From Rhina ancylostomus (Eukaryota): a stretch of DNA of 58,201 bases. The notes below the pieces were generated by a model that was not told the DNA's origin, made no database searches, and saw only the letters and a program-made list of their open reading frames with translations. The position numbers were made by a program, and so were the translations under genes. The stretch spans positions 97,084,241 to 97,142,441 of the forward strand of contig JARFYF010000001.1 in NCBI GenBank assembly GCA_030265395.1. Reading direction: 5' to 3'. Positions 1-58,201 of the stretch are shown here, piece after piece. Position 1 is the first letter of the stretch. Every line of letters starts with the position of its first letter.

Positions 1-370
1 TGAATAAAAGCAAGTTTTTTTTCACATTCCCTTTCACATTTATTTCCCTTTGCTTTAAATCTCTGTCTCATGATGCTTGAACCATTCCCTAATGGCAGCA
101 GCTTCCATATCAAACCCACGTAGTTCTGATCAAAATTCTAAATATGATCCCCAGGTCTCTCTCCCCATGTCTGTGCCCCACCCCCAGTGTTCCCACTGCT
201 ATGAAAATCTTCTCGTTCTGTTTTAAGTGCATTCAAAATTAAAGTTAGTAGCCATAAACAAATAGCAATCACTAAAAAACCGCTCTCTGAGGTTGAACAG
301 GGAAGGAATCAATGTGGTGTCGAGCGGTGATGTAGATGCAGAGGTTAGATGTGAAATCAGTTTGGGTAGA

Positions 371-496
371 AACAGAACATAAAACATTACAGCAAAGTAC
401 AGGCCCTACGGCCCACAATGTTGTGCCGACCTTTTAACCTACTCTAAGATCTATCTAACCATTCCACCTCACATCCCCCTCCATTTTTCTATATTC
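371..496 (-). mobile_element. CR1/HER1-type LINE 3' end
   Basis: Reverse complement of a (TATGTTC)-type tail plus tacaggccc..cggcccacaatgttgtgccgac. Closely similar to the 3' end of the element at 8632-8760. Confidence 0.8.
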
Positions 497-573
497 AAAA
501 TGTTCAAATGCAAGGGAAAGACATAGGTGGGAGTAATCTATAGACTCCCAAGACATTTCTTCCTGATTGGACA

Positions 574-965
574 GTCAAAATCAAATTTATTGTCATATGC
601 ATAAGTCCATGTGTGCACAGTTGCAATGCAAAACTTACTTGCAGCAGCATCACAGGCACAGAGCATCAGATACACAACCTTCACAAGACAAACATAAATT
701 AAACATAAACTATACAAAATTACAAAAACAAAGTTCATTGTAGTGCAAAGTGGTCAATGTGTTGCTATACTAAGGTAGTGATTAGGGTTGTGCAGGTTGG
801 TTCAGGAAGTGAATGGTTGAAGGGAAGTAGCTGGTGGTGTGGGACTTCAGGCTTGGGTACCTCCTGCCCAATGGGAGCTGCGAGAAGATGGCACAGCCTG
901 GATGGTGGGGATCTTTGATGATGGATGTTGCCTTCTTGAGGTAGAACTTCATGTAGATACATAGC
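574..965 (-). mobile_element. Rex-Babar-like LINE 3' fragment
   Basis: Minus-strand peptide KKATSIIKDPHHPGCAIFSQLPLGRRYPSLKSHTTSYFPSTIHFLN matches the Rex1/Babar ORF C-terminus (DPHHPGH.LF..LPSGRRY). A short repeat tail (aataaatttgattttga) follows. Confidence 0.8.
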
Positions 966-989
966 ATGAATGGGGAAATATCAAAGGCA

Positions 990-1726
990 TGTAAGAAGGG
1001 AACTGAAATTATCGTAACATTTTAATCTGCATATCGATTGGACTAATGAAACTGCAAGGGTACCGTAACAGGGGAATTTGTGGAGTGTTTCTTAGGGATT
1101 GATTCTTAGAGCACTTTGTTACAGAACCTAATTGGGAACAGGTAATTAGATTTAATCATATATAATGAGGTAGGATTAATAAGATATCTTGTGGTTAAGG
1201 TTACCTGAGAAATAAGGATCATAGCATGGCAAAGTTCCAGATACAGATTGAGAGTGAACACCCCAGATCCAAAACCAGTGTTCCCGACTTCAATAAGGTG
1301 GAAGTTGTCTGTAGTGAAATTTGTAAACAGGCCAAGGTATAGGTCAGTGGATTAAAAGGGGCAGATGTTTAAGTAGCCTGTTTATAATGTGCAGCAGAAA
1401 TTTATCCCAGTTAGAAAGAGGGATTCAGTGAGAAAGATGAACCATCCATGGTTAACAATAGAGATCAGAGAAAATATCATATCAAAGACTCGAGTTTAGG
1501 ACATGGCAAGGGCTAGTTTTAGACCAGAAACCAGCAGGAGCATAATAAAAAGCGAATTAGGAGGGAGAAAGTTGATCACGAGAGAATACTGGCGGGTAAT
1601 ATCAAAATAAAAAGAGGTTCTGTGGATAAATTAAAATGAAGTTGATAGCTAGGGTAGGTGTGGGAGCCCAGCAGCATGAAAAAGTGGAATGGGTAATGAC
1701 AAAGAAGGAAACAACAGACAAGTTAA
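990..1726 (+). mobile_element. Degraded CR1 ORF2 fragment (end of endonuclease and linker)
   Basis: gaatttgtggagtgtttc...ttagagcactttgttacagaaccta... resembles the CR1 motif EF.EC..D.FL.Q.V.EPTR..A.LDL. Many stops and frameshifts. Confidence 0.65.
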
Positions 1727-1826
1727 NNNNNNNNNNNNNNNNNNNNNNNNNNNNNNNNNNNNNNNNNNNNNNNNNNNNNNNNNNNNNNNNNNNNNNNNNN
1801 NNNNNNNNNNNNNNNNNNNNNNNNNN

Positions 1827-3800
1827 CACCATCTCACCCCGCCACGATGCTCTACAACCCTCTCATATCTCTTCACAACCTCCTTTCCTCCAAGGTGAAA
1901 TGACCCCAGCTTCTCCAGCCTAATCTTGCAACCATTCCAGTAATTATTTTCTGCACTCTCTCCAAGACTCACATTCTTCCAAAAGTGTGGCAACCAGAAT
2001 GTATTGCACTGGTTCAATATAACTTCTCTGTTTTTGTATCCCATCCTCTTTTTATGAATCCCAAGATCCCATGTGCTTTACTGATTATTCTCTCCACTTT
2101 CAAGGATGTACACACATATATACTGTTGCTGTTCCTGCATCCCTTTTGCAACTGTGCCACTTTTTCTCTGCTGTCCCCTTCACTTTCCCATATTAAATTT
2201 TATTTCCTTATTCTCTGCTCTGACTATGTATTCTTGCAATCTGTACTATTCTCCTTGCCGTTTACCATATTTCCAGGCATCTTCTGCAAATTTGGAATTT
2301 TTACCCTGCACACCAATTCCAAGCAGCGATCACAAGGATCATCACTGTCTCCCATCCTCCAATCTTTTCACTTCTTCTCTCAGCTTTCTGGTTTCAAGCC
2401 AGGTTCCTGTGCATGCTGCTAATGACCTATTAATTCCAAGGGCTTCAATTTTGCTCAAAGGCTTTTGGGGTAGCTGGGGGCATTTTATCCAATGCCTTCC
2501 GAAAATCCATATACCCATGTATATGAATGATCTCCCATAATTTTATTAAGCTCAAAAGCATTTGTTTCCACAAATGGCATAACTTGTTTCCCCTCTCTCT
2601 CTGTACTCTTCGTAATTGTTCTTTCTTATTTGTCTTATGTGCTTTTGATGGCATTCATTACAATGCCATAGAGGCATGGTTACAGTATAGAGTGAGTTTT
2701 GTGTGTTGTTCGACTTATGGACCTCTGTAAAACCGGAGCCCATTTGTTAGCCAGGGATGGCCTGTAAATGACATCTTCTGAATTTTATTCATCAGCCTTC
2801 TCCATTACCTACTCAAAAATTTCAATCAAGTTAGTCAAACATGAATCACCTTGAACAATGCTGGTTCCCCTTNNNNNNNNNNATGTCAATTAATGATTAT
2901 TGTTTCTAAAATTTTCCACAAGTGAGGTTAAACTCCTTGGCCTGTAGTTTAATGTCACACCCCTTTTTTGAACATTTGCCATTTTTTGGGTCATTGACAC
3001 CAGACCTACCCTGTATCCAATGACAACTGGAAGAATATGACAAGATCTCTGCAATCACCAACCACACTTCCCCAAGGAACCTTGAATGCATGTCATCTCA
3101 TCCTGGTGACTTGTTTACTTTAAGCGTGGTCAGTATTCTTTGTACATCCTACTCATCACTTTTCACCACATTCACTATTTCAACAACCTTACTTTCTTAC
3201 CCGTATTTTGAGAGCATTCTCTTTTTTTTGGTAAACATTAATATAATTTACTCAATTAGCATTCCAGCTATACTTTCTGCTTCAATGCATAGCTTCCCTT
3301 TATCCCTAATTGGTGCCATCCCTCTTCCTCCTTAACTCTTAACACTTGTGACAATGGGAAACTTTTGGATTCCCCTTTTATGTTGACTGTCATTCTCTTC
3401 CCATATTCTCTCTTTGTTTATCTTGATTTTCTTTTCACTTCCTCGCTCAATTTATTACATGCAGCCCAGTTTTCATTTGAATTATTCACCGGACACTTAT
3501 CTTTTCCCTTTTATCATCTTTTCCAATCTCCTTTGCTGCCCCATAGAGCTCTGGCTTTGTCACCCTTTTTCCCCTTATGAGAACATATTTAGCTTTTATC
3601 TGAAACATCTGCTCATTAAAATGGTTTATTAGTTTTACCTACTGGTATTCAATTCCACTTTATCCTCACTAGGTCCTTTTAATTCCGTTGAAGTGACCCT
3701 CCTCCAATTTACTTTGGATTTCTCCTTGCCTCTCTCTGTTATTAGTCTAAACTTTCTGATCTAATTGTAACTGCTCTCCAAGCATTCTCCATTGGCATTA
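1827..3800 (-). mobile_element. Degraded CR1 ORF2 (RT region), interrupted
   Basis: Minus-strand GYKNREVILN..FWLPHF.K.V (CR1 RT C-terminus) and MDFRKALDKMP (YLDF.KAFDKVP motif) near 2500. Pyrimidine-rich + strand continues to about 3800. Confidence 0.7.
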
Positions 3801-5018
3801 CCTGAATCAGTAATGCCACAACTAATTTAACATTTTTAACAATTGTACATCATTTAATTGAAAATCACAAATCTAGCCAACAAATGTAGAAGAGATCACC
3901 GGCTTTTTTCACATCCACTGTGTAGATAGATCCAACTAAAATTAGCCATAAGATATTTTCTAAGTAATTACATAGTATTCACACCTGAAAACATAAATTT
4001 CATTCTTGGAAAGTTGGCACATTCAGAGTATAGCTGAGCAGTTCACGCAAGTACGCAAATCTAATAGAAACATCACATTATTGCATTTGCTTTCACCTTG
4101 GCTGCCATTAAGTTCTGCAGGCCTGAACAAGACAAAAGAAAGATTTTAGATAATGTGAGATTCAACTATGTAGGCTCAAAATCTCCCACAGCAATGCTAG
4201 AAATAAGATCTATCTGTCTGGAATGATACCCAGTTAATACATACCAAGCCATTATTCCAATTTGCATTTACTTGAAGATTATCATAAATTATAAATTATC
4301 AGCCTGACTGAGGTTGACTCTACCTTACAACAAACTTAATTTGCATTATCTTAACCTAGTATAGCTTCCAATTCAGTCAAAAATAAATTGCTGCAAAACC
4401 AAAATTATAATATCTCTCAATTTACTTTGTTGATGAATGCTAATTACCTCTATTATGTGCAAGTTATTATCTTCCTTTTTGTGCCACTCACCTTAATTGA
4501 ATTATTGTATTGATAATTTGTTACTAATGTGTGGATGTCATGACACACAAAGTGGGATACTGAATTAATTAGTAGATAATCAGTTATCATCCCACGCAAA
4601 CTCTCATGGCAAACAGTTGATTTGCAGTTCCTTTTAGATTTAAATCCTGGACAACAATTAATGCAATGTTCTTTAATTATTAAAATGTTTTCTAATCTTC
4701 TGCCAAATTGGTGCCAGTATCTAGTTGGTCTGTTGATTAGTTCCAGTCTTGCTTCCTGGAAAATAGATTAGATGGGATGTTAGGGTGGGTGACTTGTTTT
4801 ATCAAATCTTTATGTGTTATATTAATTCATAAATGGATGAATGTTATTTGGGCATCTGTCAATCTATCCCAATGGTCTCATGGAATATCAAGTAGATTAA
4901 AAAATGTTGTCCCATAGCAAATCAGTCCTATTGATGCAATCCAGAGGTAAAATTAGCTTGATTAAAGTTCCATCTACAGCTGGCAGATGAATTACAGTGA
5001 TTTATGGTTATCTATCTC

Positions 5019-5060
5019 ATATATATGTATATTATATATATATATATATATATATATGTA
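5019..5060. repeat. (TA)n microsatellite
   Basis: Direct reading: atatatatgtatattatatatatatatatatatatatatgta. Confidence 0.95.
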
Positions 5061-5151
5061 CTGAATAGCATTGACATTAAATTGAAGGCAGACATACATT
5101 TTTGTTCATGAGCTGACATGCAGGAAATACACACAATTTGTACTCCTCAAA

Positions 5152-5220
5152 GAATCATAGAATCGTACAGTATGGCAACAGGCCATTTGGCCCAACTTGT
5201 CCATGCTGACCAGTGGGCAC
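5152..5220 (-). mobile_element. HE1 SINE/HER1 LINE 3' tail fragment
   Basis: gaatcatagaatcgtacagtatggcaacaggccatttggcccaacttgtccatgctgacc is the reverse complement of the shared HE1/HER1-type tail. Confidence 0.75.
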
Positions 5221-5387
5221 CTTATAATCATTGCTTATTATCATTCAGTTTCTCCAAGGCCACATCAGCCCACATCAATAACTGAAGAATGCAGTGATAT
5301 AATAAGTGGTATGATTAAGAATAAAAACAAACTCACAGCCATAAATGGTAAAGGGCAGGGCTGTATTAAGGTACACTGATAATTTTT

Positions 5388-6454
5388 TAATTTAGTTGGC
5401 CCCTCAATACTGAAGGTGACTTGCTTTCACTCCAGTTTTGTGGTGACCGATGAAGCCAGTGTGGGACAGAAAGGCGGGAATGGCCTGATAGGACAGACGC
5501 TGGGTAGTTGTGAGCTGGTGTGCTTCTTCTGCCATTTATGTCAGGCTTCCTTCTACTTGAGATGCATGGACTATGGTTCTCAATGTCATTCAGAATGCTC
5601 TTCCTCCATTTTGAGCTCTCCTGGGCCACAGATCCTCAGGAGTCAGTGGAGATGCTGCATTTTTCAAGCAGCCTTGAGAGCACTGTTAAATCTTCTCCTC
5701 TGTCCACCTGGGAATCTTTTGTTGTGACAGAGCTTGGAAGAAAGTGTCTATTTCAGGAGTCTGAGGGCAGGCATGCAAGTAATTCAGCCTGCCCAACTGG
5801 GCGTCAGAATTTAATTATTGCTGGGGATATTTGCCTGGGAGAGGACACTGATGCTGGTTCATTTAGCTTGCCAGTGTACTTGCATGATTTCATAGAGACA
5901 ACTTAAGTGATCTCTCATCAGTGCCTTGAGATGATGCTTTAGTGCAAGGTAGTACAGGTGTCAAAAGCAGGGATCAGTGCAGCCTGGTTGTCAGTGAGTT
6001 TTGTGCTGGGTTTGAGTCCTTGTTCTTCAAATACCCTTTCCCTCAGATGACCAAAGACTCTGATGGAGCACTGATGGTGAGGCTGAAGTTTATCATCATC
6101 ATGGAATGCAGACTGGTGTCAAGAAAAATTGTGTCATTGCACCAATACTTTTTCAATCTTTCCTGACACAATGCTGCCCCTCAGCTCCAATAAGCTTTCC
6201 TCTAGGAATCTGTTCAACCTGTGTCACCTCCACTTCAGAACTAAGGTCACCAAAATTCAGTAGTCAAGCTGCAATATGCAGACAACACTTGTGCTTACAC
6301 ATGTTCAGAGACCAGATTTCAAGTCAGCAACTCACACACTGAAACAAATGAGACGATGCACCCAACATTTGCAAAACAGCGAATCTCGACCAACCCACCC
6401 TCACTGTAGTGAGTCCCTGAATATCTTGGAAGCCATCCCTCAGTGAAAACGGAC
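5388..6454 (-). mobile_element. RTE (BovB-like) LINE, 5'-truncated, with inverted 5' segment (6104-6454 on +)
   Basis: The minus strand from about 6102 to 5390 reads DD..QH...AFG.LRKRVF...LKPSTKL through to an RTE 3' end (ggagtgaaagcaagtcaccttc). The plus strand from 6104 to 6454 reads TGVK..CVIAP.LF, LQYAD and YLGSHPSVKTD. Confidence 0.85.
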
Positions 6455-6867
6455 CAATTAGGACTATTCCTGTCATCTGTCTATGCTGCTTTCCCCCTTT
6501 TACTTTTCAGTTAAGTGCATTTTTTTCTGGAAACTACTTAGAAATGCAGAATCCTAAAGAAGGGTAAATGTAGGCTTGTCTCTGTTTTAATTTAACAACT
6601 CTCTTAACCTTATGGAACATTTTGGGGCATACACAAATCCAGTGGATGATTATGTATGGTGCAATTGACAGAGAGACGCCTGTGTCACCTGTTACCCAAG
6701 TCACCTGTTACTCAGCGGACTGACAGTGTGTAGTGTCTCAGAATGACTCACATCTGTGGAACTATGAAGGGGATGTTTGTCCCAACCTGTTAAATGCTCC
6801 TGAGATATTTCCCATTTAACTATCAAGCTGTGATAGGATCAAGCCTGCAAAGTGTCATCAGGCAGAG

Positions 6868-7400
6868 GGTCATAGAATGGAGCAGCAGATCAGGAAGCCG
6901 TTCAGTCCGTTTTGCACTTGTCTTCTCTTTATTCAAATATCCAGTTAATCTCACTCCTGTTCTTTCTCATTCCTGTGTACTTATTTCCTTAAGATATTTA
7001 TGTAACCCTCTTTTGAGTGTTACAGCTGATTATTTTTTCATCGCCCTGTCCAGAAATGCATTCCAGATCAGAATTTACAGTGTAAAGAAAGCAAATTTCT
7101 TCATGTCATTCTGGCTCTTTTGATAATCACGATCTGTGTATCCTTTGGTTACAAATCCTTCTGTCACTGGAAGCAGTTTCCTTCATCTTCTATCATGCAA
7201 CTCATAATTTTGAACATCTTTATTGAATTTCCTCTTAACCTTTGATCCACTGACATAGACAGTTTCTGCATTCTCTCCACATAAATGAAGTCTTGCTCCA
7301 TTCTAATAAATCCCTCCTTTACTCTCACAAAAATCTTGATATCTGAAGTGTGGTGTCTAAACTGAACACAAAAATTCTAGCTGAGACCTAAGCAGTTTTG
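6868..7400 (-). mobile_element. Degraded CR1 3' fragment
   Basis: catagaa...gcagcagatcaggaagccgttcagtcc tail, followed by gcattccagatc...tgtaaagaaa and other CR1 ORF2-end similarity. Confidence 0.6.
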
Positions 7401-8631
7401 TTTTCAGGTAAACACTTCTACTTCTGTGAATCACCAGTGCTGGAGGGACTGTTATCCGAGTGGTTTGGGGCAGAAACACATGGAGCAGGTCCTTAGTCCA
7501 GGCTCTTTCATGTCACATTGATCACTAAAAGCCTCACTGCAAAGTACAAGAAAAATTTTTGGGCTTTATCTTCCTTCTTTTTTCTCTGTTTCACTTCCTC
7601 TGAGAGCAATAATTGTGATGAATTTGAAGGAAAGTGGGGTGAAGCTAAGAATGACTCATCTTGAGGTTTGGAAATAAAGCAGGCAGTGAAGGATGAGGAA
7701 GCTCTTAGCCATCTGCTGTTCTACAAGGATGTGATGGGATTTGCTGTTCTGCACTGATTAGCTGTCATCAACTCTGTCTTATTAATCTTTCAACCTACCA
7801 CAGCCAGAACAAGATTTTTCTGCTGGTGGGTTTCTTGCCTCTCTTTCCTGAGATGCCTGCTCAACGGTTGACTAGGCCCAGCATAACTGCATTAATTGGC
7901 CCTAATTTTCCATATGGAAGATAGAGCAAAATAAATTCCCTGCTCCCCGTATCCCCTTGAAATCATCTCCCACCACCTAATTCTTTAGCCTGCACTATTC
8001 AGTGAGGCCACCTAAGTAAACAATTCTCTTTATCCACTGTCCCTTTTGGGTCTCTTGCCTCCCAACTGTTGTGATGGTGGTCACACAGGTACACCACTAC
8101 ATTTGCCAACCACACCAGCAGTAAAGTCCCACTTGTGATGGGAATCCCACCCAAGCCCCACTCCACAACACCTGACCCCCTCCAAAGAAAATGGGTTAAG
8201 GTTATACTGGTCTCTGGGTGGCATCAAAAATCCTGTCTTGCCACAGTACCACCACAAAGGAAATCAAAGCACCTAAGTCACTGAAGTTCATAGCAAGACA
8301 TCTACAAGCGGTGTCACCTTCGATAAGCTTGTTACATTGAATGAAAGGGACTTTACAGAAATAACCATGTACTAACCCTTTCATGAGTTATGTATCCATT
8401 TAAGAGACCATTCAATAATAGACTGTTTTGCAGCTGTACTTTCCAAATTCATGTTTAAGATGAGATGACTTTTAATATCTAAAATTATCTGCTGTGATTG
8501 GGCTAATGGGTAGGTGCTACATGGGCTCATGGTGATATACCTGAAGTAGAGAATAAATATAGCCATTAATTGCAGCTACACAAATGTTTATTTTGTGTTG
8601 TTATTTTAATTGTACTTTCCTTCATCCAGAT

Positions 8632-9935
8632 GAACATGGAACATAGAACACTACAGCACGTACAGGCCCTTTGGCCTATAACGTTGTGCCAGCATTTTAT
8701 CCTGCTCTAAGATCTATCTAACCCTTCCCTCCCACAGAACCCTCTGTTTCTCTTTCATTCATATAGCTATCTAAGAGTCTCTTAAATGTCCCTAATGTGT
8801 CTGCCCCCACAACCTCTGCCAGCAGTGCATTCCACGCACCCACCACTCTCTGTGTAAAAAAGTTTACCTCTGACATCCCCCTTATACCTTCCTCCAATCA
8901 CCTTAAAATTGTGTCCCCTCATGTTAGTCATTTTCACCCTGGGGTAAAGGTCTCTGACTGTCCACTCGATCTGTGCCTCTTATCATGCTTTGCACCTCTA
9001 CCAAGGCACCTCTTGTCCTCCTTCTCTCCAAAGAGGAAAGCCCTAGCTCACTCAACCTATCCTCATAAGACATGCACTCAAATCCGGGCAGCATCCTGGT
9101 AAATCTCCTCTGCACCCTATCTAAATCTTCCACATTCCTTCCATAATGAGGCGACCAGAACCGTACACAATACTCCAAGAATGGTCTACCAGAATTCTAC
9201 AGAGCTGCAATATTACCTCGTGGCTCTTGAACTCAATACCCCGACTAATGAAGGCCAACATACCATACACCTTCTTAACAACCCTATCGACCTGCACAGC
9301 AACCTTGAGGGATCTATAGATGTGGACTCCAAGATCCATCTGTTCCTCCACACTGCTAAGAGTCCTGCCATTAACCTTGTATTCTGCCTTCAAATTTGAT
9401 CTTCCAAAGTGTATCACTTCACACTTGTCCAGGTTGAACTCCATCTGCCACTTCTCAGCCCAGGTCTGCATCCTATCAATGTTGTCATCTACAGCAACCT
9501 TCTACACTATCCACAACACCATCAACCTTCGTGTCATCTGCAAACCTACTAACCCTCCCTTCCACATCCTCATCCAAGTCACAAAGAGCAGGGGTCCCAG
9601 AACAGATCCCTGCAGAACACTGCTGGTCACCGACCTCCAGGCAGAATATGCTCCATCTACCACCACCCTCTGTGTTCTATGGGTGAGCCAATTCTGAATC
9701 CACACAGCCAAGTTTCCCTGGATCCCGTGCCTCCTGACTTTCTGAATGAGTCTTCCATGAGGAATCTTATCAAACACCTTACTAAAATCCATGTATATCA
9801 CATCCAGTGGTCTACCTTCATCAATGTGCTTTGTCACATCCTCAAAGAACTCAGTCAGGCTCATGAGGCACAACCCGCCCCTCACAACGCCATGCTGACT
9901 GTCCCTAATCAGCCTATGTTTCTCCATAGATGGTA
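8632..9935 (-). mobile_element. CR1/HER1 LINE, 5'-truncated RT half with 3' tail (best-preserved LINE in the window)
   Basis: Overlapping minus-strand ORFs SQHGVVRG..C...L.EFFEDVTK.IDEG..DVIYMDFSKVFDKIPHGRL, SVLQGSVLGPLLF, WAEKWQMEFNLDKCEVIHFG and EYCVRFWSPHY..LDRVQRRFTRMLPG. Frameshifted, with a (tgttcta)n tail. Confidence 0.95.
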
Positions 9936-10069
9936 ATACATATTGGGGTGGAAATTCGTCCTCAGTCACTGGCACAAAACATACAACTTAATAATGGCTC
10001 TGCTTCTGAAAAATTCTGATCTGCTGAAGATATTTATATCATTTATCAACTGCTGTAGATGGACTAGAA

Positions 10070-12340
10070 GTGGGCAAGGTAGAAATTGGGAGTTGATGGA
10101 AACCATTGGAGTCCATGGCAACCGCATTTGCCGTAAGTGCCAGTACCTGCTGATAGAGGGATGGCAACTCAGAGCTGAGGATCTGGAGTCCAAGATTTAG
10201 ACATGGTGATGTATCAGGGAGGGGAAAATTACCGGGACACTTTGCTGAAAGTGCAAAGGCATGATGCATGAGTGGGCTATGGTGGATAGGGAAACTACAT
10301 GAAACAGTATGACTGCATCAATGCACAACTGTTACAGAATTAATACAAAATTTACAAGTCATGTATACCCTTCAAGGCAAAAAATCTCTGAAAATTTGTG
10401 CAGCCTTGGCTGTCAAGAGAAATTTAAAATGGTTTTAAATCAATGGGAAAGACTTAAAGCAGTGTCAAAAACAAAGCAGTAACACTGGGGATTGGGAACA
10501 TTTCAGAATTTAGCAAAGGAAGACTCAGACATGAAACAGGAAAGGAAAAATAGAATACAATAGTATGGTCACGAGAAACATAAAAACAGATTGTAAGAGC
10601 TTCTGTTGATGTAAAAAGGAAAAGATTAGTAAAATTTAATTCAGGGTATTTACAGACTGACTTATTGGGGAATCGGAAAATGGCAGAAAATTAAACAAAT
10701 ATTTTGCATATGTCCTCACAGAAGAAGTCACAGAAAACTTCCCAGCAATAGTAGAGGGCTACATGTTTGGAATAAATGAAAAGTTCAGGAAATTAATATG
10801 TAAAAATCTAGTCTTGGGGAAAATAATGGAATTAGAAGCTTGATAGATCCCCAGAACCTGATGACCTGCATTCCTGGGTTTTGGAAGAATTAAGTGCAGA
10901 CATGATGGATGCACTGATTGTCATCTTCCAAAATTCCATGGATTCCAGAATAGTTTGGGATGTACTAAATTGAACCCCACTATTTCAGAGAGGAAGTTGA
11001 GAGAAAATAAGAAAATATAGACTAGTTAGGCTGGCATCAATAGTAAGGAAAATGATGGAACCTATTTTTAAGCAAGTGGTAACAGGGCACTTGGAAAATA
11101 AGCACAGGATTGGCCAGAGTCAACATAGTTAATCAATACAAAGTCACGAATGATAAAACCGTTTGAGATTTTTGAGGTTGTCATTTGCAGAATAGATACA
11201 GATGATGAATTGGTGTGGTGTATTTGCGACATTCAATGAAGTGCCATACAAGAAATTATTAGACAAAATTAGAGCAAATATCCATCATGGGTTGATGATT
11301 GATTAAGAGACCAAAAATAGAAAGTAAGAATAAAGGGTCATTTTCAGCTTAGGAGCTTCTAACTGGTGAGGTGAGGTGAGGCAGGGATCATTGCTGGGAC
11401 CTAGTTGTTGACAATTATATATAATGATTTCCATGAGGAAATCAGTTGTAACATATCCATGTTTACTGAAGATACAAACCTGGGTGACAGCATGGGTTTT
11501 GAGGAGGATGCAGAGAAGCTTCAGGGTGAGAAAGTCAAGCTATGACTAGCCAAGGATATGGCATCTGAAATATAAAGTGGAAAAATGTGGGGTCATCCAC
11601 TTTGATCGAATTGAGTATTTTTACAGTGATAAATCCATAAGTATTGTTGCTCAATAAGACCCAAGTGGTCTCATGCATGAATCACTGAAAGTTAGCATGC
11701 AAGTTTGACAAACTGTTAGGAAGGCAACTGGTGGGTTGGCCTTTATTGCAAGAGGATTTGTGTTCAAAAGTAGAGACAGCCTGCCTCAATTATGTAGACT
11801 CCTGGTGAGGCCACATCTGGAATATTGTGTCCAGGTCTGATCTCGCTGCATAAGGAAGGATGTACTTGTGGTAGGAGTGCAGCGAAGATTCCCCAGATTT
11901 ATCCCTGGGATGATGGCTTTGATGTCCAAGAGGAGATGAAGCAGACTAGGCCTCTCTTGTGTTTATAAGATTGAGAGGTGATCTCATTGATACGTAAAAA
12001 AACTCTTAAGGGGCCTAACAGGGTCGATCTGGAGTTACTGCTTCCCCTGGCCGGTGTGCATAGAAGCAGAGATCACAATCTCAAAATAAGGACAGAAATG
12101 AGAAGAAATGTCTTCACCCAGTGGGTGGCGAATCTTTGAAATTCACCACCCAAGAGGTCTGTAGAGGCTCAGTATATTCAAGACAGAGATTGAAAGATTT
12201 TTAAATATTTCAAGGAAATCAACGATACAGGGTTAGTGCAGAAGGTGATGTTGAAGTAAAAGGTCACCATAATCCTGTTGACTGGTGGAGTAGTAGTGAG
12301 GGACCAACTGACCTACTACTTCTTCAAATTCTTATGTTCT
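10070..12340 (+). mobile_element. Degraded CR1 LINE: ORF1 remnant (about 10070-10260), ORF2 RT half and 3' tail
   Basis: NRICRKCQYL...QLRAEDLES resembles the CR1 ORF1 zinc-finger/leucine-zipper region. RT motifs are visible on + (cagagtcaacat.., aggccacatctggaatattgtgtccag = RPHLEYCVQ). Tail ttcttatgttct at about 12330. Confidence 0.85.
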
Positions 12341-14174
12341 TTTTATTTGCTCATTTTCAATATTAACTGGAAAACCATGATCGCCTCCAACGTATTAGGT
12401 AATGTGAATTTCCTGCACGCAGCTTTTCCTTTAGGCAGGTAAACTGCTCTTTAGCTGAAAATAATGCTGATTTGTAACTTTCACTAAAATGTTCTCTGTA
12501 CTTCTGTAATGTACCCTTCAGATTATTCTTTGTCATCTACAGCATAACTTTTTCCATGTAAGGAACTCCCTGGAGACATTATTTAAATTTAACATTGGAA
12601 GTCACGTGAAGTAACTTCTTAAAAAAGTAATGAACAGCTTGCTTTATGGTTTATACCTTGGTTCTTGCATTGTGCCTTCAAGTTCCAAAATGTCCATGTG
12701 ACATCAATTGAATTGTATTTTACTGCATTATATCCTTATAATAAAGTTGTCAGTGAGGTTATACAATCTTTATGGTAGCAAAGAGGATGTTATAGAGAGG
12801 ATGATTTATAGGGTCTTGCTATTAATGAGCCATAAACAATGCATATGATATCAAAGCATGTGATATATCAGTGTGTCATAGTGAACAGCTACTGTATTCA
12901 TTTATCATCAATTTGAATACAGCCTCCAAGTTGACCAAACATCCTTTGATCCTGTTTGTTACATGCATATAGTTTCAGAATGAATATCCAGATCTAAATG
13001 ATCTTCTTATCCTAACATGCACTTGCAATTTGTTATTTTTCAGTAGCTTCTAAATATATCAAAATTTTATGGGTCACTACACTTCTGCATTTATGATGTT
13101 CACCTCTGTATGACATGCAGGTGTACTTTAGTTATACAGCCAAATGAACTTAGGGTTATTGAGAACATAAATTTCCATTGTGAGAATTTGAGTGTTATTA
13201 GTTTAAAGGCATTTTTGTAGCTTTCATGTCATACATGAAAAATGTTAGGTCACATCTTGAAACAGCAAAGCTCAAATTTATTTCATTGCTGTGTTTCCAA
13301 AAGATCAAAGATCTTTTTTTGTGTTGTTCTCTTCTAAGGAAGAATTGAAGTAGCTAAAATATTAAAAGCACATTCCAAACTGTGAACCATTTAATAAAAG
13401 GAGTTGCTAAGCACCTATAACAAACACTTGCAATTTGAAAGAGTATTCAAATAGGTCAAAATTAAAATAAATAAAAGATTTGGAGCAAGTACAAAAGTAA
13501 TTTCTAAGCAAGCTGAAGTTAAAATATTGCTTTGATAAATAACCTGATGTGGAGATATTGCAGTCAATAAGGATTTATGTGCAAGAATTGTGTGGCTTCA
13601 AAATGATATCATAAACATGAAAGGATTTACGATGTCAGTACACAGAGTTAACTAGAAGAGTTCTTTCCCATTTTATTTAAAGTGCATTAAATGTAGACAC
13701 CATAATCGTATTGGATTATCCTTTAATTAAACATGGTTTTCCTCACCATCAATTCCAAAAATGTTTTGTTCACTTTTAATATCTTTACTTTTCAACCAGT
13801 GTGGTGTTTTGACATATTTCTTATTAATTCATATATTATTTCTTAATGATGAATAACTTAAGACCAATTTTTTTTATTTATCAGAATCATTTATTATAAT
13901 GGATTCCAGGGGAAAATGAAAAAATATCTTTTGGTCATTTTTAAAGCCATAGACAATTAAGGTAGTAAATTTACGGTTGATTCTGTGGACAGTATCAGGA
14001 CAGCTCTCACATGAGGACTTCTGAATGAGGAACAGATCATCAAAAAGCAATAATAACAATTTAGAAGTTTAGAACTGCAAATTCATATTTTGAGGGGGAA
14101 AAATCTGGCTTCAATTCACTATCTCAATGAAATGAGAATTAAATGAGATTTTAAACAACCATTACTTGGTTGTT

Positions 14175-14395
14175 TAAAGGACGTAAAAGGTCCTCTGACA
14201 CCATAAGAAGAGAAAGATCAAGCGAATACTCTCTGATTTCAGCTAATGCTTATTTCATTAGTGTTTGTGGAAGCGCACTGTAAGCATCTCCCTATATTAC
14301 AAATGGTACACTTCAGAAGTACTTAATTGGATGTAAAAGTGCTTTGCAGTATTCTGAGGTCATAAAAGGTGTACATAAATTCCATCCTTCCTTAT
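14175..14395 (+). mobile_element. DeuSINE (SacSINE1/AmnSINE-like) Deu-domain and tail remnant
   Basis: ggacgtaaaaggtcc..., tgtttgtggaagc..., tacacttcagaagtacttaattggatgtaaaagtgctttg...ctgaggtcataaaaggtg matches the Deu-domain and tail as I recall them. Confidence 0.7.
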
Positions 14396-15034
14396 TTTCA
14401 ATATCACTAAGACAAGTTAAATGTTTCCGTTAATTTAGAACATAAGTTGGTCAGACTGCCACTATTATTCGCATGTGGCAAATATCCAGAAGGCAAAGTG
14501 CTGTTTTCCAGTCAGCAACTTATACAAAAAGGTGTTTTTGATTGNNNNNNNNNNNNNNNNNNNNNNNNNNNNNNNNNNNNNNNNNNNNNNNNNNNNNNNN
14601 NNNNNNNNNNNNNNNNNNNNNNNNNNNNNNNNNNNNNNNNNNNNGATTGAAAATTTCCATCAGGTCAATGCCATCAGTGCCAGAGTTCCTGCAGTGATGT
14701 AGGCATAAGCTCAGTCCGCAGGGTACTTGATTGCCTTTAGACTTTTATACCCAAACATCACTCATCTCCATTCTTCTCTCACCCCATCACTAAAACCTTC
14801 AGCTATGTCCTTAACATTATAAATTTTTCCAATGCTTTCTTCACTGACCTAATAAAATCCGCTCCACAAAAATTTGAACATATATTTAGAACCCAGTCAA
14901 GTGCATATTATTCCATATTAAGTCCATTTATGTATTATCATAGCTCCCACTGGCTTTCCTGGTTTCCTGTTGCAGATCACAAATGTCAGATCTTCAAAAT
15001 GCACTACAGTCTCTTCCCCAGGCTACTCCTATAG

Positions 15035-15313
15035 CAGCTCCCAAATCCGCCATCTCTGCCACCAAGAAAGATAAGGGCAGTAGCTACATGGGATCACCAC
15101 CCCCTTAAGGTTCCACTCCAAGTTGCACACCATCCTGACTTGGAAATGTATCGCTTTTCCATCCTTGTCGCTGAGCCTAAATCCTGGAACTCCCTACCCA
15201 ACAGTATTGCGGGAGTACTTTCACCAGAAGAACTTCAAAATTTCAAGAAGGTGGCTCACTACTACCATCTCAGGGGCTGTTATAGATGGGTAATAAGTGC
15301 TGGCCTTGCCAGC
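15035..15313 (+). mobile_element. Elasmobranch CR1/L2-group LINE 3' end
   Basis: caccatcctgacttggaaatgtatcgc...aaatcctggaactccctacccaacag...ttcaagaaggtggctcac...gatgggtaataagtgctggccttgccagc. The same tail recurs at 25020-25080. Confidence 0.75.
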
Positions 15314-15319
15314 ATCAAC

Positions 15320-15718
15320 TATGCAGCCCAGTCCATTGTGCAAACCAGCTTCCACTTCATTGGCTCTGTCTACACTTCCCGCTGCTTCAGGAAAGCAGCA
15401 ACATAATCCCCCTCCCACCCCAGTTGTTCTTCTATCCCGCTGTTACTAGACTCCTGAATGGACCTTGAATGGATCTTGAGTGGCTGAAAGATGAACTCTT
15501 GATCTCCGAATCTAACTTATCGTGGCCCTTGCACTTTTTTTTGTCGACCTGCACTGCACCTTCTCTGCAACTGTAACACTATATTCTGCATTTTGTTTTC
15601 CTTTTTACAGCCTCGATGTACATATGTATGTAATGATCTGTCTGGGTGGCACGCAAACCAAAGCTTTTCACTGTATCTCACTCAGTACCAATGACAATAA
15701 TAAGCCAATACCAGTATA
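15320..15718 (+). mobile_element. Rex-Babar-like LINE 3' fragment
   Basis: AAQSIVQTS..IGSVYTSRCFRKAA peptide, then a 3' UTR ending gacaataataagccaataccag. Similar to 22515-22880. Confidence 0.8.
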
Positions 15719-17749
15719 TGAATAATTTTAAAAATGTTATTTATGGTTTATTATTTCTGTTATCACCCAATGCATTGCAGCTTTCTCAAACTCGATGTTG
15801 TAGCTTACGGCCTCACCTAACTCTGGACTAAGCATCTCTCTTCTCCCTGTGTTTCACCACAAAGCCAGGGTCTTTAGTCACCATGGCTCTCAACAGTCTT
15901 TTCCATAAATCCTCTCATCTTCCTACAGATCTTTCTATTTTTGAAAGTGTCCCTTAAATCTTTTTTTTATTTTCTGTTACCTTGTCTGGATTTTAGTAGT
16001 TATGTGATCTAAGTTCCAAAAACGATCATAGCTTGCTTTATTGTATATACCCTGGTTCTTGTCTGGTTTTCCTCTTGCCCCACTTTTTTATGAAGCACTT
16101 AGGAGAGTTTTGTTAAACTGCATTGTGAACATAAACTGTTGGCCCCCTTTTTGCTCTAGATCTCAGTTACAGATCATTCTTCAGTATACAAGAATTTCAA
16201 CAACAGTTTTTTGTAGCATGTCACAACTTTGTTATACCTGGTATTGGAGAGCAAATTGAAGCTATTTTTCAGTCTGTATATTTTCAATAAACTTAAAAAA
16301 ATTCCATACAATCCAGCTTCTGTAACTAAAGATTTTCATTCTGAATACTAACACCACGGTAGATGGTGGTGCATCCAAATCTCACAGTGGAAGCAATGGT
16401 GGCCTTCTATAAAAGTGCTCTTCACAAGTTAAGTTACAAACAGAAAAAAAAAAATCAGATTGTAATAATGGCTTTAGAAAGGCCAAGCAAGTTACCTGGA
16501 CTTTTAGAAATCCTTCTTGGTAAGGTATTCTCACAATCTCCATTATTTATATTTGGCATAATGTTAACTGCCTTAAAGGAATTGCAGAATTTAGAGGAAA
16601 TAAAGTTAGCCAGAGGTAGAGAAAATGAGGGACTTTTACACTGGTGTAGATCGAACTTCATCAGGCCCTGTCCTCATGGTTGAAGACCACCAACTGAATG
16701 CCTCCTCACAACCAACATTGTTCCTATGGGCACAGTAACTCTCCGCAGCACTGCAGGTTAGAGGAGCTCCAGGTTGTTTCCCAAAGTGGAGCGGTGCACA
16801 AACAGCAACTGGGCCTCTGATGTTGGACCCGGAGCCCACCCCACCCCCTATCCCTTGACAACCTTTTGACAGCTCTCCGGAATTATGAAATAATTAAGAA
16901 TGCTAATGTTGATTAAAATAAGGAAAACAAAACACTCACTTGCACTTGTCTTTCCATCCAAATCAGTGAACCCGTTCAGATGAGTGGGATCATGCTCCAA
17001 TATCAGCCATGAATGGCGTTACGCTGAGGGGCTGAATATATAACTGAGGGGACACTAAGTCCAGCGGTGGGGTGGGAGACCAAATGCACCGGCATCTGCC
17101 TTTCAGCACGTTCCAGGCTTCCACATTGCAATGTGGAGGCACATACCTGGGCACTGCAGCTAGCTGACAGTTCTCCACAAGCAACACAATCCGGCCCATT
17201 GTATCTACATATCCCAAACACAAATGTTTTAACAATCTTTTCGTTATCTTTCACTTCCTCCATTGAAAATATAGCAACTGTGTCACAAAAGTTCAATTAT
17301 GCATCCTTTGCGTGGCTTAAAGGCTATTCCCTTCATGTCTTAAGAATATTAGAATATTTTTAAAAAGGAACAATGTGGAATTGCAACTCATCTCACTTGC
17401 CATGTCAATTAAATTTATCTTCACATTCACTATTCAGCTCCTTCAATGACAAGCGTCCTCTTAAATGAGTCTGCCTCCACTTAAATACTGGCCATACCAT
17501 TCCATCTACTTAAGTTTCCTTTGTGTTTTTTTTAAGCTTAGAGCCTTTTCTTGTATTTCTCTTCTTATCAACAGACAGAAACCTCTATTCATTTTATCAC
17601 TTCTTTTCACCGTTTAAAAAACTTGGATCATGCCTCTCACATCCCCTCCATTGTTTGTAAGATGTAGATTTTTTCTGGTTTCTAAACAAATCTAAACTAA
17701 TTCATTCTATACTTCCAGCCAGGAAGATCTTTTGATCGGAGATATGGAA

Positions 17750-18170
17750 CTGTTTCCAGGTGAAGCAGCCATTTAATTGTATTTCTTCCAAATTAGTGTC
17801 CTGTATTTGGTGCTCACACTGTGGTCTTCTCTTCAATGGGGACACCAAATGCAAATTAGTTGAGCTCTTGGCAGATTATGTGACCCTGAGCTTCCATGTG
17901 ATTATTACTTTAATATTCCATATCACTCCCACTCAGACCTCTTTTTCTTTGATCTCCTTTAATGTTACAATCAAGCTCAATACAAATTTGATGTACACCA
18001 CTTCTTCTGACAAGGCACATAATAGCCTTCCATACTCAACACTGATTTCAGCAATTTCAGATGATCAGCTATTTCCATATCTTCAGTGTACAGGAGACCG
18101 CATTGTGAGCACCAGTTGCAGGACACTAATGTGGAAGATGTACAATTAAATTGCTGCTTCACTTAGAAAA
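17750..18170. mobile_element. Penelope-like (GIY-YIG) fragments in inverted orientation
   Basis: + strand VKQPFNCISSKLVSCIWCSHCGLLFNGDTK and - strand VKQQFNCTSSTLVSCNWCSQCGLLYTED both match the PLE motif F.C.S.N.VYCI.C..CGL.YIGET. Confidence 0.85.
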
Positions 18171-18761
18171 GGTGCCATGCCTTTATCTCCCTATCAGGTA
18201 ATGCTCTACTTCTGGAGGGAAACTGAAGTCAAAAGGGTGAATAATAATTGCTAGTGTTATAGCTTTAACTGAACAATATATCTTAATGGGGACATAAATA
18301 AGATTTTGGGAACAAACATCAGCATACAATAAAATGTATTGAAAGCAAACAGAGTAGAAAAAAAATCAATGGGACATGGCTACTCAAAAGAAGGGTTCAA
18401 GCATAAGGGAAGAAATGCAGAGGGAAAAATGAAAGCTGAAATACAGTGTAGTGACCTCCAGTTTTTCCCTAAAGTGTAAATGTTTGCTGATTCATACCTG
18501 TAGTTCCCTACTATTGTTCACACACCAAATAAAGCAGATCGCGAATGGAGAGGACAGGACCAGTTTAATGATTGCACATTACAAGTAAAGAATTTCACCT
18601 ACTGGCAAATGAGGAATTCACAGATCATTACCCAGAATTTTCTATCCCAAAGATCATAGATGTCTCCAAAACAAACGGTTGGTGAGCCAAGCCCCCCTGG
18701 ATAGCACACATTTGTAAAACATTTTTTTTTAAGTGTTTCCCAGCGAAGATGTAAAATAGTT

Positions 18762-19880
18762 GTCAGCAGCAACTTTTTGTTTTTATTTAGCTCCTCCAAC
18801 ATGGAAAAACATCCCATAGAGCTTCTTAAGGACCCAATCAGACAAAAATAGAAGTCAGAACCAAGAAGTGAGTTTTAGTAAGGGTTTTAAGGTACGTTTT
18901 AAGGAGGATACTTAAGGATGAGAGGAGATGGAGTTGTTTGTGGAAGGATTCCATAACTTTGACCCCAGACAGTAGAAGGACCAGCTGCCAGTAGTGAGTG
19001 AAGGAGGACGGAGTAAAATGAGAGGCCAAGGTTTAAGAAATAATATTTTATGATAATGTAGGTTATTGGATGGAAATTTAGATATAAGCTTTGGGATTTT
19101 AAATTTAAGGGTATTGGAGGATGAGGGCTCAATGTAGCTTGGCAGCAACAGTAGTGTTGGGTGAGTGAGACCTGTCTTCGGAACACGATACACATGGAAA
19201 AGTTTGGCTTGCGCTGAAGTTTACAGAAGGTGGAAACTAGAAGACAGTCTTTGACCAAAACTAGATATGACAAAAGACTGGGTGAGGGTTGCAAGGGGGT
19301 TGGGGGGGAAGAAGACAGACTTCGTGATGGAGAGAATATCCGATTCATAACTCAGCTGAGAATCTCGGAATCCAAATCAGGTTTATTATCACTGATTTAT
19401 ATGTTATGTGGCAGCAGTACTGTGCAAAGATAAAATTACTATAAGTTGCAAAATAAATAAATAGTGCAACAATAGGAATAACGAAGCAGTGTTCGTGGAC
19501 CATTCAGAAATCTGATAGCGGAGGGGAAGGGGCTGATCCTAAATCGTTGACTGTGGATCTAGAGGCTCCTGTACCTCCTCCCAGATGGTAGTAATAAAAA
19601 GAGGGCATGTCCCCAGGGATGTGTCCTCAGTGCTGAATCTATTAGGATGCTGTGATTTTGAGCAGTCTTATTCAGTCTGACATGATAGTTGTGGAGGTTA
19701 TTGACATGGAGGCAACAAAGCTTGTATCAGTACTCAAACAAAATGGCATCAGTCATCTCAATGAGTAAATTGTCTGTGACCAAGCAATCAACCGATACAG
19801 AGCAAGTGTAGAGGTTTCAGGCAATAGTAGAGGTATAGAGTTGCATGTTATAGGGATGTTTATGGAGACCTGTGGCTGTA
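18762..19880 (-). mobile_element. L2 LINE 3' region (interrupted by Rex-Babar at 19365-19615)
   Basis: Reverse complement of an L2 tail at about 18765-18830, followed by gaaggattccataactttgaccccagacagtagaagg, typical of the elasmobranch L2 ORF2 end. Confidence 0.65.
19360..19615 (-). mobile_element. Rex-Babar-like LINE 3' end
   Basis: gaatccaaatcaggtttattatcactga tail, and ggctcctgtacctcctcccagatggtag...gagggcatgtccc (reverse of GHALF.LLPSGRRYRSL). Confidence 0.8.
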
Positions 19881-20240
19881 ATCAAGGGGCTGCTTCCCCC
19901 ACCCCAATAGAAAAGTACATTTATTGTTCATGTCCTTCCAGGCTTGCTTCAGCCTGGTTACTTACCACTAAAGCCTGAGTTTAAATGTAAATGAGTGGTG
20001 CCATTTGACCCAGTGAGCACAATTAAAGATGGATTTTGACTTGCTGAGATCTGTATTGTATTGCCATCAGTGCAATCAGTTACGCCGCCTGCAAGTGATG
20101 ACATTGAATCACAAATGCCTATTCCTACATTGGACTGCTGNNNNNNNNNNNNNNNNNNNNNNNNNNNNNNNNNNNNNNNNNNNNNNNNNNNNNNNNNNNN
20201 NNNNNNNNNNNNNNNNNNNNNNNNNNNNNNNNNNNNNNNN

Positions 20241-20400
20241 GCAGCCGTAACAGTGTCCCTGACCAGTATCGCCACCCCTCCTCCTCTTCTCCCACCTTCC
20301 CTATCCCTTTTAAAACATTGAAAACCAGGAACATTCAATATCCACTCCTGCCCTGATGTCAGCCATGTTTCTGTAATAGCCACGATATCAAAGTCCCCCA
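20241..20400 (-). mobile_element. CR1 ORF2 APE endonuclease N-terminal fragment
   Basis: DFDIVAITETWLTSGQEWILNVPGFQCFKRDREGGRRGGGVAILVRD. Runs into an N-gap. Confidence 0.9.
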
Positions 20401-20507
20401 TACTTCTTCTATGAATATGACAGTTTAGATGAAAATAAATTTGCTGAGAAATTTTATAGATTGCTTAAGCAGATGCAACTCCCTTAAACAGAGCATCAAT
20501 CATCTGA

Positions 20508-20675
20508 ATAGAAATTGGTGTAAATACCCAGCAGGCCAGGCTGCATCTAGGGAAAGAGAAACCAGTTCTGACGAAGGGTCTTTGACCTGAAACATTAACT
20601 GTTTCTCTTCCCACAAATGTCATATATCCTACTGAGCATTTTACAGCATTTTCCATTTTTATTTTAATTTTCAGC
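20508..20675. mobile_element. Penelope-like terminal fragments in inverted arrangement with a hammerhead-ribozyme core
   Basis: 20510-20562 is the reverse of 20600-20660. Between them lies CTGACGA-AGGGTC-TTT-GACCT-GAAAC (20568-20593). Confidence 0.75.
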
Positions 20676-21639
20676 AGTCATCTGAAGATTGCTGATAATG
20701 AGGTCTGGCAAAAAAGGACAGCATAATCAGTACCTAATGTGTTAGACTCAAATGACCTGATTGAGTGTATCTTAATCCTTTATTACAGATATATAAAGAT
20801 ATATTTACTCTATATGTAAGACCAAGAAGGTATTCCATTGGATTTCTTTTCTATTGCATTGTTTAGTTGTATTGAAGTAGCAACAAAAGAACTTGCAAGT
20901 TTGATCAGTTGATGAAGTTTGTGTGACTGTTGCAGGACACCACAGATCTCCAAGAAATGGCACAAGTCCACCACTACAATGGATAAAGGGAAACCCACAC
21001 TATAAACCCTGATGAGTCTTTGTGGGCAGATTTCACCAAAGTCAGTGATGAGTACAAACCCTCAATCGAATGGAAAATCTAAGCTATTTTGTGTTTGCAT
21101 GCAGAATGCAAGGAAAAGTTATAAATGGTAATTAAGGGTACGGATCCATTAAAGAAACTGAGGAGGAACTATGCATGGTTGGATATGGTGCTTGGCATGA
21201 TTCTCCTGTAGGATGCTTGGGATTACTTATGTGATGAAATGAGGAAGTATGGACTATTTAGCCCCTTGAGCCTGGTCTGCATTTCATAGAAGTAGAAAAG
21301 AAAGAAAGAAACATACCCTGGTGGTTGAAGCCAGTAAGAACGTGTAGCAGGTCATTTGGTCTCCTGAACTTGCTTCATGACTGATTAGGAGTGTACTTCC
21401 AAATGCCATTTTTGCTCCCTATCTCTTGATGCCCTAACTTAACGATTTCTCTCATAAAATGAAAGGCTTAAAATTGGCAGTTTGGATAAAATAAATTATA
21501 TAAACATAAAATACAGGAATAGGAGCATGTTCTGCCATTCAATATGATTGTGGCTGATCGTCCAAATTCAGTGCTCTGTTCCTGCTTTCTCCACTTTGCC
21601 TTTGATCCTTTTGGCCCCAAGAACTATATATAACTCCTT

Positions 21640-22400
21640 AGAGTCATAGAGACAAACAGCACAGAAGCAGACCTTTTGGTCCACCATGTCCATGCTGGCC
21701 TTTTTGCCCATGCGTAAATCCCGTTTGCCTGCTTTAGGGCCATATTCTTCTATGCCTTGCCTATTTAAGTGTCTGTTTAAATCCCCCTTAAACATAGTGA
21801 TTGTAGTTGATTTCACTACCTCTACTGTCAGCAGGTTTCAGATATCAACCACCCTCTGGGTAAAAAAAAACTTACCCTCAGACCCCTTTAAAACTCCTTC
21901 CTGTCACAAACTATGCCCTCTTGTTTTTGATGGCCCTACCATTGGAAAAAGGTTTTGGCTATTTACCTTATCTATGTCTCTTATAATCTTATATACTGCT
22001 ATCAGGTCATGCCTCAGCCTCATTTGTTCCAGAGAAAACAAGCCCAGCCTATCCAATCTCTTCCCTTAATCAAAGTCCTCCAATCCAGGCAACATCCTGG
22101 TGAATCTGCTCTGCACCATCTCTGGCACATTCACATTCTTCAATGTATCCTGAATTCCATATGCTCTATGTTCTTCTCTTTGGTAAATACAGATAAGAAG
22201 TATTCAGTTAGGATCTTACCCACCTCCCCTGGCTCCACACATAGATAACCTCTTTGGTCACTCCTATTTCAGAATGACTCAGAATTCTCCTTAATCTTAC
22301 CTGCCAAGGATATTTCATGGCCTCTTTTTGCCCTCCTAATTTCTTTCTTAAGCACTCTCCAGCACCGTCTATATTCCTCATGGAACTTACTCAATTGTAG
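21640..22400 (-). mobile_element. HER1/CR1 fragments inserted in the older CR1
   Basis: Own tail agagtcatagag...acagcacagaagcagacc at 21640. Contains LKKEIRRAKRGHEISLAGKIKEN (CR1 ORF2 linker). Confidence 0.8.
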
Positions 22401-22514
22401 TATATTGAATATTTTTAATGACTTGGCTTCAATTGTCTTCTGTGGTAGAGAATTATACAGGTTTACCACCTTCAGCTTGAAGAAATTTCGCCTCATCTCA
22501 GTCCTATATGGCCT

Positions 22515-22880
22515 CGGTAAAGCAGCCAACATAATCAAAGACACCTCTCACCCTGGACATTTTCTCTTCTCCCCTCTCCCATCGAGCAGAAGATACAAAA
22601 AGCTTGAAAACACATACCACCAGGCTCAAGGACAGCTTCTATCCCACTGTTATAAGACCATTGAACAGACCTTTTGTACATTAAGATGGACTCTTGACCT
22701 CACAATGAACTATGTTATGGCCTTGTACCTTTATCCTCTGCCTGCACTTTCTNNNNNNNNNNGCTTTTCCCTTGTACCACCTCAATGTGCTGATGTAATG
22801 AAATGATCTGTATGGATGGCATGCAAAACAAAGTTCTTTACTGTACCTTGGTACACGTGACAATAATAAACCAATTTACC
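22515..22880 (+). mobile_element. Rex-Babar-like LINE 3' fragment inserted in CR1
   Basis: GKAANIIKDTSHPGHFLFSPLPSSRRYK peptide; tail gtgacaataataaaccaattt. Confidence 0.85.
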
Positions 22881-23984
22881 CCTTATCCATAGTCTCTGAC
22901 CTCGGGTCATGAACTCCCACACCATCAAGAACATCCTTTCTACACCTAGTGAATCCAGTACTGTTTGAATTTTGTAGGTTTATATCAGATCCCCTCTCAT
23001 TCTTCTAAACTCTACAAAATATAGGAATCATCAACCCAATCTCCCTTCATACATCATTCCTACCATTTCAGGAATCAGTCCAGTGAACCTTTGTAGCACT
23101 CATTCCATAGCAAGAACATCTTTCATCAGGTAAGGCGATCAAAACTGCACACAATACTCAAGGGGTGGTCCCAGTACAAGTGCAGCAAGACACCCCTGCC
23201 TCGGTACTCAAATCCTCCTGCAATGAAAGCCAATATACCATTTGCCTTAAGTGCCCACTGCACCTGCTTGCTTACCTTAAGTGCATAAGGATACCCAGAT
23301 CCTGTTGCACTTCCCCCTTTCCCAACCTACGGCCATTCAGATAATAACCTGCCTTCCTGTTTTTGCCACCAAAGAGATAAACCTCAGATTTATCCAAATT
23401 ATACTGCACCTGCCACACATTTGCTCACCACTTTAACCCGCCCAAATTGCTCTGCATCCTCCTCACAGTTCGAACACCTACCCAGCTTTGTGTCATTAGT
23501 AAACTTTGATATATTACATTTAATTCCCTCATTTAAATAATTAATGAATATTGTAAATAGTTGCAGAACTGGCACTGATCCCTTCAGGACCCCTTTAGTT
23601 ACTTCCTATCACTTTTAAAAACTACCAGTTTAATACTACTCTTTGTTTCCTATCTGCCAGCTAGTTCTCTGTCCATGTCAATATCTTACCCAGTCCCATG
23701 TACTTTAATTTTGCACATTGATCTCTTATATGGAATCTTATTGAAAGTTTTCTAAATGCACCACATCTACTCATTCCCCTTCATCTATTCTACTAGTTAT
23801 ATCCTCAAAAAAATTACAGTCAGGTTTTCATGCATGATTTCCCTTTCATAAATTCATGTTGTCTTTGTCTGATCTTGTCACTGTTTCCCCAGTGCTCTGC
23901 TATTACATCTTTTATAGTGATATGAATAAAATAAAATTAGTAAGGTTTATACTTAATAAGGAATCTGACTTCCTGATGACATAT

Positions 23985-24750
23985 ATATTGACTTTATAGG
24001 AGTCTATAAAAGGATGAGGGGCATTGATGGTCTAAGTCTTTTTCCCAGGGCAGGGGAGTCTAGAACTCAAGGGCTCAGGTTTAAAATGAGAGGGGAGTAA
24101 TTTAAAGGTGAGCTGAGGACAAGCTTTTCACAGAGGGTGGTGGGTACATGGAACGAGCTGCCAGAAGAGGTAGTAGACTCAGATACAATGCAATTTTTAG
24201 AAGGCATTTGGATACATACTTGGATAGGAAAGTAGTAGAAGGATATGAGCCTAATGCCCAGAGGAGCTTCGCCAGGTTGATTTGTGAGATGAGGGGGTCA
24301 GCCTATGAAGAGAGATTGAGTCACCCGGGACTATACTCACTGGAATTCAGAAGAATGAGAGGGGATCTTATAGAAACATACAAAATTATGAAAGGGATAG
24401 ATAAGATAGAGGCATGAAGGTTGTTTCCACTGGTAGATGATACTAGAACTAGGAGACATAGCCTCAAGATTCGGGGGAGTAAATTTAGGATGGAGATGAG
24501 GAGAAACTGCTCTTTGCAGAGATTAGTCAATCTGTGGAATTCTCTGCCCAGGGAAGCAGTAAAAACTACCTCATTAAACATATTTAAGACACAGATAGAT
24601 TTTTGCATAGCAGGGGAATTAAGGGTTATGGGGAAAAGGCAGGTATATGGATCTGAGTCAATGGCCAGATCAACCATGATCTTATTGAATGGCAAAGCAG
24701 GCTCAACAGGCCAGATGGCCTACTCCTGCTCTTAGTTCTTATGTTCTTAA
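23985..24750 (+). mobile_element. Two tandem CR1 3' fragments (junction near 24257), the second with an intact tail
   Basis: QRSFARLI..MRG.AYEERL..GLYSLEFRRMRGDLIETYKIMKG and TRRHSLKIRGSKFR.EMRRN..QR.VNLWNSLP peptides; tail ttcttagttcttatgttctta. Confidence 0.9.
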
Positions 24751-25149
24751 AATAAAATCTGCATGGATTAAAAACTGCTGGAATTATCAGAATTATGTAA
24801 GAGAATTGAGCAGAAGTGAAAGCTAGATGTTTTACTGCAACATCCCAGAACAAATTTTATTTCATCTCCTTTTGACAAATTGTGCCCATTTGGATTTCTT
24901 TTCGGAACATAGCAGCTGTTAACAGTAACTTGATGAATGAGTGTTGTGGTGCCAAATACATTCCACAATTTGTAGTGTTCAGTACAAGTTGCCATGCTGC
25001 CTTTGGACCTGGAATCCTATAGGATGGGCAATAAATACTGGCCTCAACAGCAATGCTCGCATCCTGAAAAATGAACAAATAATAAGTTAATGATGCAACA
25101 CCAATTTCTTTGAGATGGCAAGGATAACCAGACATAGCATACATCTATC

Positions 25150-25560
25150 ATCAAAGCCAAAAAGATATTTAAAGAAGATGATATTTAAGAATTTGAAAGG
25201 TTGATGTACTGGGAACCAATACAGGTCAACAAGCTCAGCGTTGATGAACTTGCTGAGAGTTACAGGCTGCAGAACTATACATGATTCAGTTTGGTGTCCA
25301 GGTGACTGGTGGGCAATGACTTATAGGTGAGCAGAAGCAGAGGACAGCTGTCAAGGATGAATTGAAATTGTAGAGGCTGGGAACCACTAAACAATGGATG
25401 GGGAGTTCAGTAGTAAATGGACTGAAATATAGATGAAGACTGGCAATATTACAGAGATAGAAATGGGCAGTCTTTGTGATGGAGAACATATGGTACAAAG
25501 GCTTAGTTCAGAGTTATGTAGGATGCGGTTGCAGTGTGTTTCACTGTGAGGACTGCTGAA
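25150..25560 (-). mobile_element. Degraded L2 fragment
   Basis: Minus-strand peptide SITKTAHFYLCNIASLH resembles the L2 motif ITKTA.FHLRNIARL. Confidence 0.6.
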
Positions 25561-28139
25561 TGAGATGGGATATCTTCTGAAAGCTGCTTTAAAAATGAAA
25601 ATCCTTTACTTCCCTTTTTCTCACTTTTGTTGATCCTCTAGCTACCCACAGGCATCCCACATCCATACTTACCTCAACCGGATGCAATGGGTTAAAACCA
25701 CAAGCCCAAACCTTCCTGGATTCTAGTATCCTGGTTTGAAAAGCAGCAGGGACTCCAGCAGAACAGAGAAGTTTTGTCCCTGAAATGACACAGAGCTTTG
25801 ACAGGTGGGAATCCCTTTCCCTCAGCATTACCGGCTGTCAAAGCTGTAAAGACCTTTGAATGTCTCTGACATTCAGCAATATCAGCAATGAATGAAATAT
25901 TTTGTAAACTTAAATGGTTAAAAATTAAGAAATAAAATTAGCTGAAATTTTTAGAAATTATAGTAATATTAAGTAACATCAAATCAATTAAAAATCTGAC
26001 TTGCTTTCTACTTTGTTTTCTTCTCTTTTGTCCTACAAAAGAAAAGAAATCAAAGTATGTGGATCCTGCACTAGATCTAACCTAGCACAAGGTTTAAGAA
26101 CTAATTCCCTTACATAAGTACTAGGAAATCTCAGCAAGACCACACTCTGCTGCTGGACTACATGGGAGGTCCAGTGGTGGAACATCTGGACAGTCATGGT
26201 GCCTGCTACTACCTAATGTGTTCAGGACTACTATGTTTGGCTACAAATTCACAAAAGTCTCTGAATTGCTTCCATTTGCCAGCAAAATCAAGGTCAAAGG
26301 CCCTAACATTTGCAGTTAAAACACTAAAATTTGACCAATATCATGGCTCAGAATTAGTTTGGTTCTACATTCCAAGTTGCTGCTAATGATTTCAGTGCTG
26401 TTTATCCAGTTCATACTGCTAAACAGTTTTGCCAAGGGGAATAAAACATACAAATCACTACCTTTGCTCTTCACCTTTCACTATGCAAGGCATTGTAAAG
26501 AATTGTAAATACATCATTTGTTTAGAATTGTAGTCTTCCATCTCTTTCCAAATTGCTTCTCAAAGTAAATTGCATCTTCTTGTGAGTTCAGACATTTTTA
26601 GTGGCAAAAGTATGTTGGATTTTCATGGCAAACTTTTGATTCCTATTACCTCCATAAAAGTGATACAAAATTAGACTTGGATTGTTGACTAAGTATTGCA
26701 GAAGTCACAAGTTTAGATCACATGGCAGTCAATATTTAAAATCATTAAGAAAATACAAACAGTGTTTTACAAGATAACATGAAATAAATATTCCTAAAAC
26801 ACTAAAATAAGAGTGCTACTTTCTGTGTAAGTCAACTAAAAACGATGGCCTATTTCTTGCCTGCATATATCCCTTTACATCCCAGTGGGTTTAGGACTCC
26901 CACACAAATGCAGATGTCCCGAATATGCTGGCCACTCTTTAACAGTGATTTCCCTGTTGCACCGTACCACTGGGGCCCAACAGTGGAGCAGATGCTTCCT
27001 GATACTCAAGCATTTACGCTGGGAAATCTGCTCTTAAGTCCTGCACAAGGTTAGAATTTGCACAATATTTGTGAGCTTATTCACGTCATGATGAGACTGC
27101 TTCAAGAAAGTAAAGTATTATGGTCTTTCGCATGCAATATAAATAACATAATTTATTCAAAATTTGTGTTTAGTATGCAATCCTGTATATTAAATTTTCT
27201 TGATCACTGTCATAGGAGATCTGCTCGTGATTAAGGAAAGACACTAAATTGATGTATTGTTGGACACTCCATTTCATCTGCAGTTTCCCTTGCCCTCTTC
27301 AAATTACCTATTGTCAGTGTTGATCCAGATCAAACACAGAACCCAAATGCGGCACACCAATACACAACTGGAGTCAGGATACTTCCTCAGGACAAACCAC
27401 AAGCAATAACTGGAAGGAATCTTGCCTTGGAGATCAGAAGAGGAATCCCAACACAAACTGGATCTTTGCAAAGGNNNNNNNNNNNNNNNNNNNNNNNNNN
27501 NNNNNNNNNNNNNNNNNNNNNNNNNNNNNNNNNNNNNNNNNNNNNNNNNNNNNNNNNNNNNNNNNNNNNNNNNNNNNNNNNNNNNNNNNNNNNNNNNNNN
27601 NNNNNNNNNNNNNNNNNNNNNNNNNNNNNNNNNNNNNNNNNNNNNNNNNNNNNNNNNNNNNNNNNNNNNNNNNNNNNNNNNNNNNNNNNNNNNNNNNNNN
27701 NNNNNNNNNNNNNNNNNNNNNNNNNNNNNNNNNNNNNNNNNNNNNNNNNNNNNNNNNNNNNNNNNNNNNNNNNNNNNNNNNNNNNNNNNNNNNNNNNNNN
27801 NNNNNNNNNNNNNNNNNNNNNNNNNNNNNNNNNNNNNNNNNNNNNNNNNNNNNNNNNNNNNNNNNNNNNNNNNNNNNNNNNNNNNNNNNNNNNNNNNNNN
27901 NNNNNNNNNNNNNNNNNNNNNNNNNNNNNNNNNNNNNNNNNNNNNNNNNNNNNNNNNNNNNNNNNNNNNNNNNNNNNNNNNNNNNNNNNNNNNNNNNNNN
28001 NNNNNNNNNNNNNNNNNNNNNNNNNNNNNNNNNNNNNNNNNNNNNNNNNNNNNNNNNNNNNNNNNNNNNNNNNNNNNNNNNNNNNNNNNNNNNNNNNNNN
28101 NNNNNNNNNNNNNNNNNNNNNNNNNNNCCAGCATGGAAG

Positions 28140-28625
28140 TTTTAATTAACAACAAAGCTTCCATTTGTATACCACCTTCATTGTAGCAAAACATACCGAG
28201 GCATTTCACTGGAATATCACCAAACATGAGATATCTACAAGAGATATTGGAGCTTGGTTAATTAGTTATGTTTTAAGAAGCATCTCAAAGAAGCAAGTGA
28301 GGTGAAGAAGTTTGTAGAGGGATGTCCAGACCTTAGGACCTTGGCAGCAGAAAGAAAGTGATGGTGCCAAATTTTAAGAAGCACAGATGTCATGATTGTT
28401 GAAGAAATGGAGGAGATTACGGAGGTATGGAGGAGTGAGCCCACAGAGGGATTTACAAACCAAGCGGAATGCAAATTTGAAAACTGAGGGTTTGTTTAAC
28501 AAGGGGCTAATGTAGGACATCAAAAACAAGGAAGAGGGGAAATGGGTCTGCCTTAGAATGTGCATAGAAGGGCTTTGGATGACAAGTTTGAATGAAGGTA
28601 CCTAGCAAGGAGTGTGCGGATGGCG
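28140..28625 (-). mobile_element. L2 LINE 3' end
   Basis: aacaacaaagcttccatttgtataccaccttcattgtagcaaaacataccgaggcatttcac is a reverse L2 tail. Similar to 18765-19200. Confidence 0.75.
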
Positions 28626-30336
28626 AGATGTAATTCTTTAAAATTCAGTGTCAAAGACAGTTGTTATTTTGTTGGTAAGTCAAAGAGTAGTATTGTAATC
28701 ATAACATGAAGTTATGCTTGAAGAATGAAATCTAAAGTGGATCCAAATGCAGATAATTGTCTGAAGTGTTAAGCATCCTCTTAAATGTTTCTTCGCTGAG
28801 ATTGAAATAAAAGTCTATTCATCACAGCGACCTGTAGCACTTTCCAATGTTAAAAGTGATAGGTAATAAAACAAGGTGTTTTTTCATATAATTTTATTTA
28901 AAGCATTCAAACAACATGATTACAATGGTTATGTAAAGAATTTTAAGTTGACAACACAAGTGACTAATTAATGATCTAATTAATGCACCCTAGTGTTTAT
29001 ATAGACATTTTTACTATGGGGAACTCTTTGAAACACTTTTTACTGCAAATTAAAGGTTCTTTTCCATAATTTTTTTTTTGTATTTTTACTGCTGTATAAA
29101 CCAATCCTGATGGTCTCCATTAAAATGATGTAGATCTATGTGTAAATGTTTGATGTGCTATTCTCTTGAGGGGCAGTAAAATAATCATTGTTCAGTTAAA
29201 GACTAATGTGAGCTCAAGGGATCAAGGCTCATCACAGCTAGTGAAAATTAAGCTGCTTAAAATGTTTATCCTATCCTCTTGATCCTAAACTTTGATGATT
29301 GAAGAAAGGTGAATATCTGCAAGATTCCAGAAGTTACACTCCTCTCCTATTAAATATTAACTTCAGAATTTAAATATTTCTCAAAGACAAAAAGCCAGGA
29401 AGAACCATAATAATCTTCAAAGTGCTGGTATATAAAAATGCAGTATGCATTAGTTAAACCAGTGTGAGAAAGGTTATTTTAATTACTTAAGTGCACATTG
29501 ACAGGAATGAAGGAATAGATGTTTAAAAAGAATGTCTGTGGCATTAAGTAGCCATGGCAAACCTCAAAAATACAAATAAGAGCAGAAATACATAAAACAA
29601 AAGCATAATTAAAATGGAAATGTGCAAATTGGCTATTCTGGACCAATTGAACTGATGACTTTGTGTGTGAGATATGGGTTGTAGTTACCAAAATTCTAAA
29701 TAATAACAGACCAGGAAAACAATTTGATGCATTATTTCATGTCATTATATTAAATCCATGTCTGACTTTTATGTAGATATGTTGTTGAGATCAGTAACAC
29801 AATATTGGATTTCATTGCATTTCAACTGAATGGCACCTTAGTTGTCAGAAAGAACATGAGTTTAAACAGATATAACCATTTGAAGTGCATGAATAAAAAG
29901 AAAGTGTACAGTTCAGATTTTATGTGTCTGTACTTATTTATATTATGTGCCTGGAGTCGCTCACTCTTGTAGACTAATGTGAACTTGATTTCATTTTTTA
30001 CCTAGTTTTATTTTAGTTTGCGGGGTTGGAATTGGTGATATATATTTAAATGAGGATATTGATACCTCATTATTTTCCTGTAAGACACTCAGTACTTGAA
30101 TATTTATGCATACATGTGGACATGGTTATATGGCAGTTATAAATTTCCCCTTTTGGGAAGACTGTAGGTGTTTGAAGGTTACATTATACATGACAAGTGT
30201 TGCTGCCATGAATGTTGAAGCACAGGGAAGTCACAATAATTACAGAGTATTGGCTACTGACTTTGGAACAAGCCCTCAGGGAAACTACAGCCACCAGCAG
30301 GTTTGCGTGTTGACAGTTTTTTTCTTTTCCTCTTAG

Positions 30337-30486
30337 CTTTGAAGATATAATAAGGTTCTTTGGGGTGAAGCCAAAATCTGGGGAGAAAGAGATTACACCA
30401 AACTACATATTCATGTTGTGGTTTGAGTTCTGTACGGATTTTAAGAATACTTGGAAACGCGAGAGCAAAAATATCTCTAAAGAAAG
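30337..30486 (+). CDS. fmn1: Internal coding exon of formin-1 (C-terminal end of the FH2 domain; 150 nt, phase 2/phase 2)
   Basis: Strong acceptor gtttttttcttttcctcttag| with a TGAC branch-point candidate at 30311, and donor AAG|gtaaga at 30487. Translation (x)[49 protein letters not shown](R) closely matches the vertebrate FMN1 segment as I recall it ([51 protein letters not shown]). The [12 protein letters not shown] ending fits FMN1 better than FMN2. Confidence 0.95.
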
Positions 30487-30589
30487 GTAAGAAAGATAAA
30501 ATCTTCCATGGAAAACTTTTAATCATTCTGGAAAGTATTCTTCTTTAATTTGAACACTTTTACTGTACCATCGAATTATAGTTTACTGA

Positions 30590-31100
30590 CATTTTTTTGT
30601 GAGCTCGGCGTAAAAAAGTTTGATTCCCTCAGGGTAGATTGAAGAAGTTGCCAAAATCTGCTTTACCCACAAGGAAGATAAACACACATAATCTGATAAA
30701 TTACACTTTCCCAACTCTTTTCAATTACCTGCTGATAAAGTGGAATGAGAGCAGTGCTAATTTGTAACAGATTGCTTCACTAGTGCATTTTTATGTTGAA
30801 ACAGCCTAAATGAGCTGATATTATTGTTGCAGAAAGTACAGGCAAATAAAAGCAAATGCTTTTCCAGTTATTAAACTTCACTTGCATCAAAGAAAAACCC
30901 CCCAGACCTAGGCCACACTTAGCACAATGTCAGAGCCCCACACTGAATTTACGGCAGCACATATGACCCCAAGTACCCTGCTGGGGACATCAAACTGCGT
31001 GACACTGCTTCTCGCAACAGTCTCCTGATTTTATTGGTTTGAGAAAGAATAACCTTATCCCATATTTGCTTTTAGGTAAGGTTTCATGAAGGAAGTTTTT
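30590..31100. promoter_or_regulatory. Candidate grem1 fin/limb enhancer (CRM2/GRS1-like) in the fmn1 intron
   Basis: Non-repetitive block next to the fmn1 exon. Contains HOX13-type TTTTATTGG (31029-31037) and GGCGTAAAA (30607), HOX-like TGAATTTACGG (30944), TCF/LEF CATCAAAG (30885) and ACATCAAAC (30987), GLI-like AACCCCCCA (30896), three WGATAA sites (30676, 30694, 30733) and E-box CATATG (30960). Function is inferred from motif content and locus position only. Confidence 0.5.
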
Positions 31101-32699
31101 ATGTGAGAGCTACATTACGACTTAAAGATTGGCATTTCTCAGTTCTGTGCTCTTTTTACACTCCTGTGTTATAAGCTCTGATTCAGTATTTCAGTTTTCA
31201 ATCAAACTAAACACTGAAATCGTTAAAGTTATGATTTTTATGTGATGAGATTTTTAAGCAACTATGGAGCAAAGAAAGAAATATTTTGTATATTTTCAGC
31301 CTATTGTCAATTTTATCAATATAAGCTATTGCAATAGAGTCTAATCCATTTAGATCCTTGTATTTGGAAAGTTATCTATACTTACAATTGTGAAATATTT
31401 TGATAAAATCTTGGCTCTAAAATTATTGTTATATTCCATAGAAAAATTATATAAATAACATTTTCACTACATTAACAGTTCAGACAACTCAGTACAGTTT
31501 CCTGGCAGTTTTCTTTAATTAATTCAATTTAGGTAACAATACAAGTATAAACATATTTTCTTTAAATTATTTGGTCAACTTTTATGTCATACTTACTGTC
31601 TGAATACTATTCAAGAAAAGCCAGTTGGATTTAAAATGTTTAATGTCTGATTCTATGAACACTCTTGGGAAAAGTAATAAAAATTGAAGAAAAATGTGTA
31701 GGTAATGTAACACAATGCAATACTGTTAACTCATTGGTTTCAAAATTACATCATTGCTGATGGTTATTCATAGATTTACTTCTGTATCAATGCCTTTTGT
31801 GCTGGATAAAATAAGAAATTAAATTTTCTTCATGATACTGTGCTGTATGGATAATAAGAATCTTATGTCAACTGCTACTTTAGGGTTAAAGTTGGAATTT
31901 AATCAAAAACAGAAGGAATCCATTAAGATATATAACCAAAATTGGGAGTTCCTTGAAATGTTGTAAAATGGAACAGCAGAAAAAACATCCACATCTAGAA
32001 TGTCTTGTAAAGTCATGACCCTTAGTGACACTGTTTTCCTAAGTGTGAAACCGTTGATTTACCACCCAGTTTACTAGAAGTGGATCAGAATCAAATTAAT
32101 TGATATAATTCTAGCTTTTCTAGTCTCGTGTTTCTCTTTTCATTCCAACTGTGTTAATGCAGATCTATTATGAAGCATTATTGAAACAATATTATTTAGC
32201 CATTCATATTACCACATTTACTCTCTAATGCGGCATGAAATCAATGGGTTGACTTGATGGAGTAGTATAAAATGGATGATAAAAATGTAAATCAGGCTGT
32301 CAATTCACATCTAACCATTTTACGCCAGTGCAAACTATCAAGATGCAACTCAACCTTAGAAAATTGACTCAACTTAAGGTTCATATTTTAGCATGCTGTA
32401 GTGTCAGCAAAACAGGACTATTAAAATTTTGATCCAATATCAAATTACATTGAGCTCAGGCACATGATGTTAATATTGTTGTGTTAATTTTTTCCTGTTT
32501 ATTTAATCTAAGTACTTTAGATACATGTGCCTTTAAATCTTGTTGTGTTATGTTTCTGCCAACACTCAGATGTTGTTAGTTTGTATTCTGTCACCCATTC
32601 ACTCAGAGAAAACAGGAACTGTGGATTTATTAACACAAAGAAGGAACTGACTCACAAGTAGGGAAATACATATTCATTGGCAAAGGGACAGACTCATTA

Positions 32700-33237
32700 G
32701 GACAGATTTTCTGACCCATACCCCTGTGCTAGCACTACATTGAAGCTGGGGACCTACAGCATGATCAAGACCTTGCTATTTCCTGTCCCAGGCAATTAAT
32801 CTAGACCAGTGGCATACCCAACATAGCCCAGGTATAAAGCCTGCAGCTACAGGATGTAGAGATTGGGATCTTCTCCTATTATTGAAGATCAGTCTCCAAA
32901 ATGTTAAAGTTGGATATTAAGAGCCTTACAGGAAGGGATTGTAGGGGATGGGGGCTGGGAATCTAACTTGGAAAATAACACCATGCAGCCTTTGGTCTGT
33001 CCCCAGCAGTGCCAATGGACTTTGCTTAACTCCAGTCAGTGACGTGCCACAGCACAGTACTTCCTGGGTGCCTCTGTGCTGGGGTGCCCACCAAATAATT
33101 GCAGCACATGGTCTCATTTGAAGCAGGCCTGCACCTCATGGAAGTGTAGGATAAATTCCATCTTTACCAGCTCATGGAAAATGGTAGAAATCTTGAAGGA
33201 AGAGGATTGAAGACCAGGCAACCTGAAAGTCTGTCCC
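32700..33237. mobile_element. Non-autonomous DNA transposon (MITE, PIF/Harbinger-like)
   Basis: Terminal inverted repeats GGACAGATTTTC (32700) and GAAAGTCTGTCC (33225), 11 of 12 matching, with TTA/TTT flanks. Confidence 0.55.
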
Positions 33238-33849
33238 TTTATCCCAATGTTTCTGAAGGCAAGGATAAGAATAATCAGCCTGATTATGTTCATTCTAAGA
33301 TGTAAATATTCTGTGTCTCAGAGAGAGATTAGAGGCAAATGCTGGCACTTGATGGGTAATTATACCTCACTGCCTTTGTAATCTTCAATTCCCAATTTCT
33401 GTTTCCTTTAACTAAAACTAAGGCTGCAAGTATGAAATTTCAAGTTTGTCATATATTCATCCACTGAAAAATTGCTATTAAGTTTTTTCTTAGAGATTGA
33501 ATCCAACCAAAGATTTTAAAATTCTGTCAAAAAATGCCCCAGTATTACAACAGATAAATTCATCAAAGGTATAACTGTAAGCAAAATGAACAAAGAACAT
33601 GCAAGTATTGAATGGCAGGTTTCATACGACGAGTACAATAGGATGCTACAGCTTATCTGAGCATTTTGCTTTTGGAGTTGAAAATCAGCTAGGGTTCATG
33701 CTCCTATCTTTGGGCGTTAAGTTTTAGTCTTCTGGTAGTAGAAAAGATCCCCATGAATAGTCACTGGACAACCCTCAGTAGTGGCCCCACTCCTGACCAT
33801 GACTCTGCTACATTCTGCATCTTCAGTCACCAACACACAAAAAAACTAA

Positions 33850-34026
33850 GGGGTGGATTTCTGCAGAGGATTTCCAACTTGTCTGCTGTAATCTTAGCAA
33901 AAAGATAAACCTCAGACAAACAGCATAGACTCAGATAACAGTCTCTACAGTTTTTTTCTCAGCTTTGGATCTCTCCCACCAAAATCACAACAGACAAGCA
34001 AGAAACTCCTTGCAGAGATTCATCCC
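33850..34026. mobile_element. Palindromic MITE (Harbinger-like)
   Basis: Imperfect inverted arms of about 55 nt (GGGGTGGATTTCTGCA... / ...TGCAGAGATTCATCCC), flanked by TAA and TTA. Confidence 0.7.
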
Positions 34027-37000
34027 TTAGTAATCAGGTTTTAAATTTAAATTTGTGTAAAAAAAAATAAAACACAAATAGGGAGTTTTGGAGTAAGTAC
34101 TTTTTGTTGAAAATGTTCCAATTTACCATGATGATAAAAGATTGGAGAGCATGACTGTGTGGTATTATTAATCCGAAAAGTAGACACCATAATCAAATAA
34201 TCATTGCTTCGATGTTCTTGTATTTCAAATGTGCATAGAAATTCAGTTCTTTGACACTGATGGATACCAGAAACTAGAAATTCTAATGCGCATAGAAACA
34301 TCCGCTAAAATTGCATTGTGCAGAGGGCATCATGCCAGATTCTTTCTCGGCCACAGGGGAACAAATTTCTTATGTGCATGAATGTGTAAGGCCCCATGCA
34401 AACAGGCATTCAGAATTCCAGGCCTTCAGCATGGTTACACATCGTAACTTAGTGCAGTTTCAAGAGCGTGCTATAAGCGCAAACTTACAAGCATGCTCTC
34501 CTGCTGTGACGAGAGCTTTAAAAGCAATGGTTCTCAACAGGAACCAAACCAAGAGTGGCAGGTTGGAGTCAGGAGCAGGCATTGCATGTTTCCAACAGAT
34601 GATCAGGCTTCATGGCAACAGAGGTAGACACACAGGGGAAGCATTTTGTCTCTAACAAAGAAAGAAGATCTTACATAGCATATTGGAGACATTTGATCAC
34701 TCAGAGATGATTATATAGTCATTGTCAATGGCAAACTCCTTAACAGCAGCTCAGGTAAGGTCTGTCCCCTTAGCCTACATCAAGCAGATTCATGTTAAGT
34801 TCTGCTTATTTTTTAGTCAAGGTCCAGTATGCAGAGTTCAATGTTGGTATGCACACTAATAGTGTTGCATGCTAATGGACATCATTAATGGATGCCAAGC
34901 CAGGAGTGTTTTGCACATAGAAACCAGTGATTGAGTTTCCCATTGTGCGCTGTATGCACATGAAAGTGTCAATCGCATTGAGCGAAAAAGTTTGTCATGC
35001 AATTGAACTCCAAGTTTGAAAACAGTTTTGGAAATCAACATTTGAAACAAAATATATAAACTGACTCAAAGAAATAGCCTGATAAAATTAATCATAATTC
35101 ATTGTATCAGTTTTTTAAATATACCATGATAACAATATTTATTCCAAGGTGGAAAGATGTAGCTTTAATCTGCTTTCATCACAATTTGGTATGGTTTTGC
35201 ATAATTTAGTCATAGAAATTTCATCCAATAACTTGTATATTTTGAAGACAAACCTGCTTATGCTTAGCAAACTTTTTTGTTCTAGTAAAGACATGTGTTC
35301 TTTCAATCCCATCTGTGAGGTCACAGAGTTATAGGAAATAAAAGACCAAAAGGGCTTCACTAACAAAGATGGGATTCAGGTCTGAATAAATCAGAACTCC
35401 CTGGGATATTATGCAGAAAATAATTTCACTTGCTGTTAACTCAAGCTGAGCTAAATCACACAATTAAAGTACAAGAGAAACAAGCAACACTAATAGGTAA
35501 AACAAATGGTGTGTAATAAGGGTTGTCTTAAGGAAACTGATGAAATGCAACTAGTCATTTCATACATGAGAAAGTAGGCGTCTCGCGGTAGACCTTTCAC
35601 TTGATTTTATAGAGCCTGAATGAAAAGTAAGCTGCCAAAGGCCCTGATTACTGTCTCTCTGGGAAAGTATTTGAAATGTGAAAGGTGAATTGATGCATGT
35701 CTGTGTTTGCCTGGACTTATGAAAGACTTTTTACACACTGGGAATATGTTAATTTTAAATGGAAACACTACTAAACTGATCTGCACTATTTGCACAAATG
35801 AAGGTTTGTTGTTACAGCAAAACATTTTCAGTGCTTTATTTTATAATCTATTTCAATGTTTTGTTTGTTGCATGTTATGCTGTGGTTTATTATGACTGAG
35901 GAATATTTAAAATAATCACCCAAGTGGACATGGCAATCGTGATTCTGCAATCCTGTACTCCCAGCAGAAAACTGACAGGAATTGTTTGTAAGAAAACTGT
36001 GGGCCAATGCTCAATTCCATTTCTATGAGTGTGACCTTAGGAAGGCAAAATCACAGCAACACCCTCAGCTGAGGCTTATTGTAGTGAAACAGTTATCAGT
36101 TATACAAATGGGCAGGAAAACCCTGAAGACTGAGAAATCAGTAGTCATGTAGACTTCAGTAGAGGTCAAAGCCTGCATAAAATCCTCAATAGATACCAGA
36201 CTGGAGATCTTATTGACCACTGCAGAACATTGGCGCAAATGGCAATTCTTCCCATGTCTACGGCTGCCTTCTACATAGTGGTTCCAGGGAGTGGTGGTAA
36301 CTGAAATAGCCACTAGGAAATTCTGCCAGAGACTCATTGACTTCTCTCTGGTCCTAGCAGGGGTTGGGGAGATGGAAATTCAATTCATGGGGTGTTGCAA
36401 AACCTCATGACCAGAAATATTTACTAAATTTGCTCATTTTTGTATTGCAATGTACATCACAGCTAACCCCAGATATGCACATCCTGGCACTAGCTGTGTA
36501 CTCAGGCAGAATTAGTTGTTATAGTCATTTTACTTCCAAAATGTTAAGTTTTTTTTAGATTTGGAATCAGGCAGAAACTGTTATTGTTCTATATCATTCT
36601 TACAACATTGCCTGATTACCTTTGCAAAGCTGCTCATTTTGACTGTTACAAATGCAACTTTCAAAGTTTGACACCTGAGGATAATATTTTAGTCACTGTG
36701 ACTGAAATTAGCTTGGTGTGGTCAGTTTAGATTGAAGCCAATGGTAGTTCAAGTCCTAACCATTTTAGATTTTGTCTTTTTTTTATTAGTGATGGTTATA
36801 TTTACAGCAGATATATAGATTATCTATGTGCATAAGGCAGTCTTCTGGCAATGTGACAGACATTTACTGCAGCTACTTCATTGGAAAATAGAGAATCTAT
36901 AATCTGCTGAGGACACAAGTAGAGTTCAATTACAAAAATGGAAATTAGAGGTCAAAAACACAAAACTATTCTGTAACACTAATGGGTTTGTACTTATGGA

Positions 37001-37687
37001 CCCTGTACTAGGAAAGGGAAATGGAAAAGGAAATCATGGAGAGTAGGAGTATCAAAATTATTGATCTAGGATATCAGAGTGGCAACAGCCCTGGCTAGAT
37101 TTTTTGAGGCAGGAATATGCATAAACTGAAGGGAGATTCAAATTTCAAGTCCATTTTGTCCATCAGTACTCTCCTCTGGCCCAATCAACCTACCCCTCCC
37201 CTAAAATCACAACATCTACTGTTTCCTAACACAATTGGAACTTTTCACCTCTCCCCACCCCTGATGTTAGTTGATGCCTTCAGTAGAGACCTCCTCCCAC
37301 ATGATCTCTCAGAGTCCTGACCCAATCCCTGAGGTGCCAGTTATTCCCCAGCTCAGACTGATGTCCTACCATTCCGTGCCCTATGCTCTATCTGCTTTTC
37401 ACCACCCCATAATCCACCAACCAGGACACAACTTATCAGCTTTCCTTCCCTAATGACCTCTGCATTTAACATGCTTTTCCAGCTATCAACTAATTTCCAG
37501 GCTAAATGTGTCAACAAAAATCTGCTTTTAGAACTTATAATCATTGATACGTCCGTTTTATTTTACACAGTACTGCACCAAATGACTTAGATTGTGATTT
37601 TAATAATTAGTAATTTTTGATTTTTCATTGCATTTCTGTTGTGTTATTGAACCACAGTTATTAGGCAGCCTGTGTCTTACATTGATA

Positions 37688-37990
37688 TAAAAACAGAAAA
37701 TGCTGAAAACACGCAACAGGTCAGGCAACATCTATGAAAGGAGAAATAGAGTTAACATTTCAGGTCAAAGATCCTTCATCAGAGAAAACAAGTTAGTTAT
37801 AAATTGCGGAAAGCATCATTGGGGGTGGGGTGGGGGGTTGGAATGGATAGGACAAAGGAAATATCTCTGATAAGGTGAGGCTTGGGTTGCCAAAGCGATG
37901 AGCAGTAAATGAGATCCTGTCAAGGGGTTAGTAGGGAGAGTTAGAGAGAGGAAATCTGAATAAACACACATAAAAGCTATGAAATGAGGG
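37688..37990 (-). mobile_element. Penelope-like 3' fragment with a hammerhead core
   Basis: aaaacagaaaatgctgaaaacacgcaacaggtcaggcaacatct... belongs to the same family as 20510-20675. The minus strand reads CTGATGA-AGGATCTTTGACCT-GAAA (37782-37758). Confidence 0.75.
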
Positions 37991-40853
37991 CAGTTAGAGA
38001 TTGAAAACACAAATGTAAAAATCACACAGTGTAGTGCAGGAGGACATGTCCAGCAGACCAGACTGTGCTAATGGAGAAATGTCTTTCATTGTACTCCTTT
38101 TCTTTAGCACCTTGAATTCATGATCAGAATTAAGGAAAAATATATTCTAAGTATCATACTCCGAGGATAAATGTTAACTTTTTAATTAAAATCTCAGCTG
38201 TTGCTTTTTTGAAATTCATGTCTGACTGCCCATTTTACTTAGTGCTTCATTTCCTAAACCTGTTGTACATTCATGCTTGTGCTCTCCATTCTATTTATTC
38301 AGCAGTTTCTAGTTTTTTTAAAAAAAACTCATTTCATTATATCAAAGCCAGAATATACATTCATAACTACTGTGTTTAAAAAAAAACAAACTAAACTAGA
38401 GTAAAATAAGCAGTTTGTTATGAATGAGAACTTTTAATGTTTGTGTAATCTCAATATAAACAGTTAACATGTTTCTCTTGGAAGATGATGTGTGTATTAG
38501 CTTCAAAGATCATTAGCACAAATTCTAAATGTTTTACTTCTCTCATTAGTCACACTGAATTTACACGGGTGCATGAGTTTCACCATCTCAAGTGATGAAT
38601 GATGATATCTGTCTTCTTTTGAAGAGATGCCTATTACAGCTATTATAGTCAGATTTCACATTTCCCCTCAATGAATTTCTGACCTTTTCCATTTAAAATG
38701 GGCTTTTACTAGCTGTTTCTGACAACTTAATTGGAGAATTGCATGGTATTCGCATCATCCTTATTTTAAATCAGTCAGGATATTGGCCACTTTGCTAACA
38801 TTCCATATAACTCATTGACCAATAATTTCACTTCAGTTATGATATACAAATTATTACAAAACCTTTCAAAATTCATGAACACAAACAGTATCTTCCTAAT
38901 GAAGACTCTCTTATTTTCCTCTCTTCAGTCTACCCATGCAAAGTAAAAGAAATACAATGAATGAGCCAGACCACTGACCTTTAGTGAATAGCAACAAAGT
39001 TTGAAACTGGCCCAGAGCACTGGATTAAAAACTCCGATCCTTCATGGTTGCAACAGATTTAGATGAAAGAAATTTAGACTAGCTTGAACAAGTTATTAAT
39101 TAGGATAAAATCCTGAAAATTCTCACAATGGACCACAATTTGGTACTCAGTTTGTGATGTGGCTTGCAAGGACATTATAAATCCCTTGTTTGAAAATAAA
39201 AACGTTACACTCAACCAGCATTGGAAACTGTTCTGAAGCTGAGTTAGGAGAATGTAAACAGATATTCACTCTTCATTTCGCATATGCAATATTTGGCCAA
39301 GAGATGTTTTGTTCAGAAAACATTGCACAATCGGTAGATTCTTTGGGACACCTTTGCTGACCTTGGCAAGCCCAGACATTCACCATAGAAAAAATACTTT
39401 CACAAAAGCAAAGTTAATAATGTCTTGAAAAGGGCAAGTTATGAACAATTTAGATGTCTTGCTGTCATAAACTTTTAAACAAATGGCAGTAATTTATCTC
39501 CTAAAGAAATACATGAATTTTAATCTCATTAAAATAAGGCTTTGTCACAGGTCACAATCCAGTCCACCTCTCACTGTACTAACTACCTCTAGATAAATAA
39601 AGTTAAGTTTACCATTTTTAAATACTTATTGTGTTTTAACCCCTCATAAATCTAGTTTGGAGAGGATTCAAGCCTCAAGTCAGGGTGTGGTAGACACGGG
39701 AGTTATAAAAGGATGATACAGAGCCAACAGGATCAAAGGGACTTGTGAAGAGAATTATAGGATGTTGGAATGAATGGCCTTGAATCTAAAAAGAATACTG
39801 AGCTTGGTACAGAACTATTCAAAGCTAACTTAGTAATATAACCAGGAACAAAATGAAGAAAGCAAAAATAATAATTAGGAGATTGGATGGATTTGTGTGT
39901 GTACAAAACTAATGAAGGATGGAACCTAAGGAAGGATGAGATGGAGCCAAAAGGGGAACTGTGGTAATTTGGGCAGATCTAGCTGAGCAGTTACGTGGAG
40001 TGGCTTTTGTGAACCTTAAGTGGAACTGGGAGAAAAAGTCGTTTAATAGTTCAAAGGCTTTTGATTGAAGGCATTTTAAGAGCAAGATCTCGGGAGATGC
40101 CTCCTGAGATCCAACCACCACTCTTGACCTGCTCTGCCTCCTGAGACAACCATCAGGTATGGGTGGTCCGCTTAGCCAGGTAATGATTCTCCGGAACAGG
40201 TTGGTTTGAAGTGCAGGAGGCAGGCACCTGAGTGGTGAGTTCAGATCCAGGACAGTCCAATCTTTTGAGTTAAAGAGAGAAAAGTTCTTGATAATAAGAG
40301 CCAAATATAGGGTTATATCCAGAAATCATTCATGCCAGTATGACCAATCCATGATTGGATTTATACATAATGTAACGAAAGCAGAAACATTGGAAATATT
40401 TAAGCACCAACAAATGCTACATTTGCTTAACTATAATGCCATTATAGATGAATAAAGTAAAATGGACTGAATGAAATAGACTCATCCTTACCCATCTTTT
40501 GATGTCTTTGTATATACTCTTAAAACAGTATTTTAGGTAGAAGTCTCTGATTCAATTACAAACACAAACTATAAATTAAAGCATATTGCAAATATGAATG
40601 CCTTTCTTATAAGGAGTAAAAGATTACAACCATTGTTCAAGTCAGAATGCCCTTTTCAATATAGTTTATACTGCACAAAAAAACCTTTGCAGATCATTTT
40701 ACTTAAGGGAGTGAAAGAATATTATAAATTCCATTTATCACTGCATTAAGGAAGTGCCCAAAGGGACAGTTGTCTCTCTTAAACTACCTTATGGTTCTTA
40801 CATGAACAAACCATGCCACACTGAGATTACAACATGTTGAATGTAATAACAAG

Positions 40854-41813
40854 TGGCCCAGATTTCTTAGTCAGCAGTGAAATTAATGCATTTGATAATG
40901 ATCTCAAAGAAACACGGTAGTGTAGTGGTTAGCATGATGCTATTACAGCGCCAGCGACTGGGGTTCGATTCCCGCCGCTGCCTGTAAGGAGTTTGTACGT
41001 TCTCCCGTGTCTGCGTGGATTTCCTCTGGGTGCTCTGGTTTCCTCCCGCATTCCAAAGATGTATGGGTAGGTTAACTTGGGGTTTAAAATGGGCAGTGTG
41101 GACTCATTGCGCCGAAAGGGCCTGTTACCACACTGTAAATAAAAACTTTAAAAACTTGTCCACATTTTATTCTCTATGACTTCTATTTTGCCTTTCCTGA
41201 CATCAGTTGATGTCAGCCGTCATCTTTAGAGATCCCTAGCAACAACAGTGAAGTCATCAAACAGCCCCTGTCACATTGAAGAATTCTCATGTTCTGCAAA
41301 CCAGGAAGTAAAAAGCACAATTTAATTGACATTTTAAGCATTGTACAGAGTGTGAAATGAATATTGAAACATGTATATGGGAGGCTGAAATAGCAAAAGA
41401 ATTTTTTTAAATTTTAAACAAGTGTGGAATTTTAAACTATTTAGATAAGAGAATGTCAGTCCACATACTTAAAGCTGGTTTTAGAATCAGAGAGGTTGTT
41501 AAGCAATCATTTTGGTTTAGTGAGCTTTTAAGAAGACTTGTGTGTCAAACAAGTGTGACATTTTTAGGGAACTTATTGCTTATATATAGAATATTCCTTA
41601 ATTGTTCCTATTAGTGCACTCATTCCTTCAGCTTGCCCTTGAGATGGCTTCAAAACAGCTCACTTTCTGAAGGAACAGGGACTGACAGTAGCTTCTGGAT
41701 TTCTGCATTCAACTAAACATGTGTGTACTTCAGAAGTCATTGTCAGATTTCCTCTATTTATAACAGTGAGAACTGAAAGCCTCACTATTATTCTCACCGC
41801 AAATTCCGGGCCA
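40854..41813. mobile_element. Non-autonomous DNA transposon with TGGCCC(A/G)GA(T/A)TT termini, containing a SINE insertion
   Basis: Left end tggcccagatttc (40854), right end gcaaattccgggcca (41799-41813). Internally similar in layout to 52272-53290. Confidence 0.6.
40912..41155 (+). mobile_element. tRNA-derived V-SINE/HE1-like SINE
   Basis: A-box-like tagtgtagtggttagc, B-box GGTTCGATTCC (40962), V-domain ggagtttgtacgttctcccgtgtctgcgtgg.tttcctc.gggtgctc.ggtttcctccc and an A-rich tail. Confidence 0.92.
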
Positions 41814-44800
41814 TTAATTTTATAGCAAGGCAGCATTGCTTGTGGCCCCATACAAATGAAATTGTTTGCTGGGAATGTGTTAACATGATGGTTTGCAGTC
41901 ACTCCCAATCCTATAAACCTGCCTGTCATGCACATTGTGTTCCCCTGCCCTGTTGTTCTCTATCATGTGCACTATGCTTATGGTGGAGGTTAATTCAACT
42001 GAATGGTTCTATTTTATGTTTTTAACTTGACTTCTTCATAAAAGGCACTTTATCAAATGTGGCTAGTCAGGCGTATAATGGTTTAACCATGAAATAATTA
42101 ATCTTTTTTTGTGTTTTATCTCTAGAATGTTACAGACCAATTTTACAGCAAATGGTTTTCTTAGATTCATTATTAATAATTTCTCTCAAAACCTTTATCA
42201 AAAGTTTAAAAGATTTTTGCCTTTATCCTCATCACAGTTCAGACCTTATCATAAGTCATAAAGGCAGAGGTAATTATTTTAATTGCATTCATTTTTAAAA
42301 CAAAATGCTTCAGCAGAAGATGTCACTGTATCTGAAGCTAAATAAGTACAAAGACTGCACATCTTTTGTTTATACAGCATGTTCCCATCACTCTGCTTCT
42401 AACTTTCTGCACTTCTGTCCTAGTATATTCATTTTATCATTACTGATGCTGCTTGAACATCTCGGCAGCATGTTATGGCAGCTCAGCAGGTGAGCACAGT
42501 GTGCCCTGGTCATATTCATGCCAACCAGCTGAAAACAGCACAACCTTCTAGTGGCAGCTCATTAAAAAGCCCTTAATTGGTCTTAACAATCAACAGCAGG
42601 CTTTTCCAGAAAATTTTGTTTGAGTGCTTCAATCTTTATGTTAATAGGCAGAAATCAATGAGTAATGTGAAAAGTAAATCGCAGCAAAACTTTTTTTTTC
42701 CACTTTATCTCCTGTTTAGCTGTCAGTGTTAAATAAGTTATTGCAGTTCATCAGTACTATTGAAATAATTTGGGTAATATGAAAGGATGCAATGAATTTT
42801 AGAAAATAAATCCCAATTCAGATTGGTGCCACAAAGCTAAGTTACACCTTCCCTGTCACAAATTGGTTAAATTCATAATATTCATTGTAAAAGTGGTAGA
42901 AATTTGCCACTTTTATCATGTTTTAAACTTTAACCCATCACAAGCCCACTACCATCAATGACAACACAAGGAAAAATCTAGTGATTCCAACTACTCAGGA
43001 AGAAGACAGTAACCAACGGCGACAGAGAGAAGTCAACATAATAATGAGAAAAACCAACTTGTCCTTTACATTGCTGAAGAACTCATCATTATCAAAGAAA
43101 ACAGAAACAAAAGCAAAGCTGAATGACCTTCAGATTCAATGCCCTCATTGTGCTGTGTGGCTTTGAGTGCTGAAATTCTTCAACGCAAGTACACTTTCCA
43201 AAATAATATCTGCAGAAGATCTTCAGAAATTTGGAATTTTGTGGCCAAGGGGAACCAAGGGCACCATCAGAGCACAAACTTAAAAATATTATCCATTCAC
43301 TGAAAAGGAGAATTTGGAAATGGTTTGGGCATGTGTGTCAAATGCACAGCACAGACCAGCCCTATTCTGGACACCAGATGGGAAGTGTATAAGATGTCAA
43401 CACAAGGAGTCATGGCAAAGTACAAAGGAGTGAAAGTGTGCAGCCTTACATGGGGTACTATCATCAGCCATAGGCCAACAGCAGCAGTCCTACATAATGA
43501 TTTGCTTACCTTGCACGGGTCAGCTTGTTCTTGACTGTCATGATTGTGCTTTATAACCTGGAAGTTGGGAATGAGCCGAAGGTCAGATGTTGACACATCT
43601 GACCTCCTGCTCAGCTCATGATCTCAGCACTGTCCACGGGCAGAACACAAATGCCTAGCATTTGCACAGAGCCCACTTGTTTGAATAGCATCGTCTACCT
43701 TGATTGAAATGGAAACTGTGGGGAAGCAGTTGTCTTTTGTTTTTAATTAATTTTCAGCTTTTCAAAGTGTCTTTAAGTAAATTTATTTTTAAGTAATTTT
43801 CTTATTTCTGTGTTTAAATCTATTTGACTGCTCTTAAATGTTGATAATCATCAGAGACATTTAAAAGCAATTCAAAGGCTTTTGAAGCAGAGAGTCTCCA
43901 GGGGCAAAGTCAGAGGCCTAAGCACCACTCTCATAGCAAAGTGCCTTGCAGCAAGGGTCCCAATACAATCAGACCCAAGGGGCAGCAAGTTCTAAGTGTG
44001 GGTGGCAACTGGAATGGCAGCTACATTGAGCACTGTGCAGCCCGATGTTTGTTCTTTGTGATGAATGAATATAATATGCTTACTGATACCTCATTGTGCC
44101 TCATTTTGTAAAAAAAATCATGCGTTGAACATTTGTCATTTTATCAATGAGTAAATAGCCAAAACTATTTTAAGTCATTCAGATGTTAGAACTGATGATT
44201 TCCTTTAATCTCTTGATATTTCACATTGTCTCAAACCATATCTCATCCACTATCTCCTTGCAACCGAGGCTGAAACTACTGGACACATCTATCTGTTGTG
44301 TGTGATGTCTGGTTGATAAAACTGAGCTCGTACTTCCAAGTTAATGCCAGTGCCAAGGAACTATATTTGTATTTTCTTCGATGCATGTAACACTCTGGTT
44401 ACTGAATGGCTAATTTCTTGGTATGAGAATTCAGGTGGGAGTGCTATTTTATTCTAATATTAAAAATAATCACTTTAAATTTGTGATGGGAGTGAGACAA
44501 TTAAGCACTTATTCTATATTTTAAGACTGTAAGTAATGTTTGAAGGAGGGGAGACATAGAGTTATGTGGGGTGGGGGGAAGACATGCAGTTACAGTTGGT
44601 GTCAAATTACTATTTTCTTTAGTCTCTGAAGTATGTGACATTATTTTTATGAGAGGTTAATAAATGTTAACAATACATTTCTTACGTGCATTGCAACTTT
44701 CTTTTTGCTCTGCTTGTTTTAAACAAATGAAGTATATAAGTTCTGTCTTAAATGCTATGAATTGGCATCTATTGATGTTTAAATTGTGTATTTTGCACAG

Positions 44801-47672
44801 ATTTTGTGCAACTGAGGTGTTTATTAGTCCAATCAAATTAGATGTGCTAATCTAAGGAATTTAGTTTTCAAAAGCCATATTTATAAGGTACATGAGCATG
44901 TTTGATTCATAGTTTCATTGTTTTCTGCAAGCTCAGCACCGATTGTGCCAGTATGTAACACGTTATATTTTCTTAGTTTAGGCCAGCGTATTAGCATGAT
45001 GTCTTGCCTGGTGGCATTACATGTGGATAATTATAATAAGAAATAGAGAGGACACTAAGAACATAATACCCTATTATGAGCAAGATAATAACTATATTGT
45101 AAGTCACTGCAGTACTAATACCAAGAAAGATTAAATATAGGTACAAATAAAACACAAAATCTTCCTGGACTCTCAAACATTTACAGAGAGATATTTCTTT
45201 AATGTACAAGCATATATACTAGGCTTAATGAACCATTGCAAAAATATTAAATTTTACAATAGAAGTTGAAAGTGCAATTAACATTTGCTTAGAAATTGAC
45301 TAACTCAGTGTACTTTTAATCCAATCCAATGTCAAGTCCTTATTTGTCAATAAAACATTCTGAAAGATCTGCTGGAAGGGAATGGCTTTATTTCCAATTG
45401 ATTTTGTTTTTCCTGATTAATATGGTCAGGAGAACAGTTTGACTTGCCTCAGTGATTGTGCAAATGCTGGGAGAATTAATCTGCTAACTGTATTGTGAAA
45501 TTTATTTTTTTCAGTTTGTAGTTAAAGGATACCAAATTCCTGTCAACCTGATTCCTGATCCAGTTATATTATCTCTAGCATCACTTTCAGTTTGAACAAC
45601 CATCCTGCAATAAACTCATTTATTAAGTCAATTCATTGATTTTAACTGGAATGAAATAGTTGAAAAGAGATGCCTAAAAAATTGAAAGTAAGAAGAAATC
45701 ATGCTTATCTCTTGAGGGATTGTTTTATAATCATAGGTTGACAGATGGCCAAGGTCCAATTTTTGCTTTAAACCATTTTTGCTTTCAACATTAGCTGGTT
45801 GCTGATGCATTATTTTGTTGAGAGTTGGAAAGCTAAAAAATTATCCTGTTTTTCAAACAGTAAAAATATGTAGTTGAAAATAGCCAAAGAAAATTTACAG
45901 AAGTGTAAATATGCAAAATTTCATATCCTGCCCAAACTTAACAGGATTTGTGTAACTTATACCTTTATTATTAATTTCCAAGCCCCATAATTCAAAAGTT
46001 CTAAAACTTTTAAAGCAGCTAAGATCTTCAACCTGCCACCATATTTATGGTGATGGAGATGTGTAAAGGCAGGTATTTTCGTAGCAGATTTAAATCAGGC
46101 TCTAACAATGCAATTGGAAGCCTCCTTTTTCTTCCATGCCACGATTAGGAATATCCCTTCAATCACATACCCTTATTTCCTTCTCCCTCCATCTCACATT
46201 AGCCTGTTTCCCTCTCCCAAGCTCCAATTTCCTGTTTTCTCTCTCCCTGTTGGCAGTCCCATTCCCTACTCACCACTGCCTACCGAACCTTGAACTTACA
46301 CTCCCTCCTCTCCTCTTGCTATATCGATCCCAAAACTCTTCAGTTGTGGTTCTTTTGCACTGATTTTGCTGATTGACTGCTGAACTGGACATTGAAGTAA
46401 AAAGTATAATGAGGTTCTGTCATCAAATTCAGTGGGACCTGTGTGCCCAACTTTGCCAGATGTTCCTTGTATCACTGCACTCTTTCAGATCACTCTGAAC
46501 TCCTATCAAGACCTGCCTGAGTCAAAGTTGCACCTTCACCTTTGTTCCTGACTTGAACCTAAATTTTCTCAAAACATTTGTCAGATTCCTTTTGAAGCGT
46601 AACAAGAAGTAACAGGAGCCTATTGTCAGCTCCATGCCCTTGGTCTTACTAATTTTGTGAAGGGAAAATGTGGGTTTTCACCTTAATAAAGCAACTAGGA
46701 TCCTTGGTGTTGTCAGGATTCTAGAAGATGTAACTGGGTGCAGGCTTGCCTACACTATGATGATTTTTTTTTAACTGAAAGGACTCGATACATTTTGGGG
46801 AGCCAGTAAACTGAGAGCAGTGGGGTGTACTGACCTCCAGATGGAGCCCTAGCAATGAGAAGAGAGGTTCCACCTAATGAAAACAGCACAGTGCCGAAAG
46901 AAAGATTAAAACTCACCTGAGTCAACTTCCTAACACAAGGGTTAAGGAGAAGATGAATGGAATTTTGAGGAGAGAGAATGCCAGGTGTATGCAATAATTA
47001 CAGGCAAGTAGTGGATCCTCTGACCAAATGGGGCTGGTGAGCCATTGAGATGGACCCACTCAACCCATCCGTGCACATGAGTTTCCCCCAACTGGTGAGT
47101 TTATTGGGTCAGTGCTGGAGAACACAGAAGGGTGAAATATTGGCACAGCTGCTCGATCCATAACTCAGGGAATTTATGGCCATTCAACATGACTGGCTTA
47201 CCCTTCACCCACTCTTTTCTTGTGATTACATCTACCTCTTGTGACCCTATGGTACCAATCTACCGTGAAGCTTGATAATGAGTTATAGTTAAAATCACCT
47301 CAATAAATACAACTTTTTTCAACTTAACAAAAAAACAAATTTGCTTAAAGATACCTTAAACAATTTGAATTTAATTGAAGGCATTAAATAAAATAAAGAA
47401 AAATAAATAAACTTTTTAAAACACAATCAACTACAGCATTCAAATGAATGTGTTTGCCTGCATTGCTCATCTCTGACTTCTGCATTTCGATCCATAGATG
47501 TAGAAGTCAGAAACGAGCTGGCCCACAAGGAAGATGTTACTGGCAGTTCCCTGTGGAACCGCTGGCCAGAGGTAAATAAATATAGACCCACGGTGTATTT
47601 CAAAATTAGTTACTGAAGTATCTATTTAGTGAATTGGCATAATTAAAAGACAACTGTGTTTTATTTTGAAAT

Positions 47673-47743
47673 TATACAATAAAGTTTTATGTCCACAAAA
47701 GCCCATCATATACAATAAAGTTTTATGTCCACAAAAGCCCATC
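47673..47743 (+). repeat. Perfect tandem duplication (36-bp period, two copies)
   Basis: tatacaataaagttttatgtccacaaaagcccatc at 47673 and at 47709. Confidence 0.95.
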
Positions 47744-49461
47744 TTTCTTTGATAGCAGTGAGCGAATTCAACAGCATGAACCGTTTAAGAAACAGATTAA
47801 TATGGTTTTAATTATGATTTGTGTTAAATCATTGTAATGGTGAGTGCAATTTTAGCTTTTTTTATTTTATAGATGGTAGTTAAGTCAGTGTTTTGTGTTG
47901 TGCAGAGTAAAATAATGTGTGTAAATAAATCAAATCACATAGACTCTTCCTCATTATAAATGTAGTCACAGTACTCCTGAAACTTTAACAACACCATGGG
48001 CAAATTGGCTCTTAAATTATGTTAGGTCTGTCTTGCAGTTTTAAAAAGAAAAAACATTTTTTAAGAACAGAAGAGGAATTATGCAGGCTCCATAACACAT
48101 TCCTTTTACTGAGATTAATTTTTTCTAATTGTTTTCTTGATATCCCTTTTCTCTTTCTCCTGGTGTATGAAATTAAATGTATTTTTATTCATTTATGTTG
48201 ACTGCTATCAAGTATTTTTTATTCTGCTGTTACTGAACTTCAAGGTGGATGACAAACTGTATTTTTGATTCTCTTATTCCTTAATAGTCCTACTCTTCAT
48301 ACAGCAAGTATCAAATTCTGTACTGTAAAGCGATAATTTACTATTATACATTGGCATATAAAGGATTTGATATTATATCAACTGTTCATTCATGATTTAG
48401 TGACATTGTCTCAAACACTTAGTATATTCCGTAGCACATTTCTTAGGATTTTCTCCTCGTGAGTTCCTCAGGTAAACCAAGAAAATTGCTTTCATTTTCC
48501 TATGTGGATCTGTTAAAGCAGTCCCAAGATTAATTGTTTTTCATTCCCTTAGATTCTTTTATAATTATTTCTTGCTCACTTTGAAGTGACAAGAGTAAAT
48601 TAAACTTTGTTGTTCTGCATGAATTTTTGAATGAAATAATTTGAGATGACAGTGAAGAGTTAAGTAATGCGCATAACACCATCAAAACTGAAAAGAGTAG
48701 GAGAGAAGATAAGTAAAGATTCAGTGATTAACTAACTGGACTTCAAAAATGTTTTTGTAGATTGAAGGAATGCAACTTTCACCGTTTACAAAAAATATTC
48801 TTTGCATTTTAATAATAGTATAATGTAAATTTCAGGCAAAATAGATCCGTTCCAAACATCTTTAACCCAAAAAGTACAAAAACAGATGGTATTAATGATA
48901 GCATAAAGGCTTCCCTATATCTCCTATAACTTTGAGTTGGGAGGTAAGGTGACAGGAAAAAACGAATATGTAAAATTTAACAACTCTAGGTCCCCTAATC
49001 GCAATCTTTCAAACCTCATTTGTTCTCATCCTCCCCAAAATGTTCATTTCTTGAGGTGGTTTAGTTAGCTCAACCTAGCTAATTTTATTTATCTATTCCA
49101 AGTTATGTGTATCAGGTTCATTAAAATATTTTAAATAACTAAATAAATACTGATGAATATACATTCTTCATAATTTCTTTCTTCATTACTTAACATATTA
49201 AATTGTATGTGTTACATAAATGTAGACTCAAAACTAATTTAACAGCTAAACTGAGGCTACTCAACTCTTTTACATGGATCTAAAGAATGTTGCAATTCAC
49301 ATTACACTTGAATACAAATGTACAAATGGACGTAATCAATGTAAAGGAATTGTGTCAATAAAAAGTATCACTTTAATCTCAGTGAGGAAAGGAGCATGTT
49401 GCACAGATACTATTTGGGCAAGTAAAGCATTGCCAACAGAAAACCTCTCTGGTTTAAAGAG

Positions 49462-49830
49462 TAACATGGTGGTGCATAGGTGAGAGTTGATGCTTCACCG
49501 CTCTAGGGACCTGGGTTCGATCCTGATCTTAAGTGCAATCTATGTGAGGTTTGTACGCTCTCTTTGTGACCAACAGTTTCCTCTGGGAGCTCTGATTTCA
49601 TCTCGCCTACCAAAACTGTGCTGCTTGCTCAATTGATTTCTGTAAATTACCGTCTAGTATAGGTTAATGGCAAAAAAAATCAAAGTGGGGTTGATGGGCA
49701 TTTGTGAGAGAAAGTATGTTGCAGGGATACAAGGAAATAAGGAGAAGGGAAATGGGACTGTTGGGATTCTCCCCGGCAAGCCAGCATGCACCCACAGGGC
49801 CAAATGGTCTCCTTCAATGTTGTTATATGG
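49462..49830 (+). mobile_element. tRNA-derived V-SINE-like element
   Basis: B-box GGTTCGATCC (49514), degenerate V-domain, CR1-derived tail gggccaaatggtctccttc. Confidence 0.85.
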
Positions 49831-51094
49831 TAAATGGGCACAGGAAAGAAGCTGTAATGCATACGCATCTTCAGATTGCATTCCCTTCAATGGCACATCA
49901 CCATGAGCGGTATACGATCACTGAATCTACCTTGTAGTGTAGCCTAGCTCTCCATCCATGTATCAATAAGCTTTGCAGAATGTAAAGAAATTAACTTTTT
50001 AGCATGAACAAAGTTTTCAAAACTGCAATGGAAGTTGTATGTGATATAAAATTCTGTAACCGTGGAATCTTGTATCCATAAAATAGAATTCAGGGGAAAC
50101 GTCTAAAACAAAGAGACAAAGTTTTTAATCCTGAAATAGCTAAAGAGTAGGGAATTTCTCCTCTTCTCAAAAATCAACAGAAAAGAAAATGTTTTCCCAC
50201 AAACAGTGTCTGCAAAAATGACTTGGCCCAAATCTTCTACACAAAAAAATCCAGCTTTTCTGCACATAAATATTAGGACTCCCAGACAAACATGCACAAA
50301 CACCAAAGTCCCAAACTTCTGCACAGCTGATCACTACAGATAAGACCACTGTGTTCCAGTGCTAGACTACATGTGGAACGCAAACATTTGCAGTTTTCCA
50401 CCGTAATTCAGCCCGCTGATTAGATCTGACACAGTGCTGTGACTCTGCATTTCAATGAAGAATGCCTGCATGTAGGAAAGGTAGGTTTCAGAAAATGTAT
50501 TACTTTTAACTTATTTGAGGTAATTTTCAAGTATTTGTGCCTTCTAGTCTTTGAGTCTAATTGTTTTACTTTTTATTTATTTTCAGCATTGTAATAGTAT
50601 GTTTTATTGTTAGTAATTTTTAATGTCAGAGACATTCACAAACATTCAAGCTGTTTAACAGCTTTACCAGTTGGTTCTGTCTGGGGGCATGGTCTGAAGC
50701 AGCCCTCAAAGCACTTCAGTGGGATTTACAATCAGACAGCCCTTGCTACTCAGGGGCTCATTGATCAAACCAGGCACAGGTTTGCTGAGGAAGTTCATGT
50801 CTCTGGACCCACTCAAGATCAGATCAAGTTTCATGGTCAGGTGGTTGACAAGCATGGATTGCTCCAAAGAAGCTTTGGACCCTGTCTTTACTCAGGGAGT
50901 AAGAATGTTCGGATCTACATGATGGCTCTGAAGAGGAAAGCATGTTTTGCACTTACTGTTTCGCTTATTTGAGGGTAGAAGTACAGCTTTTCATGGTTGT
51001 GAATCAAGCAGAAAAGGCCTTAGAGAGGGGTTAATGTGATCTAGAGCCTAACTTCTTGACTTCAGATCTGGAACACCTGCATCTCCATGCTGGT

Positions 51095-51315
51095 TGAAGC
51101 AGAGAATGTGATGAAAATGGGAGAGTAGTTAGGGTCTGGAATTCACTGCCTTTAAGGCTGGTGGGGACAGAGTCAATCAATAATTTCAAAAGGAAATTCA
51201 ATAGGCAGAACTGTGGAGAAAGATTAAGGGAATGGATAGATAGGATGGTTTTTTCTTAACACGTATGACCTCATTGGGCTAATCAACTTCCTTGTGTCCC
51301 ATAACAATTCTCTGA
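51095..51315 (+). mobile_element. Degraded CR1 3' end
   Basis: gagagtagttagggtctggaattcactgcct...gcagaactgtggagaaag...tgggctaatcaacttcc. Confidence 0.65.
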
Positions 51316-52271
51316 TACCAATCTCTCTTTTTGGTCACATGGGAAGTGTTGGCTGGGCTCATCTGTGATGTACATAGAACTTGGCCCAGATAAACATCAG
51401 TGGAGTATGTGCCCTCAGTCCATTACTGTCAAGAGTAATGTTGATTAATAACTATCAATAACTATTGCTTTAATACTAGTGTGTATTGAATGTGTGCGGA
51501 CTGTTAGATAACCTATGTAAATCATATTGGTGTGAGATTGAATCATCGATTTCAATATTGGATTTGATCTTGCACTAGTCATTCAGAACCCTCTTTAACT
51601 GGAGAAATTTTTAACACATCTGACTGAGTTGAGTTTTGTACATAGATCTTTTATGGACTGAATACAATTGATTATCTGATCTTGATGCCTGTTAAGTCCA
51701 TTAGGAATGGTGACAAATGGCAAAGTAAATTTCTATTTCTTTGCAACTGGTAACTTTGATGGTTTACAGCACTGTCTCCCTGCAATGGCTTCTTCAGTTT
51801 TTTAGTTCTATGCAGAAAGGTACTATGCATTTGTCCTGGCAACATGTCAAATGTTCCAAAAAAATCCATATTTATTTAAATTGATATTTGTCAGAAATTC
51901 TCAATGTTGTTGATTGATCTATATGTTGATCATTCAGAATAAAATTATTTTTAAGCTTTACTGGTGAGAAACCAGTGAAACACAGTACAGTACGCTATTC
52001 ATCAAAAACAAAGAAAACATATATCAGGTGACTGGCAAGCATCTCACTGGGGAAACCCTGAGCAGAACAATACATGCTATTGAAGTAGAATGGCACATCA
52101 GTTTATTCTCACCTTTATGACTCAGCTATTAACACATTTTTAAGGCTTTTGCTACATGGCTATGTCATTAATGAATGATTAATTGTGCCGAACTACAGTA
52201 CAAAAGGGTAGGAGGGCAGTTTAGATTAGTAGAGTGCATTGTAGCTAAAAGGAATGGCTTATAAACATAAT

Positions 52272-53290
52272 GTGCCAGAATTTCCTGCAGCTGGTGAACG
52301 AACTGCACCCGTTGTTCGTTAGACTTGCCCTAGCCCACTTAATTGCTATGACCTTATGCACTGAAAGTTTCTGTAAATTAGAGATTCAAATGGTGTGATG
52401 TCCTCCACAGAGTATCAGGGTCCTCCTCGAACAGGTCAAGAAACTGTGCATCTCCTTAACCATTCAAATTGCAGAACTTGAGGATTGAACAGTACAAGGT
52501 CTGAACCAGGAATTGTGATTTAATGTCAGTGGCTTCAATGTATAATCAGATTCAAAAAGTGAAATAAAGGAAGAGGAAGCTTTGGTTAAAAGAGAGTGAA
52601 AGTATGCAGAAAAATATTATGCTGGAACTTCTCATATCTCTAACCACAAATAAAGGTTGAACTCAAGGGACTCCACTCTTGTAAAAACTAAATTTTCAGC
52701 ACCAGAGAGATTATTTGGCAGTGACTGGGACTTAACATGCTGTTCTAGAGCTTTGATGGTTAGCTGAGTCCCTTTCTCCATGATCAGCATGAAAGTTCAC
52801 AGCTAGTAGAGCTGCTGCCTCACAGCTCCAGCAGTCTAGATTCATTCCAGACTTCTGGTGCTTGTGTGGAGTTTGTTCTGTCTCTGTATAGGTTTCCTCC
52901 AGGAAATTTCCATCCAAATCCCAAAGATGCACAGGTTGGTAAATTAATTGACCACTGTAATTTACCCTGGTGTGTAAAGCAGTGATAGATTCAGGGAGGA
53001 GTAGATGGGAATATGAGAGACTAAGTGAGATTAGGGTAGAATTAGTGCAAATGGGTGCTTGATGGTCAGTGTGGACTCATTGGATCAAAGGGCCTCTTTC
53101 TGGGCTGAATGGCTCTATGATTCAGTACGTTTGATAGTGAAATACTAATTTCAAGCAATTTGCAGAAAAGCAGTGCATCTAAGCAACATGTTCTGGATTT
53201 TCACTTTTAACTATAAGTTGGTGCTCACCTGAATTTGCTGTCCTATTTTAATGGTGAGTGTTGTCAGCCACATTTGTTCTTGTAGTAAAT
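52272..53290. mobile_element. Degraded non-autonomous DNA element hosting a SINE
   Basis: Begins gtgccagaatttcc, a terminus resembling that at 40854. Internal layout is similar to 40854-41813. The right terminus is degraded. Confidence 0.4.
52798..53123 (+). mobile_element. HE1-like SINE
   Basis: tagagctgctgcctcacagctccag head, V-domain remnant (tgtgtggagtttg...ggtttcctcc...catccaaatcccaaagatg) and HER1-type tail gggcctctttctgggctg...ctctatgattc. Confidence 0.85.
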
Positions 53291-54129
53291 TCAACTACAT
53301 TGATGTGATCCTGTCAAAAGCACTTGGAAATACATGCATGCATCAAGCATGTTCCTGATTGGAACAAGTTCATAATCAGATTTGGTTTTTAGTGCAGTAC
53401 TCTATTTACAATCCAAAACGATCATAGAAACAAGACATAGTGCCACATGGAACTCCTTATTCAACTGATCTAATTATTTTCTGACTGCCCAGAAGGTCTT
53501 TTGATCTGTCGGTTCCACATACTGCGTGCTCAATTTAACACTTGACTAACAAGAAAGATCAAATAACAAGATTAAGTGGATAATTTTAGGAAACCTGCAG
53601 TTGTATTTAGTTCCCCATTACTCAAAAGTGGACCAGAATGCAAACGTTAATCACCTGAAACTGAATTCAGAGCACATATTTATACATCTTTTTTAAGTAC
53701 CTTGGTCATAGTGCATGTTAAACAAATTCAAGTAGTCCAGGATTTTATATACCTGGTGTTTTCACAACAGAGTTCCATATCCCACATATGCCTTCAATCA
53801 ACTGAATAGATTGCATCAACTCGCTGTATTAACACATACCAAACATAAGTTGGAGACCAAACTGGCATTTGAATAAAACAAATACTGGCATAATACTGCA
53901 AATGAATGAACAATAACAGTGATGTCATTAAATGCAATAGTGTATTCCATGAAGTCTGCAATTGTACAGTTGCGAGTTTAACAATTACTTAATTGCATAA
54001 GTTAACAAGAAGTATTTTCTAGGTTTTCTCTCCCACTTGTTTTGCATTTTAGTGGTCCTATTTTGGGAAAGGTATTTTTAATGCAAGTCCAAGTTTATAG
54101 TACAAATGCAAAGCACTGTGAAAATTTGA

Positions 54130-54200
54130 AGCGAAAACAGAAAATGTTGAAATGCTCAGCATCTGTGGAGAGAGAAACAGTTTCAAGTGGATGACCTGAA
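54130..54200 (-). mobile_element. Short Penelope-like terminal fragment
   Basis: aaaacagaaaatgttgaaatgctcagcatctgtggagagagaaacag, same family as 37688. Confidence 0.65.
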
Positions 54201-54237
54201 CCTCACTCTTGATTTTCTTTTATATCATCAACAATAT

Positions 54238-54411
54238 GAGGTAGAAATTTATCCTCTGTCACCTGCTCTAGATGGGCAGTTTAGTGGTTTCTGCATCTAC
54301 ATATTCAGCCCCATTAAAGTCAATGCAGCCAAATTTTGAATAGGAGTACAAAATGCATACATGTCAGGTTCGTGCTTTTGGTCCTTGTCACCAAGGATGG
54401 ATTACTACTCC
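54238..54411. mobile_element. Old palindromic MITE with a CCATTAAAGTCAATG core
   Basis: Degenerate inverted ends GAGGTAGAAATTTATCCT / AGGATGGATTACTACTCC. The central ccattaaagtcaatg resembles the CCATTGAAGTCAATGG core of vertebrate Harbinger-type hairpin MITEs. Confidence 0.5.
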
Positions 54412-55614
54412 TATGTTTTTCATCCTCTCTTCAGTTCACATCTTAAACTAAGTCTTTGAAAAGTATATTTAATAACAGTAAACTTTAAATTCTTAGAATT
54501 AAGGGTAGAGTTTTCCTTGACAGTTCTTGAATTTTATATGAGACTAAAGATTATGCAGATGATGCATTCTACCTTTGCATGCTCCGTAAAAAGTGGGAAA
54601 TTCATAAATTATATAAAAAGATACACAGCCTTGGAATGCTGAACTTTTTTTTAATCTACATACGTGTGTTTGTATGGCCTCTGATTTATTGTTATCTCTA
54701 GATTCCTAAACTGGTACCTCACTTGAAGCTCTAAATGCATTTCCAGGAATGAACATTAATTGAACCAGGGCTAAAATTGGTCATTATAGCATTATATATA
54801 GAGGGATGTGTTACTGGCAGTGCTGCTATGCAGGGAACCTGATGTGAATTTCTGCCCTCCACACTGCTGCTCATTGTTGCATCAGGAATCAGGGTGCTAG
54901 GACCCTGGCATGACTCCAGCAACTTCCCCCTGATTCTATCACTCACTTAATCGCCCATGGCATGGTTTGCAGAGGCTGCCCAAGCAGGCTAGTGTTGGGC
55001 AGAGCAGGGTGAGTGGAGCAACTGCTCAGTACTGAGGTGTGGCCGATTGTTGAGGATTGGCAGCACCTGCACCACATATTGACAGCCTGCCAGACACTGT
55101 GGTGCCTCTGATCACCACCTGTTGGATGTGATGGAAGCTGTTGTCTCGCCCCTTCTTTGTTTGGCTGTGTTTGCTCTCCTCAGCTCGGAGGTTTCTCCCT
55201 GGCAGCAAGTTCATTAGTGATCTCTGGTTTTTGACCTTGCACAACCAAACAAAATGGGAGCAGGGGAGGGACAACAGCTGCCATCATGTCCAACAGCTCT
55301 GAGCCCCACATATCAGCATTGAGGAGCCACACAGCTCGCCTCAACCCACCCAATACCAGTCTTAATGAGCAGACTGAGCCATGAGCCACAAGAATGCCAG
55401 CCGAGGGCAAGGATTTGCACCAGATGCCTGGCACGTTAGTGGGGAGGGCAGGCATGTGTGCCACGTTCCCAGCACAGCATTGCACAGTTCAGACAATTTC
55501 TTTGTTAAAGTATGGAGGAATATGTACCTGTGAGTGTTCACACTGGAGAACCAGGAGTACTGTAACAACACACTCTGAAGGAGCGCCAAGCAGGGTAGTG
55601 GTTTCTCTGTTTTG

Positions 55615-55780
55615 TTATAGAGTCATAGAATAACATAGCACAGAAACAGGCCCTTTAGCCCAATTCGTCCATGCCGACCAAGGTGCCCAATTAAGCTAGT
55701 CCCATTAGCCTTAATTGGCCTGTATCCCTCAAAACATTCCTATCCATCTACTTAAACAAATGTCTTTTAAATTAGCTTTT
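55615..55780 (-). mobile_element. HER1/CR1 3' end
   Basis: tatagagtcatagaataacatagcacagaaacaggccctttagcccaattcgtccatgccgacc is a reverse HER1/HE1-type tail. Confidence 0.85.
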
Positions 55781-58201
55781 AAATGTCTGTTCTCAATTAG
55801 GAGAACTTAGTTGGATATTGACATTACTGGAGGAGCATAGTAATCATCCAGAAACTTCATAGTGGTACCAGATATATTCTTGGAGATGGTCTTGAGCTTA
55901 ACAACCCAGTTAAAGTTATGTTGAATTGATCCCAGGAGCTGTATTTTTCAATGTTAAACCTGGTTTATACAAAACAAAATCACCACAGGACCCTAGAGCT
56001 GATGACATTATGGGTGAAATGAAGACTATTTAGCCCACTTTGTCAAGGAACTCCATAGATCTGTTGCGATGATATATTCTAAATTGTTCAGGTAATTTTC
56101 TAAGCCTGATAGGGACTTCATTTCTTGTGACTGATTACCTGCCTCACTGGAAGCTGCAGATAGAGGTGTTAGTCTCTTCTTACTTCAACATTCTATCTAT
56201 CTGAGGAGAACATTGACATTTTACTGAGATTTTATAATATTTCACTGACTTGGAACAAATAAAGATGTGCATTTAAATGCTGGCTTTGCTAGCAACGTGC
56301 ACATCCTGTAAATGAATAATAAAAGAAACAATGCTCGCTGGAGCATAAACACTGGAACAGATTGGTTAGATTAAACATCCTTACTCCCTGTTGTAAAACC
56401 TCTTTGTATTTCTTAGTGATATATTTACCAGGAAGGCAGAAAATGCTAATTTTGCATTCTACCCTTTCAGCAATAAATATTATATTTTGGATTTTAATTA
56501 CATTGATATCTAACCTTAACAAACAACTAAAAAAATTATTTTTAATGCAATTTAATGATAATAGAGGCTATAACCGTGCCAGGAGTACAAAGTGACTGGG
56601 AAAGTAATAAGACATAGTTCTATTTGGCACAACCAAGCTGGGATGAATTTCTGGCCAAATAACCTTTTGACAGCAATGTAGCCAAGCAGTGTATAAAAGG
56701 GTATTGAGTAAAGAGTCTTCATCAAGATCAAATTGTTTTTAGTAAAGCCTACTTTATTATAAATCTTGATCCTCTTCACTCCTCTGCAAGGAAATCTAAT
56801 CTCGTTTTTTTTAGTTTAAAGATAATCAGTAGCCAAAGCATTGAGTTTTGTTTACTGCATTCACCCGTATTCTTCAAGTATTCTGTTGCGTCATCTGGAC
56901 TTTTAGAGCCACAGCAGTTTTATATCAAAACTATAAATCTTTTTCACAGTTTGAGACAGTCTTTCTATTTTATTAATGGTCAACATATATTTGCTTCAAA
57001 CTGCTGTTGTTTTGACAGCATATATCCATCTTGAGCGCTTTCAAACACAGTGTTTTATATTAAATGCTCACTGCTGAGGTGTAACTTCTTTTCCACAGTT
57101 TGCTAAATTCAGCATAGATTGGCAGGCTGTGTTACCACCTGTATTGAATAAGCCCAGCTAAATATGTTCTGAGTTAGAAGTAGCCCTCAAAGATGATTTC
57201 TACCGTTTTGCATTCAAGTAATTAAGTATGAATATGAAAGCTCTTGATGTAATAATAGTTTTAACTTTATGAATATTTATTTTACAAATATAGGGGTAGG
57301 ATTTCCCATTGTTGAGCCGGGGCATTAATGGCTTGAGTGAATCATGAAGAATAAAATCAGGCAGGATGTGCCTGGGACAGAGCCTGTCATTTTTTTTCTA
57401 TCCACTAATGGAAAAATTTGTTATAGAGGGAGGGGGTTGGGTGTAACCTGCCTGCTTTATTTCCCTCCATATGCTGCTAACACAGTAAGAAGTGAATCTT
57501 CCCATATTAGTTCAGTTTCCTTTGTAATCAGAGTCCCTTTGAGGTCAAGTTAGTCTTCAGGACACTGTTGTTGATTAACCACCAACCAAGCATATTGATG
57601 GGAACTGAAGGTCACTGGTATCACTGTCGCTGGTGTCTGGGATCTTACCACTTGCCTTGACATAATACTACTTGCCAAGACCCTAATGGGGATTGTGGGG
57701 CTAGCTGAAAAAGCAAGTGGAAGCCTGGTGGTGCTCTGTACTGTTAAACCATGTGTAGGAAAATATCTGCAATACCCTTCAGGTATGTTGGTGTCAGTGA
57801 ATCTTAGTTTATACCAATATATACAGTACCTAACTCCCATGGGCTTAGTTTAGTGAGGTACATTTTACAAAGAGAAAGAACATTCAATAATAAGCAAATG
57901 TAAACTCTACCAATGTGTATTTTTTAATGATTCATTTTGGGGAGCCTTAAAGATGATGCCCAGTTTTGCCATATTAATAAAGACAAGGATGTCAGCACCT
58001 TAATTCATGGTTAAACTAACAGATATTTCTGATCTTTGTGTATGGGGTTAAATAGATAAATCCAGAAGTTGCTGAGTGTGATCCATTGCTTCCATGCAAG
58101 TTGTGCTGTTACAGTTCTTGGGATAGAATCTACATGGAAATCACACAAATGGTTTTTGATTTGGGTTAATTACCTACTAGATTCATACAAAAGGCAGGTA
58201 A

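Follow-up and report, generated by a model that had tools for sequence, protein, structure and literature searches.

Grem1 and Fmn1 are reported to be linked in all species examined, and their landscape is described as conserved in two cartilaginous fishes (PMC3541112, PMC8455560). According to Zuniga 2012 (PMC3541112), a conserved non-coding block termed HMCO1 adjoins Fmn1 exon 22, and its deletion abolishes Grem1-LacZ expression in mouse limb buds. The same report describes GRS1 as dependent on SHH and modulated by BMP, with GLI3 binding HMCO1, and it presents the GLI-bound regions as being without a consensus motif (PMC3541112). In the nomenclature of Malkmus 2021 (PMC8455560), GRS1 became CRM2 and HMCO1 became the CE element, while CE22 denotes the core plus Fmn1 exon 22 (PMC3541112, PMC8455560). 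Deletion of CE was reported to abolish CRM2 activity, and exon 22 to be integral to the element in each species tested there (PMC8455560). Teleosts reported to be without HMCO1 retain exon 22 (PMC3541112).

The CRM2 elements of two sharks were active in mouse limb buds, in 5/5 expressing embryos for bamboo shark and 6/6 for elephant shark, with a pattern that was broader than that of grem1 in shark fins (PMC8455560). Mutation of either the Hox13 or the Gli sites disrupted the activity of the bamboo shark CE, autopod activity being lost in 10/10 cases upon Hox13-site mutation (PMC8455560). As Malkmus 2021 reports it, deep conservation is confined to CRM2, CRM5 and CRM8 (PMC8455560). In skate, grem1 is described in the posterior pectoral fin and the clasper mesenchyme; it persists in claspers and is induced by SHH beads. 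Supplementary Table 10 of a skate study (PMC10115646) appears to give grem1-promoter contacts at about 20-60 kb (FDR 0.81) and 150-270 kb (FDR 0.19), which are not used as evidence here. That CRM2 exists, occurs in sharks and follows a Hox13/Gli logic has already been published, so a copy in Rhina ancylostomus would not surprise a specialist. The literature searched, which covered few subscription journals, contained no assay of CRM2 from a batoid.

We analysed a stretch of 58,201 nucleotides of R. ancylostomus DNA, referred to below as the window, whose features are listed in Table 1. Searching the 58-kb window with 17 named formins (tblastn) retrieved a single exon, all remaining matches having E values of at least 0.26, and the ends of the alignments coincided with the splice sites of this exon for 17/17 of the queries. 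Read from 30338, the exon is open across 49 codons, while the frame from 30337 is interrupted by stops; no ORF among the 40 in the window that reach 100 aa from stop to stop covers it. In the formin of Hemitrygon, the equivalent of the exon spans residues 1230-1278 and the Pfam FH2 match stops at 1265, which places about 36 residues inside FH2 and 13 beyond it. The FMN1 C-terminus lies 41 residues past the exon. The boundaries, frame and ORF list thus bear out the first-pass annotation, which had described a 150-nt exon with canonical splice sites that was missing from the ORF track, and the Hemitrygon FH2 limit agrees with its reading of the exon as the end of the FMN1 FH2 domain. When the 49-aa exon peptide was searched alone it gave 0 matches in Pfam and 1 match in PDB (E 0.033), which we regard as chance. 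As a separate observation, the database model of the Pristis formin has about 40 residues missing before the short upstream exon, and its Pfam FH2 match ends at profile position 294/372; the gap is probably an exon missed in annotation.

Table 1. Positions of the exon, its splice sites, the enhancer match and the flanking introns in the window
Feature	Positions	Strand	Remarks
Upstream intron (presumed intron 21)	1..30336	+	Sequenced DNA holds no fmn1 exon; interrupted by six N gaps; LINE fragments at 8.7-24.7 kb
Splice acceptor (AG preceded by a polypyrimidine tract)	30310..30336	+	AG at 30335-30336
fmn1 coding exon	30337..30486	+	150 nt, phase 2 at both ends; end of FH2 plus 13-14 residues
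Splice donor, consensus GT	30487..30492	+	AAG/GTAAGA, GT at 30487
Downstream intron (presumed intron 22)	30487..58201	+	No next fmn1 exon or grem1; few detectable repeats
Approximate full HMCO1/CE	30587..31100		Extrapolated from the 508-bp human interval, unaligned; 5 Hox13-like 7-mers
Match to the conserved HMCO1 core, probably its orthologue (CE of CRM2/GRS1)	30659..30826	+	By-eye comparison with the alignment in PMC3541112 Additional file 1

The closest protein matches to the exon were elasmobranch formins, led by those of Pristis pectinata (98%, E 6e-23) and Heptranchias (96%), and no protein named formin-2 occurred among the best 120 of 149 matches. The exon peptide is identical to the Pristis formin at 48/49 positions and to human formin 1 at 37/49. 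Across the larger set, identities were 42-48/49 for 13 elasmobranch FMN1-type proteins and 33-38/49 for 4 bony-vertebrate FMN1, as compared to 27-29/49 for 12 chondrichthyan FMN2 and 23-27/49 for 3 other FMN2. All 17 FMN1-type rows (33-48/49) therefore outscore all 15 FMN2 rows (23-29/49), where rows titled simply "formin" or "formin-like" were assigned to FMN1 and cluster with named formin-1. When these 32 selected rows were placed in a tree with the query, on 49 columns and with the FMN2 rows drawn from a second protein search, the tree separated FMN2 from FMN1 plus the exon with a branch support of 100/100, its finer forks being unresolved at 49 columns. The comparison against both FMN1 and FMN2 that the first-pass annotation had proposed thus puts FMN1 nearer and excludes FMN2, whose rows fall below every FMN1-type row and form a separate, fully supported clade. 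The FMN1 assignment of that annotation is upheld by both the identity counts and the tree split, and its elasmobranch origin by the nearest matches. Within the 32-row comparison the sawfish row is the nearest to the exon peptide, and Ile 4 of the peptide is common only to the 4 non-stingray batoids sampled, which makes a ray origin likely from the sequence itself.

In the intron that follows this exon, a match to the published HMCO1 core begins 172 bp past the exon donor. By hand count on a by-eye comparison, with an error of one or two columns, the match is identical to chicken in 139/168 columns and to coelacanth in 138/168 (about 82%), a level exceeding the published HMCO1 conservation threshold of 74% over 100 bp. 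A 21-nt block of the core occurs exactly at 30754-30774, with a chance expectation of 0.01 even when 3 mismatches are allowed; since this probe was picked after the match had been seen, it confirms the location and is not a discovery. The core has the same orientation as the exon, in agreement with the mouse coordinates and with the HMCO3-HMCO2-HMCO1 order toward the Fmn1 3' end. As the published HMCO1 block adjoins Fmn1 exon 22, we take the exon to be the counterpart of that exon. About 0.2 kb is thereby aligned to a known enhancer, and about 0.5-1.2 kb would belong to it by extrapolation. No self-repeat matches were found at 29.5-32 kb, and the Rfam and tRNA searches returned 0 and 0 hits.

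The core differs from chicken in about 29/168 columns. Compared with both chicken and coelacanth, two of its substitutions create additional sites, one a Hox13-like 7-mer (30789) and the other a second GATA-like site (near 30744). Across the extrapolated 514-bp element, the 5 Hox13-like 7-mers compare with a mean of 1.86, a count reached in 8.6% of 537 windows, and the Gli consensus was found once as compared to a mean of 0.82, showing no enrichment. The scan used simple consensus patterns for Hox13 and Gli. Lenient weight matrices were used for this purpose in PMC8455560.

Profile scans of the 58-kb window for the two fmn1 exons preceding this one and the two following it, with some boundaries inferred, reached best scores of 15-27 as compared to self-scores of 56-145. 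As no other fmn1 exon rises above background, both introns appear to be long, unless an exon is hidden in one of the six gaps. Presumably, exactly two fmn1 coding exons follow the exon at 30337-30486. The preceding short exon, of about 18 codons, was not seen in the 30 kb sequenced upstream; either the intron is long or the exon falls into an N gap, such as the one of 653 N at 27475-28127. The interval from exon 19 to exon 22 is reported to span about 50-70 kb in lobe-finned fish and mammals (PMC3541112). The DAN domain of grem1 was found in none of the 32 of 40 long ORFs that were scanned, the 8 omitted ones spanning N gaps left of the exon; a Glyco_transf_22 match below the cut-off in the same scan was taken as chance. 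The absence of grem1 from the window is expected, because 27.7 kb are available on the right as compared to about 70 kb reported in mouse. Going by published synteny, grem1 would be situated to the right of the window on the minus strand, as the first-pass annotation had supposed.

Repeats are distributed unevenly along the window. Decayed LINE fragments cluster at 8700-24750, with related pieces near 11.5-12 and 21.7-24.7 kb, and far fewer were detected right of the exon; one of them, on the minus strand, carries a Pfam RVT_1 match (9505-9987, E 2e-9). An inverted 95-bp pair at 17744-18178, with 81% identity and about 250 bp between its arms, may derive from the two termini of an ancient DNA transposon. 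Right of the exon, weak self-matches and reading by eye revealed three related SINE-like copies (~40912-41140, ~49466-49620 and ~52760-53110), the one at ~40912-41140 having a tRNA-like head; these may be of the V-SINE/HE1 type. At 47673-47743 there is an exact tandem duplication of 36 bp in 2 copies.

Taken together, these results suggest that the fmn1 exon and the CRM2 (GRS1/HMCO1) core match probably act in this species as a long-range fin-bud enhancer of grem1. The placing of the window in the Grem1-Fmn1 landscape by the first-pass annotation gains stronger support than it had claimed, with a known enhancer core adjoining the exon. By analogy, the exon and the core would act together on grem1 in posterior fin-bud mesenchyme, with Hox13 and Shh/Gli (and BMP/Smad4) inputs binding the core, and the element would contact the grem1 promoter beyond the window's right end. 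Grem1 would then antagonise BMP and thereby keep the Shh-Grem1-Fgf loop of fin and clasper outgrowth running. The exon itself would be dual-use DNA, serving both as fmn1 coding sequence and as a part of the grem1 enhancer. We infer these inputs and the role in fin mesenchyme because the shark and mouse orthologues behave in this manner, and from the expression of grem1 in skate.

Several other readings of the locus were weighed against a grem1 enhancer at the exon. The core might be a true orthologue and yet act mainly in a different tissue, at a different stage, on fmn1, or in the splicing of the adjacent exon, from whose donor it is only 172 bp away; a native assay in any cartilaginous fish was found nowhere in the literature searched, and the mouse tests did not reproduce the shark pattern as reported. 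We consider this quite unlikely, since the CRM2 orthologues are reported to drive a heterologous promoter and to require sites for Hox13 and Gli (PMC8455560), the mouse core is required for Grem1-LacZ, and exon 22 is kept in teleosts reported to be without HMCO1 (PMC3541112). The flanking-exon scans at background and the six assembly gaps left of the exon would fit a scaffold misjoin, or an exon that is an orphan or belongs to a pseudogene. This is very improbable in view of the intact frame and splice sites, the 48/49 identity to sawfish and the enhancer core at its expected place, and the corresponding introns are reported to be long in lobe-finned fish and mammals as well (PMC3541112). FMN2 does possess a homologous stretch, and an exon derived from it would put the window in the grem2 neighbourhood, grem2 being linked to FMN2. 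The ranking of all 17 FMN1-type rows above the 15 FMN2 rows and the fully supported branch make such an origin vanishingly improbable, and HMCO1 was published at the Fmn1-Grem1 locus (PMC3541112).

A wider claim, compatible with an enhancer at the exon, is that regulatory sequence for grem1 in fins makes up much of the window's non-repetitive intronic DNA, as the first-pass annotation had proposed. It could draw on the self-matches, a crude proxy for repeats that amounts to 654 bp right of the exon vs 2786 bp left of it, and on the position of the region inside a mouse deletion interval reported to be needed for Grem1 (PMC8455560, PMC3541112). Repeat poverty gauged without a repeat library is a weak indication, however, and the deep conservation reported extends only to CRM2, CRM5 and CRM8 (PMC8455560). 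Probes for HMCO2 (CRM3) and HMCO3, one short probe each, had 0 matches in the window at 3 mismatches. The coelacanth HMCO2 and HMCO3 are reported to lie 32 and 66 kb upstream of HMCO1 (PMC3541112), and the window offers just 30.6 kb upstream of the HMCO1 core, short of both distances. With these probes negative and the motif enrichment not significant, the claim finds no support beyond about 1 kb, and we regard it as unlikely.

More speculative still is the idea that the extra Hox13-like and GATA-like sites are specific to rays, where they might extend or prolong grem1 expression and thus have a part in forming the claspers or the wing-like pectoral fin; we hold this to be very doubtful. If true, cis-regulatory changes in the ray CRM2 would have contributed to the body plan of batoids. 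The exon plus core, about 1 kb in all, form a ready fragment for comparing CRM2 activity between ray and shark. For the grem1 enhancer reading itself, the analysis pins a known appendage enhancer, about 450 million years old, to exact coordinates in another cartilaginous fish.

Compared with the systems described so far, the Rhina copy resembles CRM2/GRS1 in its core identity of about 82%, in adjoining the FH2-terminal fmn1 exon and in its orientation relative to fmn1. Against chicken and coelacanth it differs at 30789 (the Hox13-like site) and near 30744 (the GATA-like site), and the mammal-specific ME part is not expected in it. Among its closest published counterparts are the CRM2 elements of bamboo shark (Chiloscyllium punctatum) and elephant shark (Callorhinchus milii), both active in mouse. 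Of FMN1, the FH2-domain actin nucleator, the window holds a single exon. The FMN2/grem2 locus, finally, has a paralogous protein stretch, but one that belongs to a separate clade, with chondrichthyan FMN2 at 27-29/49.

Follow-up and report, generated by a model that had tools for sequence, protein, structure and literature searches.

Within the 58,201 nt of Rhina ancylostomus DNA analysed here (the window), we located a single coding exon of Formin-1 (Fmn1), followed by a non-coding stretch, 30590-31100, that an initial annotation had proposed as an ancient fin enhancer of grem1. The exon and the intervals that bear on this proposal are as follows.

30337-30486, + strand: 150 nt coding exon of Formin-1 (Fmn1), corresponding to mouse exon 22
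30659-30826: deeply conserved core, orthologous to HMCO1 (= CRM2 CE), from a by-eye comparison with the published alignment
~30552-31071: the 520 bp mouse HMCO1, projected from published coordinates and anchored on the end of the third alignment block
~30659-31039: the 381 bp mouse-chicken conserved block, projected from published coordinates
~30819-30926: the mouse amplicon with GLI3 enrichment, projected from published coordinates (PMC3541112)

Read from the DNA sequence alone, the exon is bounded by an acceptor AG at 30335-30336 and a donor GT at 30487-30488, and the frame 30338-30487 runs for 50 residues without a stop. In a protein search, of which the best 120 of 317 matches were considered, the exon peptide is identical to sawfish formin at 49 of 50 residues (98%) and also matches sevengill shark formin (96%) and human formin 1 (76%); the highest score in this set belongs to a sturgeon record that carries an unverified flag, at 80% identity, and among the matches listed the best full-length ones are elasmobranch formin-1. 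As far as 50 residues can tell, these identities indicate an elasmobranch, probably a ray. Pfam assigned no family to the 50-residue peptide, which is too short for this purpose; its protein-search matches carry FH2. In the sawfish protein 41 residues remain C-terminal of the sequence encoded by 30337-30486, in keeping with mouse exon 22, which lies close to the gene's end. This numbering derives from the position near the C-terminus and from published papers rather than from a full gene model.

No further Fmn1 exon was found in the window using tblastn with seven proteins or 20-residue local alignments with three proteins, searches that could miss an exon that is short or falls in an N gap. 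With a single exon between positions 1 and 58201, the flanking introns apparently exceed ~30 kb and ~27 kb, provided that no exon sits in an N gap (the window holds 973 N in six gaps, the largest at 27475-28127).

Homology to the Grem1 enhancer core

The core of the mouse Grem1 enhancer was described as HMCO1 and has since been renamed the CE region of CRM2, CRM2 itself being the new name of GRS1 (PMC8455560). An alignment of the HMCO1 core from ten species is printed in Supplementary Fig. S1 of PMC3541112, and we compared the window with it by eye, so that an error of a few columns is possible in the counts that follow. Positions 30659-30826 are colinear with the published core and identical to coelacanth in 138 of 168 columns and to chicken in 139 of 168; the last two 60-column blocks hold 98/120 matches to coelacanth, 96/120 to chicken and 82/120 (68%) to mouse. 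The identity of ~82% to both coelacanth and chicken exceeds the level of at least 70% over at least 100 bases of the published core that we took as the mark of homology. For unrelated DNA, the expected number of 168-column matches of this quality over both strands of the window is below 1e-40, as estimated from a binomial with 28% background identity that ignores the one or two gaps allowed.

The location agrees with this match. The core begins 173 bases behind the exon-22 counterpart, and the published CRM2 CE (= HMCO1, inside GRS1; PMC3541112, PMC8455560) has the same Fmn1 exon 22 as its neighbour, in the same orientation. The initial annotation had proposed the stretch as a candidate CRM2/GRS1-like core, and the right exon, the right side of it and the 168-column match to chicken and coelacanth at ~82% identity all bear this out. 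Its boundaries, 30590-31100, also nearly coincide with the projected published element (~30552-31071), and its background statement that CRM2/GRS1 lies at a 3' Fmn1 exon and is conserved to cartilaginous fishes is accurate (PMC8455560, PMC3541112). These projections assume zero net indels outside the core, the base-by-base comparison having covered 30659-30826, i.e. the 5' half. The main support for the putative enhancer identity is this sequence homology to the published core, which the initial annotation had overlooked.

Sequencing runs from four other organisms (X2, X8, X9 and X14) were placed on 28200-33500. We compared the pieces listed (76 further pieces lie outside this comparison), excluding short repeat matches and X9, whose single piece allows no split; the limits of the pieces are contig breaks. 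In run X8 the purely non-coding piece 30632-31356 differs at 10 of 725 bases, as against 185 of 4425 elsewhere (P 4e-5). The corresponding values are 4/827 versus 64/4028 for X2 and 115/1807 versus 230/2387 for X14; in these two runs the element piece includes the exon, which lowers their divergence. The element is thereby less divergent than its flanks in all three splittable runs, with the evidence for non-coding constraint coming from X8 and agreement from X2 and X14. Non-coding conservation extends past the exon, both as the core matching chicken and coelacanth and as the low divergence of 30632-31356 in run X8.

In other respects 30590-31100 is single-copy, ordinary-looking DNA with flat depth in all four related runs. 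The earlier description of it as having no recognisable repeat agrees with our searches, which found no tandem array and no overlap with any listed repeat family (15 direct, 14 inverted). Rfam returned no match in the window. HMCO2 (= CRM3) and HMCO3 lie upstream in Fmn1 and are further conserved blocks of this landscape; searched for with one 14-letter motif each, a weak test, they gave one chance-level match and none, respectively, in the window.

Motif content and the base at 30734

The sites discussed in this section are the following.

30734, + strand: G replacing A, creating a third GATA-like site at 30733-30738
30886-30907, + strand: a TCF-type site (30886-30892) clustered with a GLI-like site that has two mismatches (30896-30904) and with CAGAC (30903-30907), each at chance level
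31029-31037, - strand: HOX13 consensus site CCAATAAAA, where the mouse-chicken conserved block is projected to end

Motif counts in 30590-31100 were judged against 2000 dinucleotide shuffles and 103 window tiles of equal size, for 12 motifs with consensus definitions and uncorrected P values. The perfect HOX13 site reported on the minus strand is present and is the sole copy in the 58 kb window (0/103 tiles; shuffle P 0.018, for a motif chosen post hoc). Other posterior-HOX sites had been claimed as well and were recovered, with four copies of HRTAAAA (four or more in 7/103 tiles; P 0.022) and two of CGTAAA (1/103 tiles; P 0.004).

For the remaining motifs presence and significance part company. 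Three GATA sites are there as described, at chance level (19/103 tiles; P 0.085), as is one SMAD-type CAGAC (56/103 tiles), and E-boxes, of which one had been claimed and three were counted, are equally unexceptional (53/103 tiles). In place of the two TCF/LEF sites claimed there is one strict site (30886-30892), with two near matches at 30619 and 30989, and 47 of the 103 tiles hold a strict site. The GLI-like sites were overstated: no GLI consensus occurs in the stretch, the best candidate (30896-30904) has two mismatches and such sites occur in 55/103 tiles, and 3-mismatch sites number four against a shuffle mean of 7.7, i.e. fewer. All six motif classes taken jointly, under loose definitions, are found in 7 of 103 tiles and in 99 of 1000 shuffles. 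The cluster at 30886-30907 falls within the projected GLI3-enriched mouse amplicon.

The motifs had been interpreted as the SHH/GLI, HOX13, WNT and BMP inputs of Grem1. Of these, the HOX-type sites are somewhat above background and the WNT, SMAD and GLI sites occur at chance level; the sites were scored with plain consensuses, whereas PMC8455560, with 11 Gli and 10 Hox13 sites in its Fig. 7a, used lenient matrices (p < 0.01). We rejected the motif list as proof of an enhancer, its counts being mostly at chance.

The G at 30734 sets the ray copy apart from the published CRM2 CE, where A is otherwise invariant: the matching alignment column reads A in 10/10 species (by eye, PMC3541112), and A is also found in 4/4 related runs. 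With A the site would read HOX13-like if the bases around it match the window (among the differences listed, 40 of 491). The other two GATA-like sites are shared more widely, the one at 30694 lying in conserved columns (9/10 published species) and the one at 30676 occurring also in opossum, chicken, lizard, frog and coelacanth in the same alignment. The G may be a fixed change, an allele or an assembly error.

Predicted function and rival explanations

Much is known of this element elsewhere. A Grem1-LacZ BAC reporter loses its activity in mouse limb buds once HMCO1 is deleted, and HMCO1 shows GLI3 enrichment (PMC3541112); mouse CRM2 holds SMAD4, GLI3 and HOX13 peaks (PMC8455560). In mouse limb buds LacZ is driven by CRM2 from elephant shark (6/6) and bamboo shark (5/5), the bamboo shark element is disrupted by mutating its Gli or Hox13 sites, and enhancer activity of coelacanth CRM2 is also known from transgenes (PMC8455560). 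Unlike the posterior grem1 domain of shark fins, the activity of shark CRM2 in mouse is broad (PMC8455560), so even for sharks the mouse assay may not reflect the pattern in native fins. A 2026 review (PMC13121165) restates the conservation of the element from mouse to bamboo and elephant shark. The element itself is therefore already known, and its presence in Rhina ancylostomus comes as no surprise, given that bamboo shark and elephant shark, which flank the lineage on either side, both have it. The Fmn1 exon is counted as part of CRM2 in all species (PMC8455560), and the ray copy forms the same exon-plus-CE unit as that of the two sharks, whose copies are active in mouse limb buds. The mammal-specific ME part of mouse CRM2 is not expected in the ray copy.

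Taken with the homology described above, these data suggest that 30590-31100 is, with high probability, orthologous to the CRM2/GRS1 core (HMCO1 = CE), lies in the Fmn1 intron behind the exon-22 counterpart and probably acts as a long-range enhancer of grem1 in the fin bud. By analogy with the mouse and shark copies, it is likely a working fin-bud enhancer in Rhina ancylostomus. In fin-bud mesenchyme the core would be occupied by HOX13 proteins and by GLI factors under SHH control, as the mouse and shark experiments suggest, and SMAD4 may also bind it early, as in mouse; we found no evidence of a WNT input to CRM2 in the available portions of the literature examined. From there the element is predicted to reach the grem1 promoter, which by synteny should lie beyond the right end of the window. 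No grem1 frame was seen among the window frames of at least 80 aa, and since the gene lies outside the window its assignment as target rests on synteny. Raised grem1 in fin-bud mesenchyme would allow GREM1 to dampen BMP, and this dampening would sustain the SHH-GREM1-FGF outgrowth loop, presumably mainly in the posterior paired fins.

It is possible that the same element has been rewired in this lineage and drives a shifted domain, in the anterior pectoral fin or the clasper, aided by changes such as the G at 30734. This base removes an A kept in all ten published species and four relatives and makes a GATA-like site, and CRM2 activity is known to vary between mammals (PMC8455560). We nonetheless regard rewiring as unlikely, as a single base that is missing from four relatives cannot explain a trait common to all batoids and could reflect allelic variation or a fault in the assembly, while the element overall is more conserved than its flanks. 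Skate grem1, moreover, is reported to be biased to the posterior pectoral fin (PMC10115646, PMC5709974). The specific proposal that the G swaps a HOX13-like for a GATA-like site, shifts grem1 expression in the fin bud and so contributes to the fin shape of the group we consider very improbable. The posterior bias of skate grem1 also leaves the link that had been drawn to expanded pectoral fins doubtful, the batoid novelty being anterior, and we rejected anterior wing expansion as a default role of the element on the same ground.

If the stretch were instead conserved for Formin-1 itself, through splicing of the exon or expression of Fmn1, its position inside an Fmn1 intron, 173 bases from the splice donor, would be readily understood. 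However, deletion of the mouse orthologue abolishes a Grem1 reporter (PMC3541112), the shark copies act as enhancers on a heterologous promoter (PMC8455560), zebrafish retains the Fmn1 exon without the element (PMC3541112), and no Rfam family is found in the window, all of which make a Formin-1 role highly improbable. Most of the listed motifs occur at background rates, as would be the case for a chance cluster in ordinary intron DNA, but such DNA would not match the published core at ~82% of 168 columns, and a look-alike at a paralogous formin locus is countered by the lack of any formin-2 name among the best 120 of 317 protein matches (compared by name only). Either of these origins is scarcely credible.

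The orthologue of the CRM2 core adds a further cartilaginous fish to those known to carry this well-studied limb enhancer, with coordinates ready for a reporter test. The literature searched, in which most subscription papers are missing, held no reporter assay of CRM2 from a ray or skate. The available text of the bamboo shark fin paper PMC7932699 holds no passage on the CRM2 enhancer, and at least five grem1 rows occur in the expression and chromatin-contact tables of the skate genome supplement (PMC10115646), of which none in the available part can be mapped to the window.

Other features of the window

The sole perfect GLI consensus in the window lies at 40160-40168 on the minus strand, in a slightly GC-richer patch ~9 kb behind the candidate enhancer; it could be a chance occurrence or another element of the grem1 landscape. 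By eye, ~40915-41140 has a tRNA-like head and the look of a SINE. Broken reverse-transcriptase-like frames at ~8700-10000 and 21500-24750, also seen by eye, with repeats listed there, are likely decayed LINE copies.
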